NCBI GenBank assembly: GCA_034428975.1 | Contig: DAOUGY010000385.1 | Span: forward strand, 1 to 38,793 | DNA from: Anaerolineaceae bacterium | GTDB taxonomy: Bacteria; Chloroflexota; Anaerolineae; Anaerolineales; Anaerolineaceae | DNA length: 38,793 nt | Direction: 5' to 3' | Shown here: in pieces, positions 1 through 38,793 of the stretch | How the letters are laid out: each line of letters starts with the position of its first letter | How positions within the stretch are numbered: the first letter of the stretch is position 1 | Translations under genes and position numbers: made by a program | Notes under the pieces: generated by a model | What the model was told of the DNA's origin: nothing | Seen by the model: the letters and a program-made list of their open reading frames with translations, nothing else | Database searches by the model: none

Positions 1-1
1 G

Positions 2-1846
2 GAGCGCCTCAAGCGCGTCAACTGGCTGCTGGCCCAGGAGCTGGATGTGCTCCAGCTTGAAGACGAGATCCAAAGTCGCGTCCAGAATGAAGTGGACCGC
101 TCGCAGCGCGAGTTTTACCTGCGCGAGCAAATGAAAGCCATTCAGACCGAACTGGGCGAAGGGGACATCTGGGCGCGCGAGATCGCCGAGGTGAAGACCA
201 AGATTCAGGACGGCAAATTCCCGGATGAAGTGCGCGCCGCGGCGTTGAAAGAAGTGGAACGTCTGGCGCAAATGCAGCCCATGTCGCCGGAAGTGGGCAT
301 GATTCGCAGTTACCTGGACTGGGTGATCGAGTTGCCGTGGGTTGAGGCGACAGAAGACAACCTGGATGTGGCGCATGCTGCCAAGTTGCTGGAAAAATAT
401 CATTATGGGCTGGGAAAAGCGAAAGACCGCATTCTGGAATACATCGCAGTGCGCAGCCTGAAGCCCAAGAAACCACGCCAACCGATTTTATGCTTTGTCG
501 GCCCGCCCGGAACCGGAAAGACCTCGCTGGGGCGCTCGATTGCCGAAGCGCTAGGGCGCAAGTTTGTGCGCCTGTCGCTGGGGGGGGTGCGGGATGAGGC
601 GGAGATCCGCGGGCACCGCCGCACCTACATCGGCGCGCTGCCAGGGCGGATATTGCAAACTATGCGACGGGCGGGCAGCATCAACCCGTTGTTCATGCTG
701 GATGAGATTGACAAACTCGGCGCGGACTTCCGCGGTGATCCGTCATCGGCGCTGCTTGAGGTGTTGGATCCCGAACAGAATTCAGCCTTTTCAGATCATT
801 ACCTGGAGCTGTCCTACGATCTGTCGCAGGTGATGTTCATCACCACGGCCAACTCCACGGCCGCCATTCCGGCGGCGCTGTTGGACCGCATGGAAGTGCT
901 GGAGTTCCCGGGGTACATTGAAGAAGAAAAGGTGGAGATTGCGCGGCGATTCTTGATCCCGCGGCAGTTGGAAGAATGCGGCCTGGATGACAAAATGGTG
1001 CGTTTCCAAGACTCGGCGGTGCGCAAGATCATCGAGGAATACACCTACGAAGCCGGCGTGCGTAACCTGGAACGCGAAATTGGGCACATGTGCCGTAAAG
1101 CGGCTCGCCTGAAAGCCGAAGGAAAACGCCATCCGCACGCACTGACGCCCTCTACGGTGGAAAAATTCCTGGGTCCGCCGGAGTTCTTCATGTCCGAAGC
1201 GGAGCGGCAGGATGAAGAAGGCGTGGCCACGGCTGTGGCCTGGACGGAAAGCGGCGGTGAAATCATGCCGGTGGAAGTGCTGATCCTGGAGGGGAAAGGG
1301 AATCTGCAGATAACCGGGCAGATTGGCGAGGTGATGCAGGAATCGGCACAGGCGGGGCTTTCATACCTGAAAGCGCATTCCCGTGAGTTCGGCCTGGATC
1401 CGGAGATTTATGAGCGGTTGGACGTGCACATTCATATTCCAGAGGGGGCGATCCCGAAGGATGGGCCGAGCGCCGGGATTACGATTGCCACCGCGTTGAT
1501 TTCGGCATTCACAGGACGCAAGGTGAATAAAGATGTGGGCATGACCGGGGAAATCACCCTGCGCGGCAAGGTGCTGCCGGTGGGTGGTCTGCGCGAAAAA
1601 ATCCTGGCCGCGCACCGCGCTGGATTGAAGCGCGTGCTATTGCCTGAGCGCAATATGAAAGACCTGGTGGATGTACCGAAGAAAGTGCGAGTGGATTTGA
1701 CGATCATTCCGGTGACGCACATGGACGAGGTGATCAAAATCGCCCTGCACGAAAGCGCCGAAAGTCCCAAGAATTGGTCCGCTGGAAAAGAGCGGCCGGA
1801 CGATGAAGGCGACGGCGTTGAAGATGGCGAAAGCGCCAACGTATAA
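2..1846 (+). CDS. lon: ATP-dependent Lon protease (5'-truncated by window edge)
   Basis: The frame is open to the window edge (nt 2: [22 protein letters not shown]...). Walker [10 protein letters not shown] and Walker B FMLDEIDK are present. The Lon proteolytic Ser context KDGPSAGIT and the Lys context [12 protein letters not shown] are both readable. Stop TAA at 1844-1846. Confidence 0.95.
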
Positions 1847-1851
1847 TCAAG

Positions 1852-1881
1852 ACAAACCGGGCAGTTTACTGCCCGGTTTGT
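1852..1881. terminator. Hairpin between convergent lon and coiled-coil gene (putative bidirectional terminator)
   Basis: A 13-bp perfect stem, acaaaccgggcag (1852-1864) pairing with ctgcccggtttgt (1869-1881), encloses a 4-nt loop. It overlaps the last codons and stop of the minus-strand ORF. Confidence 0.55.
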
Positions 1882-2354
1882 TCACTATCGAGTTCTTCTT
1901 CCATGCTGCCCAGTGGAATTTGTAGCGAGGTGATGCCGTTGCGCACCTGATTGAGCGAGCGCATCAGTTCCTCTTCAAGACGGGTGAGTGACTGGATCAC
2001 ATAGTCATCGGCATCGCGGCGAATGTTGTTGGCCTCGATGCGCGCCTGTTCGATGATTTGATCGGCACGGGCTTGAGCCGCCTGAACGAGATTATCGCGC
2101 TCGATGAGCTGCTCGCCACGCTCACGAGCCAGAGCCAGCGTTCGGTTGGCTTCTTCCTGGGCCTGGGCCAGCAGGCGGTCTTTTTGCGCCTGAACCTGTT
2201 GAGCCTTTTTGATTTCATCCGGAATCGAAACGCGCATCTGGTCAATCAAATCCAACATGCGATCTTCATCCACGATCACGCTGTGGGTGAACCAGATCGG
2301 GCGGCTTTCGTTGAATAACTCTTCCAAACGGTCGATGAGATGCAAGATGTCCAT
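1866..2354 (-). CDS. Coiled-coil protein of unknown function (ATP-synthase-b-like / DivIVA-like heptad-rich region)
   Basis: 162-aa ORF with a long charged Q/A/E/R-rich helical stretch ([69 protein letters not shown]). It sits downstream of coaD on the same strand. I recognise no catalytic motif. Confidence 0.6.
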
Positions 2355-2418
2355 ACACCCTCCAATGATGCCTGATGGCTATGTTGCAATAAGCGGACCA
2401 GACACGCTCATTATCGCA

Positions 2419-2943
2419 TTAATCGCGTAAAGATGTTAGCGGAACTACCTGTTGACTTTCGCCCAACTCGTGAAAACGATTCTTGAGCACTTTGGCCACA
2501 TGCGGCGGCACCATGCTAGAGACATCGCCGTCGAGCGCGGCGATTTCACGCACCGTGGTGGAGGATAGAAAGGTGTGCTCTTCGCTGGTGATGAGAGCGA
2601 CGACTTCCACATCCGGCGCAAGACGATGGTTGGCCAGCGCCATGCGGAATTCGTACTCAAAATCAGAAAAAACGCGCAAACCGCGCACGATCACCTGGGC
2701 GTTGACCTTGCGGCAGAAATCGACCGTCAGGCCGGAATAGCCCGTGACCTGAATCTTGATATCATCTGCAAAGGCTTCTCGAACCAGATTGATGCGTGTC
2801 TCCGGGGAGAATACCAGGCTTTTGGAGGGACGGTCGTAGACGGCGATGATCAATTCGTCAAACAGGCGAGCCGCGCGACGAGCGATATCCATGTGACCGT
2901 AATGGATCGGATCAAAGGTTCCGGGAAAAATGGCGCGAACCAT
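2419..2943 (-). CDS. coaD: Phosphopantetheine adenylyltransferase
   Basis: N-terminal nucleotidyltransferase signature AIFPGTFDPIHYGHMDI, and a size (174 aa) typical of CoaD. Its ATG overlaps the recG stop by 1 nt (TGATG on the minus strand). Confidence 0.93.
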   Translation of the reverse strand: MVRAIFPGTFDPIHYGHMDIARRAARLFDELIIAVYDRPSKSLVFSPETRINLVREAFADDIKIQVTGYSGLTVDFCRKVNAQVIVRGLRVFSDFEYEFRMALANHRLAPDVEVVALITSEEHTFLSSTTVREIAALDGDVSSMVPPHVAKVLKNRFHELGESQQVVPLTSLRD

Positions 2944-5426
2944 CAGCTTACATCTCCTTTGCCCTGAAACCAGTAATGCTCCACCATTTCCGAAAGCAGT
3001 TGGTTTTCGGGATCGGAAAGGTCTGGATCGCGTTCAAAGAGGGCCTGTGCATGGTGACGGGCCTTTTCGATTAAGCGCACGTCCATGAGATTGGCAAGGC
3101 GTAACTCGGCATAACCGGATTGGCGGGTGCCAAGGAAATCACCGGGACCGCGCTGTTCCAGGTCGCGTTCCGCCAGGACGAAGCCGTCGTTGGTCTCGGC
3201 CATGGCCGACAGGCGGGCGTTTTCGACGGCATCCTCGGTCTCGGAAACGAGCAAGGCATAAGATTGTGCCTGACCGCGCCCAACACGCCCGCGGAACTGG
3301 TGCAATTGTGCCAGGCCAAAACGGTTGGCCGATTCCACCATCATAACGGTGGCGTTGGGCACGTCCACACCGACTTCGACGACGGAGGTGGAAACGAGAA
3401 TGTGATACGCGCCGTCGCGGAACTGGGACATGACCGATTCTTTTTCTTCGGGCTTCATACGGCCATGCAGCAGGCCGATGCTGTACTGCGGGAAGATGTC
3501 TTTTTGTAAACGATCGCGTTCTTCAACCGCGGCTTTGCCTTCGCCATCTCCGTCTTCGCCCTGTTCCACCAGGGGGTAAATGATAAACGCTTGATGTCCC
3601 AGTTCGATCTGGGAGCGAATGAGTGTGTAGGCGCGTTCTCGTTCGAGCGGCGCAAGAACGTGAGTTTCGATTGGCTGGCGACCGGCGGGCATTTCGTCCA
3701 TGACGGTCAGGTCGAGATCGCCGTACACGGTGAGCGCCAGAGAGCGCGGAATGGGTGTAGCGGTCATGACCAGCAGATGGGGATTTTCGCCTTTGGCTCG
3801 CAGCGCAGCGCGCTGGGCGACGCCAAAGCGGTGCTGCTCATCGATGACGGCCAGCTGCAGCGCCTGGAATGTGACGGGGTCTTCGAGCAAAGCATGCGTG
3901 CCGATGACCAATCGAATGGCGCCGGAGGCCAGACCGTCACGGATAACGCGTTTTTCGGCTTCGGGTGTGTCTCCGACCAGCAAAGCGATTTCACCGGGGG
4001 CCAACACGCCGGGTTGTTCCCCGGCACCCGTGAGCAGGCGCGAGAAGCTGCGGAAGTGCTGCTCGGCAAGAATGCTGGTGGGGGCCAGTACGGCGGATTG
4101 CGCACCGCCGGAAGCCACCACGGCTGCGGCGAGAGCAGCCACAACCGTCTTCCCCGAACCCACATCGCCTTGCAGAAGACGGTTCATCGGGCGACCGGAC
4201 GCCAGGTCGCCGCGAATTTCGGCTATGGCACGCTGCTGGGCGCCGGTGAGCACATAGGGTAACGCGTTGGTTTGCTGTTCCAGCCAGGAATCGTCCACGG
4301 TGAAACAGCGGGCGCTTTCGCTTTGCCAGGCGCGTTTTTGTCGCAGCACGCCCAATTGGAGGAGGAAGATCTCGTCAAAAGAAATGCGCGAGCGGGCTTT
4401 TTTTAGGCCATCTTGCGAATCGGGGAAGTGAATTTGCTGCAGGGCGGTAGGCAGATTGACCAGGCCAGCTTCTTGCAAAATGCGGTTGGGCATGTAATCC
4501 GAAACGCGAGGCGCCCAGAATTTGACGGTGGCATACATTTGCCGGCGCAGCCAGTTTTGCTTGACCCGCGCCGTGAGACGGTACACCGGGACAATGCGAT
4601 TGGTGTGCAGGTGATCCTGTTCCAGGAATTCCCAATCGGGATTGTTCATCATCAGGCGGCCGAGGTAGATATCCACCTTGCCGCTGACCGAAATTTGGAC
4701 CCCTTCGCGCAGTTTATTCATCAACCAGGGCTGGTTGAACCAGGTGAGGCGCAAAAAGGCGGTGCCGTCGGTGAGTGCGGCTTCGATGATGCTGCCAGAA
4801 CCGCCGCGGAAGGGGCGCATGCTGATGCTGTGGATGGCGCCGATGACCGTCAGGTCTTCGCCATATTGAACGCGGTTAATGGGTTTGAGCTGGCTGTAAT
4901 CATCGTAACGGCGGGGGAAGAAGTACAGCAAGTCTTCGAGGGTGTACAGATCCAAAGCGCTCAGAGTTTCGGCGGATTTGGGGCCAACGCCATTAATCAC
5001 CGTCAACGGCGCCTGAAGCCCGACTTTTTCGCGCTCACCCTGCGGCGGGCGGGGAGTGGATTGCGACCGGGGTCGAGCCGGGCGGTCTTCATAGCCGCGA
5101 GCGGGGTAGTCGGTCGCGGGAGGCAGATCAGGCTCGGGGCGTGGAGCGCGCGGCTGAGGCGCCGCGGGGTGCACAGGGGTGGACTCGGGCAAGTCTGCCA
5201 GCAGGGCGTGGAGATCGGTCTGGCGCTGGGACGCGTCCATCTGAGGGTAGGAAGACAGGAAGACGAGGATACGCTCAATCAGGTCGGAATCGACCTGCTC
5301 GGCGCGCGCTTCTTTTTCCCAGTTGGGAATGATTTTTTCCAACCCGCCAATGACAGCGCGGTTTTCATACCGGTTTTCCGATTCCAACTTGAGAAATTTT
5401 CTGAGTTTATCGATGGATGAGGGCAT
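2943..5426 (-). CDS. recG: ATP-dependent DNA helicase RecG with about 130-aa N-terminal extension
   Basis: Superfamily-2 helicase motifs GDVGSGKTVVA (I) and DEQHRFG (II), plus LVMTATPIPRSL and QLHQFRGRVGRG (VI). The wedge-domain region GVGPKSAETLSALDLYTLEDLLYFFPRRYDDYS begins only after a Pro/Arg-rich linker. Confidence 0.93.
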   Translation of the reverse strand: MPSSIDKLRKFLKLESENRYENRAVIGGLEKIIPNWEKEARAEQVDSDLIERILVFLSSYPQMDASQRQTDLHALLADLPESTPVHPAAPQPRAPRPEPDLPPATDYPARGYEDRPARPRSQSTPRPPQGEREKVGLQAPLTVINGVGPKSAETLSALDLYTLEDLLYFFPRRYDDYSQLKPINRVQYGEDLTVIGAIHSISMRPFRGGSGSIIEAALTDGTAFLRLTWFNQPWLMNKLREGVQISVSGKVDIYLGRLMMNNPDWEFLEQDHLHTNRIVPVYRLTARVKQNWLRRQMYATVKFWAPRVSDYMPNRILQEAGLVNLPTALQQIHFPDSQDGLKKARSRISFDEIFLLQLGVLRQKRAWQSESARCFTVDDSWLEQQTNALPYVLTGAQQRAIAEIRGDLASGRPMNRLLQGDVGSGKTVVAALAAAVVASGGAQSAVLAPTSILAEQHFRSFSRLLTGAGEQPGVLAPGEIALLVGDTPEAEKRVIRDGLASGAIRLVIGTHALLEDPVTFQALQLAVIDEQHRFGVAQRAALRAKGENPHLLVMTATPIPRSLALTVYGDLDLTVMDEMPAGRQPIETHVLAPLERERAYTLIRSQIELGHQAFIIYPLVEQGEDGDGEGKAAVEERDRLQKDIFPQYSIGLLHGRMKPEEKESVMSQFRDGAYHILVSTSVVEVGVDVPNATVMMVESANRFGLAQLHQFRGRVGRGQAQSYALLVSETEDAVENARLSAMAETNDGFVLAERDLEQRGPGDFLGTRQSGYAELRLANLMDVRLIEKARHHAQALFERDPDLSDPENQLLSEMVEHYWFQGKGDVS

Positions 5427-5465
5427 ATGCTAATTTTACCTTATTCTGAACCGGACGATCGGGCG

Positions 5466-5499
5466 GAAAATCAAAAATTGCCAGAAGAAGCTGGCAATT
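5466..5499 (-). terminator. Rho-independent terminator downstream of degV
   Basis: 9-bp stem aattgccag (5476-5484) / ctggcaatt (5491-5499) with a 6-nt loop. On the minus strand the hairpin is followed by tttttgatttt. Confidence 0.55.
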
Positions 5500-5522
5500 C
5501 TCAAAATATCACGAATGATTGG

Positions 5523-6371
5523 CTAGACCCGTTCAGAAACGACCAGCCCGATAGTGCGCGGACCAAAGAGGACCGCGGATGGAATGCTGATGGTCAATTC
5601 GCTGAAGGATGTGTCCGAAAAGTTTTCATCGACGAACTGGCGCAAAATACGACTGTCGGCGTTGGTCTGCTGAATGGATTGCACCAAGGCGATGTTTTGG
5701 AGATCGTCAAACTCTTCGATGAACTCCTGGAAATAGTCGATGACGTTGCGCTGGTTGCGAACCTTCTGCAATGGGGTGAGGCTGCCGTCTTCAAAGGCAT
5801 AGATAGGAAAAAGGCCGAGCAGTTCGCCGGTCCAGGCCTGTGCGCGATCCAAAAAGCCGGAGAAATACAGGTATGACAGGCCGGGCGTGCATAAGAGCGT
5901 GTAGATATGTCCGATCTGCTGGCGGATGGAGCGCTCGACTTCAGCAAGCGGCAACCCCCGCGCTGCAAAGTCGGCGGCCTGCTGCACAAGGATGCCGAGA
6001 CCCGCCGAAATGGTGAGGGTATCGATCAACAGGATACGGTTGCCACAGTTGAGCTGCTGGAGCGCTTCGGTGGCGTTCTGAAAAGCGGATGTGATTTTGG
6101 AGGATGCCAACAGTACAAATGTATGGTCGTACTCGTGGATCAGCTCCTGAAACGAGATGAGAAAATCCTCGACTGAAGGGGGGATCAGACAAGGAGCCAG
6201 TTCGTCATCGGCGTGGGCCGGCAGAGCGGTCGGTTTGATTTCGCGGGTGGACGCGTACTGCGTTCCGTGCAGGCTCAGGCTGTAGGAAATGCTGCGAACC
6301 AATTCCCGACCAATGAAGGACGGTTGCGGATACTGCACCGAGTTGTCGGTGAGAATGCAATACGAAGGCAT
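5523..6371 (-). CDS. DegV family (fatty-acid-binding) protein
   Basis: 282 aa. The N-terminus CILTDNSVQYP and the overall length fit the DegV/DUF194 pattern, as does the position immediately after yloV (2-nt gap) seen in many monoderm genomes. The assignment is by resemblance and was not searched. Confidence 0.8.
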   Translation of the reverse strand: MPSYCILTDNSVQYPQPSFIGRELVRSISYSLSLHGTQYASTREIKPTALPAHADDELAPCLIPPSVEDFLISFQELIHEYDHTFVLLASSKITSAFQNATEALQQLNCGNRILLIDTLTISAGLGILVQQAADFAARGLPLAEVERSIRQQIGHIYTLLCTPGLSYLYFSGFLDRAQAWTGELLGLFPIYAFEDGSLTPLQKVRNQRNVIDYFQEFIEEFDDLQNIALVQSIQQTNADSRILRQFVDENFSDTSFSELTISIPSAVLFGPRTIGLVVSERV

Positions 6372-6373
6372 GG

Positions 6374-8059
6374 TTACTCGATGGACAGAATGAACTGGTA
6401 ATGGGGCTGCCCACCTTCGTGCAGCTCGATTTCGTGTTTGGGATACGTTTCGCGGATGCGATCCACGATGGAGTTGACATCCTGGCGGGAGATGTTATCG
6501 CCCGAGAAGAGGGTGATCCGTTCGCGGTCCGCAGTACCGGCCTTGTCCAGCAAGGTAAGGCAGGCTTCGGTGAGGTTGGTTGCCGAGGAGACAAGTTTGC
6601 CATTGTGCAGGGCTATGACCTGGCCTTCCTGCACGTTGACACCATTGATTTCCACAGAGCGTGTGGCCGTGGTGATTTCGCCGGTTTCAACTTCGGTGAT
6701 GGCTTCCTTCATTTCAGTGACCATCTCGTCAAATTCACCGTCCGGGTCGTAACGCAACATGGCGGAAAGCCCTTGCGGCACACTGGTGCAGGGGATGACA
6801 GCCACCTTTTTGACGGTGACCGTGGAGGCAGTTTGAGCGGCCAATACAATGTTCTTGTTGTTGGGAAGAATGATTACTTTATCGGTGGGGAGATTTTCAA
6901 AGGCCTTAAGAATCTCCTCGGTGCTGGGGTTCATCGTCTGACCACCTTCAACAACGGCAGCGACTCCCAGGCTGGCAAAGATGCGCGAGATGCCCTGACC
7001 GGGCGATACGGTGACGACAGCCACCTGGCCAGGGTCGATGGAGGAAAGCTGCAACCGGTTGCCCGTTTCGGCTTCCTTCTCTTCCATCTGGGCGATCAGG
7101 TTTTCGATGGCCACTTTGGTCACCGTGCCGAGGCGCATGGTGTAGTCAATCGGTTCGTAGCGTTTTTCGGTCGGCACGTGGATGTGCATGCGGTACATGC
7201 CATCGCCTTCGCCCACCTGAATGGAAGTGCCCATTTCCGAAAGGTCGTTGTAGAAGTTTTCGAGATTCAGCTCTTCAAATGGGCGGAAATCGACGACGAT
7301 CTCGTAATCCTGTCCGGGCTCGACGGATTCCAGGGTGTCTTCCAGGTTCATAGCCGCCAGCGGCTGAACCGTGGTGAGAGCTGTTTCAAGCGGTTGACCC
7401 TTTAGATAGCGCAGCATTCCTTCCAGGATGAAGAAAAGACCTTTGCCGCCAGAATCGACCACACCGGCGGTTTTAAGAATGGGGAGTAGCTCGGGCGTGC
7501 GCTTGACGGATTCATCGGCGCTCTGCACCATGAACTCGAGGAGCTCGATCAAATCCTGGGTTTCGGCCAGGCGCTTTTCTGCACCGGCTGCGGTGTCTTT
7601 GGCGACGGTAAGGATGGTGCCTTCCACCGGGCGGACCACGCCTTTATAGGCGGTGTTGCGGGCTTCGGCGAGGGCGTTAATCAGCACCGGGGCGGTCATG
7701 GTATCCAGGTTGTCGAGGCCGCGGGCGAAACCACGCCATAATTGGGAGAGGATGACGCCGGAATTGCCGCGGGCTCCCATCAGAGCGCCCTGGGCGATCA
7801 TGTGGGCCATTTTCCCGATATTCTTTTCGCCGGAATGGGCGATTTCAGAATAGGCGGCCTGCATGGTGAGGAGCATATTGGTGCCGGTGTCGCCATCGGG
7901 TACTGGAAAAACATTTAAAGCGTTGACCGTTTGCTGATTGGTTTTCAACCAGGTCAGCCCCGCTTCAATCAACTGTTTAAGGCCCTGGCCATCGAGAGGG
8001 GTTTGGCCTGAAAGCATATTGCTGTCCGGCTGTTTGGGAAAGAGAATATCACTGCTCAT
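6374..8059 (-). CDS. yloV: DAK2-domain fusion protein YloV
   Basis: DAK2 signature NVFPVPDGDTGTNMLLTM lies near the N-terminus, followed by a C-terminal DegV-like/uncharacterised domain. I moved the start to ATG 8059 (MSSDILF...) because the track start at 8164 would overlap asp23 by 65 nt. Confidence 0.88.
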   Translation of the reverse strand: MSSDILFPKQPDSNMLSGQTPLDGQGLKQLIEAGLTWLKTNQQTVNALNVFPVPDGDTGTNMLLTMQAAYSEIAHSGEKNIGKMAHMIAQGALMGARGNSGVILSQLWRGFARGLDNLDTMTAPVLINALAEARNTAYKGVVRPVEGTILTVAKDTAAGAEKRLAETQDLIELLEFMVQSADESVKRTPELLPILKTAGVVDSGGKGLFFILEGMLRYLKGQPLETALTTVQPLAAMNLEDTLESVEPGQDYEIVVDFRPFEELNLENFYNDLSEMGTSIQVGEGDGMYRMHIHVPTEKRYEPIDYTMRLGTVTKVAIENLIAQMEEKEAETGNRLQLSSIDPGQVAVVTVSPGQGISRIFASLGVAAVVEGGQTMNPSTEEILKAFENLPTDKVIILPNNKNIVLAAQTASTVTVKKVAVIPCTSVPQGLSAMLRYDPDGEFDEMVTEMKEAITEVETGEITTATRSVEINGVNVQEGQVIALHNGKLVSSATNLTEACLTLLDKAGTADRERITLFSGDNISRQDVNSIVDRIRETYPKHEIELHEGGQPHYQFILSIE

Positions 8060-8099
8060 AGCGCTCCAAAAAGAATAACATCTGTTCCAAAAAGCCGGA

Positions 8100-8456
8100 T
8101 CAATCGGGGTTGCTGATACGCAAACCGCGCACGTGGATATTGACCTGGGTAACAGGCAGGCCAATGGCCTTTTCGACCTGGTAACGGACCGTATCTGCGA
8201 CGCTGGCGGAAACCGATTTAATCCGCGTGCCGTATTCTACTACAATATAGAGGTCCAATTGGATGGACTTTGTGTCGTATTGCACGGTGACGCCGAGGGT
8301 GGGGTCTTTGACGAGCACCTGAGCCAGACCTTCGGCAAGGTTTTTGGCCGCCAAACCGACCACACCGTAGGATTCCAGCGCGGACTGACTGGCGATGGTG
8401 GCAATCGCACGGTGAGAGATAAAGATATCGCCCTTGGGATTAAGATTTTCGCTCAT
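8100..8456 (-). CDS. Asp23/Gls24 family envelope-stress protein (YloU-like)
   Basis: IFISHRAIATIASQSALESYGVVGL... and DLYIVVEYGTRI...V..V.YQVE are typical Asp23 family blocks. Start chosen at ATG 8456 (MSENLNPKG); the in-frame ATG at 8486 is an alternative. Confidence 0.85.
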   Translation of the reverse strand: MSENLNPKGDIFISHRAIATIASQSALESYGVVGLAAKNLAEGLAQVLVKDPTLGVTVQYDTKSIQLDLYIVVEYGTRIKSVSASVADTVRYQVEKAIGLPVTQVNIHVRGLRISNPD

Positions 8457-8489
8457 TGGGTTGGCCTCTTGAAGATTAACATCCATTCT

Positions 8490-8518
8490 TGAAAAAAGAT
8501 ACGCCTTATGGTAAAATT
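8490..8518 (+). promoter_or_regulatory. Sigma-70-like promoter for rpmB
   Basis: TTGAAA (8490-8495), a 17-nt spacer, then TAAAAT (8513-8518), about 75 nt upstream of the rpmB ATG in the divergent asp23/rpmB intergenic region. Confidence 0.45.
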
Positions 8519-8592
8519 GCTGACTGTTGTACGGATACGAGCTGTATGCATGCGGCTCTTAAGCAATCATGGTCGAGAAAGGATCCTTTGAA

Positions 8593-8775
8593 ATGGCAAA
8601 GTGTGAACAGTGTGGTAAGACGACAACCTTTGGTCACAATCGCAGCTTCTCCCTGCGTGCCACGAACCGCACCTACAAGCCCAATCTGCAGAAGGTGAGC
8701 GTGTTTGTGAATGGTCGTAAGGTGCAGAAGACATTGTGTGCCAAGTGCATTCGGAGCATGGTGAAGACTGCATAA
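8593..8775 (+). CDS. rpmB: 50S ribosomal protein L28
   Basis: MAKCEQCGKTTTFGHNRSFSLRATNRTYKPNLQKV...CAKCIRS is the canonical L28 sequence pattern. Start set at ATG 8593, preceded by aaagga. Confidence 0.92.
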   Translation: MAKCEQCGKTTTFGHNRSFSLRATNRTYKPNLQKVSVFVNGRKVQKTLCAKCIRSMVKTA

Positions 8776-8797
8776 GGGTACCTTCTAACCTGTCATC

Positions 8798-8827
8798 AAA
8801 AATCGCGGCGGCAACGCCGCGATTTTT
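8798..8827. terminator. Bidirectional intrinsic terminator between rpmB and rpe
   Basis: 13-bp stem aaaaatcgcggcg (8798-8810) / cgccgcgattttt (8815-8827) with a GCAA loop. A/T runs on both flanks allow termination in either direction. Confidence 0.7.
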
Positions 8828-8833
8828 GTTCCA

Positions 8834-9484
8834 TTATATCGAATTTCGCAGCGCGTTGATACCCGCGGCGATGCCCGCCGGGTGCTTAAAAATGGCCGTG
8901 GCGGCGACAAAAATCGATGCGCCGCGAGCGCGCGTCAGGGGGAGCGTATCGGCGGTAATGCCTCCGTCCACCTGGATGGGCACGGTCAGGTGTGCCTGGT
9001 CGATCATGGTTTTGATCTCGGCGATTTTGGCGAGCACACCGGGGATAAAGGCCTGGCCGGAATAGCCCGGATTGACCGTCATCACCAAAACCATGTCCAC
9101 TTCGGGAAGTACGGCCGAAAGCGCCGCGGCCGGTGTGCCAGGGTTGACGACAATCCCGGCTTTGACCCCTAACGCACGTATGGCCTGAAGGGTGCGGTGA
9201 ATGTTGGGGTTGTTCTCTATGTGCACACTGAGGGTGGATGCACCGGCGTGCGCAAACGCGTCGATGTAGCGTTCCGGATTCTCAATCATCAGGTGCACAT
9301 CCAGCGGCAGGGTGGTGATGCGGCGGCAGGTTTCCACCATGAACGGGCCCATGCTGATGTTGGGCACGAAGTGACCGTCCATGACATCCACGTGGATCCA
9401 GTCCACGCCGGCCAACTCAGCCTGATGGATCTGGTCCTTCAGGTTGGCAAAATCGGCGGAAAGGATGGAAGCAGAAAGAATCAT
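8834..9484 (-). CDS. rpe: Ribulose-phosphate 3-epimerase
   Basis: ILSADFANL, WIHVDVMDGHFVPNISMGP, HLMIENP and VMTVNPGYSGQAFIP are classic Rpe motifs. Confidence 0.93.
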   Translation of the reverse strand: MILSASILSADFANLKDQIHQAELAGVDWIHVDVMDGHFVPNISMGPFMVETCRRITTLPLDVHLMIENPERYIDAFAHAGASTLSVHIENNPNIHRTLQAIRALGVKAGIVVNPGTPAAALSAVLPEVDMVLVMTVNPGYSGQAFIPGVLAKIAEIKTMIDQAHLTVPIQVDGGITADTLPLTRARGASIFVAATAIFKHPAGIAAGINALRNSI

Positions 9485-9494
9485 CGCAAGCTCA

Positions 9495-10643
9495 CTACGG
9501 CACGGGTGAATTGAGGCGGAACCAAATAAGCATCCAGAACGGGATCAGACCGCCCACCGCCAACGCCGCCAGAAGGCCCAGGCCGATGCTGCCCCAATCG
9601 ATTTCGGGGAGGCTGGCGCGTGCTTTCTGCGTTGGAACCGGCGGATAAAGCGGCGGTTGTGACGGACGCGGGCCGGCTGCCGCGGGATAAGCCGGCGAGG
9701 GCATGGGGCGGCCGTTGGCGGGCGTAGGATAAACCGGCGAGGGTGCGGGGGAGGAAGATTGAATCGGGGGTTGTGTGCCGAGAATTGGCGCCGGATTGTC
9801 AAAGTAATCGGTGGCGCGGCTAAACGAAACCAGCACCCGGCCGAACTGGTCGGCTGTGCGATATCGGGCAGACGGTTCCTTGGAGAGCACTTTAAGCAGA
9901 ATTTGCTCCAAAGCGGGGGGAATCTCCGGATTGAGGCGGCGCGGAGGGGTGGGGGTGGCATCGCGGTGCAGGCGGGCCAGTTCAGAGGAATCGCTGGTGT
10001 TGAAGGGCAGCTGCCCCGTGAGCATTTCGTAGAGGATCACACCCAGGGAATAGACATCCGATGCCAGGGTGGGCGCCAGGCCGGAGGCCTGTTCGGGAGA
10101 GAAATACTGGGGTGAACCCCAGACCACATCATGCTGCTCATCGGGTTGGATGGAGGATAAGGCGCGGGCGATGCCGAAATCGGTGACCTTCAGGCGCTGA
10201 TCGGGGGTGACGAGCATGTTGTGGGGTTTGACATCGCAATGAACGATACCGGCGCGATGCGCGTAGCCAATGCCGGCGCAGGCCTGAACCATGAGCGGAA
10301 TGGCTTCTTGAAGGGGCAGGCGGCCGCGTTGTTTGAGGATGGTTTTGAGATCGGTGCCGGGAACCAGCTCCATGACGATGAAGAGGCGGCCGTTGTCGAA
10401 ACCAAAGTCGTGGACAGTGACAATGTTGGGATGCGTGAGATTGGCGGCGGCGCGAGCTTCCTGGCGAAAACGTTCGCGGAAGCCTTCATTTTGAGAATAA
10501 TCGTGGCGCAGAAGTTTGATGGCGACCGGACGTTCCAGCAGTTGGTCCTGGGCGCGGTATACAACCGCCATTCCGCCTGATCCAAGCGTTTGCTGGATGC
10601 GGTATCGATTACCCAAGATTGGTGCAGAGCCGGGGTTGTCCAT
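9495..10643 (-). CDS. Ser/Thr protein kinase, Pro-rich linker, single C-terminal TM anchor (no PASTA)
   Basis: Hanks kinase motifs are readable: G-loop LGSGGMAVVY, VAIK, catalytic loop IVHCDVKPHN (Cys where RD kinases carry Arg), DFGIAR and SPEQ. A P-rich low-complexity segment follows, then IGLGLLAALAVGGLIPFWMLIWF about 8 residues from the stop. Confidence 0.9.
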   Translation of the reverse strand: MDNPGSAPILGNRYRIQQTLGSGGMAVVYRAQDQLLERPVAIKLLRHDYSQNEGFRERFRQEARAAANLTHPNIVTVHDFGFDNGRLFIVMELVPGTDLKTILKQRGRLPLQEAIPLMVQACAGIGYAHRAGIVHCDVKPHNMLVTPDQRLKVTDFGIARALSSIQPDEQHDVVWGSPQYFSPEQASGLAPTLASDVYSLGVILYEMLTGQLPFNTSDSSELARLHRDATPTPPRRLNPEIPPALEQILLKVLSKEPSARYRTADQFGRVLVSFSRATDYFDNPAPILGTQPPIQSSSPAPSPVYPTPANGRPMPSPAYPAAAGPRPSQPPLYPPVPTQKARASLPEIDWGSIGLGLLAALAVGGLIPFWMLIWFRLNSPVP

Positions 10644-10712
10644 GTCTGCGAAAAATTATAACATACATCAAAATGGGATCGTTTATAATTAGCCATTGGA
10701 GAGGTGACGCCG

Positions 10713-11801
10713 ATGAGTTCATTGTTACGCTACTTGAAAAGCAATCCGATTCAATGGTTGTTGATTGCCTTGCCGCTGGCGCTTGCTGCCGAGCTGGGCC
10801 ATTGGGGCGAGTTGTGGATTTTTGCGCTCTCTGCCGTTGGCGTGATTCCGCTGGCCGGGTTGATTGGTCAGGCGACGGAAGCGCTGGCCTTTTACACCGG
10901 CCCTAAAATCGGCGGCTTGTTGAATGCCACGCTGGGGAACGCGGCAGAACTGATCATCACTCTGGTAGCGATCAAAGCCGGGCTGCTTGACCTGGTGAAA
11001 GCCTCGATCACCGGCTCAATCATTGGCAATTTGCTGCTGGTTTTGGGTTTGTCCATGGTTGTCGGCGGAGCCAAGAATGGAATTCAGAAATTTGACCGGC
11101 ACCAATCCGGCAACCATGCCATTTTGATGACCCTGGCCGTTTTGGCGCTGGTCATCCCTTCTCTGTTTGGCCACACGATTGGCCCGGACAGCGACCCCAA
11201 GGTGGAGGGGTTGAGTTTGAGCGTGTCGGTGGTGATGATCGTGTTGTATGTTTTGGGGCTAATCTACAGCCTTAAATCTGTAAAGACGCCGGTGGTTTTC
11301 CAGGATGTTGAAGCGCAAAGCATTCACCACAAGCCTCACCTGAGCCGGGCACAGGCGATTTTGATTCTGGCGCTCTCCACTGCCGGTGTGGTGTGGTTGA
11401 GCGAGCTGCTGGTTGGCGCGTTGGAGTTTGTGGTGGCCAACCTGGGTCTGTCAGAATTCTTCCTGGGCATCATCCTGATTCCGATCATTGGTAATGCGGC
11501 GGAGCATTTGGTGGCTGTAACCATGGCGCACCGCAATCACATGGATTTGAGTGTTGAAATCGCAGTGTCCTCATCTATTCAGATTGCGCTGTTTGTCACC
11601 CCGCTGCTGGTGTTTATCAGCCTGCTGATGGGGCATCCCCTGGTGCTGCATTTCCATCCCTTTGAGCTGGCTGCGTTGGGGGCGGCTGTGCTTGTGACGG
11701 TATTGACATCGGTGGATGGAGAATCTTCCTGGCTGGAAGGCGCAGCACTGCTGGGCGTTTATCTCATCCTGGGTATCGCATTCTTTTGGCTGCCGGCCTG
11801 A
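10713..11801 (+). CDS. Ca2+/H+ (CAX/ChaA family) antiporter
   Basis: Polytopic membrane protein carrying the two CAX alpha-repeat signatures GNAAELI (first half) and GNAAEH (second half). ATG 10713 lies 8 nt after ggagagg; the track GTG at 10704 sits inside the SD. Confidence 0.85.
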
Positions 11802-11802
11802 T

Positions 11803-12267
11803 ATGATCCAATTTTTGCGAGACCGCATTAACCTGAAAGTGCTGATCGGCGGTGGTGTATTTGCCCTGCTGCTGACGGCATACGCTGTCGGACTGCTGCT
11901 GCTGTTGCCTGCACCAGAGACAGGCGACAACCCATTGGCCAACCTGACGGTTCTGCCGGCGCCCACCGCAACTGTGTTTGAGCCGACCGGCACCACCGCT
12001 CCGACGGCGACAGCCGCGGCATTTGAGGGTATCGCGGTGGGGATGTATGTGCAGATCACCGGCACGGACGGAGCAGGTCTGCAAATACGCGAAGCGCCTG
12101 GCGTGGGCAACACACCACGGTTTTTGGGGATGGATGCGGAAGTGTTTTTGGTGGTGGACGGGCCAACGGAACAGGACGGTTACACCTGGTGGCTCCTGAA
12201 GGCCCCGTACGACGATTCGCGCACCGGTTGGGCGGCCTCCCGTTACTTACAGGCGATCCAACCCTAA
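11803..12267 (+). CDS. Membrane-anchored SH3b-domain protein
   Basis: N-terminal TM (VLIGGGVFALLLTAYAVGLLLLL), a Thr/Pro/Ala linker, and a C-terminal SH3b-like block (GMYVQITGTDGAGLQIREAPG...VVDGPTEQDGYTWWLL...GWAASRYL). ATG 11803 is 1 nt after the antiporter stop. The track start at 11716 would overlap the antiporter. Confidence 0.6.
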   Translation: MIQFLRDRINLKVLIGGGVFALLLTAYAVGLLLLLPAPETGDNPLANLTVLPAPTATVFEPTGTTAPTATAAAFEGIAVGMYVQITGTDGAGLQIREAPGVGNTPRFLGMDAEVFLVVDGPTEQDGYTWWLLKAPYDDSRTGWAASRYLQAIQP

Positions 12268-12281
12268 TTCCTGGAGGTTCT

Positions 12282-12623
12282 ATGGGAAATGAATTTCCTG
12301 CGGCGATCACCGCAAACAAACAGACCTGTACTTTACTAATCGACTGGAAAGACGGACATCATTCCGAATACCCATTTGCGCTGGTGCGGGCGGCCTGTCC
12401 TTGCGCGTCGTGCCGCGGCGGGCATGAAAATATGAGCTCGGAGCCCGATGCGGCTGTATTTGACCAGCCGCTGGTGGAATCCGAAGCCACACGTATCCGC
12501 CGGATTGAAGCCGCCGGAACCTATGCCATCACGATCGAATGGGAAGACGGGCATCACTTTGGGATTTATACCTGGCATTTCCTGCGGGAATTATGCCCCT
12601 GCCCGGTCTGCCGCGGTCAGTGA
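12282..12623 (+). CDS. DUF971 (gamma-butyrobetaine-hydroxylase N-terminal-like) zinc-binding protein
   Basis: Two repeats of the pattern I.W.DGH.S.Y....LR..CPCA.C (LIDWKDGHHSEYPFALVRAACPCASC and IEWEDGHHFGIYTWHFLRELCPCPVC). ATG 12282 follows ggagg (12274-12278). Confidence 0.75.
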   Translation: MGNEFPAAITANKQTCTLLIDWKDGHHSEYPFALVRAACPCASCRGGHENMSSEPDAAVFDQPLVESEATRIRRIEAAGTYAITIEWEDGHHFGIYTWHFLRELCPCPVCRGQ

Positions 12624-12643
12624 TTTGTCATCCACAGAATTGA

Positions 12644-12672
12644 AAACCTCCCCGTTTCTGGCGGGGAGGTTT
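12644..12672. terminator. Bidirectional intrinsic terminator between DUF971 gene and glnA
   Basis: 11-bp stem aaacctccccg (12644-12654) / cggggaggttt (12662-12672) with a 7-nt loop. Confidence 0.65.
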
Positions 12673-12677
12673 GCTTA

Positions 12678-14096
12678 TTAGAGGTCGAAGTACATTTCGA
12701 TTTCGTACGGGTGCGGGCGCGAACGAACGCGATTGTCTTCAGCGCGTTTGATGCGGACCCAATTGTGGATCATGTCCTCGGCGAAGACATTGCCTTCCAG
12801 CAGGAAATGATAATCGGCTTCCAGCGCGCGCAGAGCTTCCTCGAGGGAGGTGGGCAGGCTCTTGATGGTGGCGCGTTTCTCTTCCGACCATGAAAAAATG
12901 TCGTCATCGATCGGCCCGAAACCTTCACGAGTCGGATCGATTTGGTTGCGGATGCCATCCAAACCAGCCATGAGCATGGCCGCCATGGCAAGGTAGGGGT
13001 TGCAGGTGGCATCGGGCGGGCGGAATTCGAAGCGCACTTTGTTGGGCTCGGTGGCGTATTTGGGCACACGCACCGCGGCGCTACGGTTGCCGGAAGAGAA
13101 GAATGCATTGACGGGAGCTTCAAAACCGGGCACCAGTCGGCGATAGGAGTTGGTGCTGGGATTGGTGAATGCCAGAACGGCCGGGGCGTGCTTTAGCAGG
13201 CCGCCAATGTAATACAACGCAGATTGGCTCAACAGGCTCGGACCCATGGGGTCATAGAAGAGGTTGACGCCGTCTTTGAAGAGCTGCTGATGGAAGTGCA
13301 TGCCACTTCCGGCTTCGCCATAGAGCGGTTTGGGCAGGAAGGTGACCGTCTGTCCGTCTTCGTGCGCGACCATCTTGGTGACGTACTTGATTACCAGCGA
13401 GGCGTCTGCAGCGGCCAGCATGTCCATCAGCGGGGTTTCAATTTCACTCTGACCCGGTCCACCGACTTCGTGGTGATGGTATTTGACCGGCACACCCAGA
13501 TCTTCGAGGAGGGTGACCATGCGCGTGCGCAGGTTGTAGAGCTGGTCGCGCGGCGGGATGGCGTGATACCCGCCGTGGAGGGGGATGTAGTGACCATGGC
13601 CGCCGTCGCTGGTGTTCCAATTGGCCTCGATCGAATCTACTTTATAGCAGGCGGCGTTGACGGAGTTTTCGAGGGTGACATTGTTGAACACGTAAAACTC
13701 GAACTCCGGGCCCCACAGGCTGTCGTCGGCGATACCTAGCGCTTTCATGAACTGTTCAGAGCGTCGCAAAACCTCACGCGGGTCGCTGGCGAAGAGCTGC
13801 TTGGTGTCCGCTTCCACCGTGTTGCAAATGAAAGATAGAGTAGGCACTTCCCAGAAGGGATCGACAAAGCCCGTTGTTACATCCGGGATGAGAGCCATAT
13901 CGCCGGATTTGACGCTCTTAAGGCCGACGCTGGAGCCATCAAAACCTACGCCGGAGCGCATCAGTTCGGGAGTGAATTCGCTGGCGGAGATGGTGACGTG
14001 GTGCCACCGACCGGCCAGATCGCTGAATTTGAGGTCGATCATTTTGATCGCATGGTCTTTCACGAACTGTGATGCACCGGCAAAATCCTTGAACAT
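12678..14096 (-). CDS. glnA: Glutamine synthetase, type I
   Basis: 472 aa. It has the N-terminal beta-grasp (MIDLKFSDLAGRWHH, GFDGSS), catalytic blocks HHHEVGGPGQSEI, GSGMHFHQ and NSYRRLVPGFEAP, and SAAVRVP. I do not see the NLYDLP adenylylation motif. Confidence 0.93.
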   Translation of the reverse strand: MFKDFAGASQFVKDHAIKMIDLKFSDLAGRWHHVTISASEFTPELMRSGVGFDGSSVGLKSVKSGDMALIPDVTTGFVDPFWEVPTLSFICNTVEADTKQLFASDPREVLRRSEQFMKALGIADDSLWGPEFEFYVFNNVTLENSVNAACYKVDSIEANWNTSDGGHGHYIPLHGGYHAIPPRDQLYNLRTRMVTLLEDLGVPVKYHHHEVGGPGQSEIETPLMDMLAAADASLVIKYVTKMVAHEDGQTVTFLPKPLYGEAGSGMHFHQQLFKDGVNLFYDPMGPSLLSQSALYYIGGLLKHAPAVLAFTNPSTNSYRRLVPGFEAPVNAFFSSGNRSAAVRVPKYATEPNKVRFEFRPPDATCNPYLAMAAMLMAGLDGIRNQIDPTREGFGPIDDDIFSWSEEKRATIKSLPTSLEEALRALEADYHFLLEGNVFAEDMIHNWVRIKRAEDNRVRSRPHPYEIEMYFDL

Positions 14097-14139
14097 ATCC
14101 TCTCCTTGTCGATCGGTGATTTATCCTGCGCAAAGCAGG

Positions 14140-15351
14140 TTATTTCTTTTTGGTCAGCAAGTACGCGCCCAGGCCGATGACACTGGCCAATGCCGCCAAT
14201 CCCACCCCGGCCTGAACCACGGTTTTGGGTTCCATGCCAGGAAGAACCACCTGGCCGTCGCCATAGGATTTAAACAACTGTCCCCAGGGGGTTTGCAGGG
14301 CTTCTTCCACACGTTTGCGGCCCACGAAAGGGTACCAGTAGACATTGTGATAGAAATTGCTGGCAAAATAGCTCCAGGGGACAATGGGGCTTTGTAGCAG
14401 GGGTTTCTCGAGGGGCTTGAGGGGGCCGTGGTAGATCAGCTTCTGTCCACGGGATGCGAAGGTATCCTCCTGGACGAAACGCCAGGGCTGTTCCTGTTCG
14501 ATGTCGTAACCCACGATCTCGATTTCGCGTGGATCGCCCACCCCCAGGCCCATCTCATGCGACATGCGGATAAAGGGGATCGACATGGGATCGAAGCCCT
14601 GCAATTTCGCGGAAACGGCATCGATGGCTACCTGGTCGGCGGAGGCCAGCAGGATGTTCTTCTCGTGCCAGCGCATGGCGCGCGGACCGGGGCCGTCACC
14701 GGCAAAGGTGCCGTCCATGAGGGCGAAAATGCCGGGATGAATCTCCTGCTGAATCATGAGCAGGTCGACCAGGGTTTCGTGGATGACGGAGTGCGTCCAA
14801 TGGCGATTGCGATGCAACAGGCCGCCAAAGGCGTTCTTCATCGCGCCGGTGATGGTGGTGAATACATGGGTTTTGACAGTCGGCAGATGGACGATGTTTT
14901 TACCCACCAGGGTTTTGGGGATGAATACTCCGTGAGGATAGACTTTGTCCAATACCAGGAACGGCCGTTTGGGATGGTACTCCATCCAGTCGAATTTTTC
15001 TTCGTAGAGGTAGGTGCAGGGGATATTGTATTGATCGGTGACAAACTTGTGCTTGTTGTTGGCTTCGCCGACAGAGGTATCCACAACCACCGTATCGTTG
15101 TGGATGCCGACCAGGTCGTTGTAGCCCAGCTTCTGCAGGGTCTGAATTGCGCCTTCCAACTGCCAGGGCGTGGATGAGCACGCCGGGTACCAGGTCTGCC
15201 AGGAAATGTTGATTTTCAACCCGGTGGTGCTGTCTTTGGGCAGAGCCTGTTCCACGCCGGCCAGGCGCATGACCTTTTCGATATCTTCCAGGACGGTTTC
15301 AGGCGATGTTTTGATAACCGCTACTTTGCCTTTGCCAGGGTAATCACTCAT
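14140..15351 (-). CDS. DUF362-domain protein with C-terminal TM anchor
   Basis: The N-terminal block KVAVIKTSPETVLEDIEKVMRLAG...GLKINISW and the later THVFTTITGAMKNAFGG resemble the DUF362 family, an assignment from memory. The C-terminus VVQAGVGLAALASVIGLGAYLLTKKK is a predicted TM. ATG 15351 is preceded by aaggag; the track start at 15375 lacks an SD. Confidence 0.72.
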   Translation of the reverse strand: MSDYPGKGKVAVIKTSPETVLEDIEKVMRLAGVEQALPKDSTTGLKINISWQTWYPACSSTPWQLEGAIQTLQKLGYNDLVGIHNDTVVVDTSVGEANNKHKFVTDQYNIPCTYLYEEKFDWMEYHPKRPFLVLDKVYPHGVFIPKTLVGKNIVHLPTVKTHVFTTITGAMKNAFGGLLHRNRHWTHSVIHETLVDLLMIQQEIHPGIFALMDGTFAGDGPGPRAMRWHEKNILLASADQVAIDAVSAKLQGFDPMSIPFIRMSHEMGLGVGDPREIEIVGYDIEQEQPWRFVQEDTFASRGQKLIYHGPLKPLEKPLLQSPIVPWSYFASNFYHNVYWYPFVGRKRVEEALQTPWGQLFKSYGDGQVVLPGMEPKTVVQAGVGLAALASVIGLGAYLLTKKK

Positions 15352-15393
15352 GATTTGCTCCTTCTCTGAAAACACGAGGCGCGTTCACACCCC

Positions 15394-15423
15394 ATTTTAG
15401 CCAATTTGAAGATCAAAATCCAA
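15394..15423 (-). promoter_or_regulatory. Putative promoter for the DUF362-glnA transcript
   Basis: Read on the minus strand: TTGGAT (15423-15418), an 18-nt spacer, then TAAAAT (15399-15394), about 40 nt upstream of ATG 15351. Confidence 0.35.
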
Positions 15424-15490
15424 TTATATCCTACCCGTTCTTTCGTGTATTTATTCATCCTTTGCCCTTTTGAAAGGCGGATCAATTTTG

Positions 15491-15519
15491 TTGCATTTCA
15501 GGCAGGGCGCGCATATAAT
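15491..15519 (+). promoter_or_regulatory. Near-consensus sigma-70 promoter for the kinase/PP2C/vWA/FHA operon
   Basis: TTGCAT (15491-15496), a 17-nt spacer, then a perfect TATAAT (15514-15519) in an AT-rich 275-nt intergenic region. This implies a leader of about 125 nt. Confidence 0.5.
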
Positions 15520-15649
15520 TTATTCATTAACCGCACGGTTGATCTAGAAGACTACCCAAACAATTCGATTGAGCGGGGTACAAACGGATGGATGCGGATT
15601 TGAACCACACGCAGGGACAATCCGCCGCACGCTTAAATCGCACAATCCG

Positions 15650-17560
15650 ATGGGGGTTGTGATCCTGCAGGAGGATACCCTGAGCACTCAGCAAATCAAT
15701 CAACCTTCCAATGACAGCCGGCCGGCCATGCAACAGCTTCCGCCGGGCTACGTGCTTGCCAGCCGGTATCAGGTGCAGGATGTGATTGGCGTTGGTGGCA
15801 TGGGGTCGGTTTATCGTGCACGGGATTTGCATTTTCAGAATGCCGTCAAGCTGGTGGCGGTTAAAGAGATGATCAATCAGGCGCCGGACCCGCTGGTGCG
15901 GCGAACGATTGTGCAGAACTTTGAGCGGGAAGCCAATATTCTCGTCACGCTGAGCCATCCCAGCATTCCCAAAATTTTCGATTTTTTTAACGTTGAAGAC
16001 AAATCCTACCTGGTGTTGGAGTTCATCAACGGTAAAGATCTGGAAGCGATTCTTAATTCTTCGCCGGGGTTTATTCCAGAGAATCAAGTGATTGCCTGGG
16101 CGATTGAACTGTGCGACGTACTGGCGTATTTGCATTCGCACAAGCCTGAACCGATTATCTTCCGGGATATGAAACCGTCGAATGTGATGATCAATCAACA
16201 CGGGCATGTGATGTTGATTGATTATGGGATTGCCAAGATCTTTAAGACCGGGCAAAAAGGTACGATGATCGGCACCGAAGGGTATTCGCCGCCGGAGCAA
16301 TATCGCGGCGAGGCTACACCGGTAGCCGATTTGTACTCCCTGGGGGCTACGCTGCACCATTTACTGTCCAAACGCGACCCTCGACTGGAAGCGCCTTTTT
16401 CGTTTTCTGAGCGCCCCATGCGACAAATCAACCCAGCTGTCTCACCGGAATTGGAGCTGGTCATCAACAACCTGCTGCGCTACGATCCGGAGGAACGGTA
16501 TAAGACAGCCGATGCAGTGCGTGAAGCTCTGATGGGCGTGGCCAAGAAGACCGGCGCGCTGATCAGCATTCAAAAGATGGGCGGCATCACGGGCAAGGAG
16601 CAGGGCATCAAACCGTTTTGGACGTTCCAATGTGAAGATGAAGTTCGCGGCAGCGCAACATACGACTCGGGATTCGTCTATGTCGGATCGTACGATAACA
16701 ACTTGTATGCTTTGAACGCCGCGACCGGCGAATTTTCCTGGAAATTTGCGACAGAAGGGGGCATCATTACCCGGCCGGCTGTGGAAGATGCGGTCTTGTA
16801 TTTGGGCTCCGAGGATCACAATTTTTACGCGGTTTCAGCGCGAAGCGGCAAGCAGCTGTGGACATGCACCACTGGCGGACCCATTCGCTGCTCACCGCGA
16901 ATCGCGGAAGGTCACGCCTTCATTGGATCGGACGACGGCTTCTTACGTGCCGTGAATCTTAGCTCGCAGCGCGAAACCTGGCGAGTGGATGCCAATGGGG
17001 CGGTACGGTCGATGCCGATTGTGAACAACGGGCTGATTTATTTTGGCAGCGACAACGGCGATTTCTTCTGCATCGATTTTCGCGGGCAGATTAAGTGGCA
17101 GTATCGTGCCAAACGCGCGATTTTTTCGTCTCCACTGCTCTCAGGTGGTCTGATCTTTTTCACTTCGTTGGACGGCACCTTTTGTGCCCTGGATGCGAAA
17201 TCGGGTTGGGTGATCTGGCGTTTCCGAATGGGCAAGGGGTCGATTTCATCTCCTTGCAAGGCGGATAATCTTGTTTATGCAGGTTCGGCGGACGGTTATA
17301 TCTACTGCGTGGAAGCCACCAGCGCGAAAGAGGTATGGCGTTTCCAAACCAATCATCAGGTGAGTGGATCACCGGTGGTTTATAAAGACGCGTTGTATTG
17401 TGGGAGTGCCGACGGTACGATGTATTGCCTGGACAGCAAGAATGGACGGGTGCGGTGGAAGTTCAGCACGGGGGGCGCGATCACCGCGGCGCCGGTCGTG
17501 GTCAATGATATTTTGTATTTTGGCTCGGTCGATCATATCCTGTACGCGTTGAATGTTTGA
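15650..17560 (+). CDS. Soluble Ser/Thr protein kinase fused to an 8-blade PQQ-like beta-propeller
   Basis: Kinase motifs GVGGMGSVY, VAVKEM, IIFRDMKPSN, DYG (in place of DFG) and SPPE. Eight repeats of the pattern hY.GS.D..hY.h....G...W.F then run from about 16612 to the stop. No hydrophobic segment is visible. The start is uncertain: ATG 15650, ATG 15728 (MQQLPPGY) or the track start 15569. Confidence 0.85.
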   Translation: MGVVILQEDTLSTQQINQPSNDSRPAMQQLPPGYVLASRYQVQDVIGVGGMGSVYRARDLHFQNAVKLVAVKEMINQAPDPLVRRTIVQNFEREANILVTLSHPSIPKIFDFFNVEDKSYLVLEFINGKDLEAILNSSPGFIPENQVIAWAIELCDVLAYLHSHKPEPIIFRDMKPSNVMINQHGHVMLIDYGIAKIFKTGQKGTMIGTEGYSPPEQYRGEATPVADLYSLGATLHHLLSKRDPRLEAPFSFSERPMRQINPAVSPELELVINNLLRYDPEERYKTADAVREALMGVAKKTGALISIQKMGGITGKEQGIKPFWTFQCEDEVRGSATYDSGFVYVGSYDNNLYALNAATGEFSWKFATEGGIITRPAVEDAVLYLGSEDHNFYAVSARSGKQLWTCTTGGPIRCSPRIAEGHAFIGSDDGFLRAVNLSSQRETWRVDANGAVRSMPIVNNGLIYFGSDNGDFFCIDFRGQIKWQYRAKRAIFSSPLLSGGLIFFTSLDGTFCALDAKSGWVIWRFRMGKGSISSPCKADNLVYAGSADGYIYCVEATSAKEVWRFQTNHQVSGSPVVYKDALYCGSADGTMYCLDSKNGRVRWKFSTGGAITAAPVVVNDILYFGSVDHILYALNV

Positions 17561-17584
17561 ATTCTCTGAGCGCTGGAGGCTGAT

Positions 17585-18481
17585 TTGTTCGAGTTTATTC
17601 GCAAGCTCTTAAAGAAAGAACCGCAAAAAACGGCAAAGCAGGATGCACAGACGATGCCGCTGGCTGAGGAGCAATTGGCTACGGTCACCTATCTGCCTAC
17701 GCCATATACACCGGCGCAGGTGATTGTGGGCAGCGGTCAATCGGTCGGCAAACAGCGCGACCATAACGAGGATACCCTGCTGGCATTCAACGCCATTATC
17801 GCGGATGGCGGCACCGATATGCCTTTTGGTGTATTCATCATTGCCGACGGCATGGGCGGCCATTTGCATGGAGAAGCTGCCAGCAATGCCGCGGTGCGAT
17901 CGATGGCGGATACGCTGATGCGGAAAATGTACCTGCCGGTTTTGGGCGTCACGGAGCGGGGATTTCAACAGAGCATTCAAGAGACGCTGGAAGAAGGAGT
18001 GCGAAGTGCGCACCAGGCGGTGGTGATCCGCGCGCCGGGGGGGGGCACAACGTTGACAACAGTGCTTTTGATGGGCGAACAGGTGAGTATTGCGCACGTC
18101 GGAGACAGCCGGGCTTACTTCTTGTTCCCGGATGGACGCGTGCAGGCAATCACCCAAGACCATTCGCTGGTCCGGCGACTTGTGGAGCTTGGGCAGCTGA
18201 GCGAAGCGGACGCCCTGACACACCCTCAACGCAGCGTGTTGTACCGCGCGATCGGGCAGTCGGAACCGTACCGGGCCGATATTCAGACTTTGCCGGTACC
18301 CAAACCGGGTTACTTGATGATATGCAGCGACGGGCTGTGGGGCGTCGTGCCTGAATCGGACATCTTCCGCATTGTTAAAAACAGCAGCACACCTTCGGAT
18401 GCATGCAAAGCTATGGTTGAAGCCGCCAACGAAGCCGGTGGGCCGGATAATATTTCGATCATTCTGGTGCAATTCTTGTAG
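17585..18481 (+). CDS. PP2C-family Ser/Thr phosphatase
   Basis: Metal-binding motifs NEDT, IIADGMGGHLHGEAAS, VGDSRAY, CSDGLWG and GGPDNISIILV. The TTG start at 17585 lies 5 nt after GGAGG (17575-17579). Confidence 0.9.
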   Translation: MFEFIRKLLKKEPQKTAKQDAQTMPLAEEQLATVTYLPTPYTPAQVIVGSGQSVGKQRDHNEDTLLAFNAIIADGGTDMPFGVFIIADGMGGHLHGEAASNAAVRSMADTLMRKMYLPVLGVTERGFQQSIQETLEEGVRSAHQAVVIRAPGGGTTLTTVLLMGEQVSIAHVGDSRAYFLFPDGRVQAITQDHSLVRRLVELGQLSEADALTHPQRSVLYRAIGQSEPYRADIQTLPVPKPGYLMICSDGLWGVVPESDIFRIVKNSSTPSDACKAMVEAANEAGGPDNISIILVQFL

Positions 18482-18504
18482 ATTCGCCTGGCATGGGGTA
18501 GGGC

Positions 18505-19983
18505 ATGGAGCAAAATCATTATCGGGTTTTGCAAATTCCGATTGACGCCACACCGGAGGAAATCCGGGCGGCTTACTTTGACGCCGCCCGGCAGTTTCAT
18601 CCGGATGTTAATCCGGACCCGGCAAGCCGAGAGATATTCCTTCAGATTCAAAAAGCGTACGATGTGCTGGTGGATCCCGTTACGCGGGTTGAGTATGACC
18701 AAAAACTGCCGGAGGGAGAAAAGATTCGGCCGGCAATTCAGGCCAATCTGGTGTACAGCCGTTCGGCGCTGCGCGCATTGAATGAGCCGCAACTGATTTA
18801 TGCGTTGTTGGATTTGGTGTGCCTAGTGGAACCGGACCCTTCGGGGCTGCCACCTGTGCATGTTTGCGTGGTGATTGACCGGTCCACCTCGATGTCGGGC
18901 GAGCGCATTGAAATGGTTAAGCATAGTGTGGCGCAATTTCTGCATAAGCTGCGTGACCAGGATATGGCTTCGATTGTGACTTTTTCGGACCGGGCGGAAA
19001 CCTTTATCCCGCCAACGTTAATCAGCGAGATTCCGGGATTAGACAGCAAACTGAGCATGATTTATATCGGTGGGGCGACCGAGATCATGCAAGGGATGCA
19101 GCTGGGCATTTCGCTGCTGCGGCAGGGTGCCGGACGCAACAGCATGATGCGCTATTTGATCCTCATTACGGATGGGCATACCTATGGCGATGAAGGCGCC
19201 TGTTACGAGTTGGCGCGAGCCGCATCCGCCGAGGGAATCTCGATCAACACGCTGGGGATCGGCAGTGAATGGAATGATGATTTTTTGGATCGCCTGGCGA
19301 GTATCGGCGGCGGCAACACATCCTATATCTCAAAAACCAAAGACCTGGTTGATTTCTTTGAAAAGCGAGCTGAATCGGCGGCGATGGTGTATGCCCGGAA
19401 TTTAAATTTTGAGTTTGCCACCGATGCGGGCATCCGGATGAATTATGCCTTTCGGATTCACCCGGAAATCAGCGAGCTGCCTATGACCAGCCCGATTCCA
19501 CTGGGAAGTCTGTATTATGGTTCGTCGATTCGATTGTTGTTCGAATTTCAGGTTGACCCATTGGATTCAGACGTGGATACGGTTCGGCTGGCTCGTGGTA
19601 AACTTGTTTTAGAGTTGGCCTCTCATCTTGGTCAGCTGCATCGCATTTTGGTGGGGATGCGCTGCCCGGTGATCGGTGAGTATGTTTTGGAAAGCCCGCC
19701 GGATGCGCTGATGGATGCACTCTCCCGCCTGACGTTGTACCGAATTCAACAAAAAGTTCGTGGGGAAGTGGAGAGCGGGGAAAACGTTAAAGCGGCGCGC
19801 CACCTGCAGCAATTGGCAACCAATTTGCTGGCGCGCGGCGAACGGGATTTGGCGCATATGATGTTGACCGAAGCCGACCATATCCGGCATCAGAATTCGT
19901 TCAGCCTGGATGGTGAGAAACGAATCAAATACGGCACGAGAGCGTTACTATTACCTCCCGAGGCAGGAAGTCCGACGCTATGA
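18505..19983 (+). CDS. J-domain / von Willebrand factor A (MIDAS) fusion protein
   Basis: N-terminal DnaJ J-domain (HYRVLQI...EIRAAYFDAARQFHPDVNPD with an intact HPD). The vWA domain has the MIDAS motif VVIDRSTSMSG (DxSxS), GGATEI and ILITDGHT. A C-terminal region of about 200 aa is unassigned. Confidence 0.85.
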   Translation: MEQNHYRVLQIPIDATPEEIRAAYFDAARQFHPDVNPDPASREIFLQIQKAYDVLVDPVTRVEYDQKLPEGEKIRPAIQANLVYSRSALRALNEPQLIYALLDLVCLVEPDPSGLPPVHVCVVIDRSTSMSGERIEMVKHSVAQFLHKLRDQDMASIVTFSDRAETFIPPTLISEIPGLDSKLSMIYIGGATEIMQGMQLGISLLRQGAGRNSMMRYLILITDGHTYGDEGACYELARAASAEGISINTLGIGSEWNDDFLDRLASIGGGNTSYISKTKDLVDFFEKRAESAAMVYARNLNFEFATDAGIRMNYAFRIHPEISELPMTSPIPLGSLYYGSSIRLLFEFQVDPLDSDVDTVRLARGKLVLELASHLGQLHRILVGMRCPVIGEYVLESPPDALMDALSRLTLYRIQQKVRGEVESGENVKAARHLQQLATNLLARGERDLAHMMLTEADHIRHQNSFSLDGEKRIKYGTRALLLPPEAGSPTL

Positions 19984-20501
19984 TCATCTGTCCCAATTGC
20001 CAAAACCAAGAGTTAGAAGGCGCGTTATTTTGCAGTGAGTGTGGTTCCAGGTTGGTGCCCATGGATCTTAAAAAAACGCAATCGTTAGGCCAGGTTGGAA
20101 ATACCGGATTAATCCCACCGCTACCGCAAGCCGGCGCATTCTTCGAAGCGCAGGAAGGCGCCCAGGTTGGGGAGCTGGAAATTTCTGTCCATTTAATGGA
20201 CAGCGGACAGGTGTTGAATCTAGCGGGCCGGACGGAGTTCACGCTGGGTAGGGTGGCGGAAGGGCAACCGATCTTGCCGGATGTGGATCTGTCTCCATAT
20301 GAGGCCTACGGCCAGGGCGTTTCACGGCTTCATGCCGCTTTGAAAATCATTGGCGGACGTCTGGCGGTGACCGACCTGGGTTCTTCGAATGGAACGCGCG
20401 TAAATGGGCAGAAAATAGTCCCTCATGTGGATTACCCCATCAATCATGGCGATATCGTGACGCTCGGGAAACTTCGTTTGCAGGTATTGCTGGGAAAATA
20501 G
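19980..20501 (+). CDS. Zinc-ribbon / FHA-domain protein
   Basis: N-terminal CPNC-x12-CSEC zinc ribbon. The C-terminal FHA domain shows FTLGR, GVSRLHAAL, DLGSSNGTRVNG and GDIVTLG. The start overlaps the upstream stop (ATGA). Confidence 0.87.
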   Translation: MIICPNCQNQELEGALFCSECGSRLVPMDLKKTQSLGQVGNTGLIPPLPQAGAFFEAQEGAQVGELEISVHLMDSGQVLNLAGRTEFTLGRVAEGQPILPDVDLSPYEAYGQGVSRLHAALKIIGGRLAVTDLGSSNGTRVNGQKIVPHVDYPINHGDIVTLGKLRLQVLLGK

Positions 20502-20509
20502 GTGAATGA

Positions 20510-20749
20510 ATGTACACGGTATTGATCCATCTTCAAAATGAAGATCCCGTATTGTGTGAGGTGGAAGAACTTCCAACTCCCACGGATTTGATGATCACAG
20601 TCAAAAACCCTCGAAAGAAAGATGGAAAAGATTTGCATTATCTGGAACCAAATGTGACGACCGTGATGTGGCCGATATCGCGGATCACATTCATTGAAAT
20701 CATCCCTGGCGCTGAAGAAGAAGACATTATCAGCTTTGTGCGGGAGTGA
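20510..20749 (+). CDS. 79-aa hypothetical protein (operon-embedded, unknown family)
   Basis: The ORF is wedged exactly between the FHA gene (8-nt gap, aggtga SD) and the regulator (GTGA overlap). It has no motif I recognise. My hand count gives about 43% GC. Confidence 0.55.
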   Translation: MYTVLIHLQNEDPVLCEVEELPTPTDLMITVKNPRKKDGKDLHYLEPNVTTVMWPISRITFIEIIPGAEEEDIISFVRE

Positions 20750-21480
20750 GTCCTATGCCGGATGAGACATTCAAGAATCGATTGATTCTCGTAGTGGACG
20801 ATGAAGAACGCATGGCGCGGTTTATCCGCCTGAATCTGGAGCACGATGGGTTCCAGGTGATTGAAGCGTATCGCGGCGGCAAAGCGATTCAGATGATTCG
20901 CGATTCGATGCCTGACCTGGTGATCTTGGACGTGATGATGCCGGATATGGATGGTTTTGAAGTGCTGCGCACGGTGCGAGAAATCAGCAGCCTCCCGGTG
21001 ATTATGTTGACCGCCAAGGGCGAGGAAGATGACCGGGTGCGCGGATTGGAATTGGGCGCCGATGATTATGTGACCAAACCCTTCAGCCCGCGGGAGTTAA
21101 TCAGCCGGGTGCGGGCTGTTCTACGCCGAACCGAGACGGCTTCGCCCTCGACCCATGGGATCATTGAGGTGGATGAGCATTTGCACATTGATTTTGACCG
21201 GCGCGAGGTGAAATTGGACGGCAAGCCCATCAAGCTGCGGCCGACAGAATACCGGTTGCTGTATCAACTGGTGCAGAATGCGGGCTGGGTGCTGACGTAT
21301 GATCAAATTCTGTCGAAAGTATGGGGGTATGAATATCGTGACGAGCCGCATTACGTGCGATTGTACGTGAATTATCTGCGCCAGAAGCTCGAAGAAGACC
21401 CGGCCAACCCCCGCTATATTCTGACAGAACGGGGTGTTGGTTACCGGTTTGTGGATTTTCACCGCAAGAAAGACAATTAA
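20746..21480 (+). CDS. OmpR/PhoB-family response regulator (no cognate histidine kinase adjacent)
   Basis: The receiver domain has DDEE, the phospho-acceptor context LVILDVMMPDMDG, LTAKGE and KPF. The winged-helix output shows LRPTEYRLLYQL and GVGYRF. The start is GTG 20746 or ATG 20755. Confidence 0.9.
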   Translation: MSPMPDETFKNRLILVVDDEERMARFIRLNLEHDGFQVIEAYRGGKAIQMIRDSMPDLVILDVMMPDMDGFEVLRTVREISSLPVIMLTAKGEEDDRVRGLELGADDYVTKPFSPRELISRVRAVLRRTETASPSTHGIIEVDEHLHIDFDRREVKLDGKPIKLRPTEYRLLYQLVQNAGWVLTYDQILSKVWGYEYRDEPHYVRLYVNYLRQKLEEDPANPRYILTERGVGYRFVDFHRKKDN

Positions 21481-21499
21481 GCTTTCTGACAAAGTGTTA

Positions 21500-21544
21500 A
21501 TACTCCGTTTGCGAAATTCCGATGCAAACGGAGTATCTTTTTCT
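21500..21544 (+). terminator. Rho-independent terminator ending the six-gene operon
   Basis: 13-bp perfect stem atactccgtttgc (21500-21512) / gcaaacggagtat (21524-21536) with an 11-nt loop, followed by ctttttct. Confidence 0.72.
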
Positions 21545-21589
21545 CAATGGCTGCATCCAAAGTGTGTAATTTGCGACAGGAGGTATCCG

Positions 21590-21799
21590 ATGCCATTGTA
21601 TAGTTTTGTTTGTGAAGATTGTGGACAGCGTTTTGACCGCCGCCTGCCTTTCAGCCAGGCCGATGAACAGCAGGTTTGTCCGAAGGGTCACCGACACGTT
21701 CACCGTGAGCTGGCCGTGCCGGCCATTGTCTTTCGCGGAAATGGTTTTTATGTGACGGACCACCCGAAGACTGCGCCGTCTGGAGAAAAGTTTTCGTAA
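21590..21799 (+). CDS. FmdB-family zinc-ribbon protein
   Basis: MPLYSFVCEDCGQRFD...CPKGH matches the CxxC...CPxC/H FmdB pattern. ATG 21590 follows aggagg. The track start at 21434 overlaps the regulator and the terminator. Confidence 0.8.
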   Translation: MPLYSFVCEDCGQRFDRRLPFSQADEQQVCPKGHRHVHRELAVPAIVFRGNGFYVTDHPKTAPSGEKFS

Positions 21800-21880
21800 A
21801 CGGTGTAACTTTTACTGGCCTGACTGCATCGAAATATCGACTATGCTATACTTTGAGAAACCGCCATTAAGGAGATGGGA

Positions 21881-22228
21881 ATGTTCAACGAACCGATTCA
21901 TGTAACCGACGCCGCTTTTGAGAAAGTGGTTTTGCAATCTGAATTGCCTGTGATCGTCGATTTTTGGGCGCCGTGGTGCGGACCGTGCCGATCGGTAGCG
22001 CCGATTTTGGACAAACTTGCCAAGGAATTCGCCGGAAAATTGATTGTGGCCAAGGTTAATACGGATGAGAATCCCGATTGGGCGTCCCGATTTGGGGTGC
22101 AGGGTATTCCGACGATGTTGTTTGTGCACGGGGGAAAGGTGATTCATCAGCAGGTCGGCGCGATGCCAGAGTTTATGCTGCGAGATGTGCTCACGCAATT
22201 CCTGTCGGTGGTGACGCCAGCCAAATAA
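21881..22228 (+). CDS. trxA: Thioredoxin
   Basis: VDFWAPWCGPCR active site, GIPTMLF, and about 115 aa in length. ATG 21881 is 6 nt after aaggag (21869-21874). The ATG at 21875 abuts the SD. Confidence 0.92.
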   Translation: MFNEPIHVTDAAFEKVVLQSELPVIVDFWAPWCGPCRSVAPILDKLAKEFAGKLIVAKVNTDENPDWASRFGVQGIPTMLFVHGGKVIHQQVGAMPEFMLRDVLTQFLSVVTPAK

Positions 22229-22244
22229 CTGGATGTTAAAATGT

Positions 22245-22282
22245 TCGCGGGAGGGTAGTTCAAAACCCTCCCGCGATTTTTT
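22245..22282. terminator. Intrinsic terminator between convergent trxA and murA
   Basis: 11-bp stem tcgcgggaggg (22245-22255) / ccctcccgcga (22266-22276) followed by tttttt, which overlaps the murA stop codon. Confidence 0.65.
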
Positions 22283-23561
22283 ATTCTGTCAGGCGCTCAA
22301 TTTGAGCGCCGAGGGATTTCAACTTTTCATCCACGCGCTCATAACCGCGGTCAATCTGGCCGATATTGCGGATGGTGGATTTGCCTTCAGCGGAAAGGGC
22401 TGCCAGAACGAGCGACATGCCCGCGCGGATGTCGGGGCTTTCCATTTTTTCGCTGTACAGGCGGGTTGGGCCTTGCACAATGCAGCGATGAGGATCGCAC
22501 AGCACGACCTGAGCGCCCATGCCGACCAGCTTATCGGTGAAGAACATGCGGCTGGGGTACATCCAATCGTGGAATAGCACGGAGCCTTTGGATTGGGTGG
22601 CGACGACGATAGCAATACTCATCAAGTCGGTGGGAAAAGCCGGCCAAGGCATGACGCTGATCTCGGGGATGGCGCCGCCCAGATCGGATTCAATGGTCAA
22701 GCGCTGTTCGGCGGGCACGATGACATCATCGCCTTCGGTTTGCCATTCGACGCCCAGACGGCCAAACACCAGACGGATCATATCCAAATACTGAATACCG
22801 GCGTTGCGAATGCGGATGGATCCATGTGTGACTACCGCCGCGCCGATGAAGCTGACCACTTCCAGATAGTCGGAGCCAATGGTGAATTCGCCACTGTGCA
22901 GGCGGGGAACACCATGGATGACGAGGGTGTTGGAACCGATGTTTTCGATGTGCCCGCCCAAAGCGTTGATGAAGTGGCAAAGCTCTTGAATGTGGGGTTC
23001 GGAAGCCGCATTGCGGATGATGGACGTACCGCGAGCCAGAGCGCATGCCATGATGGCGTTTTCGGTGGCGGTGACGGATGCTTCGTCGAGCAGGATGTCT
23101 GCGCCGGTGAGGTAGTCGGCCTTGAAACGGAACGAGCGATCATACACGGCTTCGGCGCCGAGTTTTTTGAGCGCAAGCAAGTGGGTATCGACACGGCGGC
23201 GACCAATCACATCCCCACCCGGAGGGGGGAGAATGAGTTCACCAGCGCGAGCCGTCATGGGACCGGCCAGCAAGATGGATGCGCGAATTTTGCGGCAAAG
23301 ATCGGGGTCGAGGTCGGCGGGGCGGATATTGCGGGCCTGAATTTTCCAAGTGTGCTCTGCGATCGTGGTGATTTCGACGCCCAGGCTTTCCAGCAGGGCG
23401 CGCATGGCTTTTACATCCAGAATCTCCGGTACATTGCGCAACACAACCGGTTCATCGGTGAGCAGGCATGCCGCCAGCAAGGGCAATGCGGCATTTTTGT
23501 TGCCTGCCGGGGTGACCTCGCCATTGAGCGGGATTCCACCCTGGATGATAAATTTTTCCAT
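22281..23561 (-). CDS. murA: UDP-N-acetylglucosamine 1-carboxyvinyltransferase (Asp at the fosfomycin-target position)
   Basis: The N-terminus GEVTPAGNKNAALPLLAACLL and the length (426 aa) fit MurA. The active-site loop reads LPPPGGDVIGRRRVDTH, with Asp at residue 117 where most MurA proteins have Cys. Confidence 0.93.
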   Translation of the reverse strand: MEKFIIQGGIPLNGEVTPAGNKNAALPLLAACLLTDEPVVLRNVPEILDVKAMRALLESLGVEITTIAEHTWKIQARNIRPADLDPDLCRKIRASILLAGPMTARAGELILPPPGGDVIGRRRVDTHLLALKKLGAEAVYDRSFRFKADYLTGADILLDEASVTATENAIMACALARGTSIIRNAASEPHIQELCHFINALGGHIENIGSNTLVIHGVPRLHSGEFTIGSDYLEVVSFIGAAVVTHGSIRIRNAGIQYLDMIRLVFGRLGVEWQTEGDDVIVPAEQRLTIESDLGGAIPEISVMPWPAFPTDLMSIAIVVATQSKGSVLFHDWMYPSRMFFTDKLVGMGAQVVLCDPHRCIVQGPTRLYSEKMESPDIRAGMSLVLAALSAEGKSTIRNIGQIDRGYERVDEKLKSLGAQIERLTE

Positions 23562-23683
23562 CGTGACCTCCGGGAAGTTAGTTGTAGATGTTCGTTTGAA
23601 ATTAAGGTTGTTCAGGGAAACTGTCTCGATGTGTTTGAAGTATTATAACCTTAGATTCAAATTGCGGCGTGAAGGGAAAGCGG

Positions 23684-24493
23684 ATGGAGAGCGTTCTGGA
23701 ACGTGTGCCGGACGGCGTTACAACTAACGGCGTATATGTGAGAATGAGCGGCGAGGGAGACACCATACTGATATTGCTGCATGGATTGGGGAGCGATAGC
23801 CGCATGTGGGGGTTACAGATCGAGACCCTGGCCAATCGCGGGTATCGGGTGGTGGCGGTTGATATACCGGGATTCGGAAAATCAACATTCGCTCAGAGAC
23901 GGTGGACGATCAAGCAAGCCGCACAACAGATATTTACCGGCTTGCCGGAAACCGGGTCGATGCGGCTTGTTTTGGTCGGGCTTTCACTGGGCGGAGCTGT
24001 GGCCCAAAGGATGGTTTTGAACCACCCGGAACGGTATTCTGGCCTGGTATTGGTGAACACCTTTGCCTGTTTGCGCAGCGGCAATTGGAGAAATATCCCG
24101 TATCTGGCGGATCGATTGATGCGTGCGTTGGCCGGCGGCGCTGGCGCGCAAGCGCAACGGGTGGCGGAACGGATCTTCCCGGCACCTGAACAAGATGAAC
24201 TGCGCAAGCTGCTGGTGCAGCAAATCCTGGAAACCGATGGGCGCATATATCGGAGTGCCATGATGGAGCTGGCGCGGTTTGATTCCCGGCATCTGTTGGG
24301 CAATCTCCGCCTGCCCACGCTGGTAATGAGCGGAAACCGGGACACAACCGTCGACGCGGCAGCCCAGACGGAGTTGGCCCGACGGATTCCGAACGCAAAA
24401 CAGGTTTGGCTGCCAGGTGGGCATGCTCTTCCACTGGATTGCCCGGATGAATTTAATCAGACGCTACTTCATTTCCTGCAAAGCCTGGATTAA
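23684..24493 (+). CDS. Alpha/beta-fold hydrolase
   Basis: [13 protein letters not shown] (oxyanion region), nucleophile elbow GLSLGG, and a C-terminal GGHALPLD histidine context. ATG 23684 follows gaaggg; GTG 23669 is an alternative start. Confidence 0.8.
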
Positions 24494-26503
24494 TCTCTCG
24501 GGGTTTTCAATCGGTCGCTCGCATGCGAAATTGCGACAAATATATACCGCCGGCTTTTCCGAACAATTGGGTAGGTACGCCGGAGGTCGTTTCTCGTCGG
24601 GAAGCCGGTCGGTGGGGTAGATGGCGATCAGTGCATTGGGCGTGGGTTGAGAAACCAGAAGATTGCGCATAACCATAAAGGTGGAGTCTGTGCTTTTTCC
24701 GGCCAGCACGATGTGAACGGCGCGAGCCGAAAAATCGGCCGCGCAGAGCCATTGAGCGAAGGATGTCGGATATTCCATTGCAACCTGTTGAATGGCCTGA
24801 AGCGATTCTTCGGCAACAGCGCGATAATCATTCCGACCAAGCAATTCGGATAAATAGAGCAGCACAGTGATTGCCAGGCCGCTGCCGCTGGGAACTGCGT
24901 TGTCCTGCAATTCACGCGGACGAAGGAAGAGGGCGGCTGTTGTGTTTGAATCATCATAAAAGCCGTTTTGCGGATGACGGAATTCAGTAAGAATCGTTTC
25001 CATAAGATGTTCGGCGGTTGTTACCCAGTGCCATTGGCCGTCGGCCTGCTGAAGTTGCAGCAGGGCCAATGCCAGACCGGCATAATCTTCCAGAAATGCG
25101 GACTGAACAGCCGTGCCTTCGTGCCATATGCGATACAACCGGTCCGCGCTTGTCATCTCCGCAAGAATGAACCGGGCCGTGGACGCGGCCACTTCCAGGT
25201 AATCAGGGCGGTTGAGCATGCGGCTCGCCCGGGCAAAGGCTGAAATGGCCAGGGCATTCCAGGATGTCAGGATTTTCGTGTCGATGGCCGGGGGCGTGCG
25301 CTGGCGTCGAGCCTGGAGCAAGACGGCACGGAATTGACGGACTTGTGCTGAGCATTCATCGGGGGAGAGGTTGTAGAGAGCGGCCAGTTCTGCCATGGAA
25401 AGCCGTACGCGAGGAATTGAGCGGCCTTCAAAGACGCCGTTCGGCGAAAAACCGTAATAGGAACAGGCCATTTGGAAGGTTCGCTCATCGGGCAGGGCGG
25501 CACGCACTTCATCGTAAGACCAGGTATAGTAATATCCTTCGCCTTGCGGGGTATCGGCATCCAGGCTGGAGTAGAAGCCCCCCGATGGATGGCGCATCTC
25601 GCGCAGCATGAAATCCAGCGTGTCTGTGGCGATGGATTTGTAATCTGGATTTCCAGTGAGGTGAAATGCGCTGGCATAAGCAAGCGCGAGCTGCGCATTG
25701 TCGTATAACATTTTTTCGAAGTGCGGAACCAGCCAGTCATCGTCCACGCTGTAGCGATGGAATCCTCCACCGATGCGGTCCGCCATTCCGCCTTTCATCA
25801 TTTGATCCAGGTTATGCGTCACCAGCGGTAAATTCCCGGCAGAGCGCGGTTGATCCAGGAGAAATAGCAGGGACATGGGCTGGGGAAATTTCGGGGCCGT
25901 GCCCCAGCCGCCATGAGTCCAATCGTAATCTGAGGCCAGGCGGTTCAGGGCGATATTGACAAGCCGCATCGGGTCCAGGGCCGCTGTTGCGCGATCCATT
26001 TGAAGGGATTGGGAGAGATGATCGACAATATTGGTTGTGAGGATTTGAGCAGCTTCCGGTTTGTCTTTCCAATAGTGGTACACCCCCGATAACACATCCA
26101 TAAACGCGGGCATGCCGTGACGTGGTTCTGGCGGAAAATAGGTGCCACCATAAAAAGGCAAACCTTGGGGGGTTAGAAAGACGGACAAGGGCCAGCCGCC
26201 ATGCCCTGTCAGTGCGGTGACGGCGTGCATGTAGAGGCTGTCAATATCCGGACGTTCCTCACGATCCACTTTGATGCTCACAAAATGGGCATTGAGAAAA
26301 TCGGCAATGCGCGGATCCTCAAAAGACTCATGTGCCATCACGTGGCACCAGTGGCAGGCAGCGTAGCCAATACTTAAGAATATGGGCTTGTTTTCTGCTT
26401 GAGCAAGATCCAATACCTGCTGTGACCAGGGGAACCAGTTCACCGGGTTGTTGGCATGTTGACGTAGATAAGGTGAATGTTCGGAACCGAGCCGGTTGGG
26501 CAT
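24464..26503 (-). CDS. Thioredoxin-domain (DUF255/YyaL, SSP411-like) protein with six-hairpin glycosidase-like C-terminal domain
   Basis: The N-terminus [17 protein letters not shown]...[16 protein letters not shown] is the DUF255 thioredoxin-like signature. Start moved to ATG 26503 ([13 protein letters not shown]). Confidence 0.85.
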
Positions 26504-26679
26504 AAGCACCTCAGCGCAAAGAATTGGACGGTATTTAAATATTTTACCATTTGGGTAGAAAAAATGCACAATCAAAAAATGCGCATAGCCATATCCATTT
26601 CCGATTTATTATGTGGATTGACGAACAAGATGGGGATGAACATCCTTCTATCCCTATGCTCGCCCATGTAAAATTAACC

Positions 26680-28563
26680 ATGCAATCCAATCCAACATTA
26701 CGGACGGTTCTTTCAATGATTTCCCGATACAGTTGCTGTCTTTGGGTGGGTATTGCCGTGCTGCTTGCGGCCTGTACAACGTCGCCGGATACAGGCAATC
26801 CGACTAAGGCAGTTGATTTATCCCCTGTCGCGGTGCAGACTGATTCCGCACCCGGACCGATGATTCATGACATCCAGGGTGCCGGGCATGTTTCTCCTTA
26901 TCGCGGGCGCATGGTAGAAAACGTGATAGGACTTGTTACGAATCGGACCGGCAGCGGTTTTTATATGGAATCGGAAAACGATGACGGAAATCCGGCCACC
27001 TCTGAGGGAATATTTGTGTTTACCAATCGTTTACCGGAAGCCCAGGCCGGGGACCTTGTTCGGGTGAAAGGGGTGGTGGAAGAATTTACGCCAGGTGGAA
27101 GCGCGACTGCCAATCTTTCGGTCACGCAAATTCGCGCAAGCGACGTGGATGTTATTGCCTCTGGCGTGGCACTGCCGCCTCCAACCCGAATTGGGACAGG
27201 AGGGCGCATACCGCCCACTCAGATTATCGATGATGATGGTTTGAAGACGTTTGATGTTGACCTGGATGGGATCGATTTCTATGAGAGCCTGGAAGGAATG
27301 CGCGTGCAAATCGACCAGGCAATCGCCGCAGGACCCAGTAATGAATACAAAGAAATTGCGGTGCTGGCGGACGAAGGGGCGGGCGCGGCGCTACGAACCC
27401 CGCGGGGTGGGATTGTTCTTCGAGAAAACGATGCCAACCCGGAGCGCATTCTTTTGGATGACGGGTTGAAACCTTTACCAGATATCACAACCGGAGATCG
27501 GTTTGTGGCACCGATCATTGGCGTGGTGGATTATTCTTACGGCAATTACAAGGTGCAGGTGACTTCGCGGTTGGACATCCGACCCGCGAAGCTGGCTCAA
27601 GAGCGGGCAGAACCCGCCAAAGTGGGGGATTTGACAGTCGTTACCTATAACGTTGAGAACCTAGATGCACGCGATGCACAGAAACGATTTGACACTTTTG
27701 CCCGGCATATTGTCGTTAATCTACAATCCCCCGACTTGTTGATCTTGGAGGAGGTTCAGGATAACAGCGGGCCGCAGAATGATCGCGTTGTTGACGCCGA
27801 TGAAACCTACAGCAGGATTGTCGATGCGGTTTTGGCCGCAGGCGGACCGCAATACCAGTTCCGTGACATTGCGCCCTTTGATGGCCTGGACGGTGGCGAA
27901 GAAGGGGGGAATATCCGGGTTGGCTTTTTATTCCGCACCGATCGGGGACTGTCTTTCAGGGATGTGTCGGGCGGCGATGCGAGGACAGGTGTGGACATCG
28001 TGACCCGGGGAGGAAAGGTGACTTTGAGCGTGAATCCGGGGCGTTTGGCTCCGATGAAAGCCGCGTTCAATGAAAGTCGAAAACCATTGGTCGGCGAATT
28101 TGAGTTTCACGGGCAGACGATTTTTGTGATCGGGAATCATTTCAATTCAAAGGGCGGCGACACACCTTTGTATGGTAACCGGCAGCCGCCTGGTCGGAGC
28201 AGCGAAGAACAACGCACGGCTCAAGCCGGACTTGTCCACGATTTCGTGCAACAATTGCTTGAGCAAGATCCCCAGTCCCTGGTACTCCTGGCAGGCGACT
28301 TGAATGATTTTCAGTGGTCGGCGGCAGTGAAAACGTTGAAGGGTGATATCCTGAACGATCTGCTGCTGGAGTTGCCTGAAGCGGAGCAGTATTCCTATAC
28401 CTTCGAGGGGAATGCCCAGGCGTTGGATCATCTTCTGGTCAGCCCGGCATTGCAGGTGCGCTTGACACGGGTGGATATTGTGCATCTCAACGCGGAGTAT
28501 GCCGATAACCTTCGCTTTTCGGACCATGATCCGGTGCTCGCCCGTTTCCACTTTGGAGAATAG
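26680..28563 (+). CDS. ExeM/NucH-type extracellular nuclease lipoprotein (OB-like N-domain plus endonuclease/exonuclease/phosphatase domain)
   Basis: Signal peptide with lipobox VLLAAC. IHDIQGAGHVSPY...GFYMES...SEGIFVF is typical of the ExeM/NucH N-terminal module. The EEP domain shows LTVVTYNVENL, LILEEVQD, GNHFNSK, GDLND and SDHDP. The start is ambiguous between ATG 26680 and 26719. Confidence 0.8.
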   Translation: MQSNPTLRTVLSMISRYSCCLWVGIAVLLAACTTSPDTGNPTKAVDLSPVAVQTDSAPGPMIHDIQGAGHVSPYRGRMVENVIGLVTNRTGSGFYMESENDDGNPATSEGIFVFTNRLPEAQAGDLVRVKGVVEEFTPGGSATANLSVTQIRASDVDVIASGVALPPPTRIGTGGRIPPTQIIDDDGLKTFDVDLDGIDFYESLEGMRVQIDQAIAAGPSNEYKEIAVLADEGAGAALRTPRGGIVLRENDANPERILLDDGLKPLPDITTGDRFVAPIIGVVDYSYGNYKVQVTSRLDIRPAKLAQERAEPAKVGDLTVVTYNVENLDARDAQKRFDTFARHIVVNLQSPDLLILEEVQDNSGPQNDRVVDADETYSRIVDAVLAAGGPQYQFRDIAPFDGLDGGEEGGNIRVGFLFRTDRGLSFRDVSGGDARTGVDIVTRGGKVTLSVNPGRLAPMKAAFNESRKPLVGEFEFHGQTIFVIGNHFNSKGGDTPLYGNRQPPGRSSEEQRTAQAGLVHDFVQQLLEQDPQSLVLLAGDLNDFQWSAAVKTLKGDILNDLLLELPEAEQYSYTFEGNAQALDHLLVSPALQVRLTRVDIVHLNAEYADNLRFSDHDPVLARFHFGE

Positions 28564-28618
28564 GGAAAAATTCATAACAAGTCATTAACTTTGTCCGGTT
28601 TTTCTCCAGGATGATTTC

Positions 28619-29845
28619 ATGTACAATAAAGTGGCAATTGATCACAGAGGTGGAATAGGAACGGAAGAATTGACTGACGTAGCACATCCTACCCCCGCAC
28701 GATCCGACCATCGAAAACCGTTTCTCACTCGTCAACGGCTGACGGAAAACCTGACTGGCTACCTGTTCATATTCCCAGCCGTGCTGGTGATCGGTTTGTT
28801 TGGATTGTTCCCAATTGGTTATGCCATTTACATGAGTCTGTTCAACTGGCGTGTCACCAAGGGGCGGTTCACCGGGTTGGCGAATTACGAGAAAGCCATT
28901 GGTGATATCTGGGGACTGCTGCTGTTTTTGCTGGGGATCGCATTGCTGGTGGTCGCCTACAAGTTGTGGACCGCCGGCTTGAATTCGACCAGCAAGTGGA
29001 AAATTGCTTCGCGTATTGGCATTGCCATTGTACTGGTGGTTTTTGGGGTTGTGCTATCCACCGGTTGGGGAATGATGCTGGCCAAGGGCGACAAGGCGTT
29101 CCTCAACTCTCTGATTGTGACATTCTATTATGCCTTTGGCACGGTACCGCTGCAATTGGCGCTGGCGTTGGTATTGGCCTATGTGCTGTTTCAGAAGATT
29201 CGGGGGAAAGAATTTTTCCGGATGATTTATTTCCTACCGTATGTCACACCCATTGTGACTACGGCGGTCATTTTTCGGATCATGTTCAGCCCTCGTGAAA
29301 CATCGCTGGCCAATCAGTTTCTAAATCTTCTCACCGTCAGCCCACAAAAATGGTTGTTTGAGCCACGCCCTGTGATGAATTTGCTGACGGGGACCAACCT
29401 GGAAGGATTTTGGGCCGGCCCCAGCCTGGCATTGGTGACCATCATTCTGTACGGTGTGTGGACCTTTGTGGGGTACAACACAGTTATTTTCCTGGCCGGC
29501 CTGGGATCGATTTCAAAAGAATTGTACGAAGCGGCGCAAATTGACGGGGCGGACGACTTCGGCCTGTTCCGGCATATTACCATTCCGCTGCTCTCGCCGG
29601 TCACTTTTTACCTGTTCCTGGTGTCGTTCATTGGCACATTCAAGGCTTTCAATCACCTGTTTGTGATGCAGGTGCCTTCCGCCCAGAATACGGTGGCGAC
29701 CACCAGTGTGCAAATCTTCAATGTGTTTTACAAGGCGAACAACTACGGATATGCTGCGGCAGAATCCATACTTTTGTTCCTCGTTATTATTGGCTTGACG
29801 GTGGCCCAAAACAAACTCTTCGCCACGAAGGTGTTTTATGGCTAA
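28619..29845 (+). CDS. ABC transporter permease (CUT1 sugar family, MalF-like)
   Basis: Multi-TM protein with an EAA-type loop LYEAAQIDGADDFGLFRHITIPLL. The N-terminal 35 residues are unusual, so the start is uncertain. Confidence 0.85.
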   Translation: MYNKVAIDHRGGIGTEELTDVAHPTPARSDHRKPFLTRQRLTENLTGYLFIFPAVLVIGLFGLFPIGYAIYMSLFNWRVTKGRFTGLANYEKAIGDIWGLLLFLLGIALLVVAYKLWTAGLNSTSKWKIASRIGIAIVLVVFGVVLSTGWGMMLAKGDKAFLNSLIVTFYYAFGTVPLQLALALVLAYVLFQKIRGKEFFRMIYFLPYVTPIVTTAVIFRIMFSPRETSLANQFLNLLTVSPQKWLFEPRPVMNLLTGTNLEGFWAGPSLALVTIILYGVWTFVGYNTVIFLAGLGSISKELYEAAQIDGADDFGLFRHITIPLLSPVTFYLFLVSFIGTFKAFNHLFVMQVPSAQNTVATTSVQIFNVFYKANNYGYAAAESILLFLVIIGLTVAQNKLFATKVFYG

Positions 29846-30704
29846 TATCCAGCGCGCTTCCCGGCAAGGCCGATTTCGCTTCTCTCGCCTGTTTCTCTAC
29901 CTGATCCTGATAGCCGGTGCATTGTTGGCGATTCTCCCGTTTTTCTGGATGGCCTCCACCTCGTTCATGTCATTGGGCGAGACGATCAACCGGCAATGGC
30001 TGCCATCCGCACTGCGCTTTGAAAATTATGTAGAGGCCTGGAATCAGGCAAAGTTCAGCAAGTATTTTCTCAACAGTGTGATCATTACCCTGACCACAGT
30101 GGCTGGTTTGCTGTTCACATCGATTCTGGCCGGGTATGCGTTCGGGCGGATTAAGTTCTGGGGCAAGGACGTGATCTTCGCCATTTTGCTGGCAACTATG
30201 ATGATTCCGGAAACGGTGACATTGCTGCCAAACATGTTGATGATTCGTGGCGCCATCATACCGCTGCCAGGTGGTACGTGGTTAAACACCTTGCAAGCCC
30301 TGACTGTGCCATTTATGGCGAACGCTTTTTCTATATTCCTGCTCCGGCAGTTCTTCGCCCAGATCCCGAATGAGCTTTGGGATGCAGCTCGCATGGATGG
30401 GGCAGGGCATGTGCGATTCTTACTACAGATTTGCCTGCCGATCAGCAAAGCGCCGGTGATGACGGTGTTCCTGTTCGCTTTTACCGGAGCGTGGAACGCC
30501 TTCGCCTGGCCGTTGCTGGTGACGACGCGCGAAAACTGGCGACCGTTGATGGTGGGGCTGTGGACGTTTGTCACCGAGGCCGGACCGGAAACCCATTTGC
30601 TGATGGCCGGCGCGATGATATCCCTGATTCCAATCCTGATTGTGTATTTCCTGACGCAAAAGCAATTCACCGAAGGCATTGCCACAACCGGATTGAAAGG
30701 ATAG
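29838..30704 (+). CDS. ABC transporter permease (CUT1 sugar family, MalG-like)
   Basis: EAA loop LWDAARMDGAGHVRFLLQICLPISKA and six predicted TM segments. It overlaps the upstream permease by 8 nt. Confidence 0.88.
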   Translation: MANIQRASRQGRFRFSRLFLYLILIAGALLAILPFFWMASTSFMSLGETINRQWLPSALRFENYVEAWNQAKFSKYFLNSVIITLTTVAGLLFTSILAGYAFGRIKFWGKDVIFAILLATMMIPETVTLLPNMLMIRGAIIPLPGGTWLNTLQALTVPFMANAFSIFLLRQFFAQIPNELWDAARMDGAGHVRFLLQICLPISKAPVMTVFLFAFTGAWNAFAWPLLVTTRENWRPLMVGLWTFVTEAGPETHLLMAGAMISLIPILIVYFLTQKQFTEGIATTGLKG

Positions 30705-30769
30705 TATACTTAACTGTGGGTTAACGGAGCGCGGCTCCGATTGTCCAAACCATTTTGTGGAGGAAAAAA

Positions 30770-32212
30770 ATGAAGAAGAATCTCTTTAGCCTGATGGCTG
30801 TGATTCTGGCTGCCGTGATGGTACTCTCGGCTTGCCAGACGCCGGCCGCTGCGCCGACGGAAGCGCCGGCGACCGAAGCACCTGCGGCCCCTGCCGCTAC
30901 CGAGGCGCCGACCGAGGTGGCTGCAACGGAAGCTCCCACGGAAGCGGCCCCGGCCGACGAGTGGGCTGCTGTGGATCCGACGGGCGTGCAGATTGTGTTC
31001 TGGCATAATCACACCAAGGCTCGTGAAGAAGCCCTGAAGGCGATCGTCGATGAATTCAACACGACGAATCCCTACAAAATCACGGTGACCGCGGAATACG
31101 GCGGCTCGTACGGCGACATCTTCAACAAGATGCTGCCGATCCTAAATACGCCGGATGTCCCGGATCTGGTTGTGGCGTATCAGAACCAGGCGGCGACCTA
31201 TCAGCTGTCTGGTGCGCTGCTGGACATGAACAGCCTGGTTGCGAGCCCGAAATACGGTTTGACGGCTGAAGAGCAGGCCGATTTCTTCCCCGGCTTCTTT
31301 GCTCAGGATGTCTTCCCGAACTTCGAAAACGCCCGCCTGGGCTTCCCGCCCAACCGTTCGATGGAAGTGCTGTACTACAACATCGACTGGCTGAAGGAAT
31401 TGGGCTTCGAAAGCGCCCCCACCACGCCTGAACAGTTCAAGGAAGCGGCCTGCAAGGCTTCTACCACACCGTTCAGCAAGGCGACGGTTGCCAATACCGG
31501 CATTGGTTATGAACTGAGCGTGGATGCCTCTCGCTTCGCGAGCTGGACCTTTGCGTTTGGTGGTGATGTGTACGACTCGGCTACGGCCCAGTTTACCTAC
31601 AACAGCGACGCTGCGGTGGCTGCGATGACCTTCCTGCAGGATCTGTTCAAGAACGGCTGCGCGAAGCTGGTGACGGAAAACTACGGTGACCAGACCGACT
31701 TCGGCAACGGCACGCTGCTGTTTGCTGTGGGTTCCTCCTCGGGCTTGCCGTTCTATGGCTCGGCGGCCGCTGAAGGCGCCAAACACGCCTGGTCTGTTGC
31801 GGCGATCCCGCACACCACCGCGGATCCCAAGATGAACGTGTACGGCGCGAGCGTTTCGATCCCGAAGAGCACGCCCGAGCGCGAACTGGCCGCCTGGCTG
31901 TTCCTCAAGTACTACACCAGCCCCGAAGTACAGGCCAAATGGGCGGAGGTTTCTCAGTACTTCCCGGTGCGCGCGAGCGTGGCGGATGGTCTGAAGGATT
32001 ACTTCGCTGCTGAACCTGCCTACAAGACGGCGTTCGATCTGCTGGCCTACTCCGCCTTCGAACCGCCGGTTCCTGGCTACGACTTTGTTCGCGAAGAAGT
32101 GAACAAGGCGATGGCTGCGATTGTCGACGGCGCGGATGTCAAAACCACGCTGGATGAACTGAATACACTGGCGAACCAGATTCTGGCCGACCAGATGGCT
32201 CAGATGAAGTAA
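30770..32212 (+). CDS. ABC transporter extracellular solute-binding lipoprotein (family 1)
   Basis: Signal peptide with lipobox VLSAC, a TEAP-rich linker, then an SBP_bac_1-like body (VFWHNHT...VVAYQNQ...). ATG 30770 follows ggagg. Confidence 0.85.
   Translation: MKKNLFSLMAVILAAVMVLSACQTPAAAPTEAPATEAPAAPAATEAPTEVAATEAPTEAAPADEWAAVDPTGVQIVFWHNHTKAREEALKAIVDEFNTTNPYKITVTAEYGGSYGDIFNKMLPILNTPDVPDLVVAYQNQAATYQLSGALLDMNSLVASPKYGLTAEEQADFFPGFFAQDVFPNFENARLGFPPNRSMEVLYYNIDWLKELGFESAPTTPEQFKEAACKASTTPFSKATVANTGIGYELSVDASRFASWTFAFGGDVYDSATAQFTYNSDAAVAAMTFLQDLFKNGCAKLVTENYGDQTDFGNGTLLFAVGSSSGLPFYGSAAAEGAKHAWSVAAIPHTTADPKMNVYGASVSIPKSTPERELAAWLFLKYYTSPEVQAKWAEVSQYFPVRASVADGLKDYFAAEPAYKTAFDLLAYSAFEPPVPGYDFVREEVNKAMAAIVDGADVKTTLDELNTLANQILADQMAQMK
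30853..30948 (+). repeat. Imperfect tandem 12-nt (Thr-Glu-Ala-Pro) low-complexity repeat inside the binding-protein linker
   Basis: It translates as PTEAPATEAPAAPAATEAPTEVAATEAPTEAAP. This region also generates the spurious Arg/Gly-rich antisense ORFs 30710-31012 and 30721-30939. Confidence 0.5.
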
Positions 32213-32235
32213 GTTGGTGACCTAAGCAAGCAAAA

Positions 32236-32268
32236 TACAGGGATGAGGCAACTCATCCCTGTATTTTT
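32236..32268 (+). terminator. Rho-independent terminator after the ABC transporter operon
   Basis: 12-bp perfect stem tacagggatgag (32236-32247) / ctcatccctgta (32252-32263) with a GCAA loop, followed by ttttt. Confidence 0.78.
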
Positions 32269-32328
32269 ATCTCGATTAATGGGCGTAGCCAATAACACTC
32301 AATTTATTTTACAAAAAGTTCAACATTC

Positions 32329-33843
32329 TTATGCTCCTGCCAATACAGCCGAATTCCTGGATGCTGCTATGAAGTGCTGCTCGCTGACCCGGCGAAAATG
32401 ATAACCATAAATGGACAGGGTAATCGCCATGGGGAAGAGATCCGGGCGATTGCGCAAAGACCAGAAGAATAGATCCCAGTACTGCCGGCGCTCTTTGCCC
32501 AAAATGCCAAGGCGAATTATCGAACGAAAGAAAGCCAGAATTTCACGCAGCTCGAGATGGACGGATGCTCGCGCCGGTTGAAATTCCAACAAGAACGTCT
32601 TAATGCGCTCATAAAAATACTCCGGAGAGTAAATTCGCTTCAAAATGCTCAGATAACCGGTGCGTAATTGGTTGGCTTCCATTTTGGGGATGATATTGGT
32701 TGAACCGTCGGCGTTGTCGCCAGACATTTCGGTAAGCAAGCGATTCTCTTTGGCCATGCGCTGGTACAGACGGGTGCCAAACGGAGCCTGCAGGAGACCC
32801 ACCATGGCAGTGACAATCCCGCTGTTTTGTATGAAATCCACCTGGCGATCGAAGATTTTTTCGGTATCGCTGTCAAAGCCAACGATGAAACCTGCCATAA
32901 CCTGCAGCCCGGCGCGCTGCAACTTTTTTACGCTGGCAATCAAATCGCGCTTGATATTTTGCTTCTTATTGCACTCGATGAGAGATTCTTCGTCGGGGGT
33001 CTCGATGCCAACAAAGATGGAAGTGAATCCGGCCTGGACCATTTGCGTGACCAGGTCATCGTCGTCGGCCAGGTTGATCGATACTTCTGTCAAGAAAAGG
33101 CACCCAATTTTGTCTTTTCGCCATTCGATCAAAGCCGGAAGGACTTCTGTCTTCAGGACTCTTTTATTGCCAATAAAGTTATCGTCCACCAGGAAGATAT
33201 TGCGCCGCCAACCGGCGTTGTACAGGCTGTCCAGTTCGGCGATGAGCTGAGTGGCGGTTTTGACCCGCGGAAGATGGCCAAACAGAGCGGTGATATTGCA
33301 GAACTCGCAATCAAACGGGCAGCCACGCGAGAATTGCACCGCCATCGAGTCGTAATGCTTCATATCCAATAAATCCCAGCGGGGAATTGGGGTTTGGGTG
33401 ATGTCGGGAAATTCAGTGGATTGATACAAACGGTGGGGGTGGCCAGCCTGCAGGTCTGACAGGAACCGGGGCAGGGTAATTTCGGCCTCATTCAGAACAA
33501 AGTGATCGACGCCCGGAAACGAATCATATTCTCCAGTGAAAAGCGGCCCGCCGGCGACTACCGGCAAGTTGACTGCCTTGACGCGTTTGATCAATTTGTG
33601 AGTCGAGTCGCGCTGAACATCCATGGCACTGATGAAAACCATTTCCGCCCAGCGAAGATCCGAGGGGCGTAGCGTGGTAACGTTCAGGTCGATCAGACGC
33701 AACTCCCAATCGGCAGGCAGCATGGCAGCGACAGTCAACAAGCCGAGTGGAGGATTGGTGCCGCGTTTGCTGACAAAGCGCACGGCGTGCTTGAAGCTCC
33801 AAAATGTATCGGGAAATTCAGGGTAAAGCATGAGAACACGCAT
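32329..33843 (-). CDS. B12-binding-domain radical SAM protein (class B, DUF4070-type C-terminus)
   Basis: N-terminal cobalamin-binding Rossmann-like region (MRVLMLYPEFP...PLGLLTVAAML) and a radical SAM cluster motif SRGCPFDCEFCNI (CxxxCxxC). ATG 33843 lies 8 nt after gaggtg. Confidence 0.85.
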   Translation of the reverse strand: MRVLMLYPEFPDTFWSFKHAVRFVSKRGTNPPLGLLTVAAMLPADWELRLIDLNVTTLRPSDLRWAEMVFISAMDVQRDSTHKLIKRVKAVNLPVVAGGPLFTGEYDSFPGVDHFVLNEAEITLPRFLSDLQAGHPHRLYQSTEFPDITQTPIPRWDLLDMKHYDSMAVQFSRGCPFDCEFCNITALFGHLPRVKTATQLIAELDSLYNAGWRRNIFLVDDNFIGNKRVLKTEVLPALIEWRKDKIGCLFLTEVSINLADDDDLVTQMVQAGFTSIFVGIETPDEESLIECNKKQNIKRDLIASVKKLQRAGLQVMAGFIVGFDSDTEKIFDRQVDFIQNSGIVTAMVGLLQAPFGTRLYQRMAKENRLLTEMSGDNADGSTNIIPKMEANQLRTGYLSILKRIYSPEYFYERIKTFLLEFQPARASVHLELREILAFFRSIIRLGILGKERRQYWDLFFWSLRNRPDLFPMAITLSIYGYHFRRVSEQHFIAASRNSAVLAGA

Positions 33844-33981
33844 GATTTGCACACCTCGAGGTTAAGTTGTCCTGCTGCCTTCAGTGTATCGATGGGATGT
33901 CGGTTGGAGATGTGAAGCAAGTCACTTTGCGGCGCACAAGCCGGCGGGCTGTTTGTGAATGGGGATGTGACTTGTTTGGGA

Positions 33982-34009
33982 TTGAGCGTGACCCGGCCAA
34001 TGCTATAAT
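33982..34009 (+). promoter_or_regulatory. Extended -10 promoter abutting the histidine-kinase start codon
   Basis: TTGAGC (33982-33987), a 16-nt spacer, then TGcTATAAT (34001-34009). The ATG at 34016 is 7 nt after the -10 hexamer and no SD lies in between. Confidence 0.45.
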
Positions 34010-34015
34010 GGGCGC

Positions 34016-35206
34016 ATGATAGGCGGCGATCGAAAGAATCAGGTTTATCGAACCGGTTTGGGGGCGGACATCGCCTTTGCCGTGGCGCTGCTGGCGTCGT
34101 ATTTTGCGATGTTCAGCTCCTTCTCCACGTCCTCCGCGCTGGAAGTCACCCTTCTCATTGTGCTGGGAACCGCCTACCTGATGATCGGCATCTATGGCTA
34201 CAGTTTTGCTGGTAAGTCGGGGCAGCTCAAGATACAGCTGCTGTATTTTGCCGTGCAACTGCTGCTGGGCGCTGCGATTATATACTTAAGCAAAGGGTCG
34301 ATATACAATGCCCTGATCCTTCTGCCGCTGGCGGGTCACAGCGTGGTGATGCTGCCACCCAATGCCAGCTACCTGGTGAACCTGGCGATCACGCTGGCCT
34401 TTAGCATTGGAACATACATGTTGCCGGCTGGATGGTCCGGGTTGGTGGCGATTTTGCCGACCTTTCTCACCGGCCAGATTTTTATTGTTGTGTTTACCCA
34501 GATGGCGATCAGTGAAGAGCGTGCCCGGAAAGAAGTGGAGCGTTTGTTTGTGGAACTGGAAATGGCCAATCATCAGTTGCGCGAATATGCGGCTCAGGTG
34601 GAGGATCTGGCCATTGCCAATGAACGCAACCGTCTCGCGCGTGAAATACATGATGGGTTGGGGCATTATCTGACGACCATCCACATGCAAATTCAAGCCG
34701 GCCGGGCGGTGATTGACCAGGATCCGGAGCGGGCGCGCAAAGCTTTTTTGACGGCGCAATCTCTGGCGCAGGAAGCGCTGCAAGAAGTGCGGCGGTCGGT
34801 GTTTGCTCTGCGCGAATCGGCCAAATCGAGCCTCGGGCTGGAAGATTCGATTCAAGAGTTGATCCGCACGGATGACAACCCCGGATTGGACATTGAATTC
34901 AAGCTGCTCGGGGAGAAGCGCCCGCTGGCTGCGCAAGCGCAATTAACACTATTTCGAGCCGTGCAGGAAGGGATGAACAATGTGCGCAAGCACGCCAACG
35001 CCAGCCATGTGTGGATCGAACTCGATTTCAGCCTGGAGCAACGGGTACGCTTGAGTTTCCGCGACGATGGTGTGGGCAGTGAAGACCCCACCGGGGGCTT
35101 TGGGCTGATCGGCTTGAAGGAGCGGGTACAATTAATCAACGGCGATGTTCAGATTTCGAGCGCGCCGGGCCAGGGATTCTTAATCGAAGTGGTGGTGCCT
35201 GGATGA
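34016..35206 (+). CDS. Sensor histidine kinase (HisKA_3/NarX-LiaS-DesK type, multi-TM, no extracytoplasmic domain)
   Basis: About 5 N-terminal TM helices joined by short loops. H-box ERNRLAREIHDGLGH, N-box EGMNNVRKHA, and DDGVG / GFGLIGLKERV. Confidence 0.88.
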   Translation: MIGGDRKNQVYRTGLGADIAFAVALLASYFAMFSSFSTSSALEVTLLIVLGTAYLMIGIYGYSFAGKSGQLKIQLLYFAVQLLLGAAIIYLSKGSIYNALILLPLAGHSVVMLPPNASYLVNLAITLAFSIGTYMLPAGWSGLVAILPTFLTGQIFIVVFTQMAISEERARKEVERLFVELEMANHQLREYAAQVEDLAIANERNRLAREIHDGLGHYLTTIHMQIQAGRAVIDQDPERARKAFLTAQSLAQEALQEVRRSVFALRESAKSSLGLEDSIQELIRTDDNPGLDIEFKLLGEKRPLAAQAQLTLFRAVQEGMNNVRKHANASHVWIELDFSLEQRVRLSFRDDGVGSEDPTGGFGLIGLKERVQLINGDVQISSAPGQGFLIEVVVPG

Positions 35207-35859
35207 ACCAAGTAATTCGTGTCATGTTGGTGGACGACCAATCGTTGTTCCGTGAGGGATTGCGTACGCTGCTATCCGTCCAACCGGATTTTGAGGTGGT
35301 GGCAGAGGCGTCGAATGGTGAAGAGGCGTTGCGGTTGGCCGCTCAAAAGCACCCGCATGTAGTGCTGATGGATCTGCGCATGCCCGTGTTGGACGGCGTA
35401 TCTGCCACGCGGCGCATGCGCGAATTGTTCCCGGATATCCGTGTGCTTGCGCTGACGACCTTTGACGATGACGAGAATTTGTTTGGCGCTATTCGTGCTG
35501 GAGCGGTGGGTTATTTGCTCAAGGATATCTCATCCGACCGGCTGTTTGAAGCGCTGCGAACCGCAGCACGCGGCGAGTATTACCTGATGCCCTCCAGCAC
35601 CGCGCGAATTGTTGAGGAGTTCTCTCGCATTGCCGCGGCGCCAATTCAGCCGGCCACCCAGCTGCCCGACCCGCTGTCCGCGCGCGAAGTTGAAATCCTG
35701 CGGATGGTGGCAACCGGGGCGAGCAATCGTGAGATCGCGGACACGCTGGTCATTGCCGAAGGCACGGTAAAAAACCATCTGACCAGCATCCTGGCCAAAC
35801 TGAGCGCAAAGGACCGTATGCAGGCAGTGCTGCGGGCGCGCGAATTACGGATTATATAG
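35203..35859 (+). CDS. NarL/FixJ (LuxR-type HTH) response regulator
   Basis: The receiver shows MLVDDQ, VVLMDLRMPVLDG and LALTTF. The LuxR HTH reads LSAREVEILRMVATGASNREIADTLVIAEGTVKNHLTSILAKL. An ATGA overlap links it to the kinase. Confidence 0.92.
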   Translation: MNQVIRVMLVDDQSLFREGLRTLLSVQPDFEVVAEASNGEEALRLAAQKHPHVVLMDLRMPVLDGVSATRRMRELFPDIRVLALTTFDDDENLFGAIRAGAVGYLLKDISSDRLFEALRTAARGEYYLMPSSTARIVEEFSRIAAAPIQPATQLPDPLSAREVEILRMVATGASNREIADTLVIAEGTVKNHLTSILAKLSAKDRMQAVLRARELRII

Positions 35860-35980
35860 CACGGCGGGTCATATGACCGGCTGCACTGGACGTGAATGAC
35901 CCGAACCCGCGCTGTGACTGAAATCCCATGACATATGCCTCAAGACGATTTACACTTCTTCCACACAGGAAGGAAGCACG

Positions 35981-36895
35981 ATGGCACAACCTGAACCCAA
36001 CCCTATATTGATTCCTACGCCTTCGGATGAACCTGCAGATACGGCAAATTCGGCCAGCCGGACGGGTCCACGAATAACCGGCATGCATCGCAGCGGGTAT
36101 CTGGCCGGGGCGGTGCTGGTGACGATTGGACTGGTGATCCTGCTGGCCAATCAGATGCACACCGGCTGGCTGGCGCTAATTGTTTTCCCCGTTGTGGGTT
36201 TAATGCTGATTGTCAGCGGTGTGATCTCTCGAAGGTTGGTTTTTCTCATCCCTGGCGCGCTGATCGCTTTTTTGGGCGCAGGCGGGCTGCTGGCGGCTGG
36301 ACCCTGGCTGCCGGAATGGCCGGACAAGGTCGGTGGGCTGCTGATTTGCTTTGCACTGAGCTGGGCGGCCATCACGCTACTTTCGGCATTATTCACATCC
36401 TATTTGGCCTGGTGGGCGCTGATCCCTTTTGGTGTCATTTTGAGCCTGGGTTTGTGCTTCCTATGGACGCCGCTGCGCCTATTGGATTTCGTGTTGTACG
36501 GCGTGACCAGCGTCGGATTGGTTCTGCTCGGGTCGGGTATTTACACGCGCCTGTTTGGGCTGATCATCCCCGGCAGCCTGCTGCTGGGCATCGGCCCGGG
36601 GGTGTACGTGGCCTGGGGAACGCAAACTGCTACCAATGGACTGGTGCAAACAGGGATCATGCTGGTGTGGTTCTCGCTGGGTTGGGGACTGATCACGCTG
36701 TTCTCGCGAGTGATTACGGTGAAGTTCACGTGGTGGCCGTTGATTCCGGCGGGCGTGCTGCTGGCGGTGGGGTGGGGGCTGTATATCGGCGGCAACAGTG
36801 GACAGGCCCTGTCGTTTATTGGCAATACCGGATCGATCGGTTTGATTATTTTTGGGTTGTACCTGTTGCTGCTGCGCAGGGGGATCCATCGCTGA
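35981..36895 (+). CDS. Polytopic membrane protein with internal tandem duplication (unknown family)
   Basis: 304 aa and highly hydrophobic. ATG 35981 lies 6 nt after aggaagga. Two units of about 78 aa share RL..LIPG.L...G.G...G...F.L.W..ITL.S...WW.LIP.GV.L..G. Confidence 0.65.
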   Translation: MAQPEPNPILIPTPSDEPADTANSASRTGPRITGMHRSGYLAGAVLVTIGLVILLANQMHTGWLALIVFPVVGLMLIVSGVISRRLVFLIPGALIAFLGAGGLLAAGPWLPEWPDKVGGLLICFALSWAAITLLSALFTSYLAWWALIPFGVILSLGLCFLWTPLRLLDFVLYGVTSVGLVLLGSGIYTRLFGLIIPGSLLLGIGPGVYVAWGTQTATNGLVQTGIMLVWFSLGWGLITLFSRVITVKFTWWPLIPAGVLLAVGWGLYIGGNSGQALSFIGNTGSIGLIIFGLYLLLLRRGIHR

Positions 36896-36958
36896 AATTG
36901 ACCCCTAGCACGGCGAAACTGGTTGTGATATGATTGCACGTCGTCGAATTCCCCGGCC

Positions 36959-36982
36959 ACCGAGCCGGGGAAAATTAATCTG
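36959..36982 (+). terminator. Weak hairpin downstream of the membrane-protein gene
   Basis: 9-bp stem ttccccggc / gccggggaa with a 6-nt loop. No T-run follows, so terminator function is doubtful. Confidence 0.3.
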
Positions 36983-37009
36983 ATCTGCTTTGAAACAGGA
37001 AGACCTTAT

Positions 37010-38793
37010 ATGCTGGTTGAACGCACCGATTTACGTAATATTGCCATCATTGCCCATGTGGACCACGGAAAAACCACGCTGGTGGATGCCATGCTTAAGC
37101 AAGCGCGCGTCTTCCGCGAAAATCAACAGGTAGCTGAGCGCATCATGGATTCGAACGCGCTGGAACGCGAGCGCGGCATCACCATCCTGGCCAAGAACAC
37201 GGCGATTTTGCTGCCGGATCCACGCACCGGGAAAATGGTGAAAATCAACATTGTGGACACCCCGGGACACGCCGATTTTGGCGGTGAGGTGGAGCGCGTG
37301 ATGAACATGGTGGACGGCGTACTGCTGTTGGTGGACGCCGCTGAAGGGCCCATGCCGCAGACCCGGTTTGTGCTGAAGAAAGCGCTGCAAATGGGCCACC
37401 GTGCGATCGTGGTCATCAACAAGATGGACCGCAAGGACGCTGAGCCGGACCGCACGCTGAACGACACATTTGACCTGTTCGTTGAATTGGGCGCGGAAGA
37501 CCATCAGGCGGAATTCCCGATCATCTATGCCAACGGCATCACCGGGCAAGCCGGATCGACCGAGGATATGGGTCCCGATCTGCAGCCGTTGTTCGAAGCT
37601 ATTTTAAACGAAGTGCCGGCTCCTAAAGTGGACCCGGATGCACCGCTGCAGTTGCTGGTGACCAATCTGGGCTATGATGATTATCGCGGCGTCACTGCCA
37701 TGGGACGCATATTCGCCGGCAAGTTGATCGCCGGTCAGGAAGTGGCGCGCATCAAGACGGATGGGACGATCCTGCCGGAGCGCGCGCGTTACTTGTACAT
37801 TCATCAGGGTCTGGAACGCATTGAAGTGGACAGCGCTTCGGCGGGAGAGATCGTGGCGCTGTCCGGGCTGGAAGAAATCCAGATTGGCGAAACGCTGGCC
37901 GACCCACTCAACCCGGTGGCGTTGCCGCCCATCACGGTGGAAGAGCCGACGGTGCGCACGACCTTTGGCGTGAATACCTCGCCCTTTACCGGGCGTGCAG
38001 GCAAGTGGGGCACCTCTCGAAAGTTGCGTGAGCGCTTGTTGGATGAACTGCGCAAAAATGTGGCGCTGCGCGTGGAAGAAACTGAATCCACCGATACGTT
38101 CCTGGTTTCGGGGCGCGGTGAACTTCACCTGGCGATTTTGATTGAAACCATGCGGCGCGAAGGGTATGAATTCCAGGTGTCGCGTCCGGAAGCGATCATG
38201 AAAGCCGGCGAAAACGGTGAAATGCTGGAGCCGTTTGAAGAAGTGCATATCGACACCAGCGCTGAAACCGCCGGCGCGGTGGTGGAAATGCTCGGCACGC
38301 GGCGCGGCAAGATGATCGACATGCAAAATAACCCGGACGGCACGATGCACCTGAAGTATATCGTTCCGACGCGCGGTTTATTGGGCTTCCGCTACCAGTT
38401 CCTGACCGCTACGCGCGGCATGGGCGTGATGAACACCATCTTTAACGGATATGCTCCGATGGCCGGGCCGATTTCGTCGCGTGCGACCAGCTCGGTGGTG
38501 GCCTGGGAATCGGGAACCACCTACACCTATGGTCTGAAGAATGCAGAAGAACGTGCCACGCTGTTCATTGGCGCCGGTGTGGATGTGTACGAAGGCATGG
38601 TAGTGGGGGAGACCCCGCGTCCAACCGACCTGGTGGTAAATGTGTGCAAGCGCAAACACCTGACCAATATGCGCTCGTCCAACAAGGATATTGAAATTCG
38701 ATTGACTCCCCCGCGTAATTTGAGCCTGGACGAGGCGATTGAATTCCTGGCAGAAGACGAGCTTCTGGAAGTCACCCCGATCAACTTCCGTAT
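37010..38793 (+). CDS. typA: Translational GTPase TypA/BipA (3'-truncated by window edge)
   Basis: Not in the supplied ORF track because there is no stop codon before the window end; I read it directly. It begins [35 protein letters not shown]... and carries G1 [10 protein letters not shown]3 DTPGHADF and G4 NKMDR. The SD aggaag lies upstream. The long minus-strand ORFs here are antisense artefacts. Confidence 0.93.

Follow-up and report, generated by a model that had tools for sequence, protein, structure and literature searches.

The six-gene operon described here is best read, with modest confidence and on the strength of homology, as a Chloroflexota ArnA/ArnB phospho-threonine switch whose writer and eraser are encoded alongside it. 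It lies in a window of 38,793 nucleotides (the whole stretch of DNA that was analyzed) from an Anaerolineaceae bacterium, where genes for a kinase, a PP2C phosphatase, a J-domain-vWA protein, a zinc-ribbon-FHA protein, a 79-aa protein (s79), and an OmpR-type regulator are tightly packed on the forward strand (positions 15650-21480). A preliminary description of this DNA had proposed an undescribed system; the core is in fact known, as the zinc-ribbon-FHA/vWA pair is homologous to the experimentally studied ArnA/ArnB switch of archaea. The features of the locus are as follows.

15491-15519, forward strand: promoter-like TTGCAT-17-TATAAT in the divergent intergenic region 5' of the kinase gene, read directly
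15650-17560, forward strand: cytoplasmic Hanks-type Ser/Thr kinase with a C-terminal PQQ/BamB-like beta-propeller, AfsK-like in architecture (Pfam)
17585-18481, forward strand: PP2C-type Ser/Thr phosphatase, Stp1/IreP-like (Pfam PP2C/PP2C_2; TTG start)
18505-19983, forward strand: ArnB-like vWA protein with an N-terminal J domain (Pfam DnaJ and VWA; AF2 and Foldseek; profile)
19980-20501, forward strand: ArnA-like reader with an N-terminal CxxC...CxxC zinc ribbon, a low-complexity linker, and a C-terminal FHA domain (Pfam FHA and Zn_Ribbon_1)
20510-20749, forward strand: s79, a small acidic protein (pI 4.6) with a predicted five-stranded Sm-like beta-barrel, an acidic linker, and a conserved C-terminal I-I-S-F-V-R-E tip
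20755-21480, forward strand: OmpR-family response regulator (receiver and winged helix), with an alternative start, GTG 20746, that overlaps the s79 stop
21500-21544, forward strand: intrinsic-terminator hairpin with a 13-bp stem, an 11-nt loop, and a U-rich tail (RNA fold)

Organization of the operon

All six of the same-strand reading frames first reported are present, and Pfam upheld every domain call made for them: Pkinase plus a PQQ/BamB-like propeller, PP2C, DnaJ plus VWA, Zn_ribbon plus FHA, and Response_reg plus Trans_reg_C, with none for s79. Read from the sequence, the kinase and PP2C genes are 24 nt apart, with GGAGG 6 nt 5' of the PP2C TTG start; 23 nt separate PP2C from the vWA gene; the vWA and FHA genes overlap by 4 nt (ATGA); and s79 follows after 8 nt, all as the preliminary description had it. 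The GTGA overlap that it gave for the s79-regulator junction (GTG 20746) is possible, but ATG 20755, at +5 nt, is the more likely start, because an SD sequence (GGGAG) stands at 20742-20746 and most orthologue alignments start at or near residue 4. The kinase frame opens earlier, at TTG 15569; its start is most likely ATG 15650, since orthologue alignments extend to residues 5 to 7 counted from that codon.

We infer a single transcript over the six genes. The DUF362 gene upstream (14140-15375) is on the opposite strand, so the operon promoter must fall within 15376-15649. The previously noted TTGCAT-17-TATAAT is present and plausible as a promoter, with a perfect -10 TATAAT, but it lacks statistical support: the -35 TTGCAT matches TTGACA at three of six positions, and a consensus promoter scan did not call it, finding zero sites on the forward strand and fewer sites overall than in shuffles. 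The 13-bp-stem terminator is real. Its stem (21500-21536), followed by CUUUUUCU, has a dG of -20.6 kcal/mol (z = -3.97), and 0 of 200 shuffles fold equally well. In 29 of 76 loci, a hairpin resembling a terminator is found no more than 120 nt from the regulator stop, and the stem sequence is common to a subset of those. Also, as had been claimed, the system has no membrane component: all six products are soluble, and none has a 19-residue stretch that exceeds 1.5 on the Kyte-Doolittle scale.

Protein homology and structure

When the zinc-ribbon-FHA family profile was compared with PDB sequences, the best match was ArnA (5a8i_A; E = 1.5e-14), which aligned over the full length and shared the ALFCxxCGA ribbon motif; its lead in the PDB list was narrow (57.6 bits versus 53.1 for an FHA-only match). 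Judged by sequence, homology to archaeal ArnA extends over the full length of the protein. The four Cys and the pThr-binding R91, S115, H118, and N137 of the FHA domain are invariant. A zinc ribbon on an FHA reader had been listed among the new additions of this system; it is not new, as ArnA already has the same arrangement.

The vWA protein is made up of a J domain (residues 1-67), a vWA domain with MIDAS (118-292), a beta-sandwich (78-106 and 295-390), and a four-helix bundle (400-481). The HPD motif and MIDAS residues D125, S127, S129, T192, and D223 are invariant. Foldseek searches with its AF2 model (pLDDT 87.8) returned 4fx5, ArnB (8s05_A/B), and vWA2 (5a8j), with TMt of 0.67-0.78 over ~415-440 columns, and the architecture of vWA, beta-sandwich, and helix bundle is shared with ArnB (TM 0.74-0.78). 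The sequence profile also matched ArnB (E = 2.3e-15), with similarity only in the vWA domain and where the sandwich begins. A T478-x-x-L481 motif is encoded at nt 19936-19947, and both residues are invariant in 10 of 10 aligned vWA homologues, down to 27% identity and including J-less ones (27-29%). At least 556 species genomes encode a J-domain-vWA protein, and the median orthologue identity is 45%. The three-part fold is not exclusive to phospho-switches and is also found in YfbK and 4fx5.

The kinase (Pkinase, 1.8e-42; Beta-prop_ACSF4/PQQ_2) looks active, as its VAVK, RDMKPSN, DYG, and PPE motifs are all intact, and it has no TM segment. Its best NCBIfam match was AfsK, at 215 bits and far under cutoff, and full-length orthologues in 77 loci are 56-69% identical. 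The phosphatase scored 204 bits against NCBIfam Stp1_PP2C_phos, under the cutoff of 230, and its orthologues have a median identity of 55%.

No match to s79 was found in Pfam, NCBIfam, or PADLOC models. The top Foldseek PDB matches to its AF2 model (pLDDT 86) were all Sm/LSm folds (TM 0.52-0.61, E 0.01-0.1), homologues are ~65-94% identical, and the family comprises 274 clusters at 50% identity. As modeled, s79 is a real, conserved Sm-like beta-barrel protein. Homologues in Limnocylindria are flanked by dprA and topA, and the rest of the operon is absent from their vicinity, so the role of s79 may be more general than the switch of this operon.

Gene neighborhood and conservation

For synteny, 80 Anaerolineales J-domain-vWA loci, one per species genome, were fetched, and every one with enough flank had the six genes in identical order and strand. 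Among s79-anchored loci with enough flank, about 80 of 90 had all six. The PP2C-vWA, vWA-FHA, and s79-regulator junctions were at most 50 nt in all loci measured, as was the kinase-PP2C junction in 85 of 91, and the ATGA overlap of the vWA stop and FHA start was kept in 39 of 79 orthologous loci. This clustering is far beyond chance. It is important to point out that co-occurrence within Anaerolineales alone is no proof of function, because the neighbors (glnA/DUF362 on one side, trx/murA on the other) are equally syntenic.

The preliminary description had made linkage beyond close relatives its own refutation test, and such linkage was found for the vWA, zinc-ribbon-FHA, s79, and kinase genes. 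In other Chloroflexota, one locus (L134) reads kinase-PP2C-vWA-FHA-s79-ECF sigma; another (L113) reads PP2C-vWA-zinc-ribbon-FHA-s79, with a convergent fabF in the regulator slot; and three (L141, L160, and L162) have vWA-zinc-ribbon-FHA-s79, followed in the first two by a radical SAM gene. Seven more (L084-L089 and L093, the last of which clusters with a Nitrolancea sp. protein) have the PQQ kinase next to s79. In these lineages, s79 stays with vWA-FHA or with the kinase alone. The proposed kinase/PP2C/FHA/vWA signaling module is conserved.

A conflict-type function had also been suggested. An anti-phage system of the TerY-P type (vWA, PP2C, and kinase) would have the same three enzyme/domain classes, and the kinase domain matches PADLOC PD-T4-6 and mad6, as generic Hanks kinases do. 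We consider this highly improbable, as the vWA, FHA, and s79 proteins match no PADLOC model, the kinase bears a PQQ propeller rather than a zinc ribbon or OB fold, and the surrounding genes include no effector, nuclease, or restriction gene. The GC content of the cluster (51-56%) is at the low end of the window's 50-61%, without a sharp boundary at its edges, and wherever the locus is complete in the 80 species genomes, its position between housekeeping genes is fixed, consistent with vertical inheritance. The setting is core-genome synteny, not a defense island.

Alternatively, the module could govern envelope growth, division, or filament formation, with the vWA and FHA proteins directed at envelope or cytoskeletal targets instead of transcription. 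Actinobacterial STK/PP2C/FHA triads (PknB-PstP-FhaA/FhaB) regulate cell-envelope growth and division, murA lies 0.8 kb downstream, and the kinase has the architecture of AfsK, which also phosphorylates DivIVA. However, murA is on the opposite strand and part of the general synteny, the cluster has no PASTA domains, membrane anchor, or ftsW/pbp genes, and the nearest characterized homologues, ArnA and ArnB, act on gene expression. We regard an envelope role as unlikely.

The OmpR-type regulator

The regulator matches Response_reg (1.2e-32) and Trans_reg_C (2e-25); its nearest NCBIfam models are RpaB, MtrA, and YycF, all under cutoff. It is the most conserved of the six gene products (68-83% identity, median 79%), and its acceptor residues, read from the sequence, are canonical (DD...D...T...K). 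In agreement with the original claim that the system has no histidine kinase, no HisKA-type partner was found in the operon or the window, whose sole histidine kinase belongs to an unrelated NarL-type pair (34016-35859). Given the canonical acceptor set, a histidine kinase for the regulator is probably encoded elsewhere.

It is plausible that the regulator is the transcriptional output of the switch. A competing view, possible but in our judgment doubtful, limits the switch to the kinase, PP2C, vWA, and FHA proteins (and perhaps s79) and makes the regulator an independent, essential-type housekeeping protein (RpaB/MtrA/WalR-like) with its histidine kinase elsewhere, co-transcribed via inherited synteny. 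Its median identity of 79% versus 45% for the vWA protein, its Asp acceptor set, the equal synteny of the flanking genes, and the ECF sigma, fabF, and radical SAM genes that occupy its slot elsewhere would all fit. Yet s79 and the regulator gene are never more than 50 nt apart (78 of 78 loci), with the SD sequence of the regulator inside the coding end of s79, and the presence of the regulator follows the J-domain fusion exactly: both occur in 94 loci and neither in 5, and the regulator is missing from the module outside J-domain lineages. This covariation may reflect a single phylogenetic event. In addition, the ECF sigma gene of L134 fits a recurrent transcription output, and examples from other bacteria establish that Ser/Thr kinases can control regulators of the OmpR family (PrkC-WalR, Stk1-CovR, and AfsK-AfsR).

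Proposed mechanism and comparison with known systems

The Sulfolobus switch starts with a Hanks kinase acting on the helix bundle of ArnB, where several threonines of helices alpha8-alpha9 are phosphorylated; binding by the FHA domain of ArnA follows (PMC6509490, PMC12852372). In the homologous phospho-threonine switch that we favor for this Chloroflexota locus, the propeller would sense an intracellular cue and the kinase would phosphorylate the vWA protein in its C-terminal helix bundle or tail. As phosphosite, the best candidate is the invariant K-Y-G-T478-R-x-L481, a predicted pT-x-x-L FHA ligand. The ArnA-like protein would clamp this site through its FHA domain, with its zinc ribbon sitting on the beta-sandwich and C-terminal domain, turning a loose vWA/FHA complex into a tight one that PP2C would reset. 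The Anaerolineae vWA protein begins with a J domain whose HPD is invariant, and we therefore propose that the state of the switch is coupled to DnaK, either for remodeling of the complex or for handover of a MIDAS-bound client. With its barrel, acidic tail, and conserved C-terminal tip, s79 would link the kinase to the vWA/FHA complex as an adaptor; having no invariant Ser or Thr, it is unlikely to be a conserved phosphorylation substrate. As for transcriptional output, the co-translated OmpR protein is the likeliest candidate; it would be controlled through sequestration, by a chaperone, or by phosphorylation on Ser/Thr in addition to the usual Asp phosphorylation.

Modules of vWA, STK, and PP2C proteins, some with FHA, are found in the earlier literature as the TerY-P triad and Deinococcus DRA0331-0334. 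Relative to Sulfolobus ArnA/ArnB, the operon differs in that the kinase and phosphatase are encoded in cis, and the Anaerolineae add a J domain on the vWA protein, the Sm-like s79, and the OmpR regulator. These additions may indicate how switches of the ArnA/ArnB type reach their targets.

Organization of the operon

The six plus-strand open reading frames (ORFs) of the preliminary description were all found, and each of the domains claimed for them was backed by Pfam.

Features of the operon and its terminator (domains from Pfam; names used in the text in parentheses)
15569-17560, + strand: kinase with Pkinase domain and PQQ/BamB-like beta-propeller (STK); likely start ATG 15650
17585-18481, + strand: PP2C phosphatase (PP2C)
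18505-19983, + strand: protein with DnaJ and VWA domains (J-vWA)
19980-20501, + strand: protein with zinc ribbon (Zn_Ribbon_1) and FHA domain (ZnR-FHA)
20510-20749, + strand: 79-aa ORF with no family match (s79)
to 21480, + strand: OmpR-type response regulator, Response_reg and Trans_reg_C (RR)
21500-21536, + strand: terminator hairpin with 13-bp stem (dG -20.6 kcal/mol, z -3.97), then CUUUUUCU

The first four junctions are as tight as had been described (24 nt, 23 nt, an ATGA overlap, and 8 nt). The GTGA overlap proposed for s79 and RR is possible, but a start at ATG 20755 (+5 nt) is more likely, because GGGAG precedes it inside the end of s79 and most ortholog alignments begin at about residue 4. 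Shine-Dalgarno-like sequences were seen ahead of the PP2C, vWA, s79, and RR starts. As the DUF362 gene upstream is divergent, the promoter must fall within 15376-15649. The suggested promoter, TTGCAT-17-TATAAT, is present in this interval, but its -35 element matches the consensus at 3/6 positions and a consensus scan did not call a sigma-70 site. The 13-bp-stem terminator at the other end of the operon is solid.

This hairpin is conserved in sequence as well as in shape, in the window and in homologous loci fetched for comparison (L012, L017, L029, L034, L065, L126, L127, and L131). The stem reads ..CG(Y)TTGCR / YGCAA(R)CG.., and the loop often ends in TTCTAA or CTCTAA. The exact pattern TTGCR-N4-12-YGCAA was found no more than 200 nt from the RR stop in 9/116 loci, against ~1.4 expected; additional loci have looser variants. 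Rfam has no match to the hairpin, nor to anything else in the window. Apart from being a terminator, the hairpin might serve as a protein-binding palindrome or a small RNA element.

The kinase motifs VAVK, RDMKPSN, DYG, and PPE are all intact. The rest of the window is housekeeping in character (Lon, RecG, FakA/DegV, Rpe, GlnA, and MurA), and the GC content of the cluster, 51 to 56%, is at the lower end of the 50 to 61% seen across the window, with no sharp boundary at its edges. The housekeeping surroundings and the lack of a compositional edge argue against a mobile island. For an envelope or division role of the module, the nearby murA gene counts in favor, and against it counts that a membrane segment occurs in 0/6 products, as the preliminary description had anticipated; we consider such a role quite improbable. 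Other kinase genes lie in the vicinity. A second Hanks-type Ser/Thr kinase (9495-10643, minus strand; 382 aa, kinase domain only by Pfam) is encoded 5 kb upstream of the operon, adjoining rpe and a Na/Ca exchanger gene, and an extra kinase-domain gene is found a few kilobases downstream of RR in L099, L101, L106, L112, L119, and L158.

Conservation of the locus

Homologues of J-vWA, ~490 aa in length, number more than 3,500 among Anaerolineae-type sequences, and a scan of one genome per species found a relative in at least 556 genomes. From these at least 556 genomes we compared the 80 closest loci, all from Anaerolineales and including the cultured genera Anaerolinea, Bellilinea, Thermanaerothrix, Leptolinea, and Ornatilinea; cultured Longilinea has the operon too. 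Among the 80 loci, the same six genes occur in the same order in every sufficiently flanked locus. Median ortholog identity is 79% for RR, 63% for the kinase (range, 56 to 69%), 62% for s79, 56% for ZnR-FHA, 55% for PP2C, and 45% for J-vWA. Close packing is conserved as well: the PP2C-vWA junction is at most 50 nt in 80/80 loci, the vWA-FHA junction no longer than 15 nt in 79/79 (39 of them with an overlap of exactly 4 nt), the s79-RR junction at most 50 nt in 78/78, and the STK-PP2C junction at most 50 nt in 85/91. The flanks, with glnA and DUF362 upstream and trx and murA downstream, are equally syntenic in the same genomes, so that conservation within Anaerolineales alone is not evidence of function. 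The spacer between RR and trx is variable in this otherwise rigid synteny, since the gene that it holds in the window for a small FmdB-type zinc-ribbon protein (21590-21799, plus strand; Zn_ribbon_8), between the terminator and trx, is detectable in only 13/80 genome loci.

The vWA and FHA proteins form an ArnB/ArnA-like pair

In Sulfolobus, the archaellum network is regulated by the FHA protein ArnA and the vWA protein ArnB (PMC6509490, PMC12852372). Threonines in the helix bundle at the C terminus of ArnB are phosphorylated by the Hanks kinase ArnC; the FHA domain of ArnA then binds phospho-ArnB, while the ArnA zinc finger contacts the sandwich and the C-terminal domain, and PP2A reverses the process (PMC6509490, PMC12852372). 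The ArnA literature consulted treats FHA proteins within the archaea as conserved in Crenarchaeota only, and the bacterial look-alikes of ArnB that it mentions are structural.

In the AlphaFold model of J-vWA (pLDDT 87.8), the J and vWA domains are accompanied by a beta-sandwich, to which N-terminal strands add the missing part, and by a four-helix bundle at the C terminus, with the three-part ArnB fold spanning residues 78-481. Its best matches among solved structures in Foldseek are a Catenulispora vWA protein (4fx5), ArnB in the ArnAB complex (8s05 chains A/B; TMt 0.74-0.77 over ~415-427 columns), and the ArnB paralogue vWA2 (5a8j; TMt 0.67). Sec23/24, whose core has the ArnB-type vWA architecture, and the inter-alpha-inhibitor heavy chains rank after these. 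A sequence profile of J-vWA also matches ArnB (E = 2.3e-15) across the vWA domain and the start of the sandwich; past that point, sequence identity was undetectable by profile comparison. All MIDAS residues are invariant in J-vWA homologues. The J domain (Pfam DnaJ, 5.7e-18, residues 4-65) has its HPD motif (H32, P33, and D34) between helices II and III, invariant in 16 J-vWA sequences. In an alignment that includes J-less homologues at 27 to 29% identity, T478 is the sole invariant threonine of the C-terminal region. It lies in the context K-x-I-K-Y-G-T-R-x-L, of which L481, at +3, is likewise invariant; T478-x-x-L481 thus resembles the FHA ligand pT-x-x-L/I and is a predicted phosphorylation site.

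In ZnR-FHA, the four cysteines and R91, S115, H118, and N137 are invariant in 14 homologues. A profile of these homologues had ArnA as its best match in the whole PDB (5a8i_A, E = 1.5e-14), with the ArnA chain of the complex (8s05_C) also recovered; a search of the PDB with the single sequence did not reach ArnA, so the family profile was needed. The alignment covers residues 4-202, from the zinc ribbon through the low-complexity linker to the end of the FHA domain, with C-x2-C...ALFCxxCGA common to both proteins. The margin over FHA-only matches is small (57.6 versus 53.1 bits), and the distinctive point of the match is the full-length architecture. The adjacency of ArnB-like and ArnA-like genes persists in distant loci in which the vWA protein has no J domain (L113, L134, L141, L160, L161, and L162). 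Together, the ArnB-like fold, the ArnA match, and the overlapping genes identify J-vWA and ZnR-FHA as a bacterial ArnB/ArnA pair, encoded alongside a kinase and a phosphatase.

A small Sm-like protein linked to the kinase and the pair

The s79 ORF is a real gene, with homologues ~65 to 94% identical and a family of 274 clusters at 50% identity. Its model (pLDDT 86) is a five-stranded barrel in which an N-terminal helix is absent. All but one of the top 50 Foldseek matches in the PDB are Sm/LSm-fold chains, and these matches are weak (TM 0.52-0.61, E 0.01-0.1); no Pfam LSM match was found. The protein is acidic (pI 4.6), with a Glu-rich linker and a conserved C-terminal tip, I-I-S-F-V-R-E. As it has no invariant Ser or Thr, s79 looks like an adaptor and not like a conserved substrate.

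A metagenome scan for s79 was seeded with a single database homologue, P0262. Linkage to STK and PP2C was found to reach beyond close relatives: L134 encodes STK-PQQ, PP2C, a vWA protein with no J domain, an FHA protein, and s79, followed by an ECF sigma factor, and L113 encodes PP2C, vWA, ZnR-FHA, and s79. In L141, L160, and L162, a J-less vWA gene, ZnR-FHA, and s79 precede a radical SAM gene. Elsewhere (L084-L089 and L093), an ortholog of the kinase (STK-PQQ) lies directly upstream of s79 with no other gene of the module; L093, a close relative, clusters with a Nitrolancea sp. protein. This recurrence of s79, in varied arrangements, beside the kinase and the ArnB/ArnA pair is the signature of a functional link. 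Several database proteins (P0344, P0367, P0382, P0313, P0274, and P0281) link s79 either to the end of a PQQ propeller or to the beginning of a response regulator. These are read-through or frame-shifted calls, and we rejected them as true fusions; as faulty gene calls, they still provide an independent record of the same adjacencies in other samples.

The s79 family is broader than the module. In two loci from Limnocylindria (L081, 9001-9339; L082, 9001-9327), s79 stands alone between dprA and topA, followed by xerC, and kinase, vWA, and FHA genes are not nearby. The s79-like protein of Limnocylindria (~2,278 proteins) is 100 to 170 aa long and shares the barrel and the conserved tip, with a long acidic low-complexity linker. 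Its setting is a hint that the family has a broader role, perhaps one connected with nucleic acids. We also noted the occupants of neighboring positions. In L134 (9258-10429), the slot after s79 that holds the OmpR gene in Anaerolineae is taken by the ECF-type sigma factor and then a SUKH/SMI1-KNR4 protein. The radical SAM gene directly after s79 in L141 (9243-11183, with a 4-nt stop overlap) and L160 (9231-11129) is of the B12-binding type (Radical_SAM_N2); L134 has another radical SAM gene ahead of its kinase (2352-3452), and the window has a B12/radical SAM/DUF4070 gene 11 kb from the operon (32329-33852, minus strand). These radical SAM neighbors are possibly a coincidence.

The J domain and the OmpR-type regulator

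Among judgeable loci, a J domain on the vWA protein and an OmpR gene after s79 are both present in 94 and both absent from 5, counts that are phylogenetically non-independent; one apparent exception is an incomplete alignment. As read from its translation, RR has a receiver domain with the canonical acidic pocket, acceptor Asp, Thr, and Lys, joined to a winged-helix Trans_reg_C domain, and the NCBIfam models nearest to it (RpaB, MtrA, and YycF) score below cutoff. No histidine kinase was found in the operon, as had been claimed, and the only one in the window is a HisKA_3 protein 12.5 kb away. That kinase and a LuxR-type regulator form an ordinary NarL-type pair (34016-35859, plus strand) unrelated to RR. 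The main rival to a role for RR in the module is that it is merely a syntenic housekeeping regulator. The synteny of the flanking genes speaks for this rival, and the co-occurrence of RR with the J domain and the short s79-RR junction speak against it; we regard it as possible, if somewhat unlikely.

A model for the module

An ArnAB-type phospho-switch is the best-supported reading of the six-gene module, whose homologies, intact motifs, and linkage are described above. We infer that it operates through phosphorylation, binding, DnaK recruitment, and control of RR. The propeller kinase would mark the vWA protein in its C-terminal bundle or tail, PP2C would erase this mark, and ZnR-FHA would read it. 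s79 may bridge the kinase and the vWA/FHA complex, the J domain in Anaerolineae may couple the state of the complex to DnaK, and the co-translated RR would be the likely transcriptional output. If a phospho-regulated vWA scaffold indeed carries a fused J domain, Ser/Thr signaling would be linked directly to Hsp70, which is unusual.

A bolder proposal, which we put forward as speculative and rather unlikely, is that ArnAB-type switches are an ancient module common to Bacteria and Archaea that became, in Anaerolineae, a chaperone-coupled pathway from Ser/Thr phosphorylation to transcription. In such a pathway, pT478 would recruit the ArnA-like reader, and the J domain would direct DnaK to a client, either the OmpR regulator or s79. 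DnaK would then remodel or release the bound client, making Hsp70 activity the output step of a kinase cascade. A 2026 structural paper on ArnA/ArnB did not find DNA binding and pointed to downstream factors; the chaperone-coupled proposal, if true, would name concrete downstream partners for ArnAB output in archaea.

Comparison with known systems

The module had been put forward as undescribed. Its core is known in part, from TerY-P triads, a Deinococcus vWA/STK/FHA/PP2C operon, and the homology to ArnA/ArnB, but the full combination is absent from the literature that we found. No paper was found on a bacterial ArnA/ArnB pair with kinase and phosphatase in cis, on a J-vWA fusion, or on an Sm-like partner, which, as coverage was incomplete, is absence of evidence only.

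The TerY-P triad, as relayed in a later account, consists of a TerY-like vWA protein, a PP2C, and a Ser/Thr kinase that bears a fused zinc ribbon or OB fold (Anantharaman et al. 2012, via PMC11090510). That account describes it as a proposed phosphorylation-dependent switch found in tellurite-resistance, restriction, and CoCoNuT islands, with some versions acting in defense (PMC11090510). Genes for vWA, PP2C, and a Hanks kinase are adjacent in the window too. However, the triad as defined there includes no FHA reader; its kinase carries the zinc ribbon or OB fold, whereas ours has a PQQ/BamB-like propeller and the zinc ribbon is on the FHA protein; and it resides in islands, whereas our operon is in a core-genome context, its housekeeping flanks being conserved across 80 genomes. 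The preliminary description had also allowed for a conflict-type system. PADLOC matched the kinase and PP2C generically and returned no model for vWA, FHA, or s79. We therefore rejected a defense system, and a TerY-P-like defense role is, in our judgment, highly improbable.

In Deinococcus radiodurans, DRA0331-DRA0334 form an operon for a vWA protein, a membrane STK, an FHA protein, and a KI-FHA-PP2C protein, with an in vitro FHA/phosphatase push-pull (bioRxiv 10.64898/2026.01.23.701218); a remark in the same preprint presents FraH as a cyanobacterial ZnR-FHA protein. Compared by domain content, this operon, like ours, is bacterial and has a vWA protein, a Hanks kinase, a stand-alone FHA protein, and a PP2C. 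It differs in its transmembrane kinase, in the FHA domain borne by its PP2C, in gene order, and in having no J domain, Sm-like protein, or response regulator.

The best NCBIfam model for the window kinase is AfsK, at 215 bits against a cutoff of 1300, and hence far below it. AfsK of Streptomyces, which acts with AfsR and KbpA, resides in the cytoplasm and ends in a PQQ-type propeller. It signals to a regulator whose DNA-binding domain is of the OmpR type, and the gene beside it encodes a small protein that binds the kinase. The system has no vWA, FHA, or PP2C partners. Its kinase-adjacent small protein recalls the STK-PQQ-s79 pairs of Nitrolancea-type loci, but s79 is unrelated to KbpA as far as tested. 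PknB-PstP-FhaA/FhaB of Actinobacteria and PpkA-PppA-Fha1 of type VI secretion are also Hanks kinase/PP2C/FHA systems, with the same logic of writer, eraser, and reader as in the window, a parallel already drawn in the preliminary description. Their kinases, however, are membrane bound with PASTA or periplasmic sensors, and their units include no ArnB-like cytoplasmic vWA protein, J domain, Sm-like protein, or response regulator.

The closest parallels are with ArnA-ArnB of Sulfolobus acidocaldarius and Saccharolobus, which are served by the kinases ArnC/ArnD and the phosphatase PP2A (PMC6509490, PMC12852372). ArnA has the zinc ribbon, low-complexity linker, and FHA domain of ZnR-FHA, and ArnB the vWA domain, beta-sandwich, and C-terminal helix bundle of J-vWA residues 78-481. 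A Hanks-type kinase and a Ser/Thr phosphatase belong to both systems, and phospho-sites in the C-terminal bundle are read by the FHA protein in the archaeal one (PMC6509490, PMC12852372), as predicted here. The archaeal system is crenarchaeal and represses archaellum genes according to nutrient state, whereas ours is bacterial (Chloroflexota); with no archaellum or motility genes in the window and a bacterial host, its biological output must differ. Our operon also encodes its propeller kinase and a PP2C, instead of PP2A, in cis; adds a J domain, the Sm-like s79, and an OmpR-type RR; and has a single invariant T-x-x-L where ArnB has a threonine cluster. The comparison extends the range over which a ZnR-FHA reader is known to accompany an ArnB/Sec23-24-like vWA architecture. 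The operon also offers a short list of candidate partners for ArnA/ArnB, namely its kinase, its phosphatase, a domain for chaperone recruitment, a small adaptor, and a transcription factor, and does so in cultured Anaerolineae, whose regulation has hardly been studied.

Follow-up and report, generated by a model that had tools for sequence, protein, structure and literature searches.

The J-vWA protein, encoded within a six-gene phospho-signalling operon of an Anaerolineaceae bacterium, may wire the recruitment of DnaK to a phosphorylation-controlled complex resembling archaeal ArnAB. Drawn from analogy with ArnA and ArnB, this reading has about an even chance of being correct. The gene (18505..19983, + strand) fuses an N-terminal J-domain to an ArnB-type body of vWA domain, beta-sandwich and helical bundle. 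Its open reading frame starts with ATG, downstream of an SD-like GGGGTAGGG, and yields 492 amino acids, exactly as initially annotated. It lies in the window, the whole 38.8-kb stretch of DNA that was analysed. A literature search found no description of the J+vWA fusion or of the six-gene operon, and the main text of a survey of J-domain protein (JDP) architectures does not contain the fusion (PMC10410713).

The J-domain

The J-domain occupies residues 1-73 (18505..18723, +), as identified by Pfam, the family profile and the AF2 model. DnaJ (PF00226) matches residues 4-65 with 65.2 bits (E 5.7e-18; cut-off 27.8), and with the J-vWA family profile, T. thermophilus DnaJ2 reaches 82 bits. AF2 predicts four helices (residues 5-9, 17-31, 39-56 and 58-67). 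The HPD tripeptide (H32-P33-D34, 18598..18606) is embedded in QFHPDVNPD (residues 30-38) and is intact in all 80 orthologs, which upholds the initial assignment of an intact HPD at the N-terminus. Among 117 J-bearing representatives, it is kept in 104 and lost in approximately 13 (~11%). Hsp70 activation is the sole function known for the HPD. The mean pairwise identity of the J-domain is 0.49 versus 0.47 for the vWA domain. No Hsp70 gene was found in the 38.8-kb window, which encodes Lon, RecG, FakA/DegV, GlnA, MurA and an ABC transporter, among others.

Helix II is not basic, unlike that of DnaJ. Its net charge is 0 to +1 in 62 of the 80 orthologs, compared with +4 in Escherichia coli DnaJ. 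The DnaJ residues K26, R27, R36, K48 and K51 are replaced in J-vWA orthologs by F, E/D, A/V, L/I and Q, respectively, the hydrophobic F25 standing in place of K26 in 65 of 80 sequences. J-vWA lacks the basic helix II surface which DnaJ uses for DnaK binding. The J/Hsp70 interface residues outside the HPD vary among working pairs and co-evolve; because of this variability among functional JDPs, a basic helix II is not strictly defining (PMC7289447).

Neither Pfam nor NCBIfam yielded a match to a G/F region, a CXXCXGXG zinc finger or DnaJ_C in J-vWA, in agreement with the absence of G/F region and zinc finger stated initially. DnaJ equivalogs of NCBIfam match residues 1-68 only and remain far under their cut-offs. 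Class C JDPs, e.g. auxilin, HscB, DjlA and CbpA, combine a J-domain with a dedicated binding module. J-vWA shares with them an HPD-containing J-domain attached to a binding module without G/F region or zinc finger, as well as the logic of Hsp70 recruitment to one specific complex. It differs in the partner module, an ArnB-type vWA switch, and in the non-basic helix II. In the preferred reading, held with the same even confidence, J-vWA belongs to the class-C (type III) J-domain proteins, is soluble and cytoplasmic and would stimulate Hsp70.

The ArnB-type body

Residues ~75-485 are modelled as the tripartite fold of ArnB, in which a beta-sandwich hosts an inserted vWA domain and a helical bundle comes after it (AF2; pLDDT 86.1, pTM 0.82 for the protein). 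Two N-terminal beta-strands (residues 78-106, 18736..18822, +; AF2 strands 78-84 and 96-106) complete the split beta-sandwich, as in ArnB and vWA2. The six-stranded rest of the sandwich comprises residues 295-390 (19387..19674, +), recognised by AF2 and by Foldseek against 4fx5, 8s05_A and 5a8j. The C-terminal four-helix bundle (residues 400-481, 19702..19947, +; AF2 helices 400-423, 427-443, 447-463 and 470-481) is the counterpart of the RHB/ArnB_C domain of ArnB. The initial annotation had recognised no motif in the C-terminal ~200 residues, which the AF2 model and Foldseek now assign to the beta-sandwich and the helical bundle.

The vWA domain (residues 118-291, 18856..19377, +) is matched by Pfam VWA (PF00092) at residues 120-285 with 72.6 bits (E 6.1e-20). 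Its motifs are DRSTSMS (125-131), GGATE (189-193) and TDGHT (222-226). They supply the MIDAS residues D125-x-S127-x-S129 (18877..18891, +), T192 (19078..19080) and D223 (19171..19173). All five are intact in 80 of 80 orthologs, and the MIDAS is complete, as had been proposed.

The top four Foldseek matches in the PDB, 4fx5, 8s05_A/B and 5a8j, span nearly the whole target. The best is 4FX5 (E 1.2e-26, TM 0.74), the vWA protein Caci_2163 of Catenulispora acidiphila, followed by ArnB (8s05_A; E 2.7e-25, TM of 0.74 relative to the target over 422 columns); the vWA2 structure 5a8j matches the model with an E-value of 5e-21. Caci_2163 has the same tripartite fold without a J-domain. It is a structural-genomics entry without described function or partners and has been noted as ArnB-like (PMC6509490). 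Sequence similarity to ArnB is confined to the vWA domain and the first sandwich strands in comparisons of the family profile with the PDB. The alignment with 8s05_A ends at residue 311 and does not align T478 with the ArnB phospho-sites. Pfam has no match in residues 293-492 even at E<=10, ArnB_C (IPR040929) included. Since sequence similarity to ArnB and ArnA is limited or weak, the relationship to ArnAB rests on fold and architecture.

The most conserved element of J-vWA is the C-terminal motif F-S-x-x-G-x-K-x-I-K-Y-G-T478-R-x-L481 (19900..19947, +). Its mean pairwise identity is 0.72, compared with 0.30-0.49 in other parts of the protein, and it is present in 121 of 150 representatives, J-less ones included. 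Conserved Ser/Thr columns of the bundle are T410, T439, S467 and T478. Position 478 (19936..19938, +) is Thr in 80 of 80 orthologs and is followed by Leu at +3, as in a pT-x-x-L site. Judged by these sequence features, T478 is the prime candidate for a phospho-acceptor and FHA-binding site in J-vWA.

The operon and its partner genes

J-vWA is encoded in one translationally coupled operon of six genes. The order kinase, PP2C, J-vWA, FHA protein, small ORF and response regulator is shared by all 80 of the Anaerolineae loci examined, and the gaps following the PP2C gene measure about 10, -4, 14 and 4 nt. The first gene (15569..17560, +) encodes a Ser/Thr kinase with a C-terminal PQQ/beta-propeller. 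Pfam matches Pkinase at residues 67-319 (E 1.8e-42) and PQQ_2/Beta-prop_ACSF4 at 350-650. Orthologs align from residue ~30 onwards, so the true start probably lies further downstream, near M28. A PP2C-type Ser/Thr phosphatase follows (17585..18481, +; Pfam PP2C/PP2C_2), separated from J-vWA by a median of 10 nt in 78 loci.

The gene downstream of J-vWA (19980..20501, +) encodes a Zn-ribbon and FHA protein of ArnA-like architecture (Pfam Zn_Ribbon_1 at residues 4-25, FHA at 101-163). Its start codon and the J-vWA stop codon overlap in the sequence ATGA (median -4 nt across loci). The cysteines C4/C7/C18/C21 and the pThr-binding residues GR...SRxH...NGT are kept in 80 orthologs, while the linker is variable. 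Zn-ribbon, linker and FHA domain occur in the same order as in ArnA, and the C-x2-C-x10-C-x2-C spacing is identical to that of the ArnA cysteines C21, C24, C35 and C38 (PMC12852372). The sequence match to ArnA is weak and covers the FHA domain only (E 0.03).

The fifth gene (20510..20749, +) encodes a 79-aa protein, predicted by AF2 (pLDDT 85.4) as an Sm/LSm-like barrel with an acidic disordered C-terminal tail ending in ...FVRE. All its top Foldseek matches are Sm/LSm proteins, at weak E-values of only 0.007-0.06, and no sequence match was obtained in Pfam or PDB. The ORF is present in 78 of 80 loci and also in J-less cassettes. An OmpR-family response regulator (20746..21480, +; Pfam Response_reg and Trans_reg_C), starting at GTG 20746 or ATG 20755, abuts the small ORF and lies within a few nt of it in 77 loci. 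Its mean pairwise identity of 0.78 is the highest in the cassette, and the gene occurs in J-less cassettes elsewhere, too. The initial annotation had named the kinase and the phosphatase; the ArnA-like Zn-ribbon-FHA, 79-aa Sm-like and response regulator genes had been missed. No transmembrane segment was predicted in any of the six proteins, and J-vWA has no signal peptide. The locus is syntenic with glnA, murA and trx in 80 genomes across the class.

Distribution and J-less relatives

The same cassette exists in other genomic neighbourhoods, in some cases without the J-domain. Approximately 19 full-length relatives are J-less. One protein, P0224, is a natural fusion of the kinase with the body. 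A neighbour-joining tree of the shared body, calculated from BLOSUM distances without support values, places the J-less forms in scattered positions requiring at least 14 changes; the tree being crude, it is concluded only that absence of the J-domain is not restricted to one clade. In the HPD-less locus L088, neither the kinase gene nor the small ORF is present. Since the J-domain or its HPD is missing from related cassettes, the phospho-switch forms the core and the J-domain an accessory to it. The loss of the HPD in about one in nine J-bearing representatives, together with the J-less relatives, indicates that Hsp70 coupling is not essential to the cassette. A link of J-vWA to the neighbouring kinase and phosphatase, suggested in the initial annotation, is strongly supported by the gene order, which is invariant in 80 loci and whose junctions are tight or overlap, by the P0224 fusion and by the ArnB precedent.

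Relation to known systems

ArnA and ArnB are among the few structurally understood prokaryotic Ser/Thr phospho-switches. ArnB has a split sandwich with an inserted vWA domain, a C-terminal bundle and an intact MIDAS, and acts as a switch controlled by kinase and phosphatase (PMC6509490, PMC12852372). J-vWA resembles the Sulfolobus acidocaldarius proteins (PDB 8S05, 5A8J, 5A8I) in the vWA domain within a split eight-stranded beta-sandwich, the C-terminal bundle with its conserved threonines and the MIDAS. ArnAB is controlled by a Hanks-type kinase together with a Ser/Thr phosphatase; enzymes of both kinds are encoded in the present operon and may exert the same control. ArnA and ArnB are crenarchaeal, whereas J-vWA is bacterial (Anaerolineae) and carries an extra N-terminal J-domain. 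The present operon provides in cis the kinase, a PP2C instead of a PP2A phosphatase, the Sm-like protein and the OmpR-type regulator.

Deinococcus radiodurans DRA0331-DRA0334 is a bacterial operon that likewise encodes a vWA protein, an STPK, a stand-alone FHA protein and a PP2C (bioRxiv 10.64898/2026.01.23.701218). The likeness is one of gene content. Gene order differs, the kinase is a transmembrane protein and the PP2C is fused to KI-FHA; a J-domain, an Sm-like gene and a response regulator are not reported. The TerY-P triad, as summarised in PMC11090510, consists of a TerY-like vWA protein, a PP2C and an STK-ZnR and was hypothesised to form a phosphorylation-dependent switch (Anantharaman et al., 2012). 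Like the present cassette, it unites in one operon a Ser/Thr kinase and a PP2C with a vWA protein whose MIDAS is perfect. In that summary, the Zn-ribbon resides on the kinase, whereas here it is part of the FHA protein and the kinase carries the PQQ propeller; FHA, J-domain and response regulator are not among the components described there. TerY-P is placed there in defence and tellurite contexts, in contrast to the present cassette, which belongs to the core genome and has a vWA protein without PADLOC match. The core of Sec23/Sec24 in the COPII coat shows a similar arrangement of Zn-finger, vWA ('trunk'), beta-sandwich and helical domain. Sec24 and Sec23 chains are among the fold matches of J-vWA at a much lower TM (0.28-0.36 of target); they serve a eukaryotic vesicle-coat function and possess an additional gelsolin domain. 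The depositors of ArnAB term it an ortholog of the Sec23/Sec24 core.

Proposed mechanism and alternatives

If the cassette works like ArnA/ArnB of Sulfolobus, the FHA protein may be loosely tethered through its Zn-ribbon to the beta-sandwich and helical bundle of J-vWA. The kinase would phosphorylate threonines in the C-terminal bundle, T478 in K-x-I-K-Y-G-T-R-x-L being the foremost candidate. The FHA domain would next clamp on and alter the conformation of the complex, and PP2C would catalyze the reset. The J-domain could recruit DnaK/Hsp70 for remodelling or disassembly of the complex or of a MIDAS-held partner. This would connect the phospho-switch with proteostasis and, further downstream, with the co-transcribed regulator.

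The initial annotation favoured an adaptor logic, and a related reading regards J-vWA primarily as a DnaK adaptor. A specific client, perhaps in phosphorylated form, would be captured by the MIDAS and passed by the J-domain to DnaK for folding or unfolding, with kinase and phosphatase acting on the client instead of J-vWA. The invariance of both HPD and MIDAS in the main family, the co-operonic kinase and phosphatase and the resemblance to class C JDPs speak for it; a J-domain combined with a specific binding module, without G/F region or zinc finger, makes adaptor logic as such reasonable. Against it, the cassette of related lineages functions without J-domain or HPD, conservation peaks in the C-terminal Thr motif and not in the J or MIDAS region, and ArnB, the nearest solved relative, is itself kinase substrate and FHA target (PMC12852372). 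The reading is considered unlikely, and the dispensable or decayed J-domain of related cassettes argues for a phospho-switch and not Hsp70 delivery as the core function. A J-domain reduced to a structural 'J-like' module, which has lost its Hsp70 function and serves as a docking surface, for example by packing on the ArnB-like body or binding the kinase, is rather improbable. Such a role would agree with the near-neutral helix II and its F25, with the repeated loss of the J-domain and, in some, of the HPD, and with the pTM of the whole protein, which suggests a fixed orientation of J-domain and body in the model. It is opposed by the HPD retained in every ortholog and in most representatives, a tripeptide known only for Hsp70 activation, and by the family profile score against a bona fide DnaJ; interface residues other than the HPD are widely variable in working J/Hsp70 pairs as well (PMC7289447).

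Two further readings concern the cassette as a defence system and the protein as an extracytoplasmic factor. Triads of vWA, PP2C and STK (TerY-P) and TerY-P-like modules are tied to defence (PMC11090510), and the kinase domain matches PADLOC kinase families. An anti-phage or conflict system of this kind was rejected as very improbable: the PADLOC similarity of kinase and PP2C is generic, and J-vWA and the FHA protein match no PADLOC model. Moreover, a nuclease or other effector is absent, a highly conserved OmpR-type regulator closes the cassette, and synteny with the housekeeping genes glnA, murA and trx extends across the class without a variable island. Many homologs are labelled 'Ca-activated chloride channel homolog' by JGI, and the weak match of NCBIfam hCaCC is confined to the vWA domain. 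A role as extracytoplasmic adhesin or channel-accessory vWA protein is nevertheless hardly credible for a protein that has neither signal peptide nor transmembrane segment, begins with a cytosolic module, the J-domain, and is encoded together with exclusively soluble signalling proteins.

The preferred reading of a J-domain-equipped, ArnAB-like switch may be extended to a chaperone-gated phospho-switch, a speculative and doubtful proposal. DnaK recruited in cis would drive or reset an order-to-disorder transition of the bundle, exposing buried threonines such as T478 to kinase and FHA. The acidic tail of the Sm-like protein (...EEE-x-IISFVRE) would be a released MIDAS ligand, and the released protein or complex would control the OmpR-type regulator. 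If true, this would be the first Hsp70 hard-wired into a bacterial Hanks-kinase pathway and would hint at the way in which archaeal ArnAB produces its output.

Significance

The operon suggests a link between Ser/Thr phospho-signalling and Hsp70 that has not been described. The system is compact and reconstitutable, all its partners being named by the genome, and it offers a concrete hypothesis, Hsp70 remodelling as part of the switch, with the J-domain present in most Anaerolineae. At least several hundred species are covered by this family, and the finding corrects its misleading database labels, which currently include 'DnaJ-class chaperone with C-terminal Zn finger' besides the chloride channel label. 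The Anaerolineae are filamentous and abound in digesters, sediments and wastewater. A regulator of this kind, conserved throughout the class, likely has a basic physiological decision under its control.

J-domain and ArnB-type body

The J-vWA protein, a J-domain joined to a vWA domain, is encoded by an ATG-started ORF at 18505..19983 on the forward strand (492 aa) with an SD-like GGGGTAGGG upstream. The ORF lies exactly where the initial annotation placed it, and the HPD stretch and MIDAS elements quoted there were all found in the protein. In Pfam, residues 4-65 match DnaJ (65.2 bits) and residues 120-285 match VWA (72.6 bits). Each of the 80 Anaerolineae orthologs keeps HPD and all five MIDAS residues intact. 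A G/F region, a DnaJ Zn-finger and DnaJ_C were not detected in domain searches, Pfam among them, which bears out the earlier statement on the first two.

AlphaFold2, run with 30 family members, gives a confident model (pLDDT 86.1, pTM 0.82). It comprises the J-domain helices, two beta-strands (residues 78-106), the vWA domain (118-291), six further strands (295-390) and four helices (400-481). The best PDB match in Foldseek is 4FX5, a Catenulispora vWA protein (E 1e-26). The other three of the top four are chains A and B of ArnB in 8S05 (E 3e-25, TM 0.74 of target) and the ArnB paralog vWA2 (5A8J, E 5e-21); ITIH1, pilus adhesins and Sec23/24 rank lower. ArnB is the vWA partner of the FHA protein ArnA in motility repression of Sulfolobus acidocaldarius. 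In ArnB and vWA2, a vWA domain with intact MIDAS is inserted into an eight-stranded sandwich, two strands of which come from the N-terminus, and a helical bundle forms the C-terminus (PMC6509490, PMC12852372). This description agrees with the J-vWA layout point by point. The C-terminal ~200 residues, for which no recognisable motif had been claimed, are instead modelled as sandwich strands and helices of the ArnB-type fold. Alignment of the family profile with ArnB covers only the vWA domain and the first sandwich strands (E 4e-16), and ArnB_C was not detected in J-vWA by Pfam. The predicted structure places the relationship at the fold level.

The last helix, F-S-x-x-G-x-K-x-I-K-Y-G-T478-R-x-L, is the most conserved stretch of J-vWA (identity 0.72). 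T478 is threonine, never serine, in 80 of 80 orthologs, and L stands at +3; FHA domains usually prefer pT-x-x-L/I. The motif is kept in relatives lacking the J-domain and in a kinase fusion. T478 is located where the ordered region ends, a position resembling that of the late, buried ArnB sites T371-T375, which lie close to the point where the ordered chain stops at its C-terminus (PMC12852372). Conservation and context suggest T478 as a candidate phospho-site.

Partner genes and operon structure

The genes upstream of J-vWA encode, by Pfam, a PP2C phosphatase and a Ser/Thr kinase that carries a PQQ beta-propeller. For the kinase ORF, the TTG start as listed (15569..15650, forward strand) is probably too far 5′; M28 (about 15650) is likelier because orthologs align only from residue ~30-38. 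Downstream, a ZnR-FHA gene overlaps the J-vWA stop codon (ATGA). Its product carries a C-x2-C-x10-C-x2-C ribbon, a variable proline-rich linker and an FHA domain. ArnA is likewise a Zn-ribbon and FHA protein, and its ribbon cysteines C21/C24/C35/C38 have identical spacing (PMC12852372). The four cysteines and the pThr-binding residues G90-R91, S114-R115-x-H117 and N137-G-T are conserved in the 80 orthologs.

A small ORF of 79 aa (20510..20749, forward strand), not noticed in the initial annotation and just below an 80-aa ORF threshold, starts 8 nt past the FHA stop and abuts the start of an OmpR-type regulator. It was found in 78 of 80 Anaerolineae loci (50-60% identity), is labelled 'hypothetical protein' in databases, and has no sequence match in Pfam or PDB. 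The confident model (pLDDT 85.4) shows a five-stranded barrel and a disordered acidic tail, which is invariant and ends in ...FVRE. Fold matches are Sm/LSm proteins only, with weak E-values (0.007-0.06); the product is predicted to be an Sm/LSm-like barrel. Of the cassette genes, the regulator is the best conserved (mean pairwise identity 0.78).

Gene order, traced by tblastn of the window proteins, is identical across the 80 loci on every contig of sufficient length. The median spacing is 10 nt between PP2C and J-vWA and -4 nt between J-vWA and FHA. No strong terminator-like hairpin occurs inside the six-gene unit, and none of its six proteins has a TM segment. The strongest such hairpin of the region (22245..22276, forward strand; 12-bp stem, 9 G-C pairs, T-run) sits between convergent thioredoxin and murA genes. 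Two Anaerolineales loci, L050 (~8010-9209) and L076 (~8006-9193), carry two additional genes, for a Ser/Thr kinase and a further FHA protein, between ZnR-FHA and the regulator. A shorter Ser/Thr kinase (9495..10643, reverse strand; 382 aa, kinase domain only) adjoins ribulose-phosphate 3-epimerase, a pairing also present upstream in locus L084. The left end of the window, with Lon protease (AAA+ and S16 domains; 47..1846, forward) and RecG helicase (2943..5426, reverse), is chromosomal housekeeping context.

Distribution and variation of the J-domain

The protein is not an isolated case: relatives are encoded in at least 589 species-level genomes, of which the best 80 are all Anaerolineae. The best 120 of 3,526 database matches share the ~490-aa J and VWA layout and, where labelled, come from Anaerolineae/Chloroflexota. 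An exhaustive search with the body alone (residues 75-492) gave 293 representatives at E<=1e-30. Among the best 150 of these, 102 carry a J-domain with HPD, 13-14 a J-like domain with HPD replaced (NAV, KTT, DLD, NPE, SPQ and others), and about 19 lack the J-domain although full-length; the others are shorter fragments. J-less genes begin right after, or overlap, the PP2C gene and are therefore not mis-called starts. Their cassettes (L082, L083, L084, L085/L086, L087) keep the order kinase, PP2C, vWA, FHA, small ORF, regulator, always running on into the ~80-aa ORF and the regulator at a spacing of a few nucleotides. Recurrence in differing neighbourhoods (L083, L085, L087) indicates that the unity of the cassette is not just class-wide synteny. 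The HPD-less cassette L088 also lacks kinase and small ORF. J-less forms are scattered in a crude NJ tree, and all labelled J-less or divergent members are still Anaerolineae/Chloroflexota.

Other fusions occur. P0224 (L081, 5001-7064) joins an N-terminal Ser/Thr kinase to the same body, a Rosetta-stone link of body to kinase; a small stand-alone receiver gene precedes it. P0252/P0406 (L089) bear a C-terminal GGDEF on the ArnB-like body. P0251 combines an HPD-less J, the body and a C-terminal FGE-sulfatase domain; with its duplicated segment, it could be an artefact of assembly.

In the main family, J-domain and vWA domain are conserved to a similar degree (0.49 vs 0.47). Helix II is near-neutral, and several DnaJ contact residues show conserved replacements (K26 by F, R27 by E/D, K48 by L/I, K51 by Q). 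Such positions at the J-domain/Hsp70 interface are variable and co-evolve with the partner chaperone, HPD being the invariant catalytic element (PMC7289447).

Proposed function

A J-vWA protein acting purely as client-delivery adaptor would fit its HPD, but the J-less and HPD-less cassettes count against this reading, as does the fact that ArnB is itself the kinase substrate. A non-functional J-like domain, compatible with the altered helix II, is hard to square with an HPD intact in 80 of 80 orthologs. The cassette is unlikely to be a defence system, since PADLOC models match neither the vWA nor the FHA protein and the locus lies in conserved synteny with housekeeping genes; an extracytoplasmic vWA is also unlikely, signal peptide and TM segment both being absent. 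These points leave all four less well supported than a phospho-switch.

Related modules are already known, namely ArnAB, the vWA-STPK-FHA-PP2C operon of D. radiodurans (bioRxiv 10.64898/2026.01.23.701218) and the TerY-P triads (PMC11090510). Among the papers searched, none describes a J-domain/ArnB-like fusion or the six-gene operon. Domain composition, fold, conservation, operon structure and the occurrence of J-less and HPD-less variants are established by the analysis; the mechanism is a proposal. By analogy with ArnAB, the kinase would phosphorylate the C-terminal bundle of J-vWA, the Zn-ribbon-tethered FHA protein would clamp on it, and PP2C would reset the switch. Known J-domain biology suggests that this J-domain, with its HPD, would recruit DnaK to the complex; the 38.8 kb window contains no Hsp70/DnaK gene. 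The adaptor idea of the initial annotation was partly right but put the weight of the system in the wrong place: the phospho-switch would be the core and Hsp70 recruitment an accessory layer. J-vWA would thus be a J-protein of class C, its 'client module' being a phospho-switch in its own right, with the Sm-like protein and the OmpR-type regulator, both co-transcribed, as likely output.
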